Positions 1 through 32,935 of a DNA stretch of 32,935 nt are shown here, in pieces. The DNA is from Chthoniobacterales bacterium (GTDB taxonomy: Bacteria > Verrucomicrobiota > Verrucomicrobiia > Chthoniobacterales > UBA10450), in NCBI GenBank assembly GCA_049300145.1, contig JBAQJG010000594.1, forward strand, positions 1 through 32,935, in the 5' to 3' direction. The position numbers were made by a program, and so were the translations under genes. The notes under the pieces were generated by a model. That model had not been told where the DNA came from. It made no database searches and saw nothing but the letters and a program-made list of their open reading frames with translations. Each line of letters starts with the position of its first letter. Position 1 is the first letter of the stretch.

Positions 1-164
1 CGCTGCGGAACGATCCGGAGATTTCCGAGATGATCGCGCAAGGGCGGTTTGTCGATCTTTTACAAAACGATAAGGTCCTGGGCGCCGCGAATGATCCGGC
101 GCTCATTGAGCAGGTCAAGAAATTCGATCTAAATGCCGCGCTCGATTACGCGCTGCCAAAATAG
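1..164 (+). CDS. 3' end of an unidentified gene (partial, enters from the window start)
   Basis: Frame is open from position 3 to TAG at 162-164 (..LIEQVKKFDLNAALDYALPK*), ending 12 nt before the gatB start. No family recognised. Confidence 0.4.
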   Translation, partial: LRNDPEISEMIAQGRFVDLLQNDKVLGAANDPALIEQVKKFDLNAALDYALPK

Positions 165-176
165 GAATCTCAGTGG

Positions 177-1631
177 ATGAATTACATCACCACCATTGGC
201 CTGGAAGTGCATGTGCAACTTAAGACGCGCTCGAAAATGTTCTGCGGGTCCCCGGTGGAATTTGGCGCTGAGCCGAACTCGCACACTTGTCCAGTGTGCC
301 TGGGCTTGCCCGGCGCATTGCCGGTGATGAATCACGAAGGGCTGCGCATGACTGTGCTCACCGGGCTGATGCTCGGCTGCGACATCGCGCCGATCTGCAA
401 GTTCGATCGTAAAAACTATTTCTATCCGGACATGCCGAAGAATTACCAGATTTCGCAATTCGATATGCCGCTGTGCACGAACGGCAGTGTTCCGTTGCAC
501 GATCTGGCCTACCCCAAAGATGCGCAGAAAAATATCGCGACGCCGGAGAAGGAAGTGCATCTCGTTCGGATCCATTTGGAGGAAGACGTAGCCAAAAGTT
601 TTCATTTCGAAACGAGCACGGGGATCGATTTCAATCGTGCCGGCACGCCGCTCATGGAAATTGTTACGCAACCGGAAATCAATTCGCCGGAGGAAGCGTT
701 CGCGTTTCTCACTTCGCTCAAACAAATTCTAATTTACGGCGCGGTCAGCGACGCCGATATGGAGAAAGGTCAGCTTCGTTGCGACTGCAACGTTTCCGTT
801 CGGCCCGAATCACAGAAAGAGCTTGGCGCCAAAATCGAGATCAAGAACATGAACTCCATCAGCGGTGTGCGACGTGCGCTGGCTTACGAGATTCAGCGGC
901 AAATCAATGCGCTCGAGCCTGGCGAAAAACTCGAGCAGGAAACGCGGGGATGGGATGACGTTGCGGGGGAAACATTTCTCATGCGCACAAAAGAATCGGC
1001 GCATGATTATCGTTATTTTCCCGATCCCGATCTCGTGCCGGTGAAAAGCGAAGTGTTGCTCGCGGATGCGCGTGCACGCGTGCCCGAAATGCCGAAGGCG
1101 AAGCGCGCTCGTTTCGTTGAGCAATATCAGGTAAGTTCATATGACGCGGGCGTGTTGACGGACGATCTCGATCTGGCGCGCTATTTTGAAGCGGCCGCCA
1201 AGGGCGCGAAGAAACCGAAGAACGTCGCCAACTGGATTCTCAACGATTTGCAAAGCGCGCTCAGCACGGCGGGCAAGACGATCAACGATTGCCCGATTCC
1301 ACCAGAAGCGCTCGATGACTTGGTCAATCTAATCGACAGCGGAAAGATCAGCGGCAAACAGGGCAAGGAAGTTTTTGCGGAGATGTTTGCAAGCGACAAA
1401 GGCGCGGCTGCGATTGTGAAGGAAAAAGGAATCGAGCAATTGAGCGACGCAAGTGTGATTGAAGCGCTGTGCGATCAAGTCATTGCCGGGAATCCCAAAC
1501 CGGCCGCTGATTTCAAAGCGGGCAATGCGGCGTCGCTCAATTTTCTCAAAGGCCAGGTGATGAAATTGTCGAAAGGAAAAGCGAATCCGCAGCTTGCTGG
1601 TGAAATTTTGGAGCGGAAGTTGAAGACTTGA
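177..1631 (+). CDS. gatB: Asp-tRNA(Asn)/Glu-tRNA(Gln) amidotransferase subunit B
   Basis: 484-aa ORF. The N-terminus MNYITTIGLEVHVQLKTRSKMFCGS...CPVCLGLPGALPVMN is the canonical GatB signature. The C-terminal YqeY-like tail (NWILNDL..GKISGKQGKEVF..NFLKGQVMK) is also present. Confidence 0.95.
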   Translation: MNYITTIGLEVHVQLKTRSKMFCGSPVEFGAEPNSHTCPVCLGLPGALPVMNHEGLRMTVLTGLMLGCDIAPICKFDRKNYFYPDMPKNYQISQFDMPLCTNGSVPLHDLAYPKDAQKNIATPEKEVHLVRIHLEEDVAKSFHFETSTGIDFNRAGTPLMEIVTQPEINSPEEAFAFLTSLKQILIYGAVSDADMEKGQLRCDCNVSVRPESQKELGAKIEIKNMNSISGVRRALAYEIQRQINALEPGEKLEQETRGWDDVAGETFLMRTKESAHDYRYFPDPDLVPVKSEVLLADARARVPEMPKAKRARFVEQYQVSSYDAGVLTDDLDLARYFEAAAKGAKKPKNVANWILNDLQSALSTAGKTINDCPIPPEALDDLVNLIDSGKISGKQGKEVFAEMFASDKGAAAIVKEKGIEQLSDASVIEALCDQVIAGNPKPAADFKAGNAASLNFLKGQVMKLSKGKANPQLAGEILERKLKT

Positions 1632-1644
1632 AGAGAACGTCCAA

Positions 1645-1663
1645 CCCCGAAAAACTCTCGGGG
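1645..1663 (+). terminator. Hairpin downstream of gatB (CCCCGA-loop-TCGGGG), no U-run
   Basis: 6-bp GC-rich stem 14 nt after the gatB stop. There is no T tract, so intrinsic-terminator function is uncertain. Confidence 0.3.
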
Positions 1664-1670
1664 CAGGCTG

Positions 1671-1700
1671 CTCAACGCCCAACGTTCAACGCTCAATTCA
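1671..1700. repeat. Short degenerate TCAACGY heptamer array (copy 1)
   Basis: ctcaacgcccaacgttcaacgctcaattca. The same caacgtt/gaacgctcaa core recurs at 3508-3543. Confidence 0.5.
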
Positions 1701-1701
1701 G

Positions 1702-1768
1702 AGATTGTAGGGCAGCCGCTCCGGTTGCCATCGTATGAACCAGCAGCCGGTGCGCTGCCGTGCAATCG
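1702..1768. repeat. REP/MITE-like long imperfect palindrome with GATTGTAGG terminus
   Basis: 5' arm gattgtagggcagccgctccggttgc pairs with 3' arm gcagccggtgcgctgccgtgcaatc (about 22 of 25 positions, including G-U pairs). It shares the TTGTAG terminus with the elements at 8376 and 8873. Confidence 0.5.
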
Positions 1769-2914
1769 CGTGTCGTGAAAATTTTAATCGCACCGGATAA
1801 ATTCAAAGGCTCGCTGAACGCGCGTGACGTCGCAGAAAATATCGCTGCTGGTCTGCGCGAAGTTTTGCCGAAATCCAAGATCAACATCGTAGCGATGGCC
1901 GATGGGGGCGAGGGAACGGCGGAAGTCATTTGCGAGGCGCGCCAAGGCTCCTGGGTGAAATGCGATGCGCACGACCCGATCGGTCGCGAAATCGAAGCCC
2001 GCTACGTTGAGATCGATAACCGAAAACTTGCCGTGATGGAAATGAGCGAAGTGGCGGGGATGCGGCGACTCCCTGAAAGTGAAAGAGATCCGTTGCGCGC
2101 GAATACATTCGGCGTCGGCGAAATGATTCTCGCCGCAGCGAATCGCGGCGCACGCGAAATCGTGATCGGTCTCGGCGGGAGCGCAACGAACGACGGCGGC
2201 GTTGGAATGGCGCGCGCGCTTGGATTTCGATTTTTTGAGCACCTGCCTTCGCCTGGCTCCGGCGCGGCAGGAGAGCATGAGTATGAGCAAGAGCTAAGCA
2301 GGATCGTTAAGCTGGAATGGATTCAGAAACCGAAAAACTTGGCGCTCCCGAAGATGGTTGCGGCGGTCGATGTGCGAAATCCTTTGCTTGGCGAAAATGG
2401 CGCTACCCGAGTGTTTGGTCCGCAAAAAGGCGCGACGGAAAACAAGATCGACATCTTGGAGCGCGCGCTTGGCCGACTTTCGGAAATCGTGGCGAAAGAC
2501 TTTGGCATTGATTATCGCGACGAACCAGGCGCGGGCGCGGCCGGCGGACTTGGATTTGGTCTGATGAGTTTTTGCAGCGCAGTTATGAGACCAGGTTTCG
2601 AGGTGGTCGCGGAATCGGTCGGACTCGAATCGAAAATGGAAGATGTCGATGTTGTGATTACGGGCGAGGGCAGTTTGGATCGACAAACACTGGAAGGAAA
2701 AACACCGGCAGGTGTCGCGCAGCTTGCGCGCAAACTTGGCAAACGGGTTTTTGCCATTGTGGGACGCGCGAGCGAGGATCGACAAGTACGAGAACTTTTC
2801 GATGAAGTTTACGTCACCACTCGACCTGGGATGAGCGAGAAGGAGAGTATTGCGGACGCAGCGGAGTTATTGCGGGACAGGGCGCGCGAGCTGGCGAAAA
2901 GTTTGGACGAATAA
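1760..2914 (+). CDS. glxK: Glycerate kinase
   Basis: (M)KILIAPDKFKGS..ADGGEGT..GLGGSATNDGG..GAGAAGGLGFG..VITGEGSLDRQTLEGKTPAGVA are the glycerate kinase family motifs. The track start is GTG at 1760. GTG at 1775 (VKILIAPDKF) fits family N-termini better. Confidence 0.9.
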   Translation: MQSRVVKILIAPDKFKGSLNARDVAENIAAGLREVLPKSKINIVAMADGGEGTAEVICEARQGSWVKCDAHDPIGREIEARYVEIDNRKLAVMEMSEVAGMRRLPESERDPLRANTFGVGEMILAAANRGAREIVIGLGGSATNDGGVGMARALGFRFFEHLPSPGSGAAGEHEYEQELSRIVKLEWIQKPKNLALPKMVAAVDVRNPLLGENGATRVFGPQKGATENKIDILERALGRLSEIVAKDFGIDYRDEPGAGAAGGLGFGLMSFCSAVMRPGFEVVAESVGLESKMEDVDVVITGEGSLDRQTLEGKTPAGVAQLARKLGKRVFAIVGRASEDRQVRELFDEVYVTTRPGMSEKESIADAAELLRDRARELAKSLDE

Positions 2915-2935
2915 TGCGACGCTCATAGAGCGCCG

Positions 2936-3493
2936 CTACAGAGTTTTATAAAATTCGCGGAAATGTTTCGCAGTCTCGACGTAACTCCATGCCCACTTCG
3001 CGATATCTTTTTGTTCGTCGAGACTGAGTGATCGCCGAATCTTCGCGGGCGAGCCGAGAACGAGTGAGCCGGAAGGAATCTTCGTGCCGAGCGTGACGAG
3101 GGCATTTGCGCCGATGATAGAACGTGCGCCGATTTCGACGCCGTCGAGAATGATCGCGCCCATGCCAACGAGCACTTCGCTCTCGATCTTGCACGCGTGC
3201 ACGATGGCGCTGTGGCCGACGGTTACGAGTTCGCCAACGATGGTGGGAAAACCGGTGTCGAGATGAACGACGGCGTTGTCTTGAATATTCGAACGCGGTC
3301 CGATGACGATGCGATTGATGTCGCCGCGCAAAACAGCGCCATACCAAACGCTCGATTCTTCTTCGAGCGTCACATCGCCAATCACGGTCGCGCCTGGAAC
3401 GACCCAGGCAGTCGGATGAATGGTCGGACCTTTTTTTAAACGCGCGGCGATGCCGGGATGTCCAGTCGGCAGGTGGTGTGGATCGACATTCAT
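2936..3493 (-). CDS. Gamma-class carbonic anhydrase-like / hexapeptide-repeat (LbH) protein
   Basis: 185 aa. IHPTAWVVPGATVIGDVTLEEESSVWYGAVLRGDINRIVIGPRSNIQDNAVVH..GHSAIVHAC shows left-handed beta-helix hexapeptide repeats typical of the YrdA/PaaY/CaiE family. Confidence 0.88.
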   Translation of the reverse strand: MNVDPHHLPTGHPGIAARLKKGPTIHPTAWVVPGATVIGDVTLEEESSVWYGAVLRGDINRIVIGPRSNIQDNAVVHLDTGFPTIVGELVTVGHSAIVHACKIESEVLVGMGAIILDGVEIGARSIIGANALVTLGTKIPSGSLVLGSPAKIRRSLSLDEQKDIAKWAWSYVETAKHFREFYKTL

Positions 3494-3507
3494 TTCGGCA
3501 TTACGGT

Positions 3508-3543
3508 TTAACGTTGAACGCTCAACGTCTAACGCTCAACATC
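3508..3543. repeat. Short degenerate TCAACGY heptamer array (copy 2)
   Basis: ttaacgttgaacgctcaacgtctaacgctcaacatc, in the divergent intergenic region between the gamma-CA-like gene and the EPS synthase gene. Confidence 0.5.
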
Positions 3544-3796
3544 GAATGAATGGGAGCACAGGATTCCACTGCGGCGTGCGGCCCTGCGAGACGCGCAAAC
3601 GAACAACCCCGGCGCCGAGTCCGTCGCAAGATGTGGCCGACAGCGGTCAAGACGCCTCCGCTCCTCATCGTCAGCGGCTTACGATATATGAGTAGGAGTG
3701 AGGGCAAGAGCACGAGCGCATGCAAGAACAAGATTACTAGGATAGCCAGAGAATGGGATTTTCTTCTGCCGGTGCCTGAACGATCATAGCTACTCC

Positions 3797-6700
3797 ATGC
3801 AGGACATTCCCCCCGATACCGTCACCCCGTTTGTTTTCTCCGATCCGGGTGGTAAGCGCTGGCCACGGTTGCGCCTGATCCTGCTCCTGAGCGGAGTGCT
3901 GGTTTTTCTCGGGACAGTGCTTTTTGTCCAAACACTTTTCGTCGCGCCGCAAATGCGGGTGCCATTTTCACTGCGGCAGTTGAAAGGCCAACTCAAGGCT
4001 TTGCAGAAACAAAATCCGGCTGGACAAGTGGCGTCGACCTCATTGCTCTGGCAGAAATTCGGCGCGGCCCGGCAAGCGGCGAAAAAACTCGGTGGTCCGA
4101 CGCCGTCGCCTCCGGCGCGACCGCGAAAAAAATCTCCGATCAACGAAGTACGGCTCGCGTTCTACACCAACGGCGATCCCTACAGCTATGCGTCGCTCGA
4201 GCAGCATGCCGCGCAAATTACTCACGTCTGTCCTGAATGGATGGCAGTCGTCAACGGCCTGGGTGATTTGCAAATCGATGCGGATGCACGGCTGCCGAAA
4301 TTTGCCGCGAGCAGAGGCATCGCGTTGATGCCGTTGCTGACGAATCTGGTGGGAGACACCTGGCAACCGGAAGCGATCGAAAATCTCGCGCACGGTCCGG
4401 CGGATCGACAAGATCGTTTCATTCACAACGTGCTCGCGGCTTTGCGCAATGCCAAGGCGGCTGGGGTCGTACTGGACTGGGAACAAATCGATCCGGCCTA
4501 CAAGAAAGACATCACCGCTCTCATCGACAAATTCGCGGACACATTGCATGACGATGGAAGGGAACTATGGCTCTGTGTTCAACCCGGCCAGGAGCTCGAT
4601 TACATCGACTTCCAGAATCTGGCCGATAATGTCGATCGGTTTGTCGCGCTGCTCTTTGACGAGACCTCCGATATCGATCCGCCCGGCCCACTCGGATCCC
4701 GCTCCTGGTTTGAAGGCTGGCTGCATGTATTGCTGGAAGATTCAGACACGAAGCAATGGATCATCACGCTCGGGAGTTACGGATACGATTGGACGATCGG
4801 CGGAAAGAAAGCAGAACTAATCAGTTTTCCCGAAGCGATGAGCCGCGCCAACAGCGCAGGAGTCGAGGCCGCAGAAGTCACGGCGCCCGGTTACAATCCA
4901 TATTTTTATTTTGAAGACGGGGACAAGGAGCACGCTGTCTGGTTTCTGGACGTGGTCACGTTTTTGAATGAGTTGCGCGAAGTGCGCGATCAAAAGGCAG
5001 GCGGCTTTGCGCTTTACCGGCTCGGTACTGAGGACACGGCGATTTGGGATGCGCTTAATGTGCGCCCCGATTTTAAGATCGACAATCAAACGCGACAGTT
5101 GCTGGAAGTGCTCAAAAGCACGGACACCATCGCGGACGTGGGCGACGGCGAAATTGTCACGGTGGATGAGAGCCGCTCGGATGGGATGCGAAATCTGGCC
5201 GTCGATCATGACGGGTATCTGACGGCCAAATACACAAAATTCCCGGAGTTTCCTACGCTTTATCATCAAGGCGCCGGGGGCGAGCATCAGGTCGCGATCA
5301 CTTTCGATGACGGTCCCGATCCGCGGTGGACACCGAAAATCCTCGACATTTTAAAAGCGGCCAACGTCAAAGCAGCGTTTTTTCTCGTGGGCGTAAACGC
5401 AGAGCAACACCCCGGCCTCGTCCGACGCATTGTCGATGAAGGGCACGAGATCGGGAACCACACTTATTATCATCCGAACCTGGCGCTTTGCTGGCCAGAG
5501 CACGTTCGGCTGGAATTGAATGCGACCCAGCTTTTAATCGAGAGCATCACCGGTCGCGCAACGACATTGTTCCGGCCGCCGTATGCGGCCGATACCAGTC
5601 CGTCACAATTAAGCGAGCTGATTCCACTGCAAATCGCGCAAGACCTCGATTATCTCGTGGTCTTGGAGAACATCGATCCGCAGGATTGGGCAAAACCGGG
5701 CGCCGATATCATCCTGCAGCGCGTGAAGCAACAACGGCGTGATGGCAGCATTATCTTGCTGCACGATGCCGGGGGCGATCGCTCGCAAACTGTCGAAGCA
5801 CTCCCGCGCATTTTGGATTGGCTGCACGCGCGGGGCGACTCGGTGGTGCCGCTGAGCACGCTGCTTGGGACGACGCGCGATGCCGTCATGCCGCCGTTAC
5901 ATGAAAATGGTCAATCGCTTACGCGGCTGGTAAGTAGCACCGGATTCCGCATCTATCATGGGATCGAGGAATTTCTCTGGGCGTTCATGATTGTGGCGAC
6001 GGCGCTGGTAGTGGTTCGAACGCTCGTTGTGATTTGGCTGGCATATTGTTTTCGGCGACAGCCGAAAGCGGATTTTGCGAAGCCGATTAGTGTGGTGATG
6101 GCCGCATACAACGAAGGCAAAGTGATCGCGAGCACGTTGCACGCGCTGCTCAACACCGACTACAAAGGCGACATCGAAGTGATCGTGGTGGATGATGGTT
6201 CGCGCGATGCAACTGCGTCCGAGGTCGAGTCAATCACACAGGTCGATCGGCGTGTGCGTTTATTGCAGCAGGAGAATCGTGGCAAGGCGCGCGCGTTGCA
6301 GCGCGGCCTGACCGCAGTGCGGCATGGCATCGTTGTCTTCATCGATGCCGATACGCAATGTCAGCGCGACACGCTGCCACGTTTGCTCGAACCGTTTGCC
6401 GACGAACGTATCGGTGCGGTTTCGGGCCATGCAAAAGTCGGGAATCTCCGCACTTTCATCGCGCGTTGTCAGGCGCTGGAATACACTTGTGGCTTCAATC
6501 TCGACCGGCGCGCTTACGATCGTTGGAATTGCATTACGGTCGTGCCCGGCGCGATTAGCGCCATCCGCAAGGATGCGATCGATCAAGTGGGTGGGCTCAG
6601 TTTGCAGACGCTGGCCGAAGACACCGATCTCACTCTTTCGTTGCACAAGCATCGGCAACGGATCGTTTACGTGCCGGGCGCGATCGGCTGGACGGAAGCG

Positions 6701-7153
6701 CCGGAAAGCGTGACCACGCTGGCGCGACAACGTTTTCGTTGGGCATATGGTACGTTGCAATGTCTTTGGAAGCATCGCGACATGGTCTTCAACTGGAAAT
6801 ATCGCGCTCTCGGCTGGTTTAGTCTGCCGAGCGTTTGGTTTTTCCAAATCGTCCTCGTGGCCGTCACGCCGATGGTGGATTTGTTTTTGTTTGCCTCGCT
6901 TCCATTTGGCGCATGGCGCGCGGTCATGCCATTCGTGATCACCTTCCTGTCGATGGATGTCATTCTGGCCACGCTCGCCTGCATTTTGGAGCGCGAGCCG
7001 ATCGTGCGCGCCTGGCGGATTTTGCCGATGCGCCTGATCTATCGCCCGATGCTCAGCTATTGTATCTGGAAAGCGATCCTGCGGGCTGTGAAAGGCGCCT
7101 GGGTGAGCTGGGGCAAGCTCGAGCGGACCGCCAGCGTACCGGTCCGAGTGTGA
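3797..7153 (+). CDS. Tri-domain exopolysaccharide enzyme: N-terminal TM anchor + GH18-like domain + NodB polysaccharide deacetylase + processive GT2 synthase (PgaC/IcaA/NodC-like) with C-terminal TM helices
   Basis: 1118-aa ORF. Residues about 117-420 have a GH18-like LDWE motif (AAGVVLDWEQ). Residues about 497-690 are a NodB domain (ITFDDGPDP..EIGNHTYYHP..LFRPPY..ILLHD). Residues about 763-1000 are GT2 with VVDDGSRD, FIDADT, AEDTDLT and QRFRW motifs, followed by several hydrophobic helices. Confidence 0.9.
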   Translation: MQDIPPDTVTPFVFSDPGGKRWPRLRLILLLSGVLVFLGTVLFVQTLFVAPQMRVPFSLRQLKGQLKALQKQNPAGQVASTSLLWQKFGAARQAAKKLGGPTPSPPARPRKKSPINEVRLAFYTNGDPYSYASLEQHAAQITHVCPEWMAVVNGLGDLQIDADARLPKFAASRGIALMPLLTNLVGDTWQPEAIENLAHGPADRQDRFIHNVLAALRNAKAAGVVLDWEQIDPAYKKDITALIDKFADTLHDDGRELWLCVQPGQELDYIDFQNLADNVDRFVALLFDETSDIDPPGPLGSRSWFEGWLHVLLEDSDTKQWIITLGSYGYDWTIGGKKAELISFPEAMSRANSAGVEAAEVTAPGYNPYFYFEDGDKEHAVWFLDVVTFLNELREVRDQKAGGFALYRLGTEDTAIWDALNVRPDFKIDNQTRQLLEVLKSTDTIADVGDGEIVTVDESRSDGMRNLAVDHDGYLTAKYTKFPEFPTLYHQGAGGEHQVAITFDDGPDPRWTPKILDILKAANVKAAFFLVGVNAEQHPGLVRRIVDEGHEIGNHTYYHPNLALCWPEHVRLELNATQLLIESITGRATTLFRPPYAADTSPSQLSELIPLQIAQDLDYLVVLENIDPQDWAKPGADIILQRVKQQRRDGSIILLHDAGGDRSQTVEALPRILDWLHARGDSVVPLSTLLGTTRDAVMPPLHENGQSLTRLVSSTGFRIYHGIEEFLWAFMIVATALVVVRTLVVIWLAYCFRRQPKADFAKPISVVMAAYNEGKVIASTLHALLNTDYKGDIEVIVVDDGSRDATASEVESITQVDRRVRLLQQENRGKARALQRGLTAVRHGIVVFIDADTQCQRDTLPRLLEPFADERIGAVSGHAKVGNLRTFIARCQALEYTCGFNLDRRAYDRWNCITVVPGAISAIRKDAIDQVGGLSLQTLAEDTDLTLSLHKHRQRIVYVPGAIGWTEAPESVTTLARQRFRWAYGTLQCLWKHRDMVFNWKYRALGWFSLPSVWFFQIVLVAVTPMVDLFLFASLPFGAWRAVMPFVITFLSMDVILATLACILEREPIVRAWRILPMRLIYRPMLSYCIWKAILRAVKGAWVSWGKLERTASVPVRV
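4145..5056 (+). other. GH18-like (chitinase-fold) domain of the EPS enzyme
   Basis: RLAFYTNGD..GVVLDWEQI..LGSYGYDW..GGFALYRLGTED. The full DxxDxDxE catalytic motif is only partly retained (LDWE). Confidence 0.6.
5285..5866 (+). other. NodB-homology polysaccharide deacetylase (CE4) domain
   Basis: TFDDGP (motif 1), HTYYH (motif 2), RPPY (motif 3) and LLHD (motif 5). Confidence 0.85.
6083..6796 (+). other. Processive family-2 glycosyltransferase domain
   Basis: The D, DxD, ED and QxxRW signature set is complete: VVDDGS, DADT, AEDTD, QRFRW. Confidence 0.88.
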
Positions 7154-7179
7154 ACAAGTGCGGAGGAATGTCAAAGCAC

Positions 7180-7270
7180 GAATGACGAAGGAATGACGAA
7201 ATCGGAATGATGAAGAGCGTAGTCCGGTTGCCCCTTCGTCATTTCAGCGTTTTGCATTCATTCGTCATTT
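7180..7270. promoter_or_regulatory. Array of GAATGACGAA direct repeats (x3) and inverted TTCGTCATT copies (x2) spanning the GH26-like gene start codon
   Basis: Direct copies at 7180-7189, 7191-7200 and 7205-7214 (the last is gaatgatgaa). Inverted copies at 7235-7243 and 7261-7269. aatgacgaagg (7181-7191) can pair with ccttcgtcatt (7233-7243), enclosing ATG 7207. Confidence 0.45.
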
Positions 7271-8361
7271 TGTTTACCATCGCTGGCGGATTAGCCTCGT
7301 GCAAAAAGCCTGGCCTAACGAATGCGCGCATCGATCCAAACGGTCCGGTCGAGATCGTGATTCCGGAACACGGCGCATACACGGGCGCGTTCATGGATTT
7401 CGGTGACGAGGAGGACGACGTGACGCTGGAGATGATCGAGGATTTCGAATCGATGGTCGGCAAACATCAAGCCATCATCGCGTCGTCGAGCTACTGGGGC
7501 GAACAAACTTTTCCTACCGCGAATTTGAATGTCGAGTGGCGGCACGGCTCGTTGCCGCTTGTCTTTTGGTCGCCGTGGGACAAACCGTACGAACAGAATC
7601 GCGGTCCCGATAGATTCAGTTTATTCGAGATCATCAACGGCAAGTGGGACGCGTACATCGACAAGTGGGCTGATGCCGCGCGCGAATTCGGTCATCCCAT
7701 GATTGTCGCTTTCGGTGTGGAGATGAACGGCGACTGGTTTCCGTGGTCAGGCGTTTATTACGGCGGCGACAAATGGGCTGAGGACGAGGAAACTTGGGAA
7801 GGCCCGGAGCATTTCAAGGCGGCTTACCGCCACGTGGTTGACCGCGTCCGCGCCCGCGGCGCATCGAACATCAAGTGGATGTTTCACTCGAATAATTATT
7901 CCTATCCCATGGATACCTGGAATTTTGCGCCGTCTTACTATCCGGGGGCCGAGTATGTCGATTGGTTAGGCCTGAGTGTTTACGGCCAGCAATTCAAAGA
8001 GGAACCAAACCCGGGTATTCGTTCGCTCGTGGATTGGCCGTATCAGGAAATGTGCGGACTCGATCCGAACAAACCGATCATGATCGCCGAATGGGCAACC
8101 GGCGACTTTCCGCACGCGATCGACGAACATGGCGGGATCGGCAAAGCTGAGTGGATCAGACAGGGGTTGGAACTTTTTCGGACGCGGTATCCGCGCGTCA
8201 AAGCTGCAGTTTACTGGCACGAGCGCTGGCAGAACCCCGATCAATCCTATAGCAACTTGCGAGTCAATTCTTCCGTCGAATCGCTGCAAGCCTACCGTGC
8301 GGGCATCGCGAACTCCGATTGGTTAGGCAATCTGATCCTGCGTACTATTCCGAAAAAGTAG
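7207..8361 (+). CDS. GH26-like glycoside hydrolase, predicted lipoprotein
   Basis: 384 aa. The signal peptide ends in the lipobox GGLASC. FGVEMNGDWFPWSG resembles the GH26 acid/base region (HEMNGxWFWWG), and IMIAEWAT fits the nucleophile Glu region. Confidence 0.72.
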   Translation: MMKSVVRLPLRHFSVLHSFVILFTIAGGLASCKKPGLTNARIDPNGPVEIVIPEHGAYTGAFMDFGDEEDDVTLEMIEDFESMVGKHQAIIASSSYWGEQTFPTANLNVEWRHGSLPLVFWSPWDKPYEQNRGPDRFSLFEIINGKWDAYIDKWADAAREFGHPMIVAFGVEMNGDWFPWSGVYYGGDKWAEDEETWEGPEHFKAAYRHVVDRVRARGASNIKWMFHSNNYSYPMDTWNFAPSYYPGAEYVDWLGLSVYGQQFKEEPNPGIRSLVDWPYQEMCGLDPNKPIMIAEWATGDFPHAIDEHGGIGKAEWIRQGLELFRTRYPRVKAAVYWHERWQNPDQSYSNLRVNSSVESLQAYRAGIANSDWLGNLILRTIPKK

Positions 8362-8375
8362 ATGTCGGGTCTAAC

Positions 8376-8438
8376 ATTTGTAGGCCATCTGAGTCAGCCC
8401 CGAAGGCTTTCGGGGTTCGCAGAAACGCGCTACAGTTT
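8376..8438. repeat. REP-like palindromic element (ATTTGTAGG...CTACAG) with central hairpin; probable bidirectional terminator
   Basis: Lies between convergent genes. The central stem is ccccgaa/ttcgggg (8398-8415, loop ggct). The outer tgtag / ctaca termini are inverted, and a T-run follows at 8436-8440. Confidence 0.5.
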
Positions 8439-8440
8439 TT

Positions 8441-8833
8441 CTAATGCCACGCCGAAAGAATCGCGCCGAGAAGAATGCAGCCAAAGAAGTGATAACTGGC
8501 GTCGATTAACCAGACCTTAAACGGTTTCGATTCCCACAGGTACTGAATGGTGATCGCCGTGGCGGCGAAACCGGCGCCAACGCCGGCTCCCAGCTTCAAC
8601 CCATGCGCCAAATCCACGATCCCTGTTCGCGCGATGAGCCGCATCATGATCACGGCCGCGACAAGGTTTGCAATAAAAGTGCCGATCATCTTCGGCGCCA
8701 TGCCGCCTTTTTCGGGTTTCACGCCATGCTGTTCCAGGCCGGCGACCCAGATCTTGCCGAACAAAACTGAATACCAGAGCCAACCCAAAATCCAGTAGGC
8801 GACTGCCGCGCAAATAATAGCTAACCAATTCAT
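8441..8833 (-). CDS. DUF1761-like small membrane protein
   Basis: MNWLAIICAAVAYWILGWLWYSVLFGKIWVAGLEQHG, with four hydrophobic segments. I prefer ATG at 8833 over the TTG at 8869 given in the track. Confidence 0.6.
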   Translation of the reverse strand: MNWLAIICAAVAYWILGWLWYSVLFGKIWVAGLEQHGVKPEKGGMAPKMIGTFIANLVAAVIMMRLIARTGIVDLAHGLKLGAGVGAGFAATAITIQYLWESKPFKVWLIDASYHFFGCILLGAILSAWH

Positions 8834-8872
8834 AACTGCTCTTTTGTCAGTCGCGACTTGCGGGAGCAAGAA

Positions 8873-8955
8873 AATTTGTAGCCGAGGTCGCTGACCTCGG
8901 TTCCGACTTCGCCGTGGCCGCGGTCGGCGACCAGCGGCTGCAGCGGGAGAAATTG
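8873..8955. repeat. REP-like palindromic element (AATTTGTAGCC...GGCTGCAG...AAATT)
   Basis: Local hairpin ccgaggtc-gct-gacctcgg at 8882-8900. The outer arm tgtagccgaggtcgc pairs imperfectly with gcgaccagcggctgca. Confidence 0.45.
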
Positions 8956-9016
8956 CGCGATTTAGACAAAATCCTTAGTTGGCGGCGTCTTGATCATAAA
9001 AGACCGTGAAAAGGTC

Positions 9017-9508
9017 ATGGACAATGTCGCCACTCATGAAGATTGGAAGGTTTGTTTTCCCCAGTTTGCTCCCGGTTTGCTCCTTTTCGCGCGGCAGTGG
9101 CTGCGCTCATCGGCTGACGCCGAAGACGTTGTTCAGGAAGCGTTCGTTCGCTTTTGGCGGCGCAATCATAACATTGAGAACCGCGCCCTGCTTTATGCTA
9201 CGGTGCGTTCGATCGCCCTCGATTTTGTCCGGCGCGATAGCCGGCGCGCCCGGCGCGAAGCAGATGCGTCTTCCGAAGCTGCTGGATCGGTCGAACCGCA
9301 GTTTGAACAGCTTGACGATTCGCAGCAGCCTCTGGCAATCGCACTCGATCGTCTTCCACTCGATCAACGCGAGGTGCTCGTCATGAAAATCTGGGATGAA
9401 TTGACTTTCGCGGAAATCGCAACGGCTCTCGGCATTTCGCAAAACACGGCGGCCTCGCGTTATCGCTACGCGCTAATCGCTTTGAAGAAAAGCTTGCAAC
9501 CGCAATGA
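9017..9508 (+). CDS. ECF-type RNA polymerase sigma-70 factor
   Basis: Region 2 is DAEDVVQEAFVRFWRR. Region 4 HTH is LPLDQREVLVMKIWDELTFAEIATALGISQNTAASRYRYAL. I prefer ATG 9017 to TTG 8990. Confidence 0.9.
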   Translation: MDNVATHEDWKVCFPQFAPGLLLFARQWLRSSADAEDVVQEAFVRFWRRNHNIENRALLYATVRSIALDFVRRDSRRARREADASSEAAGSVEPQFEQLDDSQQPLAIALDRLPLDQREVLVMKIWDELTFAEIATALGISQNTAASRYRYALIALKKSLQPQ

Positions 9509-10014
9509 ACGATTTTTCCGAACTCGAGAACGAGCTGAAGAAACTGCGACCCGCGCCGCCTTCACGGGAACTTTTTTTGCGGATTGAGCGTGCGCTTGTC
9601 GATATTACAAAGGAAACTGAATCCGCCGGTAACGTTGTCCGTCCCGATCGCTTCCGAGTCAATTGGGTCTCGCTCGGCCTCGGGCTGGCCGCGGCAGCGG
9701 TATTGCTGATCGTCGCCCGCATCGAGATCAATCGTCCGGCGAAACAAATCCCGGCGGTCGCGTCACTTACTCCAGCGCCGCGCGCCAAGCCCGGCGCGAT
9801 CAATAACCAGCTCGTGCCCGCCGGTTTCACCCAAGTTGTTTACAATACACGGGATGAAGGCTTGCACTTTGCCGATGGCTCGGACCAGCCAATGCGCCGC
9901 GTGCGCTATCAAACGCACGAGACATTGCAATGGCGTAACGCCGCCACGGGCGCCTCGCTGCGTGTTTCCTATCCGAGCGAACAAGTCGAGCTCATTCCCG
10001 TTTCCGGCCAATGA
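9505..10014 (+). CDS. Putative anti-sigma / sigma-associated single-pass membrane protein
   Basis: ATGA 4-nt overlap with the sigma gene. One TM helix (VSLGLGLAAAAVLLIVARI). No zinc-binding anti-sigma motif, so the role is inferred from position only. Confidence 0.55.
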   Translation: MNDFSELENELKKLRPAPPSRELFLRIERALVDITKETESAGNVVRPDRFRVNWVSLGLGLAAAAVLLIVARIEINRPAKQIPAVASLTPAPRAKPGAINNQLVPAGFTQVVYNTRDEGLHFADGSDQPMRRVRYQTHETLQWRNAATGASLRVSYPSEQVELIPVSGQ

Positions 10015-10042
10015 TTTTCGAAATTCAAACAACCAACAAACC

Positions 10043-11113
10043 ATGAACACAAGATCCATCGCTACCATCGCTGCCATCGCGCTCCTGCCCATTGCAGGCC
10101 TTGCGCAAACTCCACCTTCGCCACCCCCGTCGCCGGCTCCGCCGACCCCGCCGGATCGACATGAAAGAATGCCGAAGGTTCCGGTGACATTTCTCGGCGT
10201 CGACACATCCGAGGTTCCGAGCGTCGTCAGCGAACAGCTCGGTTTGGCAAAAGGCTTCGGCCTCGTAGTCGATTACGTTGTTCCCGACGGTCCGGCCGCA
10301 GTCGCGGGCGTGCAGCAAAACGACATCTTGAAAATGTTGAACGACCAGATTCTTACCGAACCGGATCAACTGGCAAAACTGGTGCGCAGTTATTCAGAAG
10401 GGACAAACGTCACGCTTACGGTATTGCGCAAAGGTCAGGAGCAGAAAATCACCGTCAAGTTAACGAAAAAGGAAGTGCCACAGCGCCACGAGTTCGGTCC
10501 GGGTCGTCATAGACACGAAGATTTCCCGTTCGGCGATTTCGGAATGAACGGCAACTTCAAAGAGCAAATGGAGAACTTGAAAGAGCAGTTGGGCGCTCAA
10601 AAGGGAATGATCCACGACGCCGTGGTGAAAGCTCGTGAAGAAGCGATGCGTGCGCGTGATCAGGCCCGCGAGCAAGCGAGGCGCGCAGTGGAAGAAGCGC
10701 GCCGCGCCGCCGGTCGATGGAACATCACAACCAATGAGGACGGCGGACTAAAGACGACCAAGATTGACATCGGCAAAGCGCAGATCGTTTTCTCTGATGA
10801 CAAAGGCGAGATGAAACTGGAGACCGTTGATGGGAAAAAATTGCTTACGGCGAAAGATCCGCAAGGCAAACTACTCTTCAGCGGTCCGGTCGAGACGAAG
10901 GAAGATATCGACAAAATCCCGGCCGAGGTTCGCCAGCGTTACGACAAGTTACAGGAAGAAGAATTGCGGGCAGTCGCGCCGCCGTCCGATACGAACGAAG
11001 ATGGTGATTCGGCCGACACAAATGATGATGACAATGAAACTCCGCCGATGGAACAGGTATCGAGGAATTCATTCCCGCGCGTCCCGTCGCTGTTCCGAAC
11101 CGTTCTGAGTTGA
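10043..11113 (+). CDS. Secreted PDZ domain protein with C-terminal coiled-coil / acidic tail
   Basis: Signal peptide MNTRSIATIAAIALLPIAGLAQ. PDZ region FLGVDTSEVPSVVSEQLGL..GLVVDYVVPDGPAAVAGVQQNDILKMLNDQIL..VTLTVLRKGQE. The track ORF start at 9836 overlaps the previous gene, so ATG 10043 is preferred. Confidence 0.8.
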   Translation: MNTRSIATIAAIALLPIAGLAQTPPSPPPSPAPPTPPDRHERMPKVPVTFLGVDTSEVPSVVSEQLGLAKGFGLVVDYVVPDGPAAVAGVQQNDILKMLNDQILTEPDQLAKLVRSYSEGTNVTLTVLRKGQEQKITVKLTKKEVPQRHEFGPGRHRHEDFPFGDFGMNGNFKEQMENLKEQLGAQKGMIHDAVVKAREEAMRARDQAREQARRAVEEARRAAGRWNITTNEDGGLKTTKIDIGKAQIVFSDDKGEMKLETVDGKKLLTAKDPQGKLLFSGPVETKEDIDKIPAEVRQRYDKLQEEELRAVAPPSDTNEDGDSADTNDDDNETPPMEQVSRNSFPRVPSLFRTVLS

Positions 11114-11216
11114 GGCAGAGACTCCGCCGAGCTTCTTAACCTGGCGAGCACCGAATGCCTTCGGAGCCCCGCCGCCGCTGGGTGGAGTTTTTTACAGTTA
11201 GTGACAGCTCACTGGG
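11015..11216 (+). repeat. Direct repeat copy 1 (last 31 codons of the PDZ gene + its terminator)
   Basis: Aligns with 14180-14388 at roughly 85-90% identity by eye. The offset is exactly 3165 nt through the coding part. Confidence 0.85.
11121..11193 (+). terminator. Structured intrinsic terminator after the PDZ gene
   Basis: Closing stem actccgcc / ggtggagt (8 bp, one G-U pair). Inner hairpin ccgaa-tgcc-ttcgg at 11151-11164. Followed by TTTTTT at 11188-11193. Confidence 0.6.
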
Positions 11217-11309
11217 ACTCACCGTGCTAAAGAGCACTCTCGCTCCAACACCAAACACGGCCTGAAATCAACACAGTTACTCCAGCTTCAGTAACTGCGT
11301 GCGTTGCTA

Positions 11310-13904
11310 TTACGGACACGGTCCGACCCTCGCAGTCCCACTAAGGCCACCGGTGTAATTCGCCCCTCCGCCTCCGGTCGCTCCGCCCGTAACGAAAGCC
11401 TTGAAGCTCTCGGGCGTACCTGCATGATCCGAATTTTGGTATTGGCTCGCCGTGCCATCGTCCACGGGTTTGACTCCGAGCACATTGTAATTGGAGCTGA
11501 AGGTCCTGTAAAGAGCCGCCGCCCACTGCCAGTTCAAACTCACACCAGGCGTGTCGATGGTAACCGTTCCACTCCACGTGACGTTGCTTATTCCTCCGGG
11601 CAGATTTGCCGGTACCTGATAACTAAGACCTGAAAGGAACGTGTTACCCGCTAAGCCTGATGACGGCGCACGTGTCACCCACATCCCGCCGCTAAACGTC
11701 GTCGTAGCCGTAGTTGCCGTAGGATCAAAAGTCACAGTGGCATCTGGCACGGAAAGCGTAAAATTTGCGCTGGTAATAGTCTGTTGGGTGAAACGAATTG
11801 TTACCGGAGTTGAAACGAGGCCGCTCGGCTTGAGCACACCGCTAAACCAGAGGTAATTGCCGCCAATGATGGCTTTGCCATTAAAGTTTGACGCGATCGA
11901 GGTCGTAATTTGACAGCCCGGTGTCGGCGTGGGCGTGGGAGTGGGCGTGGGAGTGGGAGTGGGAGTGGGAGTGGGAGTGGGAGTGGGAGTGGGACTTGTA
12001 ACGGGGACCTTTGCTACAAAGGCATCATATGGGCCGCCGGTAAAAGCACGGATGGGTGAACCCCAGGTGGCATCGCTCCAGCCTGACACACCGACATCCC
12101 CATTGGCATCCACCGCCACTCCGAAGCAGAAATCACTCTGCTCGCTACCAAGAAACGTATTCCAAGTGAGCGCTCCGCTTGGATCCAGCTTCGCGGCAAA
12201 AACGTCAAGGCCCCCGATGAAGCCGTTGGTAGGTGTACCCCAGGTCGCTGCGCTGTAGCCGCCCACGTAAACATTTCCGCTGACATCCAGTGCCACCCCG
12301 GTGCCAAAGTCAAACGCTGCGCTGCCAAGAAACGTATTCCAAATGAGCGCTCCGCCTGAATCCAGTTTTGCGGCGAAAGCGTCAAAGTCCCCGCTGTAAG
12401 CGCGGACAGGTGTGCCCCAGGTCGCCCTGCTGTAGCCTGCCGCAAAGAGATTCCCGCTGACATCCAGTGCCAAAGCCCAGCAAGTGTCTTCCACACCGCC
12501 GCCGAGAAAAGTATTCCACGTTAGCGTCCCGCTGGAATCTAATTTGGCGATAAAAGCGGCTCTGCCACCGCTGAAGGCGCTGATGGGCGAACCCCAGGCA
12601 GCATCGCTGCTGCCCCCTACATAGACGTTCCCGGTTATATCCACCACCACCGTGTAGGCGTAATCAGTCCCACTGCCACCGAGAAAGGTGCTCCAGATCA
12701 GATTCCCGGTTGAATCCAGTTTCGCGGCAAAGGCATCCTGAGGGCCGGCGCTGTAAGGGCGAATGGGTGAACCCCAGGTGGTAGGGCTGTAGCCCGCCAC
12801 ATAGACATTGCCCGCTAAGTCTACTGCCACCGCACGGCCAGTCTCGAACGCGGGCCCATCGCCGAGAAAAGTGTTCCAGATCAGATTCCCGTTTGAATCC
12901 AGTTTCGCGGCAAAGATATCAATCCCCCCGGCGAAAGCGTGAACAGGTGAGCCCCAGGTAGCATTGCTCAAGCCGGTCACATAGACATTCCCAACCAAAT
13001 CTACTGCCAGCCCGTAGCCCTCGGCCGCTGCGCCGCCGCCGAGAAAGGTGTTCCAGATCAGATTCCCGTTTGAATCTAGTTTGGCGGCAAAAGCGTCAGC
13101 GTTGCCGCCATCGTAAGCCCGGACGGGCGAGCCCCAGGGAGCAAGGCTGAAACCGGCCACATAAAAATTCCCAACTGCATCCACTACCAACCCGTAAGCC
13201 TCATCAACCCCTGTGCCGCCGAGAAAGGTATTCCAGGTAAGGGTCGGGTCGATGAAGAGCGGCTGGCTCCGGTCGTACTCGCCCAACGCGAACGTAAGCT
13301 CAACGTTACCGCGCGGTGCGAATGCAATCCGCACAGGCACACGTTTTCCATCGCGCTCTTGCCATGCTTGCGGCGCGCTCTCGTTCACCGTGCCGGTTTG
13401 GAAGCTGACGCGCAGCGACCCATCGTTCTGAACTGCGACCGGTGCGTTGTAACGCAGACGAATGTTGCCCGCATTTGCGTGCGCCTCAAGTCGATAGGTG
13501 CTGCGAACAAGCGCGCCACGGGGCGCGTCGTAGATCAATGTGACACCATCCCAGAGATTCGGGTAGGTGACCCGTGATAACGGCGCCACGCGTTGCGCGT
13601 TGCCCGGCATACCATCTCCGGTCGCGGCATCACTGAGCGGATTTGTCGGGCGCGGGTTGACAAACTCGACATGCAGCGCGTGCGAACCGCCGGCGACATA
13701 GACACCGCCTGAGGCGAAGCCGAGAATGTGTCCGCCTGACGCAAATTGAAGAAGCTGGTTGGGACCGGTCCGATGTATCGGTTTGCCAGCTTCATGTTGC
13801 CGGACCACAAAGAAGGCAAGGGCGAGGATAATCGGAAGCCACAGCAGGTTTAGAAACAACAGGCGAAAGGGCATCCCTGCGATTCTGTTTTGTAGTTTGT
13901 TCAT
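11310..13904 (-). CDS. SBBP (beta-propeller) repeat protein with N-terminal anchor, Pro-Thr linker and unassigned C-terminal domain
   Basis: 864 aa. Seven tandem repeats of about 60 aa with the pattern WNTFLGG..D.G.GVAVD..GNVYV.GYS...WG.P...[13 protein letters not shown]. Then (TP)n, then a 210-aa C-terminal domain bounded by Cys residues (GCQIT...GPCP). Confidence 0.85.
11920..11995. repeat. Hexanucleotide microsatellite (GGAGTG/GGCGTG)n encoding the (Thr-Pro)n linker
   Basis: 11 consecutive GGNGTG hexamers at 11926-11991, including 7 perfect GGAGTG units at 11950-11991. In frame within the SBBP gene. Confidence 0.9.
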
Positions 13905-14179
13905 AGGTTTTTCTTCTTCGCTTTAACGATGCCCGCCCGGCGAACACGATTGAATTTCTTTCCGAGGCTGCGCGGCCTCTCCACACCGAGTCGTAGAAAG
14001 ATGAATTGCTTCTGGCAAGCAAATTATCGCTTGAGTCTGCAAATAGTGACGAATGACAAAATTCTCGCTGTCTTTTCTCGCCACTCATCACCTGTCACTT
14101 TTTCGCCTGACTCTCCCCGACTTTCTCTCGCTATCGCAAGCCGCCGCTCTCTAATAACGCTGCGAGCAAGGGTTGACGT

Positions 14180-14278
14180 GACACAAATGATGATGACAAT
14201 GAAACGCCGCCGATGGAACAGGTATCGACGAATTCATTCCCGCGGGTCCCGCCACTGTTCCGAACCGTTCCGAGTTGA
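14180..14278 (+). pseudogene. Orphan 3' fragment of a PDZ-protein gene (31 codons + stop, no upstream coding sequence)
   Basis: Translates in the copy-1 frame as ..TNDDDNETPPMEQVSTNSFPRVPPLFRTVPS*, against TNDDDNETPPMEQVSRNSFPRVPSLFRTVLS* in the intact gene. The sequence upstream of 14180 is unrelated. Confidence 0.7.
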
Positions 14279-14388
14279 GGCAGAGACTCCGCCGACCTTC
14301 TTAACCTGGCCAGCCCCGAATGCTTTCGGGACCCCGCAGCCGCGGGCCGCTCGGGGGAGTTTTTTGCAGTTAGTGACAGCTCAGTGGA
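14180..14388 (+). repeat. Direct repeat copy 2 (orphan copy of the PDZ gene 3' end + terminator)
   Basis: gacacaaatgatgatgacaatgaaac...gagttttttgcagttagtgacagctca matches 11015-11216. The terminator stem and T-run are retained at 14286-14365. Confidence 0.85.
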
Positions 14389-14558
14389 ACCACGGCACCA
14401 GTCCCAGTGTGACCCGGATTCGGGTCGTAGCCTCTCGCGCGATTCTGGGAAGGCATTGTTTTCAGCTGCAACGGCGTGAGCCCGAATGTTGACGTGACGT
14501 CACAAACGCCCCGGTCTCAGCGTGCTTTGAACTGCAGTATTCCCCGAGCACGCCGCCT

Positions 14559-15089
14559 TTAACGGCCCAGGCTCCCCGCGCTGGGAGCCTGTCGTTGCAG
14601 CTGTTCGCCGCTGGCACTGTCCACAGGCTGGGAGCCTGCCGCGGGGCCGCCATTGTCGTCGACTTCGACCCAGCGACCCCCCATATGGGTCCCGGTTTTC
14701 GGCGGCATCCACACCATGTGTTTTCCCTTCTTCACGGACCCGGATGTTTGCGAGGTGGAAGCTGGCTTGAGATCAAAATTCAACTCTGTCGGCGCAGCGA
14801 GCTTGGTCTTGGTATTTGTGATCGAAGCTTTTACCGCCCCATTGATAATTAACGTGACCCGATACGTGCCTGCGGGTAAAGCGTCTGAAATGTAGTGACC
14901 ACTCGCATCCGTTTTCACTGTCTTAAACAGTTTGCTTCCGTCTTTCGCCTCGATCCGAACGTCAGCACCCTTGACTGGTTGTCCCTTAGGATCCTTGACG
15001 ATCCCCTGAATAACCGCGTTCCCGGCCCATGCAGTTGCAGCAAAAACAGCCAACCCGATAAAAGCGATCTGAAGGGACTTGATAAACAT
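14559..15089 (-). CDS. Secreted carboxypeptidase-regulatory-like (CarboxypepD_reg) domain protein
   Basis: Signal peptide MFIKSLQIAFIGLAVFAATAWA. Then IQGIVKDPKGQPVKGADVRIEAKDGS..TDASGHYISDALPAGTYRV, typical of the Ig-like CarboxypepD_reg fold. I prefer ATG 15089 to GTG 15107. Confidence 0.7.
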   Translation of the reverse strand: MFIKSLQIAFIGLAVFAATAWAGNAVIQGIVKDPKGQPVKGADVRIEAKDGSKLFKTVKTDASGHYISDALPAGTYRVTLIINGAVKASITNTKTKLAAPTELNFDLKPASTSQTSGSVKKGKHMVWMPPKTGTHMGGRWVEVDDNGGPAAGSQPVDSASGEQLQRQAPSAGSLGR

Positions 15090-15152
15090 ATTCAACGAGG
15101 CTAACACGCGAGCGGACTAACTCGCAACCTTTAATTGAGTCACTGCGCAGCT

Positions 15153-18100
15153 CTATTTATAGTATGGCCGCAACGACGGGCGTATCTTTCCGACTCTAAG
15201 AGCCGTTTCAAGCTCCGAATCAGAAACGCAATCGTCGAGAAGTTTACGAACGTTTTCTGCCTCTAGCGCCGCAATCGGCAGCCCTGCCCGGAACAGCAGG
15301 CGGTTTCTAGTAAAGGCAACAATCCTTGGCCCTGGGGTGAGAATGCCTTGTAAATTCAGTGGATCTGCAGCGCTCAGTGCAAGCAGTTCGTATTTTGGCG
15401 ACGTTTTGCGCACGGATCGCAACAAGCCGATGGCTTCCGGCAAGGCAAATTGTTCGCCATTTACGCCACCAACAAAATAACCGCCGCGAATCTCGCCGCG
15501 CGCTTCCCACCGGCGATAAATTCGTCCCAATTCGTACCACGTAACAGCGAAACTCTCGCGTTCCAGCAAGCGGCGAAACACAACCCCGTAACGGCGGAGC
15601 AATAACCGGGCAAATTTCTCCACCGCAGCGTCGCGTAAAGACACTCCTGCCCCGTTTGAGGACGGTTGTAAGCCGGATTTGCCTGACGTTCTCAGCAAAG
15701 ACCAGCGGCCGGCGAATTCGATATTCGCGATATTGGTTTTGCGGCGGCGTTTGCCCTGATTGCGTCCAAATGTCGGCCGCTTATTCGATGGAACCAAAAG
15801 GGCGCGCAACCCATCGAAACTATCGGATGTGACAAAACCGAGCGCTGCCAGTTGAGACAAGGCTTCTTCGACTTGCGACGGAAGCAAACCACTTCGCTGC
15901 GCCAGCTCGCCGAAGAAGAGCGCGCCCCCGTCTGCCAATGCGTCCAGCACAGTTTTACTACTGGCCGAGAGTTCCATTTCTGCATTTTTCTCAGTCAATA
16001 GTAGCCAGTCTTGAAGATTTTCTCGCTGATAGAGCGAGATAGGACTTGTTCGCAACGGCGTGGCTGTATGCGCGCAAGGATTTTGCGGCGAGCTTAAACG
16101 GCCCCACCCGACGCGACCAGAAAAGCAAAGGCGATCGAGCCATTCCGGATCGTACTCCGCAACGCGCGCAGGTAGAACAGCCGACTCCCATGCCGCCAGC
16201 GGAAGTTCGCATCCATCAAGTTGCTCCAGAACTGACTGCAAGCCTTCCGGACCTTCAACTCGATGTTCGGCGTCAGCGCGCTGCCACGAAAAAAGAAAAC
16301 GATAAAAATCCTGTGGCGAGACCGGCTGAATCTCGGCGCGCAGCCGATCAATTGTGCGCCGATGAATCCTGGCGAGCAACCGGCGATCGCACCATTCTTG
16401 TTCTTTCGCCGCCGGATTGAATTTCCCGCGGAGAAGGAATCCTTCCGCTTCAAGGGCAAGCAATGCCGCATCGATCTCAGAACTGGTAAGGCTTAGATTT
16501 TCTGTGAGTTCACCGGCAGACACCGGTCCGCAGGCTTCCATTCGCCCACGAATCAATTCCCGAATCGCGTCCGGGCGTTCCCATTTTTGGTGACGAACAG
16601 ACTCAGGCGCGACGAGGTCAGGCTCGCGCACCGCATCTAGATAAATCGTCTGCAACATCGGCAAACGCTCGACGGCAACCCAAAACGCTTTATCTGCGAA
16701 GGTCAGTCTCATCGCTCGACCAGCGCCCACAAGATCCCTGACCAGTTGCTCGGCGGCCGCGCCGTTTTCTTCGGTGTGAATCGTAACTGTTCGCCGTGTC
16801 TCTTCTTCAGTCATGACGCCGAGCAACATCAATGCGTCATGCAATTCATCTGCATTCGTCGCACCCGGCCACGCTTCCCACTGCACCTTCTCAATGGCGG
16901 CCGAATCCAAAATTCCAAGTCCGTCGCTGCTCCCGCCGGCGCGGGATTCCGAAGCTCGACGAGTATAAACAGCTTGAGTGCGCCTCTCCTCGAGCGGCGC
17001 GTTGTCCAGGAATGCGTAAGGCCGGGCGTTCAGAATTTCCGCCGCCAGCGGTGATGGCTCCGGCAGATCCCGAGCGATGCAGCGAATCTCGCCCTGCTCA
17101 ATCTTACGCAAAACTTCTTCCAAACCGTCGATGTCCATCGCTTCGGTCAAACAATCGTCAATCGTCTGCTTGACCAGCGGATGATCTGGAATCTCGCGGT
17201 CGCCAACAATGTGTTCGAGACAAGCGAGCTGGTCCGGAAACACTGCGGCGAGAAGGTTTTCAGATTCCATTCGCTGCAACGGCGCTGCGATTTTTGCACC
17301 TCCACGAAAACGCGGCACGGCCAGCGAGCGCGTTGCGTTCCAGCGCCAACGGATGGTGAACATCGGCGCATCGAGCAACGCTTGGACGAGAAGATCGCGA
17401 ACTGTTTTGGAATTCAGGTAGCGAAAGACTTCCTCGAGCGGGAACGAATGTTGTGTACCAAGCGAAATTACAATCGAATCATCGGTGGCTGCTGCTTGCA
17501 GTTCGAAATTGAAAGATCGGCAAAAACGCTTCCGCAAGGCCAGACCCCAGGCTCGGTTAATTCGATTCCCGAATGGCGAATGGAGAACCAGTTGCATTCC
17601 GCCTGATTCATCAAAGAAACGCTCTATGATAAGCGTGTCCTGTGAAGGAAGTGCGCCCAAAGCGCGAAAACTATCTGCAAAGTAATCGGCAACTTGCTGA
17701 GCGGCTTCGACGGACAATTCAATTTCCCGAGCTAACCATTCAGAGACATTTTTGCCTTCAGCCAGAAGATTTTCGATCTCAACGCGCAAACTAGATAGGG
17801 ATTGTGACAACTCGGATGTGCGCGCCGGCGCTTCACCCAGCCAAAACGGAATCCCTGGTGGCTGGCCTTTCGCGTCTTCGACTCGAACGACGCCCGAATT
17901 CACCCGAAGAATTCGCCATGAAGAATTGCCAAGTTGGAAGATGTCGCCCGCCAGACTTTCCACGGCGAAATCCTCGTTAACTGTTCCAACAAAAGTCTCC
18001 GATGGTTCGAGGATCACTCGATAATCGGCATTGCCGGGAATTGCGCCGCCGGAAGTTAGCGCAACCAACCGAGCGCCACGTCGTGCGTGCAACCGACGGT

Positions 18101-19535
18101 TCACCGCGTCGTGGTGAATCAACGCCGCGCGCCGGCCACGCTTCGTGCTAAAACCTTCGGACAGCATCCTCACAACGCTGTCAAATTCTTCGCGCCTGAG
18201 GTTTCGATACGCCCAGGCCGATCGCGCCAGCTCAAACAAACTACTTTCATCCCAATCTTCAGTTGAACTTGCGGCGACGATTTGTTGGGCGAGCACGTCC
18301 AGCGGTTTCTCCGGGATTAGCAGACGATCGAGTTCGCCGCTTCGGACGCAACGCAGGAGCGCGACACACTCGACAAGTTCGTCGCGGCTTAACGGGAAAA
18401 TCCGGCCTTTCGGAAGACCGCCACGCTGATGCTCGGCGCGACCGACGCGTTGCAGCAGGGTAGCAATCGAGCGCGTAGTGCCGAGCTGGCAAACGAGATC
18501 GATCGAACCGATGTCGATTCCCAATTCCAGCGACGCCGTGGCCACGAGTGCTTTCAGTTCCCCGCGTTTCAACCGGTCTTCCGCTTCGAGACGTAGTTTA
18601 GCCGAAAGACTTCCGTGATGAGAAGTCACCGCATCCGCGCCAAGTAGCTCGCTCAGATGATGCGTCACGCGTTCCGCCATCCGGCGTGTATTCACGAATA
18701 CCAAAGTCGTGCGGTGTGCCTGAATGAGCTCCGCCAGACGATGATAAACTTCTTCCCAAACTTCATTCGCCATCACTGCCTCGAGCGGCGATTTCGGGAG
18801 CTCAATCGCCAGGTCCAAGTCCCGTCGATGACCGATATCGATGATCGCGCAATCAGGATTGCCATCACTCTCCACGGCACGAGTACCCACGAGAAATCGC
18901 GCGACTTCTTCGATCGGCTTTTGCGTTGCGGACAATCCGATTCGCTGCAACGGATTCTTCGTCAACGCCGCCAACCGCTCCATACTCAGGGCGAGATGCG
19001 CTCCGCGGCGGTCGTCCACGACCGCATGAATTTCGTCAACGATCAGAGTCCGCACCGTGCTCAGCATTTGCCGGCCAGACTCCGAAGTGAGAAGCAGATA
19101 CAAAGATTCGGGAGTAGTCACCAGAATGTGGGGCGGTTTTTTGATCAGAGCCTGACGCTGAGCGGCGCTGGTGTCGCCGGTGCGAACCTCGGCGCGCACG
19201 TCTATCTCGCGGCCTTCGGTTTCGTGTAGCAAAGCGCGAATTCCGGCAAGCGGCTCCTGAAGATTTTTGCGAATGTCGTTACTCAGCGCTTTGAGTGGTG
19301 AGACATAAACAACCCGCGTCGCATCCGGTAATTCGGTTTTCGCGCCTTCGCGGAAAAGCGCATCCAGCGAGGAAAGAAATGCCGCCAACGTTTTGCCAGA
19401 ACCTGTCGGAGCAGAAATCAAAACATGGCGGCCTGAGTGAATTTCCGGCCAGCCGCGAGCTTGCGGCTCTGTCGGCGACCCGAACGTTTGCTCGAACCAC
19501 GGCGCGACGGCAGGATTAAATCGAAACGACTGCAT
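15153..19535 (-). CDS. lhr: Lhr-family ATP-dependent DNA helicase (full-length, with C-terminal extension)
   Basis: About 1460 aa. Walker A is APTGSGKT, motif II is DEIH, and the helicase C region is HHGSLS..ATASLELGID..QRVGRAEH. The long Lhr-type WH/DEAD-associated region and C-terminal domain (GGYFVGGVNGEQFALPEA) are present. ATG at 19535 is preferred to GTG at 19562. Confidence 0.92.
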   Translation of the reverse strand: MQSFRFNPAVAPWFEQTFGSPTEPQARGWPEIHSGRHVLISAPTGSGKTLAAFLSSLDALFREGAKTELPDATRVVYVSPLKALSNDIRKNLQEPLAGIRALLHETEGREIDVRAEVRTGDTSAAQRQALIKKPPHILVTTPESLYLLLTSESGRQMLSTVRTLIVDEIHAVVDDRRGAHLALSMERLAALTKNPLQRIGLSATQKPIEEVARFLVGTRAVESDGNPDCAIIDIGHRRDLDLAIELPKSPLEAVMANEVWEEVYHRLAELIQAHRTTLVFVNTRRMAERVTHHLSELLGADAVTSHHGSLSAKLRLEAEDRLKRGELKALVATASLELGIDIGSIDLVCQLGTTRSIATLLQRVGRAEHQRGGLPKGRIFPLSRDELVECVALLRCVRSGELDRLLIPEKPLDVLAQQIVAASSTEDWDESSLFELARSAWAYRNLRREEFDSVVRMLSEGFSTKRGRRAALIHHDAVNRRLHARRGARLVALTSGGAIPGNADYRVILEPSETFVGTVNEDFAVESLAGDIFQLGNSSWRILRVNSGVVRVEDAKGQPPGIPFWLGEAPARTSELSQSLSSLRVEIENLLAEGKNVSEWLAREIELSVEAAQQVADYFADSFRALGALPSQDTLIIERFFDESGGMQLVLHSPFGNRINRAWGLALRKRFCRSFNFELQAAATDDSIVISLGTQHSFPLEEVFRYLNSKTVRDLLVQALLDAPMFTIRWRWNATRSLAVPRFRGGAKIAAPLQRMESENLLAAVFPDQLACLEHIVGDREIPDHPLVKQTIDDCLTEAMDIDGLEEVLRKIEQGEIRCIARDLPEPSPLAAEILNARPYAFLDNAPLEERRTQAVYTRRASESRAGGSSDGLGILDSAAIEKVQWEAWPGATNADELHDALMLLGVMTEEETRRTVTIHTEENGAAAEQLVRDLVGAGRAMRLTFADKAFWVAVERLPMLQTIYLDAVREPDLVAPESVRHQKWERPDAIRELIRGRMEACGPVSAGELTENLSLTSSEIDAALLALEAEGFLLRGKFNPAAKEQEWCDRRLLARIHRRTIDRLRAEIQPVSPQDFYRFLFSWQRADAEHRVEGPEGLQSVLEQLDGCELPLAAWESAVLPARVAEYDPEWLDRLCFSGRVGWGRLSSPQNPCAHTATPLRTSPISLYQRENLQDWLLLTEKNAEMELSASSKTVLDALADGGALFFGELAQRSGLLPSQVEEALSQLAALGFVTSDSFDGLRALLVPSNKRPTFGRNQGKRRRKTNIANIEFAGRWSLLRTSGKSGLQPSSNGAGVSLRDAAVEKFARLLLRRYGVVFRRLLERESFAVTWYELGRIYRRWEARGEIRGGYFVGGVNGEQFALPEAIGLLRSVRKTSPKYELLALSAADPLNLQGILTPGPRIVAFTRNRLLFRAGLPIAALEAENVRKLLDDCVSDSELETALRVGKIRPSLRPYYK

Positions 19536-19569
19536 AGATAGGAGATTCGCGAAGACGGGCACCGCTAAT

Positions 19570-19935
19570 TTAAATTAGGCTTGGACAAAGGGAAAGGGGT
19601 AGCGGCGGTGCGAAAACTTTGAATACCAGCCAACAATGATCTACGAGAGGTCGATCGTGATCGACGGCCGCTGCGTTTTTCCCCTCTTCAAACGCGTTGC
19701 CGCGCCATTTAAGAGCGTTGAAAGCGCTAATATCGAGCAGGGCAATGAAAAACGTTTCCAAAATGTAACCTGTCAGCCATTCGTTTGTAACGGGCCGGTG
19801 CGACACTCTCGAATCAAAGATGGGTGCACCGACCTTATATCGGGATCCGAAAAGCGCTACGTGCATCAACGGCGATTCAAGTACCGGTCCGTCATCGGCT
19901 CGGTCGGTCAAGAATTTAAGGATCCAGGAGCACAC
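19570..19935 (-). CDS. Hypothetical ORF, possibly a frameshifted remnant
   Basis: The only protein-like reading in the 600-bp gap between the HAD gene and lhr. A 20-codon ATG ORF (19916-19978, MNNIFGAIVIRQLGSVLLDP*) lies just upstream in another frame. No family recognised. Confidence 0.25.
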   Translation of the reverse strand: MCSWILKFLTDRADDGPVLESPLMHVALFGSRYKVGAPIFDSRVSHRPVTNEWLTGYILETFFIALLDISAFNALKWRGNAFEEGKNAAAVDHDRPLVDHCWLVFKVFAPPLPLSLCPSLI

Positions 19936-20163
19936 TCCCGAGTTGCCTGATAACGATGGCGCCGAAGATGTTGTTCATCCATCTGCAAAATTTACTCGCA
20001 CAAAAAGATTAATTTTTGCCGCAGTCCGCCTTTGGGAACTGAAACGCGGAATTCGTTGGTAATTCGAAGAGGGTCCCGGCGGCAACATCTCTTTCCGGAT
20101 TTGTCGGCAGTAGCGGAATCCCAGAGTTGGTAGGTGCGAGCTTAGAGCTACCCGCTAACCATG

Positions 20164-20838
20164 CTACGGCGCGCCATGCGAGATCAGACCAAGACTATGA
20201 ATCAGAGTTGGCAATTCCTTCAAACTGCCGAGGACGTAGTCTGCTTCTTTCTCGTACTCGCGTGGGTCGACAAAGCGGCGGTCGGGAATCGCGGCGACGC
20301 GCATGCTCGCCGCTTTGGCCGCGGCGACGCCGGGAAGCGCGTCCTCAACCACAAGGCATGCGTCAGCATGGATTCCAAGTTGCTCTGCCGCGCACAGGTA
20401 GATGTCGGGAGCGGGTTTGCCCCGTTCAACTTCTTCGCCAGTAACAATGACCTCGAAGAATCCGGTCAGTTGATGTCGATCTAAAAAGGGTCGCGCAGAC
20501 GCGCTAACCGAACTCGTGGCGACGGCGAGATGCAGTTTCATCTGCTGCAGTTCTTTCAACACTTCTTTGACGTGAGGAAACGGCCCGACCCGATTGGCAA
20601 AGAACTCGGTCGCGATCTCACCGCGACGCCGCATCATTTCCTCAGTGGGCACGGAGAGCCCAAATGCTTTCTTGTAAAACTCGACCGCGAGCCGGTAGCT
20701 CACACCGACCACGTTCTGGTGGTATTCGCCGCAGTACTTCACGCCGTACTCAGCGAGTAATTTCGCGTCGATCTGGTTCCACGACGGCTCGGAGTCGGCG
20801 AGCACGCCGTCGAGATCGAAGATTACAGCAGATAGCAT
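20164..20838 (-). CDS. HAD-IA family hydrolase (phosphatase / beta-phosphoglucomutase-like)
   Basis: Motif I is VIFDLDGVLADSE, motif II is LAVATSS, the conserved Lys is in RGKPAPDIY, and motif III is VVEDALPG. Confidence 0.9.
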   Translation of the reverse strand: MLSAVIFDLDGVLADSEPSWNQIDAKLLAEYGVKYCGEYHQNVVGVSYRLAVEFYKKAFGLSVPTEEMMRRRGEIATEFFANRVGPFPHVKEVLKELQQMKLHLAVATSSVSASARPFLDRHQLTGFFEVIVTGEEVERGKPAPDIYLCAAEQLGIHADACLVVEDALPGVAAAKAASMRVAAIPDRRFVDPREYEKEADYVLGSLKELPTLIHSLGLISHGAP

Positions 20839-20975
20839 GGAGTTTTGAGCAACGAGCTCGGAGTTAGAAGACGGGAGATAGAAGATTGGACGCAGTCGTC
20901 AAGCAACCAGAGAAACCTGACAATGGACGATTGACGCATTGCGTTTTCTTCATCGCAGCAGAAAATGGCCGACTT

Positions 20976-23900
20976 ATGCGATCGGTTCGAAATGCAATCG
21001 TAATCGGTTTCGCGATCATTTTGGGGTTTGGGGAGGCAGGCGCGGGAGAGTTCAATTCGATTCTGCGCTGGCGGAACATTGGACCTTACCGCGGCGGGCG
21101 AACGCGCGCGATCGCAGGGGTTCCATCGCAGCCGAATGTTTTCTACATGGCGCCGGTGAACGGCGGCGTGTTCAAATCGAACGATTACGGTCGCACGTGG
21201 CAGCCGCTTTTCGATGATCAGCCGACCGCGTCCGTCGGTGCGATTGCGGTCGCGCCATCAAATCCGAACGTCGTTTACGTTGGCAGCGGTGAAGGATTGC
21301 ATCGGCCTGATCTTTCGGTCGGTGACGGCGTTTACAAATCGACTGACGCCGGTAAGACGTGGACGCATCTCGGATTGCGCGACGGTCAGCAGATCGCGCA
21401 GTTAGCTGTAGATCCAAAGAATCCCGACCGCGTTTTCGTGGCGGTTGCCGGTCATCCTTACGGGCCCAACGAAGAACGCGGCGTTTATCGATCGCTCGAT
21501 GGCGGCAAAACATTTGAAAAGGTGCTATACCGCGATGAGAACGTCGGCGCGAGCGATGTGCAGATCGATCCGAGCAATCCGCAGGTTGTTTACGCGGCGC
21601 TGTGGGAATCGCGCGAAGGCCCATGGGAAAACGGAGTGTTCAACGGAGACGGCGGCGGCATTTTTAAATCCACCGATGGCGGCAAGACGTGGCGACAATT
21701 AACCAAAGGGCTGCCGAGCAACATCGTCCAGGCGAACATGGCGATCGCACCGAGCGCGCCGAAAACATTGTTCGCCGCGGTCCGGACAAAAACGATCGCC
21801 AAACTTTATCGCTCGGACGACGCCGGCGAAACCTGGCGCGGCACAACCGACGATCCGCGGCCGGGACTTGGAATCGGCGGTGGCGATCTGCCGGTGGTGC
21901 GGTTCGATCCAAAAAATCCGCAGATCGTGTACTCGGCAAGCGTGGTTTGTTGGAAATCGACGGACGGCGGCAAAACGTGGGACGGCTGGCGCGGCGCACC
22001 CGGCGGCGACGATTATCAAAACGTTTGGATCAATCCGAATAATCCTGACATCATTCTGCTGGGTTCGGACCAGGGCGCGATCGTCACTGTGAACGGCGGC
22101 AAGAGCTGGAGCTCGTGGTATAACCAATCGACCGCGCAGTTGTATCACGTTAGCGCGGACAAAACGTTTCCGTATCGGCTTTACAGTGGCCAACAGGAAA
22201 GTGGTTCGGTCGGAATCGAAAGCCGCGGCGATGAGGGCGAGATCACGTTCCGCGATTGGCAGCCGGTCGCGGCCGAGGAATATGGTTACGTCGTTGCCGA
22301 TCCCATCGATCCAAACATTATCGTTGGCGGTAAGCTGACGCGATTCGATCGCCGCACCGGTCAGGCTCAAAATATACTTCCGGAGCCGGTGCAAACAGAA
22401 GACTTCCGGATGTTGCGGACCGAGCCTGTTGTCTTTTCGCCGCTCGATCCGCATTTGCTCTTCTTCGCTGGAAACACGCTTTGGCAAACACGCGATCGTG
22501 GCGACCACTGGGAAAAGATCAGCCCGGATTTGTCGCGACCGAATTACGGGCTGCCGGCGAGCATTGGAAAATACAAAGAGGATGCAACAAAGCAGGCTCA
22601 TCGGCGCGGCGTGATTTACACCGTTGCGCCGTCACCGCTCGACGCGAACCGGATCTGGTGCGGGACCGACGACGGTTTGATTCATCTCGCGACCGACGGC
22701 GGAAAAACCTGGACCAACGTGACGCCGGCAGGTGTTTCGGCGTGGCAGAAGATTTCGCTGATCGAAGCCGGACATTTCGATTCGAACACCGCTTTCGCGG
22801 CGGTCAACACCATGCGGATCGACGATCTGCGGCCGCACATTTTTGCGACGCACGACGGCGGCAAAACGTGGACGGAGATTGCGAACGGAATACCGGCCGG
22901 CCAAATCGTCAACGCAGTTCGCGAAGATCCGGAACGGAAAGGCCTCCTGTTCGCCGGAGCCGAAAAAGGCGTTTACGTCTCGTTCGATGACGGCGCGAAC
23001 TGGGAGTCGTTGCGATTGAATCTGCCAGCGAGTTCCGTGCGCGATCTTATTATTAAGAACGACGATCTCATCGTGGCGACGCATGGTCGCGGGTTCTGGG
23101 TCCTCGACAACATCGCGCCGCTGCGGCAACTCAACAGGAACCAGCGCGAGGATCTGTTGTTTAAACCGCAGACTGCGTTGCGCGTTCGCGCGAACCTGAA
23201 CACCGACACGCCATTGCCGCCGGACGAACCGGCCGGCGAAAATCCGCCAGACGGCGCGATGATCGATTATTTCCTTTCGAAAGATGCGAGTGGTCCGGTA
23301 ACGATCGAGGTCAAAGACGGCAAAGGCCAGTCAATTAGAAAATATTCGAGCGCGGGTGCGCCGGTCAAGGCGAATCCAAAGCGGCTCAAAATTCCGAGCT
23401 ACTGGATTCGGCCGCTGCAATCGGTTTCCACGAAAGCAGGCATGCATCGATTTCTGTGGGACATGCATTACACACCGGTCCCGGATGTGGTACCGGAGTT
23501 TCCGATCTCCGCGACGTATCGCAACACGGCACCGGAAGCGACATCACCATGGGCCGCGCCCGGTAATTACACGGTTATGTTAACGATTGACGACAAAACT
23601 TTCAGCCAACCGTTGACCGTCGCAGTGGATCCACGCGTTAGAACGTCGGCCGCCGACCTTCAGGAACAGTTCGATCTCTCGTGGCAGTTGTATCAGCTGC
23701 GGCTCAAGCTCGCCCCGATCGGCAAGAAGTTCGACGACATCGCCGAGCAGCTAACGAAACTCAAAGCACAGGCCGCGGAGCGACCTGACGTTACGCAAAA
23801 ACTGGAGGCCTTTGCTCAAACGCTCATGAGGTTTGGGCCGCCGCATCCGCGGCCAGGCGCTCCACCCTCGCTTTTCGTTTTGGAATCGACGACGCGATTG

Positions 23901-24098
23901 TTCAACGATATCCAAGGCGCAGATGCTGCGCCGACAGCCGCAGTCAAGGCCGCCGTCGCGGATCTTGAGACAAAAGTCGGACCTATGATGGAGGCGTGGC
24001 ACAAATTACTCGAATCCGATCTTCCCGCGTTGAATCAGCAATTGAAGCAAGCAGGATTCCCGGAAATCAAAACAGAGGTTGGGCAGTTGAGTCGTTGA
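20976..24098 (+). CDS. Secreted BNR/Asp-box repeat protein (VPS10/sortilin- or GH74-like double beta-propeller)
   Basis: At least 11 Asp-boxes (SxDxGxTW), including SNDYGRTW, STDAGKTW, SLDGGKTF, STDGGKTW (x2), SDDAGETW, VNGGKSW, TRDRGDHW, ATDGGKTW, THDGGKTW and SFDDGANW. Signal peptide from ATG 20976 (MRSVRNAIVIGFAIILGFGEAGA). The track start at 20886 is TTG. Confidence 0.85.
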   Translation: MRSVRNAIVIGFAIILGFGEAGAGEFNSILRWRNIGPYRGGRTRAIAGVPSQPNVFYMAPVNGGVFKSNDYGRTWQPLFDDQPTASVGAIAVAPSNPNVVYVGSGEGLHRPDLSVGDGVYKSTDAGKTWTHLGLRDGQQIAQLAVDPKNPDRVFVAVAGHPYGPNEERGVYRSLDGGKTFEKVLYRDENVGASDVQIDPSNPQVVYAALWESREGPWENGVFNGDGGGIFKSTDGGKTWRQLTKGLPSNIVQANMAIAPSAPKTLFAAVRTKTIAKLYRSDDAGETWRGTTDDPRPGLGIGGGDLPVVRFDPKNPQIVYSASVVCWKSTDGGKTWDGWRGAPGGDDYQNVWINPNNPDIILLGSDQGAIVTVNGGKSWSSWYNQSTAQLYHVSADKTFPYRLYSGQQESGSVGIESRGDEGEITFRDWQPVAAEEYGYVVADPIDPNIIVGGKLTRFDRRTGQAQNILPEPVQTEDFRMLRTEPVVFSPLDPHLLFFAGNTLWQTRDRGDHWEKISPDLSRPNYGLPASIGKYKEDATKQAHRRGVIYTVAPSPLDANRIWCGTDDGLIHLATDGGKTWTNVTPAGVSAWQKISLIEAGHFDSNTAFAAVNTMRIDDLRPHIFATHDGGKTWTEIANGIPAGQIVNAVREDPERKGLLFAGAEKGVYVSFDDGANWESLRLNLPASSVRDLIIKNDDLIVATHGRGFWVLDNIAPLRQLNRNQREDLLFKPQTALRVRANLNTDTPLPPDEPAGENPPDGAMIDYFLSKDASGPVTIEVKDGKGQSIRKYSSAGAPVKANPKRLKIPSYWIRPLQSVSTKAGMHRFLWDMHYTPVPDVVPEFPISATYRNTAPEATSPWAAPGNYTVMLTIDDKTFSQPLTVAVDPRVRTSAADLQEQFDLSWQLYQLRLKLAPIGKKFDDIAEQLTKLKAQAAERPDVTQKLEAFAQTLMRFGPPHPRPGAPPSLFVLESTTRLFNDIQGADAAPTAAVKAAVADLETKVGPMMEAWHKLLESDLPALNQQLKQAGFPEIKTEVGQLSR

Positions 24099-24167
24099 GG
24101 GGTGGTTGTGGTGGGGACAGTACGCGCCGCAGTCGTCGCAGCGGTTACAACGACATCTTAGAGGGCG

Positions 24168-24232
24168 TGCCGGCGGAGGGGCTCGAACCCACACGATCTT
24201 GCGATCACTGGATTTTGAGTCCAATGCTCTTT
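24168..24232 (-). tRNA. Truncated tRNA-Leu(CAA): 3' acceptor strand, T-arm, long variable arm and anticodon stem-loop only; 5' acceptor and D-arm absent (att-site remnant)
   Basis: The minus strand reads ..ttgga-CTCAAAA-tccag-t-gatc-GCAA-gatc-gt-gtggg-TTCGAGC-ccctc-cgccggc-A. The anticodon CAA is at 24217-24215 and the variable arm has a GNRA loop. The required 5' strand GCCGGCG and a GG-containing D-loop are not present in 24233-24260. Confidence 0.7.
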
Positions 24233-24262
24233 ATAGGTGGATATGGTTGCGTTGACGGATGG

Positions 24263-24291
24263 TTGACAAATGGACTTCAATCTCATATTCT
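24263..24291 (+). promoter_or_regulatory. Candidate sigma-70-type promoter for the integrase
   Basis: TTGACA at 24263-24268, a 17-nt spacer, then TATTCT at 24286-24291. An AGGTG Shine-Dalgarno sequence lies about 9 nt before ATG 24312. A tandem GTTGAC repeat (gttgacggatggttgac) overlaps the -35. Confidence 0.3.
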
Positions 24292-24311
24292 TTTCGTACA
24301 GGTGTAAAGCT

Positions 24312-25496
24312 ATGCGTAGAACCCGATTGAGAATTATTAAGGCCAGGGTGCGGCGAGATAGTTCTTGGGATCGTTATTATTGTGTGGTCGTCCCGAAACT
24401 TGGCGGCGGCAGGACGCGCCGCTTTTTCAAATTCACGCCGGAAGGCAAACGAGAAGCCGAAACGTTTCTGCAAATTTCCAAGGTCCGGCAGGAGAATGAG
24501 GGAACAGCCGCGCTTTCAATCCCCGAGACATTGCGAATCGAGGCAGTGAAATGCGAACGCTTGCTGAAGCCTGTCAATGCGACGTTGACGGATGCGGTAC
24601 AGTTTTTCCTAAAGCACGCCAAACCCGTCGGCGGAACAAAGAGTTTGGCGGACGCCATAAGAGAGATTCTTGATTCAAAGCGCAGAGCCGGGAAGCGGGA
24701 AAGTTATATTCGGATTCTCGGATGGGTGCTCAATGCGTTTGAGCGCGAGTTTCAAGGCCGGAACGTCAACGAGATCACCCGGCAGGACGTGGAATCCTGG
24801 GTTGATCGAATAGAAAATCTAACAACTCGGAAGAATCGCATCCGCGATTTGTCCATCCTGTTCGATTTTTGCCGCCGACGCGGCTACTGCGGCTCGAACC
24901 CTTTAGAAAACATCGAACGGCCGGTCGTCAGTGGCAAGAGACCCGAAATCTTTACCGTAAATGAAGCCGCCGCTTTGCTGACCACGGCGGAGATTTATCC
25001 AGAGTTCGAGCTCGTTCCGGCGATTGCCATTGGCCTCTTTGCCGGACTGCGAATGTCAGAGATAAAACAACTCGACTGGTGCAACGTGGATTTTGAACAC
25101 CGAGTCATCGATGTTGACGAATCCATTGCGAAGACACGCCAACAGCGAAACGTCGACATGAGTGATTCGCTTGCTGCGTGGCTAACGCCTCACACGCGAA
25201 CGGAAGGACAGGTTATTCCCGCCGGTTTTCGTAAGAAGATGGAGCAGTTGCGCAAGCTGGCCGGGATCACGAAATGGCCCAACAACGGGCTGCGACATTC
25301 ATTCGGCAGCTATCACGTTGCACATTTTCAGAATCCGAATTTGACGGCACTTCAAATGGGCCACGCCACGACTGATATGTTGTTCAAGCACTATAGAAAT
25401 TACCGGATCAGGGAAAAGGACGCCGAAGCGTATTGGAAGCTTGCTCCGGCGGTAACCGGTAAAAATGTGGTGGCTTTTGCAGTTGCAAGTGTGTGA
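24312..25496 (+). CDS. int: Tyrosine-type site-specific integrase
   Basis: The catalytic set is recognisable: R in GLRMSE, HxxR in LRHSFGSY, H in MGHATTDM and Y in FKHYRNY. An N-terminal SAM-like core-binding region is present. An in-frame ATG at 24270 is an alternative start. Confidence 0.92.
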   Translation: MRRTRLRIIKARVRRDSSWDRYYCVVVPKLGGGRTRRFFKFTPEGKREAETFLQISKVRQENEGTAALSIPETLRIEAVKCERLLKPVNATLTDAVQFFLKHAKPVGGTKSLADAIREILDSKRRAGKRESYIRILGWVLNAFEREFQGRNVNEITRQDVESWVDRIENLTTRKNRIRDLSILFDFCRRRGYCGSNPLENIERPVVSGKRPEIFTVNEAAALLTTAEIYPEFELVPAIAIGLFAGLRMSEIKQLDWCNVDFEHRVIDVDESIAKTRQQRNVDMSDSLAAWLTPHTRTEGQVIPAGFRKKMEQLRKLAGITKWPNNGLRHSFGSYHVAHFQNPNLTALQMGHATTDMLFKHYRNYRIREKDAEAYWKLAPAVTGKNVVAFAVASV

Positions 25497-25746
25497 CTCT
25501 CATTGGCGGCGCAACCGCGGGACACACATCGCCCGCGATGCTGTGACGGCATTATCACAGGGCTGTGACCCAGAAACAGGCGGCCGCCTTTTGGAAGATT
25601 GAGCCGCCGAAGATCGATCGGAAAACGATTCGATTTGTTGCCGCTTAGGTTAGTTCCCAGCCGGACGGTGAACACGACGGCGCGCACCTGGATGAGTAGC
25701 CGATTACTTTGTTTTTTGCATGGACAAAGCCGTCTAGACGCATACT

Positions 25747-25758
25747 GTTCAATTGAAC
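25747..25758. promoter_or_regulatory. Perfect 12-bp palindrome GTTCAATTGAAC upstream of the zinc-ribbon ORF
   Basis: Perfect dyad 75 nt upstream of ATG 25833. CTGTGAC half-sites recur at 25540-25570. Confidence 0.3.
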
Positions 25759-25832
25759 ATGAAGGCGAGATTCCGCTCATTTTTGCGGAGGCGTGTGCGG
25801 CGCCAGCGTCCGCGACAACTCGAACTCAATCT

Positions 25833-26048
25833 ATGGCCGAACCGTCAAACACTCTCCGGCAAATTTTGGAAAAAATCCGTGACGACACGCAACAGGCGCT
25901 GAAACTTCTCGGCGATGCCGCGGAAGTGCGGTCGCTCGGATGGAAGTGCAGCGCATGCGGCCACGTGAAGCATTTTACTCGGCCTGTTCTGACTGAAGTC
26001 GCTCGGCCATGCCCGAAGTGCAGAGGCGAGGCGTTTCAAGCGTCGTAA
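25833..26048 (+). CDS. Small zinc-ribbon protein (71 aa), candidate island regulator
   Basis: MAEPSNTLRQILEKIRDD...WKCSACGHVKHF..ARPCPKCRGEAFQAS carries a CxxC...CxxC motif. The longer track ORF from 25599 has an Arg-rich, non-protein-like N-terminus. Confidence 0.5.
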   Translation: MAEPSNTLRQILEKIRDDTQQALKLLGDAAEVRSLGWKCSACGHVKHFTRPVLTEVARPCPKCRGEAFQAS

Positions 26049-26426
26049 TAAGAATTCGATCACAGTCTGTGTTGCCCCGATCCGCTGACGCTTTGCCTAA
26101 CGAATCAGAGACGATTCGGCGAGAGTGTAGCGGATTATCACCGGACGACCCTGCTTCTTTTCCGCAAGAATTCAGAGCAGCACGCGACCGGGCACGGCAT
26201 GACAAAAGGCGATTTGTGAATCCCGATACCTACGGTGTGCCCGCAACACTTGGCGTCCGAGCGGCGTTCGCCTCAGTGGCCTTTGCAGGCTCGGAGTATT
26301 CAGGAAAAGAGATGAAGCGCGTGGCTGTGCCGCCGTGTCCCAACTGGTACGCGGATAACGTGCAGCGGTTTTATTTTACTTGCCTTTGGCCGCTCCCTTT
26401 GTGAGAACTCGAAGTGCCACTGGGTC

Positions 26427-26456
26427 TCGCGAGGACGGGCTCGCCCGCGAAAAAAT
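26427..26456 (+). promoter_or_regulatory. Island upstream motif copy 1 (TCGCGAG-loop-GGCTCGCCC-RCGAMAAAT)
   Basis: tcgcgaggacgggctcgcccgcgaaaaaat starts 52 nt before the OmpA-like ATG and contains the stem gcgag/ctcgc. See copy 2 at 30082. Confidence 0.45.
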
Positions 26457-26478
26457 CCAACTCAACTAGGAGACCGAA

Positions 26479-27420
26479 ATGAAAATTCGCACACGCGTCG
26501 CGTGGCTCGCCACCGCGGCGGTATTTTTATGCAACGTCACGGTGGCAGTCGCCAAAGATATTCCGGGCAGCAAGGATCATCCGCTGCTCAAACGATTCGA
26601 GGGCTCAGAGATCGTGCGCTACAAGGCGGCGCCTTTTGATACACTCGATTTTTACAAGAAAGAGAAAACCAAAGTCACACTTGAGGGACAAATGGTCCGC
26701 ATCGTTTTCAAGGTTCCGGCGGGCAAATCATCCTCTCTTGAGGTTTATCGCAACTACGAAAATGAGCTGAAAGAAAAGGGGTGGGACTTGGTCAATTCGG
26801 GCCCATCAGAGATTGGCGCGTACGACCTTTTCACTCAGCAGGGACTGGCGCTCAACGTTTTCGCCATTGTGCTGCGAAAACCGTTTTACATTTATGCCAT
26901 TAGGCACGATCCCGGCGGCGATGTTCATTTGGCTGTAACGATAGCCGAGGTCAGCCAGGACAATGGCGCCTTTAACGCAGAGGAAGTGATTGCTTCCGTT
27001 GATAGCATTCAGGTCAAAACCGTGACCAACAAGATGGTCGATGGCACTGCGAGCGACATGGCCAAAGAGATCGCCTCCACTGGGCATGTGAATCTATATG
27101 GGATTTACTTCGACTTCGATAAAGCGGACATCAAACCGGAGAGCAAACCGACATTGGACGAAGTTGGCAAGTTATTGAACGGCGATCCGAGTTTAAAACT
27201 TCAAGTAATCGGCCACACCGACAACAAAGGCACGGCCGATTACAACAACAACTTGTCGATGCGCCGCGCGCAATCGGTAGTGAAAGAACTCACCACCACC
27301 TACAACGTCGTCGCCAATAGATTGGAGCCCTCCGGCGCGGGTTTTACTAAGCCCGTCGCCTCGAACGACACCGAGGAAGGACGGGCTAAGAATCGCAGAG
27401 TCGAATTAGTGAAGATGTAA
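26479..27420 (+). CDS. OmpA-family peptidoglycan-binding protein with DUF4892-like N-terminal domain
   Basis: Signal peptide ..VTVAVA|KD. The N-terminal domain is IPGSKDHPLLKRFEGSEIV..FD. The C-terminal OmpA_C domain is FDFDKADIKPES..VIGHTDNKGTADYNNNLSMRRAQSV..GRAKNRRVELV. Confidence 0.85.
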   Translation: MKIRTRVAWLATAAVFLCNVTVAVAKDIPGSKDHPLLKRFEGSEIVRYKAAPFDTLDFYKKEKTKVTLEGQMVRIVFKVPAGKSSSLEVYRNYENELKEKGWDLVNSGPSEIGAYDLFTQQGLALNVFAIVLRKPFYIYAIRHDPGGDVHLAVTIAEVSQDNGAFNAEEVIASVDSIQVKTVTNKMVDGTASDMAKEIASTGHVNLYGIYFDFDKADIKPESKPTLDEVGKLLNGDPSLKLQVIGHTDNKGTADYNNNLSMRRAQSVVKELTTTYNVVANRLEPSGAGFTKPVASNDTEEGRAKNRRVELVKM

Positions 27421-27457
27421 CCAGGAACAAGATCGGGACCGCCGGTCTAAGCGAGCT

Positions 27458-29494
27458 ATGAAAGGCAGAATCTGGACAAAGATCCTCTGGCCGATTGCTG
27501 TTGCACTTGTGTTTGTTACCAGCCCTGACTACTCCGTTGCCGAAAGCAAAGCCGAGGCAAAGAAAGCGTGCGAAAAGGCAAAGCAGGAAGTAGACAAAGC
27601 GACGGAAGCAGCCGATAAAGCGCAAAAAGACGCCGATAACTTTATGTCGTCCCCGGCGGATCGGGATGCCGATAAGGCGGATAAGCAGGCGGCCACAGAT
27701 GAGCAAGCTGCCAGGGATGCCCAAGACAAGGCGGACAAGTCTCAGGTCGACGTAAACAACAATGTGCCAGGATCGGCCGAGGAGGCACGAAAGGACCAAC
27801 AGGCGGCGGACAAAGCTCGCGAAAAGGCGCAGGACTCGGAGAACAAAGCAGACGCCGCCGATAAAAAAGCAGACAAAGGCGAAAACAAAGACGATCCACA
27901 CAAGATCAATCGGCAGAAACAAAAGGAGAAGCGCAAAAAGGTCCAGGAGGCGTGGGACAAGTGTCGCAAGTTCAAGCTCGCCGGGTTGATTAGTTTAGGG
28001 CCGCCATCCAGCACCATCGGCGAGTATGTTGTTTCGGCTCAGTTGAGCGTTACAACTCCCGGCACAGGCGAAACCATCGGCCACATTGCCGATCTGGTAG
28101 TTCAGAATCTCACAGATCAACCGATCGCATGCGTGATTCCGCCAATGCTTCTGGAATCGAGCAGCGGCAAGAATCAGACTTACGCCTGTCCGAAACGGCA
28201 GGACGTGGCCCTCAGGCCGCACGAATTGAAAACCGTTCCGATGGATGGCGTTTGCCTGAATCGCAACAAGCCGCCCGTGGCTCCTGGTGTGACGGGCGAT
28301 CTGCAATTGAACGATGGCGGACCAAATGCCGGCCACAGCCATGTTAACCGTAAAGATGCGGACAAGCTGCTTCGACTTTGCGAAGCAAAGTACCAGGCGG
28401 CCGACAAGTTGGAAAAGGACGGTGCTCTCAAAGATTTGCCCTACAAGGATAAGCAGAAGCGCAAAGACATCTGCGTGCAGTGGACCACTTGGAGCGATCC
28501 GCAAATATGCGGGCTCACTGGCGCGCCGCCCGCCACCAAAGAGGACTTAAAGAAAGTTGTTTATAAGCAGGTGGAAGAGCAGGGACCGTTGACCCCGGAC
28601 AAAAAGAAGAAAATTGATCAAGGGATCGATACGATTTTTGAGAAAATTGAGCTGACCAGCAGCAAGGCAAAGGATCTCGAGAAACCGGAAGGCTCGATGA
28701 TTGCCGATCAGGGAGAAACCCCGCCATCGTCGACAGTAGCCAATGTTTCGGACGAAACGCCATCTCCGGCACCGGAGGCCGAGCCTAAAACCGAGACGGT
28801 GTACAACCCTGACGGCTCGACCACGACGACCACTACCGTTTCTACCGGAAACAGCGCCACAACCACTACTGAGACGCAGTATCTCGATGGAAGCAGCAGC
28901 TCGAAAACTGACGTGAAATACAAGAGCGGTGCGACTCTTACGCAGGTTAAAAATCGTGATGGCTCCACAGAGCAAACGTCAACTTCGACGGACGAGGATG
29001 GCACGCAGCGGACAACCGTTACCACCATAGCGAAGGACGGCACGCATACGACCACCACAACCGAGGTGGACAAGGACGGTAACAAAAAAGTCTCCACCAC
29101 ATCGGTGAATAGCGACGGCGTTTGGAACACGACGAGTGAGAAGACAAACATCGACGGCACGAAGGAGAAAACAAGCATCACCGATGACGGTTCGAGCACG
29201 ACGGTGTTCACCGAAAAGGACGGCAACACCGCTACCACGACCACGGACAACGAGGGACACGCCAAGACGAAGACGCCGAAGGGAAGCTACAGCGTAGATC
29301 CCCAGCCTGATGGATCGATGCTAGTCCACTGGAATATCCCTACCGGCACCGGTGGTTCTTCGTCTTATCCGCGCGGAACGACTATTACGCCTAACATCGC
29401 GCCTAACGCAGATCCTAACAACTCGCATCCATTCATCGCCACACCGCCACCGCCACCGCCGCTTCCGAGCGCGGGAGAAGGTAAGAAACCATGA
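27458..29494 (+). CDS. Island protein A1: secreted, K/A/D/E-rich coiled-coil N-terminus + conserved six-Cys core + Thr-rich DG-repeat C-terminus with poly-Pro tail
   Basis: 678 aa with a signal peptide (MKGRIWTKILWPIAVALVFVTS). The core (residues about 195-440) is paralogous to A2. The C-terminus has at least 10 DG(S/T/N) repeats in Thr-rich sequence and ends PPPPPPLPSAGEGKKP. Lies 37 nt after the OmpA-like gene. Confidence 0.8.
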   Translation: MKGRIWTKILWPIAVALVFVTSPDYSVAESKAEAKKACEKAKQEVDKATEAADKAQKDADNFMSSPADRDADKADKQAATDEQAARDAQDKADKSQVDVNNNVPGSAEEARKDQQAADKAREKAQDSENKADAADKKADKGENKDDPHKINRQKQKEKRKKVQEAWDKCRKFKLAGLISLGPPSSTIGEYVVSAQLSVTTPGTGETIGHIADLVVQNLTDQPIACVIPPMLLESSSGKNQTYACPKRQDVALRPHELKTVPMDGVCLNRNKPPVAPGVTGDLQLNDGGPNAGHSHVNRKDADKLLRLCEAKYQAADKLEKDGALKDLPYKDKQKRKDICVQWTTWSDPQICGLTGAPPATKEDLKKVVYKQVEEQGPLTPDKKKKIDQGIDTIFEKIELTSSKAKDLEKPEGSMIADQGETPPSSTVANVSDETPSPAPEAEPKTETVYNPDGSTTTTTTVSTGNSATTTTETQYLDGSSSSKTDVKYKSGATLTQVKNRDGSTEQTSTSTDEDGTQRTTVTTIAKDGTHTTTTTEVDKDGNKKVSTTSVNSDGVWNTTSEKTNIDGTKEKTSITDDGSSTTVFTEKDGNTATTTTDNEGHAKTKTPKGSYSVDPQPDGSMLVHWNIPTGTGGSSSYPRGTTITPNIAPNADPNNSHPFIATPPPPPPLPSAGEGKKP

Positions 29495-29613
29495 CCAGCC
29501 GACCGGCAACTAGTAACTATTCAAATCCTTCCGTTGCAGCCGACGCAAAATTCCAGGCGGTGACGCCCGCGGGCCACTCGATTGTTTCTTCGCCAACCTC
29601 CTTCGCGAGGTGA
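29491..29613 (+). CDS. 40-codon ORF, likely a 5'-truncated remnant of a B-type gene
   Basis: ATGA overlap with the A1 stop and GTGA overlap with the C1 start. Its ..AADAKFQAVTPAGHSIVSSPTSFAR* aligns with the B2 C-terminus TADKRLQIVVAGQPIVLPLTALAK*. At DNA level gcgggcca..tcg.tt..gcc..c.aac is shared. Confidence 0.35.
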   Translation: MTSRPATSNYSNPSVAADAKFQAVTPAGHSIVSSPTSFAR

Positions 29614-29978
29614 AAACGCCCGCTCTTATTTTATCGACAGGAGTCGTCGCAAGCGCGATCATCCTAACGGGCAACGCCTCGGACAAGAAGGCATCATGTC
29701 CCTGCCATCCCTGTACATGTTCGCCGTTGCTCCTACATATGCCGGGTCACATGCTTGTTGGCTGGGAACCGACGCCTGCCGATCACGCCCCGCCCGGATC
29801 GCTCTATTATTTAGAGACGACCATGATCGGTTCGAAAAGTTTTGATGAAGCATTGCGATATGCTTGGAGCACGGTGCAAAGAAACTTGCAGACGGGAGAA
29901 TTCCAAAAGGGCAACGCGTTCCTAATCAAGGTGGCCGATTTGCGCAAAGCTGGCGTTACCCCGCAACCCTATCAGTAG
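29610..29978 (+). CDS. Island protein C1: N-terminal hydrophobic anchor + SCPCHPCTCSP cysteine motif + about 80-aa C-terminal domain
   Basis: 122 aa with a GTG start. Residues 1-39 align with the partial ORF at 32682, with Cys30 in the identical register. HMPGHM follows the motif. Confidence 0.6.
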   Translation: MKTPALILSTGVVASAIILTGNASDKKASCPCHPCTCSPLLLHMPGHMLVGWEPTPADHAPPGSLYYLETTMIGSKSFDEALRYAWSTVQRNLQTGEFQKGNAFLIKVADLRKAGVTPQPYQ

Positions 29979-30016
29979 TGCCGCGTCACCGCCGGCTTAA
30001 CAGCAGGGCCGGACTA

Positions 30017-30034
30017 TTCCTTAAGTTCCTTAAG
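30017..30034. repeat. Tandem 9-mer TTCCTTAAG x2 in a T-rich inter-cassette spacer
   Basis: attccttaagttccttaagttctttcttttcg follows a weak hairpin (ccggc..gccgg, 29992-30012). Possible terminator region for cassette 1. Confidence 0.4.
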
Positions 30035-30081
30035 TTCTTTCTTTTCGTTCGCGGTTCAATTCAGTAAATAGAGCACAGACT

Positions 30082-30112
30082 TCGCGAGCGTCCGGCTCGC
30101 CCACGACAAATT
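30082..30112 (+). promoter_or_regulatory. Island upstream motif copy 2
   Basis: tcgcgagcgtccggctcgcccacgacaaatt starts 51 nt before the A2 ATG and contains the stem gcgagc/gctcgc. Confidence 0.45.
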
Positions 30113-30132
30113 AGAAATCAAAGGTCAACCTT

Positions 30133-31995
30133 ATGAAAACCATCGTGCCCAGAATCATTTTCATCGGCGCAATTGTCGGCGCAGTTCTGATCACAGCGCT
30201 TCCTCAAATCCGCGCGGATGACTTCGATGACGCCGAGAAGGCGGTAAAGGATTGCGAGCAGGCGACAAAGGACGCCCAGGATAACGTGCCTGTGAAAAGC
30301 GTCCGGGATGCCGAGAATAAATTGGATCAGGCGGAACAAAAGCTGGACGACGTAAATTCTAAGACTAATCCGACGGCGACCGATCTCGAAAAAAAGGACG
30401 CCCAAACCGAGCGTGACGACGCTCAAAAGGCGGCCGATGACGCGCAAGCAGCCGGAAACCCGGATCTCAAGGGTAAGTATGATAAGTATCGCGATGCACT
30501 AAAGAGGCGTCGCGAGGCGTGTAAGAAGCTGAAAAAGCTCATTCCCGACCTGCAAGCGCAGGTCAGCAAGCAGGCGCACCATCTTTCCGACAACATTGTG
30601 AACGCACACAAGAACGTGCTTAGAAAGGCTAGTGATTGCGTAAAAAAATGCGGAGAGCCACCAGCGGTGGCGATGGTTATGCCGGGAGTCACCCCCGGTG
30701 GTCCAACACTTGCGTCGCTTGCTTCGACCGGTCGGATAGCGGTTAGCTTCACCGGCACCGGCGAAACCATTGGGCCAGTAGCGATGCTGACGCTTCAAAA
30801 CCTAACCGATGAGCCGATCAACTGCGCGATTCCGCCGATGGTTCTCGAATCGGGCAGCCGCAAAAACCAAGACTACGTATGCCCGAAAGGTCAGAGCGTG
30901 GCAATTGGGCCACACGGGACGGCGACCGTTCCGATGGATGGAGTTTGTGTCAACCGCAGTAAACCGCCGGTCGGTAAAGGCGTGGGCGGAGATTTGGTGA
31001 TGAACGACGGTAATCCAAATGTCCCCGCGAATGCGAATTCCCACGTTTCGCCAAGAGGCGCCAACAAGCTGCTAGGTCTCTGCACTGCGAAGTATGACGC
31101 GGTCGATAAATTGCAGAAAGATGGCACTCTCAAGGATTTGCCGTACAAAGACAAGCAAAAACAAAAGGATATTTGCGTGCAGTGGAGCACTTGGTCAGAT
31201 CCGCGCATTTGCGAAATTACCGGTGCGCAGCCCGCGACCAAAGACGACTTAAAAAAAGTTGTTTACAAGCAAGTCGAAGAGCAGGGACCGTTGACCCCGG
31301 ACAAAAAGAAGAAGATCGATCAGGGAATCGACACCATCTTCGACAAGATCGAGTTAACTAGCGAAAAGGCGAAGGACCTTGAGAAGCCGGAGAGCGAAAC
31401 GATCGCCAACGAAAGCGAAACACCTGCCGCTGGGTCGGCAGTAAACATTTCCAATCAGACGCCAACTCCGGCACCGCAGACGCAGGAAAAGCCAAAAAAG
31501 AAAAAACCAAAACTATCGGGCGACCGGCCCAAGCCGGTGCGGGATTGGTGGGACAAACTATACGCCATGGAAGTGGCCGATGTGAAGAAGCAGCAAAAGG
31601 AAGAGGCCTATACCCGCGAGAAAAACAATTATTTCGATAAAAGCAAACATCATCAAGAGCTGGTAGATAAAGTGAGCAAAATACAGGCAATACTTAGCAA
31701 CCCATTAAGTAAGAACACTGCCGTGGAGAATGACAAATTGATCAAGGAGAGGAATGAGTTACAGAAGGAGCTCGCGAAACTTGAAGCTGACCTAGAGAAG
31801 GATTTTCGGCAGACGGACGAAGGAAAGAAAGCGCTTCAAGAAATGGGTGATGCTCAGCAGGCTGCCAATGATGCCCACAAAGCCGAAGCAGAAGCGGGTA
31901 AGTACATAGACAAGGAGGCGATCGGACACGCGGTCGTGGAGCAACTGCAGAAGAATGCTGCTGACCAAGCGAAGGCGGACCAGGCTGTACCTTGA
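30133..31995 (+). CDS. Island protein A2: secreted, coiled-coil N-terminus + conserved six-Cys core + Lys-rich linker and coiled-coil C-terminus
   Basis: 620 aa with signal peptide MKTIVPRIIFIGAIVGAVLITALPQIRA. The core (residues about 203-448) is paralogous to A1, for example GTGETIGPVAMLTLQNLTDEPINCAIPPMVLES against GTGETIGHIADLVVQNLTDQPIACVIPPMLLES. Confidence 0.8.
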   Translation: MKTIVPRIIFIGAIVGAVLITALPQIRADDFDDAEKAVKDCEQATKDAQDNVPVKSVRDAENKLDQAEQKLDDVNSKTNPTATDLEKKDAQTERDDAQKAADDAQAAGNPDLKGKYDKYRDALKRRREACKKLKKLIPDLQAQVSKQAHHLSDNIVNAHKNVLRKASDCVKKCGEPPAVAMVMPGVTPGGPTLASLASTGRIAVSFTGTGETIGPVAMLTLQNLTDEPINCAIPPMVLESGSRKNQDYVCPKGQSVAIGPHGTATVPMDGVCVNRSKPPVGKGVGGDLVMNDGNPNVPANANSHVSPRGANKLLGLCTAKYDAVDKLQKDGTLKDLPYKDKQKQKDICVQWSTWSDPRICEITGAQPATKDDLKKVVYKQVEEQGPLTPDKKKKIDQGIDTIFDKIELTSEKAKDLEKPESETIANESETPAAGSAVNISNQTPTPAPQTQEKPKKKKPKLSGDRPKPVRDWWDKLYAMEVADVKKQQKEEAYTREKNNYFDKSKHHQELVDKVSKIQAILSNPLSKNTAVENDKLIKERNELQKELAKLEADLEKDFRQTDEGKKALQEMGDAQQAANDAHKAEAEAGKYIDKEAIGHAVVEQLQKNAADQAKADQAVP

Positions 31996-32151
31996 TTTGG
32001 AAGAGCCGACCAAGCCAGCAAAGAAGAACTGTCGTCATGAATGTGAAGTCGGCGATGAGTTCGTCTTCTGATCTGCCAACTCACTTTCTTTGACTTGACA
32101 TTCACGCGGCATCGGCCCAGAATCGCGGCTGATTTAATCTCATAAGTAAGT

Positions 32152-32685
32152 ATGCCGATGAAGAGATCCAATGGCATCGTTGTGCTGTTGATGGTGGGTT
32201 TGGTTGTCGCTCTTTCAGTGGAAGGCGCTCCTCGGGGCAGTGGAAGTTTGACGCCGGTCCGTAATACAACGAAGCGCGGCGCTTACACTATCGAGACAAT
32301 TGGGGACACGTTGCATCAAGCATCGCCACAAAATACACGTCTGATCATTCGCGTTTCTGGTGCTGACAAGAAGCTGATCAAGCCAGATTCAATCGCGCTG
32401 ATCGACAAAAGCGGTGCGGCCATCAAGCCAGTCCTTCGGGAAGACCGCAAGGTCGGTCACGAGGAAAATACCGGCTTACCTATTTCAATCGGCGGATCTA
32501 CCGACAGTTCCGGAGCGGCCGTCAACGGGGTTGGCATTAATTTGAACAAGATCTTGGGACCGCACGGCGATTACGCTTACACCAAGGTCGATTGGCCCAA
32601 GGAAGCCTTCACGGCGGACAAAAGACTTCAGATTGTTGTTGCGGGCCAGCCAATCGTTTTGCCGCTAACTGCGTTGGCGAAATGA
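32152..32685 (+). CDS. Island protein B2: small secreted protein (177 aa), no family recognised
   Basis: Signal peptide MPMKRSNGIVVLLMVGLVVALSVEGA. Composition looks beta-rich. The stop overlaps the start of the next ORF (ATGA). Confidence 0.65.
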   Translation: MPMKRSNGIVVLLMVGLVVALSVEGAPRGSGSLTPVRNTTKRGAYTIETIGDTLHQASPQNTRLIIRVSGADKKLIKPDSIALIDKSGAAIKPVLREDRKVGHEENTGLPISIGGSTDSSGAAVNGVGINLNKILGPHGDYAYTKVDWPKEAFTADKRLQIVVAGQPIVLPLTALAK

Positions 32686-32935
32686 ACGGAGGCGTCTTCG
32701 TCGCTTCGATCACAGTCGGCGCGAGCGTCGTCATTTTGGCGGGAGGCGCGTTCGCTAGAACATCGTCTTGCCCATGTAATCCGTGTACCTGTTCGCCTTG
32801 CACATGTGGCGTCGGCAAGAGCGGGCATAGTAGCCCTACCAAGACCGAAACTGGCAAAACCGAGCCCAAACATCATGAGGTAAGCAAGGAGAGGGACCAT
32901 GAAAGGGGCCACGGGCATGCCGGAGTCGGAGTCAA
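32682..32935 (+). CDS. Island protein C2 (partial, runs off the window end): hydrophobic anchor + SCPCNPCTCSPCTC motif + His/Lys/Glu-rich region
   Basis: This ORF is not in the supplied track because it has no stop. It reads ATG 32682: MNGGVFVASITVGASVVILAGGAFARTSSCPCNPCTCSPCTCGVGKSGHSSPTKTETGKTEPKHHEVSKERDHERGHGHAGVGV.., and is homologous to the C1 N-terminus. Confidence 0.6.
   Translation, partial: MNGGVFVASITVGASVVILAGGAFARTSSCPCNPCTCSPCTCGVGKSGHSSPTKTETGKTEPKHHEVSKERDHERGHGHAGVGV

Follow-up and report, generated by a model that had tools for sequence, protein, structure and literature searches.

Secretins (Pfam PF00263) are the outer-membrane channels of type II and type III secretion systems, type IV pili, and filamentous phage. 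Two further families that touch on this work, DUF4892 and DUF4426, have to our knowledge no known function. We analyzed a 32,935-nucleotide stretch of DNA from a Chthoniobacterales bacterium (hereafter the window: JBAQJG010000594.1, positions 1–32,935; all coordinates refer to its forward strand). Chthoniobacterales, including Candidatus Udaeobacter, are very common soil bacteria. The region described below holds two copies, one intact and the other decayed, of a Chthoniobacterales-specific gene cluster encoding three kinds of proteins, A, B, and C. The cluster is normally a chromosomal cell-envelope locus with a link to a secretin outer-membrane pore, and not the cargo of an island.

Organization of the Locus

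The genes lie on the + strand in the order integrase, OmpA-like, A1, a 40-codon open reading frame (ORF), C1, a spacer, A2, B2, and C2, as the original prediction had placed them. The OmpA-like gene (26479–27420) lies 38 nt upstream of A1 (27458–29494), and the 40-codon ORF (29491–29613) overlaps both A1 and C1 (29610–29978) by 4 nt. A terminator-like hairpin (29992–30012), found by a consensus scan only, starts 14 nt past the C1 stop codon, and a 154-nt spacer separates C1 from A2 (30133–31995). B2 (32152–32685) is followed by C2 (32682–32935), which overlaps the B2 stop codon by 4 nt and is represented by its 5' part, as it is cut by the window end. The three 4-nt overlaps that had been predicted, between A1 and the B1 remnant and between B and C in both cassettes, were all present (ATGA, GTGA, and ATGA). 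A1 and C1 were characterized by sequence comparison, A2 by BLAST and an AlphaFold2 model, and B2 by alignment and a model. The description of the region as a duplicated cassette had to be abandoned: A1 and A2 are old paralogue lineages, with orthologues of each in other genomes, and cassette 1 appears to be decayed, its B gene being reduced to about 15 codons and its C gene apparently chimeric.

All products have a hydrophobic N-terminus, in keeping with the signal or anchor sequences proposed for them. Those of the C proteins look like cleavable signal peptides (AFA|KT), not anchors, and A, B, and C are predicted from their N-termini to be Sec-exported. The four cysteines that never vary in Chthoniobacterales-type A cores (see below) are in line with export.

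A Proteins and the Secretin Fusion

BLAST aligned A1 and A2 with 178 identical residues out of 288 (62%, E = 9e-122), whereas their N-terminal coiled coils and the stretches past the linker gave no significant similarity, so that the proposed paralogy with unrelated ends is real. A1 consists of a signal peptide, a coiled-coil N-region, the A core (approximately nt 28013–28717), a junction helix (IELTSSKAK), a Thr-rich repeat, and a Pro-rich tail, which has orthologues in loci L023 and L069 (57% over 206 aa). A2, which shares 94% DNA identity with L024 and whose model has a mean pLDDT of 87.3, comprises a signal peptide, a helical coiled-coil N-region (residues 30–172), the A core (nt 30697–31407), formed by a beta-sandwich (200–291) and a helical subdomain (307–416), a disordered linker (423–455), and a helical-bundle tail (467–617).

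Six positionally conserved cysteines had been assigned to the core. The positions given for A2 were exact, while those of A1 are 225, 244, 266, 308, 339, and 351, three of which had been shifted by one. A2 C231, C250, C272, and C317 are invariant in 24 Chthoniobacterales-type cores, and the other two are not; C272 is the sole strictly invariant cysteine in a 47-sequence A-core alignment. In a set of 209 near-full A-core instances, just two polar residues, Gln246 and Cys272, never vary (100%), and Trp354 is retained in 99%. The notion of a conserved core with swapped termini was right, and more so than claimed: about ten distinct kinds of C-terminal endings, as read from the match list, occur after the conserved junction, and the N-termini are swapped too, with a secretin domain among the replacements. 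Tandem arrays contain up to four A genes, with fragments as well.

The A paralogue that comes first in canonical loci fuses a secretin domain, in place of the coiled coil, to the A core. Three such fusions (P0016, P0040, and P0084) exceed the Pfam gathering score, and in L001, L008, and L019 the first A gene scored 30–39 bits (cut-off, 27.5). The fused domain is short (about 200 aa), lacks N0–N3 domains, and its pore formation is putative. No secretin::A gene is visible in the window because the contig stops inside C2. The A core is also carried by adhesin-like proteins outside Chthoniobacterales, probably from Bacteroidota. The remote relative P0359 has tandem A cores ahead of an eCIS_core/DUF4157 domain (E = 3.8e-8), and another has an A core at its N-terminus, then six HYR_4C domains and one Big_9 domain; B, C, and secretin partners are absent at the two remote, probably Bacteroidota, loci examined.

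B and C Proteins

The B2 product consists of a signal peptide and an Ig-like beta-sandwich (model pLDDT, 76.7) with a disordered yet invariant loop (FREDRKVGHEENTGLP). Conservation within the cluster is highest for B, which has 409 relatives, the best 120 of them 66–88% identical. The presumed B1 remnant could be upheld in part. The last ~15 codons of the 40-codon ORF (~46 nt, about 29568–29613) match the 3' end of B (AGHSIVSSPTSFAR vs AGQPIVLPLTALAK), in register with the C start in a DNA alignment to the B2/C2 junction; the remainder is unrecognisable, and B2 as a tblastn query gave no match in this ORF region. B directly precedes a C-type ORF in 38 of 49 cases, 21 of them with a 4-nt overlap at the B stop codon, and B is translationally coupled to C.

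C1 and C2 share 45–53% identity over 34–42 aa, comprising the signal-like N-terminus and the CPCxPCTC motif, as had been noted. The motif is not invariant as then believed, the Cys cluster being present in 22 of the 38 B-adjacent C genes and missing from the other 16; a GVGVNVDLGGIGQRxxEPDPF motif is more widespread. The C head, rich in Cys, Gly, and His, has the pattern CxCxxCxCxxCxC ahead of poly-Gly and His-rich stretches and ends at GVGVNVDLGGIGQR..EPDPF, and full-length C proteins in other loci are 145–409 aa long. The visible part of C2 contains a signal peptide, SCPCNPCTCSPCTCG, and a Lys/His-rich stretch, and ends in the first GVGV of the family motif. In C1, a C-gene head (signal-like N-terminus plus SCPCHPCTCSP) is joined to an unrelated 83-residue tail (residues 40–122) that has no relative among 107 related loci (716 kb), suggesting that C1 is a truncated chimera and probably a decayed or chimeric C.

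A and C follow a common plan of head, junction helix, linker, and tail. The junction motif [VI][EK]LT[GSTN]xx[AG]K occurs in both, often doubled, and the C tail of L024 and the A2 tail share 39% identity over 169 aa, the A and C tails forming one pool of coiled-coil modules. The DNA identity between L024 and the window is 94% over 30501–32637 and then drops to 67% in C. The heads and tails of A and C are thus shuffled by recombination.

Distribution and Chromosomal Setting

A, B, and C were found together in more than 100 related loci, all of them from the Verrucomicrobiota order Chthoniobacterales or from soil metagenomes. All 15 genome loci were in Verrucomicrobiota MAGs (Chthoniobacterales, Ca. 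Udaeobacter, and Chthoniobacter), and nearly all of the first 18 loci combine A with B and/or C. The A core was present in 12/12 soil-metagenome loci in which both flanks of B were sufficiently covered, which, together with the frequency of C-type ORFs after B, bears out the co-occurrence of the three genes. No match to A, B, or C was obtained in Pfam, NCBIfam, PHROG, PADLOC, or PDB sequences, and Foldseek searches with confident AlphaFold models returned generic folds only, with no significant structural match, in agreement with the original prediction, which had recognised no named family.

The OmpA-like product is exported and carries a DUF4892-type N-domain (a weak match) and a C-terminal OmpA peptidoglycan-binding domain (Pfam OmpA, 8.5e-23). 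It is an ordinary member of the widespread DUF4892-OmpA family, 41–60% identical to proteins so annotated in many phyla. Close homologues lie upstream of an A gene in L025 and of four C-module genes in L027, and all three loci reached via such homologues have genes of these modules directly downstream; the proposed linkage to OmpA thus holds within one subclade, to which the window belongs, and is limited to it.

The usual chromosomal site is ECF sigma–glutaredoxin–class A PBP, the cluster, then YkuD ... DUF2851 ... serS, and the envelope-type neighbours include the class A PBP, YkuD, BamD, and LptE. The PBP/YkuD synteny was confined to related genomes and may therefore be a sign of common descent and not of function.

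Possible Function of the Cluster

The explanation that we favor, tentatively, is a lineage-specific, Sec-exported envelope or surface assembly, associated with a secretin and with peptidoglycan and built of modular proteins with B as the constant partner. The secretin::A-core fusion would form an outer-membrane ring displaying A cores in the periplasm, on which other A paralogues might dock via the same core, while C, which has no core, would dock via its junction helix and tail. Docked proteins could be kept at the outer-membrane/peptidoglycan zone or sent through the pore to the surface. B may serve as a constant periplasmic partner or chaperone for C and A, the Cys6/His-rich C head may bind metal or form disulfide cross-links, and the OmpA-type protein would anchor the assembly to the wall.

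Such strong polymorphism of the heads and tails is unusual for scaffolds confined to the periplasm and is more in keeping with surface or conflict proteins. A polymorphic locus of secreted effectors or adhesins, although rather unlikely in our estimation, would accommodate it: the A core would deliver or present variable C-terminal modules, active or binding, with the junction as the boundary, the tandem A genes as a recombination-diversified arsenal, and B and C as export accessories. The many A endings, the tandem arrays with their fragments, the visible recombination breakpoints, the recombinase nearby in the window and in L002, and the adhesin- or toxin-like architectures of the remote relatives (eCIS_core/DUF4157; HYR_4C plus Big_9) are all consistent with this proposal. 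However, none of the 31 long Chthoniobacterales members carries a toxin, enzyme, or known adhesin domain, the tails are mainly charged coiled coils common to C, the N-termini are as variable as the C-termini, and B is conserved far above the level of immunity proteins. The resemblance to effector/partner loci first suggested, if taken as effector/immunity, is not directly supported, with no toxin domain and no small immunity-like partner gene after each A in Chthoniobacterales.

We regard as improbable a periplasmic metal- or redox-stress module, in which C, Cys6/His-rich and metallothionein-like, would buffer metal in partnership with B, under the control of the adjoining ECF sigma factor and glutaredoxin. 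The composition of the C head and the position of these two genes upstream in canonical loci point in this direction, but 16 of the 38 C genes lack the Cys cluster, glutaredoxin is cytoplasmic, the synteny is common to related genomes only, and A, the secretin fusion, and the shared tails are left unexplained.

Further, the A core might be a reactive Cys-Gln domain, making the A proteins covalent, thioester-like adhesins of diderm bacteria or unrecognised Cys-dependent enzymes, which we consider very improbable. The invariance of Gln246 and Cys272 and the 99% conservation of Trp354 would suit such chemistry, local motifs (G[VY]C[VLT][ND] on a strand, [IV]QxxxW on a helix, and NQxY[VA]) resemble the thioester-domain (TED) signatures quoted in PMC4450167, and the beta and helical subdomains, N-terminal before Ig-like stalks in L022, recall TIE proteins. 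Against this, hhalign of the A-core profile with a class II TED alignment gave a probability of 0.3% (E = 0.19), Pfam TED gave no match, no TED structure was among the best 50 of 408 Foldseek PDB matches, the Gln and Cys motifs come in the opposite order to those of TEDs, and the four invariant cysteines of Chthoniobacterales cores perhaps form just two disulfides.

The integrase (24270–25496, + strand), a phage-type tyrosine recombinase (Pfam Phage_integrase, 9.7e-14; PHROG 1 integrase, 1.2e-38), lies outside the conserved cluster. Next to it, a tRNA-Leu(CAA)-like 3' fragment (24168–24228, − strand) was read from the sequence, with the anticodon arm, long variable arm, T arm, and 3' acceptor strand and without the 5' half; cmscan gave a truncated RF00005 match under the gathering score (16 bits, E = 0.61), and ARAGORN called no tRNA there. 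The fragment is probably the att remnant of an integrative element, and the pair marks a rearrangement or insertion at this site and does not characterize the system. Least probable of all is the original framing of the OmpA-A-B-C genes as cargo on an integrase island, accessory "moron" genes moving with the integrase: although the integrase and the tRNA fragment adjoin at the left edge, homology to L025 begins just 57 nt ahead of OmpA with different DNA further upstream, and a resolvase adjoins the cluster in L002, searches of 80 metagenome loci and of the first 18 loci found no relative of the integrase, the 25 Pfam families most frequent in 124 neighbouring ORFs do not include Phage_integrase, L025 has the same OmpA-A arrangement at an ordinary chromosomal site past the PBP gene, and the window contains no second copy of the fragment or att and no clear break in base composition.

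Comparison with Known Systems

Like polymorphic toxins (CdiA, Rhs, and those linked to DUF4157/eCIS_core), the A proteins combine a conserved N-part, a boundary motif, many C-termini, paralogue arrays, and recombination, and one remote A-core relative carries eCIS_core as eCIS-linked effectors do. Unlike them, the cluster has no toxin domain, immunity pairs, CdiB, PAAR, VgrG, or eCIS genes, and its A tails are coiled coils common to C. With Gram-positive TED/TIE adhesins, the A core shares an invariant Cys and Gln, a QxxxW helix motif, a beta-plus-helical domain, and, in remote relatives, an N-terminal place on stalked proteins, but it shows no profile or fold similarity to them, its motif order is reversed, and the A proteins have no LPXTG motif or isopeptide domain and belong to diderm organisms.

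In its possible working only, the cluster resembles chaperone-usher and two-partner secretion by analogy, with a predicted Ig-like periplasmic B, a pore-domain protein in the same operon, and variable exported A and C proteins that share a short motif. Neither in sequence nor in fold did the proteins match PapD-type chaperones, ushers, TpsB, or TPS domains, and the shared motif, unlike a donor strand, is helical in the AlphaFold2 model. Unlike other DUF4892-OmpA members, those of this subclade alone have A or C-module genes downstream. The nearest structural neighbour of B in Foldseek was DUF4426 (PA0388, PDB 3uc2), likewise a small periplasmic beta-sandwich, although the match is weak (E = 1.5e-3, TM 0.36–0.54, 10% identity) and B has an extra invariant loop of ~30 residues.

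As for secretin systems, the neighbouring genes examined include no secretion ATPase, platform, or pilin operon, and the fusion differs from secretins in lacking the N0–N3 periplasmic domains. Yet one A paralogue per canonical locus starts, like a secretin, with a signal peptide and a secretin domain above the Pfam threshold; unlike in secretins, this domain occupies the N-terminus of the fusion, ahead of the A core and junction motifs, whereas A1 and A2 of the window carry coiled coils in its place.

Gene content of the cluster and decay of cassette 1

At the right end of the window, the ORF listing and translation placed on the forward strand a tyrosine integrase gene (24270-25496), which was also matched in the PHROG search, a small zinc-ribbon-like ORF of 149 aa (25599-26048) between the integrase and OmpA genes, an OmpA-domain gene (26479-27420; PF00691) and the genes of three unnamed families of exported proteins, A, B and C. 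Cassette 1 consists of A1 (678 aa, 27458-29494), a 40-codon ORF holding the remnant of B1 (29491-29613) and C1 (122 aa, 29610-29978), while cassette 2 consists of A2 (620 aa, 30133-31995), B2 (177 aa, 32152-32685) and the 5' part of C2 (84 codons, from 32682 to the window end). Between C1 and A2 lies a 154-nt spacer, in which a sequence scan revealed a terminator-like hairpin on the same strand. The 149-aa ORF carries a weak C-terminal CxxC...CxxC zinc-ribbon signature and has no relative in the related loci used for comparison.

The gene order and paralogy in the original prediction were confirmed as a whole, with corrections. All three 4-nt overlaps (A1/ORF, ORF/C1 and B2/C2) were verified in the sequence, and A1 and A2 were 62% identical over 288 residues (E 9e-122, BLAST-type alignment), with no other part aligning. 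As predicted, a hydrophobic N-terminus and the CPCxPCTC motif are the sole parts common to C1 and C2. The six aligned cysteines all exist in A1 and A2, although three of the A1 positions had been given off by one residue. The B1 remnant is likewise real but tiny: in a direct DNA alignment, the last ~46 nt before the C1 start match the end of the B2 gene, and the overlapping stop and start codons fall in register. As tblastn returned no match for B1 and this 46-nt 3' remnant was all that the direct alignment found, B1 was dropped as a recognizable pseudogene. A search of 716 kb of related loci found no relative of the part of C1 beyond the Cys motif. With B1 just a remnant and the C1 tail without relatives, in cassette 1 the A gene is intact and the B-C pair behind it is wrecked; the proposed recent duplication of the cassette was not borne out.

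Distribution and co-occurrence of A, B and C

Family A has at least 207 relatives at 90% clustering, any named ones being called hypothetical, and a profile of the A core (the conserved beta-sandwich and helical part of A proteins) matched 444 clusters at 50% identity. Family B has 409 relatives, the best 120 of which are ~151-239 aa long and 66-88% identical. A genome scan yielded 15 loci, all in Verrucomicrobiota MAGs (Chthoniobacterales, Ca. Udaeobacter or Chthoniobacter), so that the window most probably derives from Chthoniobacterales. In the first 18 loci A was accompanied by B and/or C wherever the contig was long enough. We further analyzed 80 soil-metagenome loci anchored on B. The A core was present in 12 of the 12 loci with at least 1.5 kb upstream and at least 2.5 kb downstream, and a C-type ORF immediately followed B in 38 of the 49 cases in which at least 600 nt were available beyond the B gene, as expected if the three gene types co-occur. 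The C start overlapped the B stop by 4 nt in 21 of these 38 pairs, and the gene orders seen were B-C-A-A-A-A, A-B-C and A-B-C-B-C-A.

Family searches and predicted folds

No match to A, B or C was found in Pfam, NCBIfam, PADLOC or PHROGs, and single and profile searches against PDB sequences returned nothing but coiled-coil noise, which agrees with the earlier claim that these proteins fall outside named families. An AlphaFold2 model of A2, built from a 47-sequence alignment (mean pLDDT 87), consists of a signal peptide, a long helical coiled coil (residues 30-172), the core, in which an eight-strand beta-sandwich (200-291) is packed against a helical subdomain (307-416), a disordered linker (423-455) and a helical-bundle tail (467-617). 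A Foldseek search with the full A2 model against PDB and BFVD gave nothing at E <= 0.001; the weak matches, to helical bundles, STAT-like cores, FnIII-like sandwiches and phage tape-measure proteins, were judged non-specific. The B2 model (pLDDT 77) is an Ig-like sandwich with a disordered loop of ~30 residues, whose sequence, FREDRKVGHEENTGLP, is invariant despite its disorder in the model. Foldseek with this model returned generic Ig folds and DUF4426 only, the nearest neighbor being the uncharacterized DUF4426 protein PA0388 (E 1.5e-3). The OmpA-like gene product scored 81 bits against PF00691 (cut-off 27.2) and is, judging from its sequence, an ordinary member of the widespread DUF4892-OmpA family.

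Modular architecture of the A and C proteins

In canonical loci, in which the cluster occupies its usual chromosomal site, the first A gene after B-C encodes a signal peptide, a secretin domain and the A core (secretin::A). The secretin domain scored above the Pfam gathering threshold in the first A genes of L001, L008 and L019 (30-39 bits, cut-off 27.5) and in the A-core proteins P0016, P0040 and P0084. No Secretin (PF00263) match was obtained by Pfam for A1 or A2 of the window, and the link to secretins thus belongs to the cluster rather than to the window's own genes.

About ten types of C-terminal ending were read from the A hit list, and the N-termini comprise several coiled-coil types, secretin domains or Thr-rich modules, in agreement with the predicted polymorphism of the termini. 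In many coiled-coil-tailed A proteins the last residues are ...VPA[KVQ]W or a comparable sequence with a terminal Trp, possibly a recognition motif of the C-terminus; the end of A2, ...ADQAVP, lacks this Trp. The main rival to an envelope assembly is that the cluster is a polymorphic secreted effector or adhesin locus, and this would explain the variability better. However, no toxin, immunity or adhesin domain was found in the Chthoniobacterales members. A Pfam scan of 31 long members detected Secretin and coiled-coil noise only, and no cognate immunity gene follows each A gene, as A genes run from A to A or are followed by B-C. The effector/partner reading of the original prediction was therefore not sustained, and we regard an effector or adhesin locus as unlikely.

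Full-length C proteins in other loci are 145-409 aa long. They begin with a signal peptide (AFA|KT), an optional CxCxxCxCxxCxC cluster, a poly-Gly stretch and a Lys/His-rich stretch, and continue with the widespread GVGVNVDLGGIGQRxxEPDPF motif, 'TQEK' and a junction motif, F..V[EK]LTG..[AG]K, after which come a Pro/Thr linker and a coiled-coil tail. The Cys cluster was present in 22 of the 38 C genes. A metal or redox module as the explanation of the gene cluster is improbable in our estimate. The junction motif FEKVELTTAKAKDLEKP is common to C and A, forming in A the end of the last helix of the core, and both of its variants occur in tandem in some A proteins. Moreover, homology was found between the C tail of L024 and that of A2 (39% over 169 aa, E 1e-23). 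The common junction motif and homologous tails indicate that A and C are different heads on one junction-and-tail system.

At L027 (8001-11770), four paralogues of 216-231 aa lie in tandem behind an OmpA homologue (71% identical); their Thr-rich N-terminal module is also found at the N-terminus of an A protein of L025 and resembles the A1 tail. The C-termini of these paralogues contain PEKPK, GVGV, His-rich and CKCHPCTCSPCHCGG elements, which are C-family elements in mirror order, confirming that modules are freely shuffled. The L024 contig has 94% DNA identity to window positions 30501-32637 and 67% in C. This sharp fall, located where B ends and C begins, marks a recombination breakpoint at the B/C junction of two otherwise near-identical contigs (compared over window 30501-32935). 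In L020 (10515-15006), at the canonical site, the genes for C, secretin::A and an A protein appear split into short ORFs; in this genome the cluster is in decay.

The A core beyond Chthoniobacterales and its Cys/Gln pair

The weakest matches to the A-core profile were proteins with two or three copies of the core. These remote proteins are probably from Bacteroidota; in L021 a Por_Secre_tail domain is present in the product of a neighboring gene. Remote A-core proteins occur in tandem with variable C-termini in L021 (10001-12586) and L022 (5351-13273), and B and C are absent from these two loci. In L022, the core is at the N-terminus of a neighboring 1531-aa protein, ahead of Big_9 and six HYR_4C domains, an arrangement of the stalked surface adhesin type.

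Over 209 near-full A-core instances, Gln246, Gly270 and Cys272 (A2 numbering) were 100% invariant and Trp354 was 99% conserved, and Gln246 and Cys272 were the only 100% invariant polar residues, remote relatives included. In the window, Q246, C272 and W354 of A2 lie at ~30868-30870, ~30946-30948 and ~31192-31194, respectively. The QW..W helix of the core is 95-99% conserved. The signature of Gram-positive thioester domains (TEDs) is a [YFL]C-hydrophobic-hydrophilic strand motif, an invariant Gln and a TQxx(hydrophobic)W helix (PMC4450167). The local motifs of the A core, a strand motif G[VY]C[VLT][ND], a helix motif [IV]QxxxW and NQxY, resemble this signature but differ from it in order. No match to Pfam TED was obtained for A, and hhalign of a 112-sequence A-core profile against a class II TED alignment, made from pLS20 p34 and six plasmid homologues, gave a probability of 0.3%, on which homology to thioester domains was rejected. 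The resemblance of the motifs is retained as a lead. As an explanation of the cluster, a reactive Cys-Gln adhesion domain is very improbable.

The usual chromosomal site and the integrase

In L001/L015, L019, L020 and L025, the gene order is ECF sigma - glutaredoxin - class A PBP - [cluster] - YkuD - ... DUF2851 - DUF4126 - serS. In a Pfam scan of 124 neighboring ORFs from 12 further loci, the commonest families were Transpeptidase/Transglycosylase (5-7), N_methyl (6), DUF2851 (5) and seryl-tRNA synthetase (5), followed by BamD, LptE and glutaredoxin (3 each), and Phage_integrase was absent from the 25 most frequent families. The usual site thus lies among envelope genes, and an OmpA-type protein is linked to the cluster in a subclade, both in accordance with the predicted envelope link. 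The PBP1A/YkuD synteny had prompted a reading as peptidoglycan-synthase regulators; as only related genomes share this synteny and the window lacks it, the reading was set aside.

The integrase of the window had no tblastn match among the 80 metagenome loci or in the first 18, and the claim of an integrase island was not upheld as a general property. The integrase adjoins the 3' part of a tRNA-Leu(CAA)-like gene (24168-24228, reverse strand), located between the sortilin/BNR gene and the integrase gene, missed by ARAGORN and detected by cmscan as a truncated match (16 bits, E 0.61); this fragment is likely an att remnant of the typical kind. A second att site bounding the cargo was sought, and none was found within the window, which ends, with the contig, at 32935 inside C2. 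Homology of the window with L025 starts 57 nt before the OmpA start, and in L025 OmpA-A directly follows the PBP gene. In view of the lack of integrase relatives in the loci searched and of this chromosomal OmpA-A site, the integrase association is particular to the window's contig, and cargo of a true integrative island is the least probable of the explanations weighed.

The BNR/sortilin gene of the window had no tblastn match at E <= 1e-5 to the 1105-aa BNR gene near the L019 cluster, and no synteny is therefore claimed between them. Elsewhere in the window, the gene at 3797-7153 (forward strand) encodes a 1118-aa protein in which GH18-like, polysaccharide deacetylase and GT2/chitin-synthase-like domains are fused; a GH26-like gene (7207-8361) follows it, and this is a possible locus for synthesis and modification of a chitin- or PNAG-like exopolysaccharide. 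The reverse strand encodes, at 15153-19562, a large helicase of the Lhr type (1469 aa) that carries DEAD, DEAD_assoc and several Lhr winged-helix domains.

Proposed mechanism and significance

The products of the cluster carry export signals and are modular, and the coupling of B and C is conserved. In the envelope assembly that we propose, secretin::A would form an outer-membrane ring with its A cores on the periplasmic face; in known secretins the C-terminus is on the periplasmic side. Other A proteins would dock via the common core and C via its junction helix and tail, and both would stay in the outer-membrane/peptidoglycan zone or pass outward. B would be a constant partner or chaperone, the C head would bind metal or cross-link, and the OmpA-type protein would anchor the assembly to the wall. 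Taken as a whole, this mechanism is plausible but falls somewhat short of probable. More speculatively, and with rather little likelihood, A, B, C and secretin::A might constitute an undescribed diderm export/assembly pathway in which the pore shares its core with its clients, A is recruited via the core and A and C via the junction helix and tail, B is a dedicated periplasmic partner, and Cys272/Gln246 form a reactive, possibly covalent, binding site.

Chthoniobacterales, especially Candidatus Udaeobacter, are among the most abundant soil bacteria; very few are in culture, and to our knowledge there is essentially no description of their cell envelope. The cluster is order-wide, lies in an envelope-biogenesis neighborhood and contains three unannotated families, one of them secretin-fused. 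It would be a candidate for a new machine of the envelope or cell surface within the Planctomycetota-Verrucomicrobiota-Chlamydiota (PVC) group. Its definition would give three new domain families, with an A core that reaches beyond the phylum. It also offers a concrete testable residue pair, Cys272/Gln246, and a clear case of module shuffling among exported proteins.

Comparison with known systems

The cluster paralogues pass the Pfam threshold for Secretin (PF00263), but in the fusions the secretin domain begins directly after the signal peptide, without N0-N3 domains, and no genes for a secretion or pilus inner-membrane machine, such as GspE, GspF or PilB-type genes, were found among the neighboring genes. 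No Pfam match to a PapD-like chaperone or an usher barrel of the chaperone-usher type was obtained, and PapD was not among the 50 best Foldseek matches of the single B sandwich. The integrase and the weakly matched tRNA-derived att resemble an integrative genomic island; no second att was found within the window, and no related integrase among the 80 metagenome loci or in the first 18. No relevant literature was found on Udaeobacter and secretins. The A family resembles polymorphic toxins in its conserved region, many alternative C-termini and signs of recombination, and one remote relative, P0359, has A cores followed by an eCIS_core/DUF4157 domain. Taken together, no described system among those compared here accommodates the three families A, B and C or their arrangement with a secretin fusion.

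Follow-up and report, generated by a model that had tools for sequence, protein, structure and literature searches.

A cysteine cluster directly behind a predicted signal peptide in an undescribed protein family of soil Chthoniobacterales

Two small open reading frames (ORFs), C1 and C2, in the 32,935-nucleotide stretch of Chthoniobacterales DNA analyzed here (the window) encode a common cysteine motif, SCPCxPCTCSP, behind their hydrophobic leaders. Sequence comparisons identify C2 as the N-terminal part of an undescribed family of small proteins, predicted to be Sec exported and mostly disordered, in soil Chthoniobacterales and "Ca. Udaeobacter." These bacteria are abundant, uncultured, and small-genomed. 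C1 is not a full member of this family. The Cys-cluster module itself is of a known kind, and what is newly found is the protein family and the gene cluster around it; literature searches returned no description of either. The motif is conserved and oddly placed, yet it is optional in the family, and the window's two copies include one shortened chimera.

As the original prediction had it, the first Cys of the motif is residue 30 in both proteins, and both translations agree on this. The first Cys codon is located at nucleotide (nt) 29697 (TGT) in C1 and at nt 32769 in C2. The coordinates proposed for the motif also hold, except that the leading Ser of C1, at nt 29694 to 29696, falls outside the region of nt 29697 to 29726, which encodes CPCHPCTCSP. 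The C1 protein reads MKTPALILSTGVVASAIILTGNASDKKAS-CPCHPCTCSP-LLLHMPGHM..., and the C2 protein reads MNGGVFVASITVGASVVILAGGAFARTSS CPCNPCTCSPCTC GVGKSGHSS...KHHEVSKERDHERGHGHAGVGV, with AFARTSS just before the cluster. In a six-frame translation of the window, the pattern CxCxxCxC has three overlapping matches, all of them in C1 and C2, whereas the mean chance expectation is 0.04 matches per window; two or more matches were obtained in 0 of 400 simulations of the window under a dinucleotide model. At 8 of the 11 motif codons, C1 and C2 differ at synonymous third positions only, and in 14 DNA sequences from the family each Cys column shows free alternation of TGT with TGC, the encoded Cys being retained. 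On account of these two codon patterns, we infer that the reading frame of the motif is, or was formerly, under selection at the protein level. The sequence was found in soil DNA runs only, with no transcript support, and none of the contigs from other runs reaches past nt 32935. The features of the window are given in Table 1.

Table 1. Location of the features of the window (nucleotide positions counted from its first letter)
Feature	Position	Strand	Basis or remark
Tyrosine recombinase/integrase	24270..25496	+	Left edge of the cassette-holding region
678-aa paralogue of the 620-aa protein	27458..29494	+	Same core domain, 62% identity over 288 aa; Thr-rich C-terminal region
40-codon ORF	29491..29613	+	ATGA overlap with the end of the 678-aa gene; GTGA overlap with the beginning of C1
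Homologous colinear block, no indel	29569..29730 versus 32641-32802	+	Two HSPs on one diagonal
C1, 122-codon ORF, GTG start	29610..29978	+	Family leader and shortened cluster (aa 1-39) fused in frame to an orphan 82-aa part
Shortened C1 cluster CPCHPCTCSP, two CxC units	29697..29726	+	Leu-Leu-Leu in place of the third unit
Orphan C-terminal part of C1	29730..29978	+	Gene-like codon usage, no homologue
620-aa secreted protein	30133..31995	+	Core domain at about aa 190-450: beta-sandwich and helical bundle
177-aa secreted partner	32152..32685	+	ATGA overlap with the beginning of C2; beta-sandwich of Ig-like type predicted
C2, 5' part (84 codons), ATG start, cut by the contig end	32682..>32935	+	Aligned with 15 family members; profile search
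Six-Cys cluster of C2, CPCNPCTCSPCTC	32769..32807	+	Three CxC units, Pro after the first two
Low-complexity C2 linker with His/Lys/Glu-rich tract KHHEVSKERDHERGHGH	32808..32921	+	His-rich tracts precede the GVGVG anchor family-wide
Start of the family motif GVGVGVNVDLGGVGQR..E[AP]DPF	32922..32933	+	Only GVGV before the contig end

The similarity between C1 and C2 extends beyond the motif. A single BLASTP comparison of the two proteins gave 19 identities in 40 positions (E = 4e-11), and at the DNA level the two genes share a colinear block of ~165 nt, which runs from the ~44-nt end of an upstream gene of the 175-aa type across the stop/start overlap and the leader to the second CxC unit. The overlap at the 5' end is GTGA in C1 and ATGA in C2. 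Across the upstream 46 nt of the block the identity is 70%, a level equalled by 12 of 200,000 random 47-mers drawn from the window. Judged from these alignments, the N-termini of C1 and C2 are homologous and not convergent. The view of C1 and C2 as independent proteins converging on the motif was abandoned, since the duplicated block is colinear and includes the end of the upstream gene. The two had been described as otherwise divergent, which is correct for C1 past residue 39, where there is no similarity to the family, but not for the leaders, which are homologous over residues 1 to 39. The 3' end of the 40-codon ORF in front of C1 is likely a remnant of a 175-aa-type gene, the compared sequences ending in AGHSIVSSPTSFAR and AGQPIVLPLTALAK directly before the stop codon. 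The evidence for this is solely the colinear DNA match, because BLASTP gave no alignment between the 40-codon ORF product and the 177-aa protein.

We read C1 as a chimeric, shortened copy of the 5' end of a family gene; C1 is probably still coding. The third unit of the family cluster, TGY ACN TGY, is TTG CTC CTA (Leu-Leu-Leu) in C1, and no frameshift that would restore the family sequence after the motif was found. C1 does bear the motif, as predicted, but with only two of the three CxC units. Residues 1 to 39 alone match related loci, with no tblastn match past residue 39, and a word-indexed search of the whole of C1 against 5.8 billion proteins returned only C1 itself, as the 79-aa gene call of this window; the gene caller of the source database starts C1 at Met44 and so leaves out the motif. 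The codon-usage score of the C1 tail is 0.228, compared with 0.254 ± 0.113 for 246-nt windows of real genes, and is the best of the six frames. A related strain from another soil metagenome (90 to 95% identity) is colinear with the window from nt 29992 rightwards and unlike it to the left, so that the C1 segment is strain variable.

It is a possibility of some weight, though a doubtful one, that the C1 motif is a decaying relic. In that case a rearrangement would have reduced C1 to a pseudogene fragment, any real gene would start at Met44, and C2 would be the sole functional protein. The end of family homology at residue 39, the Leu-Leu-Leu in place of the third unit, the shrinkage of the upstream 175-aa gene to ~44 nt, the database gene call at Met44, and the missing C1 segment at this position in the closely related strain would all fit, and the synonymous differences could date from a time when both ancestors were intact genes. 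However, an uninterrupted frame leads from the GTG across the motif to a tail whose codon usage is gene-like, and the chain of stop/start overlaps from the 678-aa gene through the 40-codon ORF to C1 is intact. In addition, the leader and the four Cys could still function, directing export and offering a reduced Cys site.

The C2 family was reached, after the C1 search had given only a self match, through the homologues of the neighboring 620-aa protein and their contigs, in which a small gene with the same cluster adjoins a homologue of the 177-aa gene. Starting from the 177-aa family, we identified 14 loci among 185,579 GTDB species. The records of 12 of these are titled Verrucomicrobia, Verrucomicrobiae, Chthoniobacterales, or "Ca. 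Udaeobacter," and the two short contigs titled otherwise (L012, Alphaproteobacteria, and L018, Bryobacteraceae) are taken for mis-binned pieces. The gene following the 177-aa homologue encodes a C2 relative at 12 of the 14 loci, usually with overlapping stop/start codons. A profile of 16 N-termini then defined a family of 157 matches. Its members are 120 to 400 aa long, and all have a leader with an AxA-like end, a low-complexity linker, a His-rich tract, and the motif GVGVGVNVDLGGVGQR..E[AP]DPF, with NPF..V.LTG..AK further on. The His-rich neighborhood that had been pointed out beside the motif is consequently a feature of the whole C2 family. C2 itself consists of a leader (aa 1 to 25), an AFA↓R site (the arrow marks the presumed cleavage point), the six-Cys cluster, a linker rich in Gly, Lys, and His, and the beginning of the GVGV anchor. 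The hydrophobic stretch, for which either a leader or an anchor had been considered, is present, but the AxA-type site at its end fits a cleavable Sec signal better than an anchor, and the leaders of the C2 family look like cleavable Sec signals. No Pfam match was obtained at E ≤ 10 with eight six-Cys members and two isolated cluster peptides or at E ≤ 0.1 with C1 and C2, and the mature C2 peptide matched nothing among the PDB sequences.

The Cys cluster is one of several forms that this site takes. Among the best 120 of the 157 family members, 41 have the six-Cys cluster C[PTS]C[SN]PC.C[SGA][PVTA]C[THSA]C followed by Gly, 27 have one Cys, and 52 have no mature Cys (AFAQTTPYPPQ and others). 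The single Cys is found in a Pro-rich context in 19 proteins (AFAQTTPCPPGGGG; AQTTPCPPGGGG) and directly after the leader in 8 (ALACGPGG, VFGGCGG). Homologues from other genomes were the test that the original prediction had set for its motif, and the 41 six-Cys members show that it does occur there; its conservation is nevertheless facultative, as only a single Cys or no Cys is found there in 79 of the 120 relatives. Where the six-Cys cluster is present, it begins 4 or 5 residues past the AxA site ([AF]A↓[KR][TP]A[SGA]C). The mature part of the 40 six-Cys members with the anchor motif has exactly six Cys there, with an average of ~0.2 Cys elsewhere, past the anchor motif. There are 19 variants of the cluster; the number of units is fixed at three, and the x residues vary but are limited to P/T/S/K/N/G/A/H. 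The mature six-Cys proteins are composed mainly of G/S/T/K/E/P/Q/H/D/N/R/A (84%) and have 2% aromatic residues. The 30 aa before the anchor contain 4.25 His in six-Cys members versus ~3.0 in the others, and in the shortest members (P0171, P0187, and P0212) GGGHH[DE]H comes immediately after the cluster. The last unit is CHC, with His for Thr, in 11 of the 41 clusters.

The cluster resembles a tandem pentapeptide, (CxCxP)2-CxC, with the units CTCSP-CTCSP-CTC in L003, and we infer that it arose by a 15-nt duplication. A scan of metagenome contigs for the CxCxPCxCxPCxC DNA pattern found at least 120 stretches. Among the matches listed, two (L032 and L112) belong to the C2 family, a few are small ORFs that share the string and look like metallothioneins (L026, L102, L134, and L137), and most are simple-sequence DNA in a Cys/Pro frame, for which reason the pattern alone is not diagnostic. 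A looser pattern applied to viral contigs gave no C2-family member.

The C2-family gene always follows the gene for an Ig-like secreted protein of ~175 aa and is located beside paralogues with a core domain of ~290 aa. Two gene orders were seen: (i) the 175-aa gene, the C2-family gene, a gene combining a secretin domain with the core domain, and then more core paralogues, at L002, L008, L010, and L258 (L010 being the same contig as L001); and (ii) a core-domain gene, the 175-aa gene, and the C2-family gene, at L003, L005 to L007, L011, L013, and L260 and in the window. In the seven loci of the second order and in the window, no secretin gene is adjacent, whereas the C2-family gene directly precedes the secretin-domain gene in L001, L002, L008, and L258. 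The secretin domain (PF00263) scored 38.8 bits in L001, 37.5 in L002, and 30.2 in L258 against a Pfam cutoff of 27.5. The large contigs that carry the gene cluster are 1.7 to 2.3 Mb in length. The gene cluster is a conserved multi-paralogue, putative envelope system restricted to Chthoniobacterales and "Ca. Udaeobacter." A resolvase gene was also observed beside the similar array in L003, and the window encodes an OmpA-like protein.

The 620-aa protein has >200 metagenomic homologues but no Pfam domain; for the 177-aa partner, 1.84 billion proteins yielded only 24 representatives. The core domain is predicted, in a high-confidence structural model (pLDDT, 88.6), to consist of a beta-sandwich and a helical bundle; Foldseek comparison with the PDB gave nothing significant, only weak, generic beta-sandwich matches (best E = 0.05). 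The model of the 177-aa partner (pLDDT, 79.7) gave generic Ig-like matches and DUF4426, at an E value of about 0.01. Since these matches were weak or generic, the folds provide no functional lead. None of the cassette proteins was recognized by Pfam, NCBIfam, PADLOC, or PHROGs, and the profiles of the three families found nothing meaningful among the PDB sequences. In the core-domain beta-sandwich, a Cys pair is conserved in 38 of the 41 scored proteins; two extra Cys in the helical part did not covary cleanly as a sign of a disulfide, and the 175-aa partner has no conserved Cys. No metal-homeostasis, thiol-oxidoreductase, or maturase gene is conserved in the 10-kb flanks of L001, L002, L003, L258, and L260.

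Our preferred reading, put forward as plausible but tentative, is that the six-Cys module forms a thiolate cluster of metallothionein type next to the His-rich tract. Small polar spacers within CxC units, together with a lack of aromatic residues, are a hallmark of thiolate metal sites, and the cluster has this composition. Three CxC units suffice for an M(II)2Cys6 or a Cu(I)4-6 thiolate cluster. We favor the metallothionein-like reading because of the CxC units, the SmtA-like ligand block, the CHC units, the GGGHH[DE]H sequence of the shortest members, the His enrichment, the similar small ORFs in metagenomes, and Csp1, an exported Cys-rich Cu protein that is a precedent for exported thiolate Cu sites (PMC7558416). 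The ~175-aa gene and the C2-family gene are taken to be translationally coupled, and the Sec-type leader with its AxA site places the cluster at the N-terminus of the mature, exported protein. In the favored scheme, the six thiolates, helped by nearby His, would hold a soft-metal cluster of Cu(I), or of Zn(II)/Cd(II), and a flexible tether would connect this metal-binding head to an envelope complex.

Several observations speak against a metal site. The Sec-type leader leads into an oxidizing compartment, in which Cys present in even number are as a rule paired in disulfides and Cu sites are usually built of Met and His. The exported precedent, Csp1, uses Tat instead (PMC7558416). Moreover, no metal-handling gene is conserved beside the locus, no profile likeness to any metallothionein family was detected (Pfam, E ≤ 10), and the His enrichment of the six-Cys members is modest. 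The cluster is also dispensable, given the 79 relatives with one Cys or none there.

It is possible, though on the unlikely side, that the cluster is instead a disulfide module, in which the six Cys are oxidized after export and form either a three-disulfide N-terminal knot or interchain cross-links to other copies or envelope partners. Because of the Sec-type leader with its AxA site, the cluster would end up outside the cytoplasm, and the number of Cys is even and fixed. The Cys pair kept in the beta-sandwich of 38 of the 41 core-domain proteins is as expected in a disulfide-forming compartment, and outer-membrane components are encoded nearby (the secretin domain in related loci and the OmpA-like protein in the window). 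A knot of comparable size is known from the heat-stable enterotoxin STa, with its 13-residue, six-Cys core, and interchain disulfides are made by the CPPCP hinge of antibodies (IgG). The single-Cys relatives are in hinge-like, Pro-rich contexts (AQTTPCPPGGGG, 19 of 120; ALACGPGG, 8 of 120), and they are better explained by disulfides, because one Cys on its own can bond to another molecule but cannot form a metal cluster. The PVC superphylum also offers a precedent in OmcA/OmcB (PMC2811131). However, one-residue CxC spacing, small polar spacers, and an adjoining His-rich tract are more typical of metal-thiolate sites. Furthermore, 52 of the 120 relatives have no mature Cys, and cross-linking is therefore not essential to the family; the 175-aa partner offers no conserved Cys to bond with, and no thiol-disulfide oxidoreductase is conserved nearby.

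Lipidation of the first Cys is very improbable. It would make this residue the +1 Cys of a noncanonical lipobox and the protein a pilotin-like outer-membrane lipoprotein with the Gly run as its tether. Positions -2 and -1 are indeed always [AS][GAS]-like (TASC, PAGC, TAAC, TSSC, and KASC), some single-Cys relatives have a better lipobox (VFGGC, ALAC, and AFGSC), the Gly-rich stretch after the Cys is as in lipoprotein tethers, and the gene lies directly before the secretin-domain gene at the four loci named above. In addition, chlamydial OmcA is a proven lipoprotein although predictors favor an SPase I site (PMC2811131). The lipobox, which had been raised as an alternative, nevertheless fails in C1, C2, and nearly all six-Cys members, where Lys/Arg is found at -4 or -5 and T/P/K, not L/V/I, at -3. 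The consensus [LVI][ASTVI][GAS]C, which closes an uncharged h-region, is absent from C1 (..GNASDKKAS-C), from C2 (..GGAFARTSS-C), and from most six-Cys members ([AF][AG][KR][TP]A[SGA]C) and is present only in a few single-Cys relatives (VFGGC). A canonical AxA site is present 4 or 5 residues upstream of the first Cys, and the 52 relatives that lack Cys have to be processed by SPase I, at the homologous AFA↓Q site. Lipidation would also leave the five further invariant Cys unexplained.

A Cys-rich precursor peptide (RiPP) awaiting modification, another alternative initially listed, was rejected: no radical SAM, YcaO, LanM, or similar protein is encoded in the window, where the absence of a visible maturase had already been remarked on, or within 10 kb in L001, L002, L003, L258, and L260, and the Cys block is inside a protein of 120 to 400 aa behind a Sec-type leader. 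A c-type cytochrome heme site was likewise rejected, as CxxCH (C[SG].CH) is present in only 11 of the 41 clusters and in neither C1 nor C2.

A wider proposal, which we consider speculative and improbable at present, is that a new envelope apparatus, specific to Chthoniobacterales and "Ca. Udaeobacter," has the six-Cys/His-rich head as its working end and is otherwise made up of the Ig-like 175-aa protein, the disordered C2-family protein, and fold-novel core paralogues, one of them fused to a minimal secretin. This would be the first class of Sec-exported, tethered metallothionein-like modules, serving to capture metals or to carry out redox chemistry at the outer membrane of a soil lineage that is among the most abundant uncultured ones. 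The classical place of Cys-rich metal sites is the cytosol, and a conserved CxC-type cluster right after a signal peptide would widen the range of places in which bacteria use thiolate chemistry. The six-, one-, and no-Cys members of the family form a natural control series. If the cluster is only a disulfide cap, the finding shrinks to the annotation of a new family.

The closest known systems include the bacterial metallothioneins SmtA and BmtA (PF02069; PDB 1JJD and 6GV7). The metallothionein-like spacing noted at the outset was borne out, as the ligand block with which SmtA begins (PDB 1JJD) reads precisely CxCxPCxC, and the Pro is shared with SmtA as well (KCACEPCLC versus SCPCNPCTC in C2). 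The N-terminal CxCxxCxC block is found in the 1JJD chain TSTTLVKCACEPCLCNVDP, in LRCGCPDCHC of the Pseudomonas metallothionein (6GV7), in CPCHPCTC of C1, and in CPCNPCTC of C2. Small polar spacers, the absence of aromatics from the block, and His alongside Cys are further likenesses. The ligand set of SmtA is Cys9His2 (PMC10119931). In contrast, the six-Cys members have all their Cys within 13 residues, with Gly runs and low-complexity sequence behind them, and they lack the zinc-finger-like fold and the C-terminal Cys/His ligands that complete a Zn4Cys9His2-type cluster. The cluster is an exported module of a disordered protein of 120 to 400 aa and not a free cytosolic protein of 55 aa. Membership in the BmtA/SmtA family was rejected on the grounds that there is no profile match and no second ligand set and that the cluster is exported and embedded in a long disordered protein.

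Plant type 1 and 2 and fungal metallothioneins have repeated CxC units and, like the six-Cys members, three such units within about 15 residues. Their spacers are three residues long, whereas those of the six-Cys members are of two residues with Pro, and the C2-family proteins are bacterial, exported, and fused to a long non-Cys protein.

The secretin pilotins of the PulS/OutS, MxiM, and PilF class are comparable in that a small exported protein is encoded just upstream of a secretin-domain gene (L001, L002, L008, and L258). However, the six-Cys members have no canonical lipobox and no folded pilotin domain, and many loci, including the window, have no adjacent secretin.

OmcA (with OmcB) of the Chlamydiae is also a small exported protein of the PVC superphylum that is Cys rich directly past its leader, and an envelope location is likely for the C2 family as well. 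A further likeness is an SPase I site in competition with a weak SPase II site, as in OmcA (PMC2811131). OmcA differs in its structural disulfide cross-linking, in an organism with little peptidoglycan, whereas in the C2 family the cluster is optional and the rest of the protein is His/Gly/Lys rich and disordered; eight members gave no sequence or profile match to it (Pfam, E ≤ 10).

Finally, Csp1 is an exported bacterial protein that holds Cu(I) on many Cys thiolates (PMC7558416). It is a folded four-helix bundle that is exported by Tat and binds 13 Cu(I) per monomer, whereas the C2 family has a Sec-type leader and an unstructured 13-residue cluster with no helical bundle. As Csp1 binds Cu(I) outside the cytoplasm, a periplasmic thiolate site would be feasible (PMC7558416).

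A domain of ~290 amino acids, previously undescribed and here called the core domain, occurs as two to five paralogues per locus, the copies differing in their N and C termini (see the table). Its sequence signature is GTGETIGHIADL..QNLTDQP..DGVC.NR..KYDAADKLQKDG..VQWSTW..KKVVYKQVEE. AlphaFold2 predicts a beta-sandwich joined to a helical bundle (pLDDT, 88.6), and comparison of this model with the PDB gave no significant match. The C-terminal third of the 678-amino-acid (aa) paralogue of the window is a long Thr-rich stretch with repeated DG[ST]..TTTT-like units, including ..DGSTTTTTTVSTGNSATTTTE..DGTHTTTTTEVDKDG.., and DGSTTT segments of a similar kind are found in the N-terminal parts of paralogues in the related loci L001, L002, and L003.

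Locations of features in the window and in other loci
Feature	Locus	Positions
1118-aa multidomain protein	Window	3797-7153
GH26-like protein	Window	7207-8361
Integrase	Window	24270-25496
Zn-ribbon-like ORF	Window	25599-26048
OmpA-family protein	Window	26479-27420
Core-domain paralogues	Window	27458-29494, 30133-31995
Thr-rich stretch, 678-aa protein	Window	28750-29400
C1, 82-aa C-terminal part	Window	29730-29978
177-aa partner	Window	32152-32685
Core-domain paralogues	L001	5557-11848
Core-domain paralogues	L002	4868-11797
ORFs with DPF..V[EK]LTG[EK][KQ]AK (examples)	L001	5026-5508, 5557-7053, 7688-8548
Resolvase	L003	2479-3117
ORF with FEKVELT..KAKDLE.PD	L003	8933-9922
86-aa Cys-rich ORF	L082	3531-3791

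In both the window and L003, arrays of cassettes comprising core-domain, 175aa (partner), and C2 genes are flanked by recombinase genes, and no tRNA was identified in the window. The region that holds the additional cassettes may be variable or mobile. A related strain from another soil metagenome (run X2) is 90 to 95% identical to the window over positions 29992 to 32637; to the left of 29992 its sequence is unlike the window (positions 29300 to 29992 compared), and thus the segment encoding C1, the small leader-bearing protein, is absent at that position. The C-terminal part of C1 had no homologue in any of the collections searched, and its in-frame codon usage is gene-like; it is possibly an orphan, or a gene segment that arose de novo and was joined to a borrowed signal peptide.

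Immediately upstream of the 678-aa gene is that of an OmpA-family peptidoglycan-binding protein with a weakly DUF4892-like N-terminal part; no such protein was observed at the corresponding place in the other loci. In the 1118-aa protein, a GH18-like domain is found together with polysaccharide deacetylase and family-2 glycosyltransferase (chitin-synthase-like) domains; the GH26-like protein is encoded next.

A DNA-pattern scan for CxCxPCxCxPCxC retrieved metagenome contigs, of which an unrelated one (L082) carries an 86-aa ORF with 24% Cys, including CKCNPCTCNPCVC, and a canonical lipobox, LFVAAC; on these grounds, the product is predicted to be an exported, lipoprotein-type, metallothionein-like protein. 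Translation of adjacent ORFs indicated sugar-modifying enzymes, not metal genes. The string also occurs in short ORFs of contigs L026, L058, L086, L102, L134, and L137 (e.g., MTTKVNVCKCNPCTCNPCKCKGTK and MSSTQRCDSKQCNCDPCNCDPCNCKPCDCC), which are candidate unannotated metallothioneins. The other matches listed were mostly simple-sequence repeats.

The secreted 177-aa partner, with just 24 representatives in 1.84 billion proteins, has the invariant His/Glu motifs TLHQ, REDRKVGHEENTGLP, and HGDYAYTKVDWP. It is modeled as a generic Ig-like sandwich, to which the closest bacterial structure, DUF4426 protein PA0388, is a weak match.

The short linear motif DPF..V[EK]LTG[EK][KQ]AK is present in the C2 family and in the C-terminal tails of core-domain and secretin-core proteins, suggesting that all three share one docking partner; an ORF of L003 has the form FEKVELT..KAKDLE.PD. 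The secretin-core proteins, found in some loci, have a minimal secretin domain fused ahead of the core domain, which there occupies the place where secretins normally have the S-domain.
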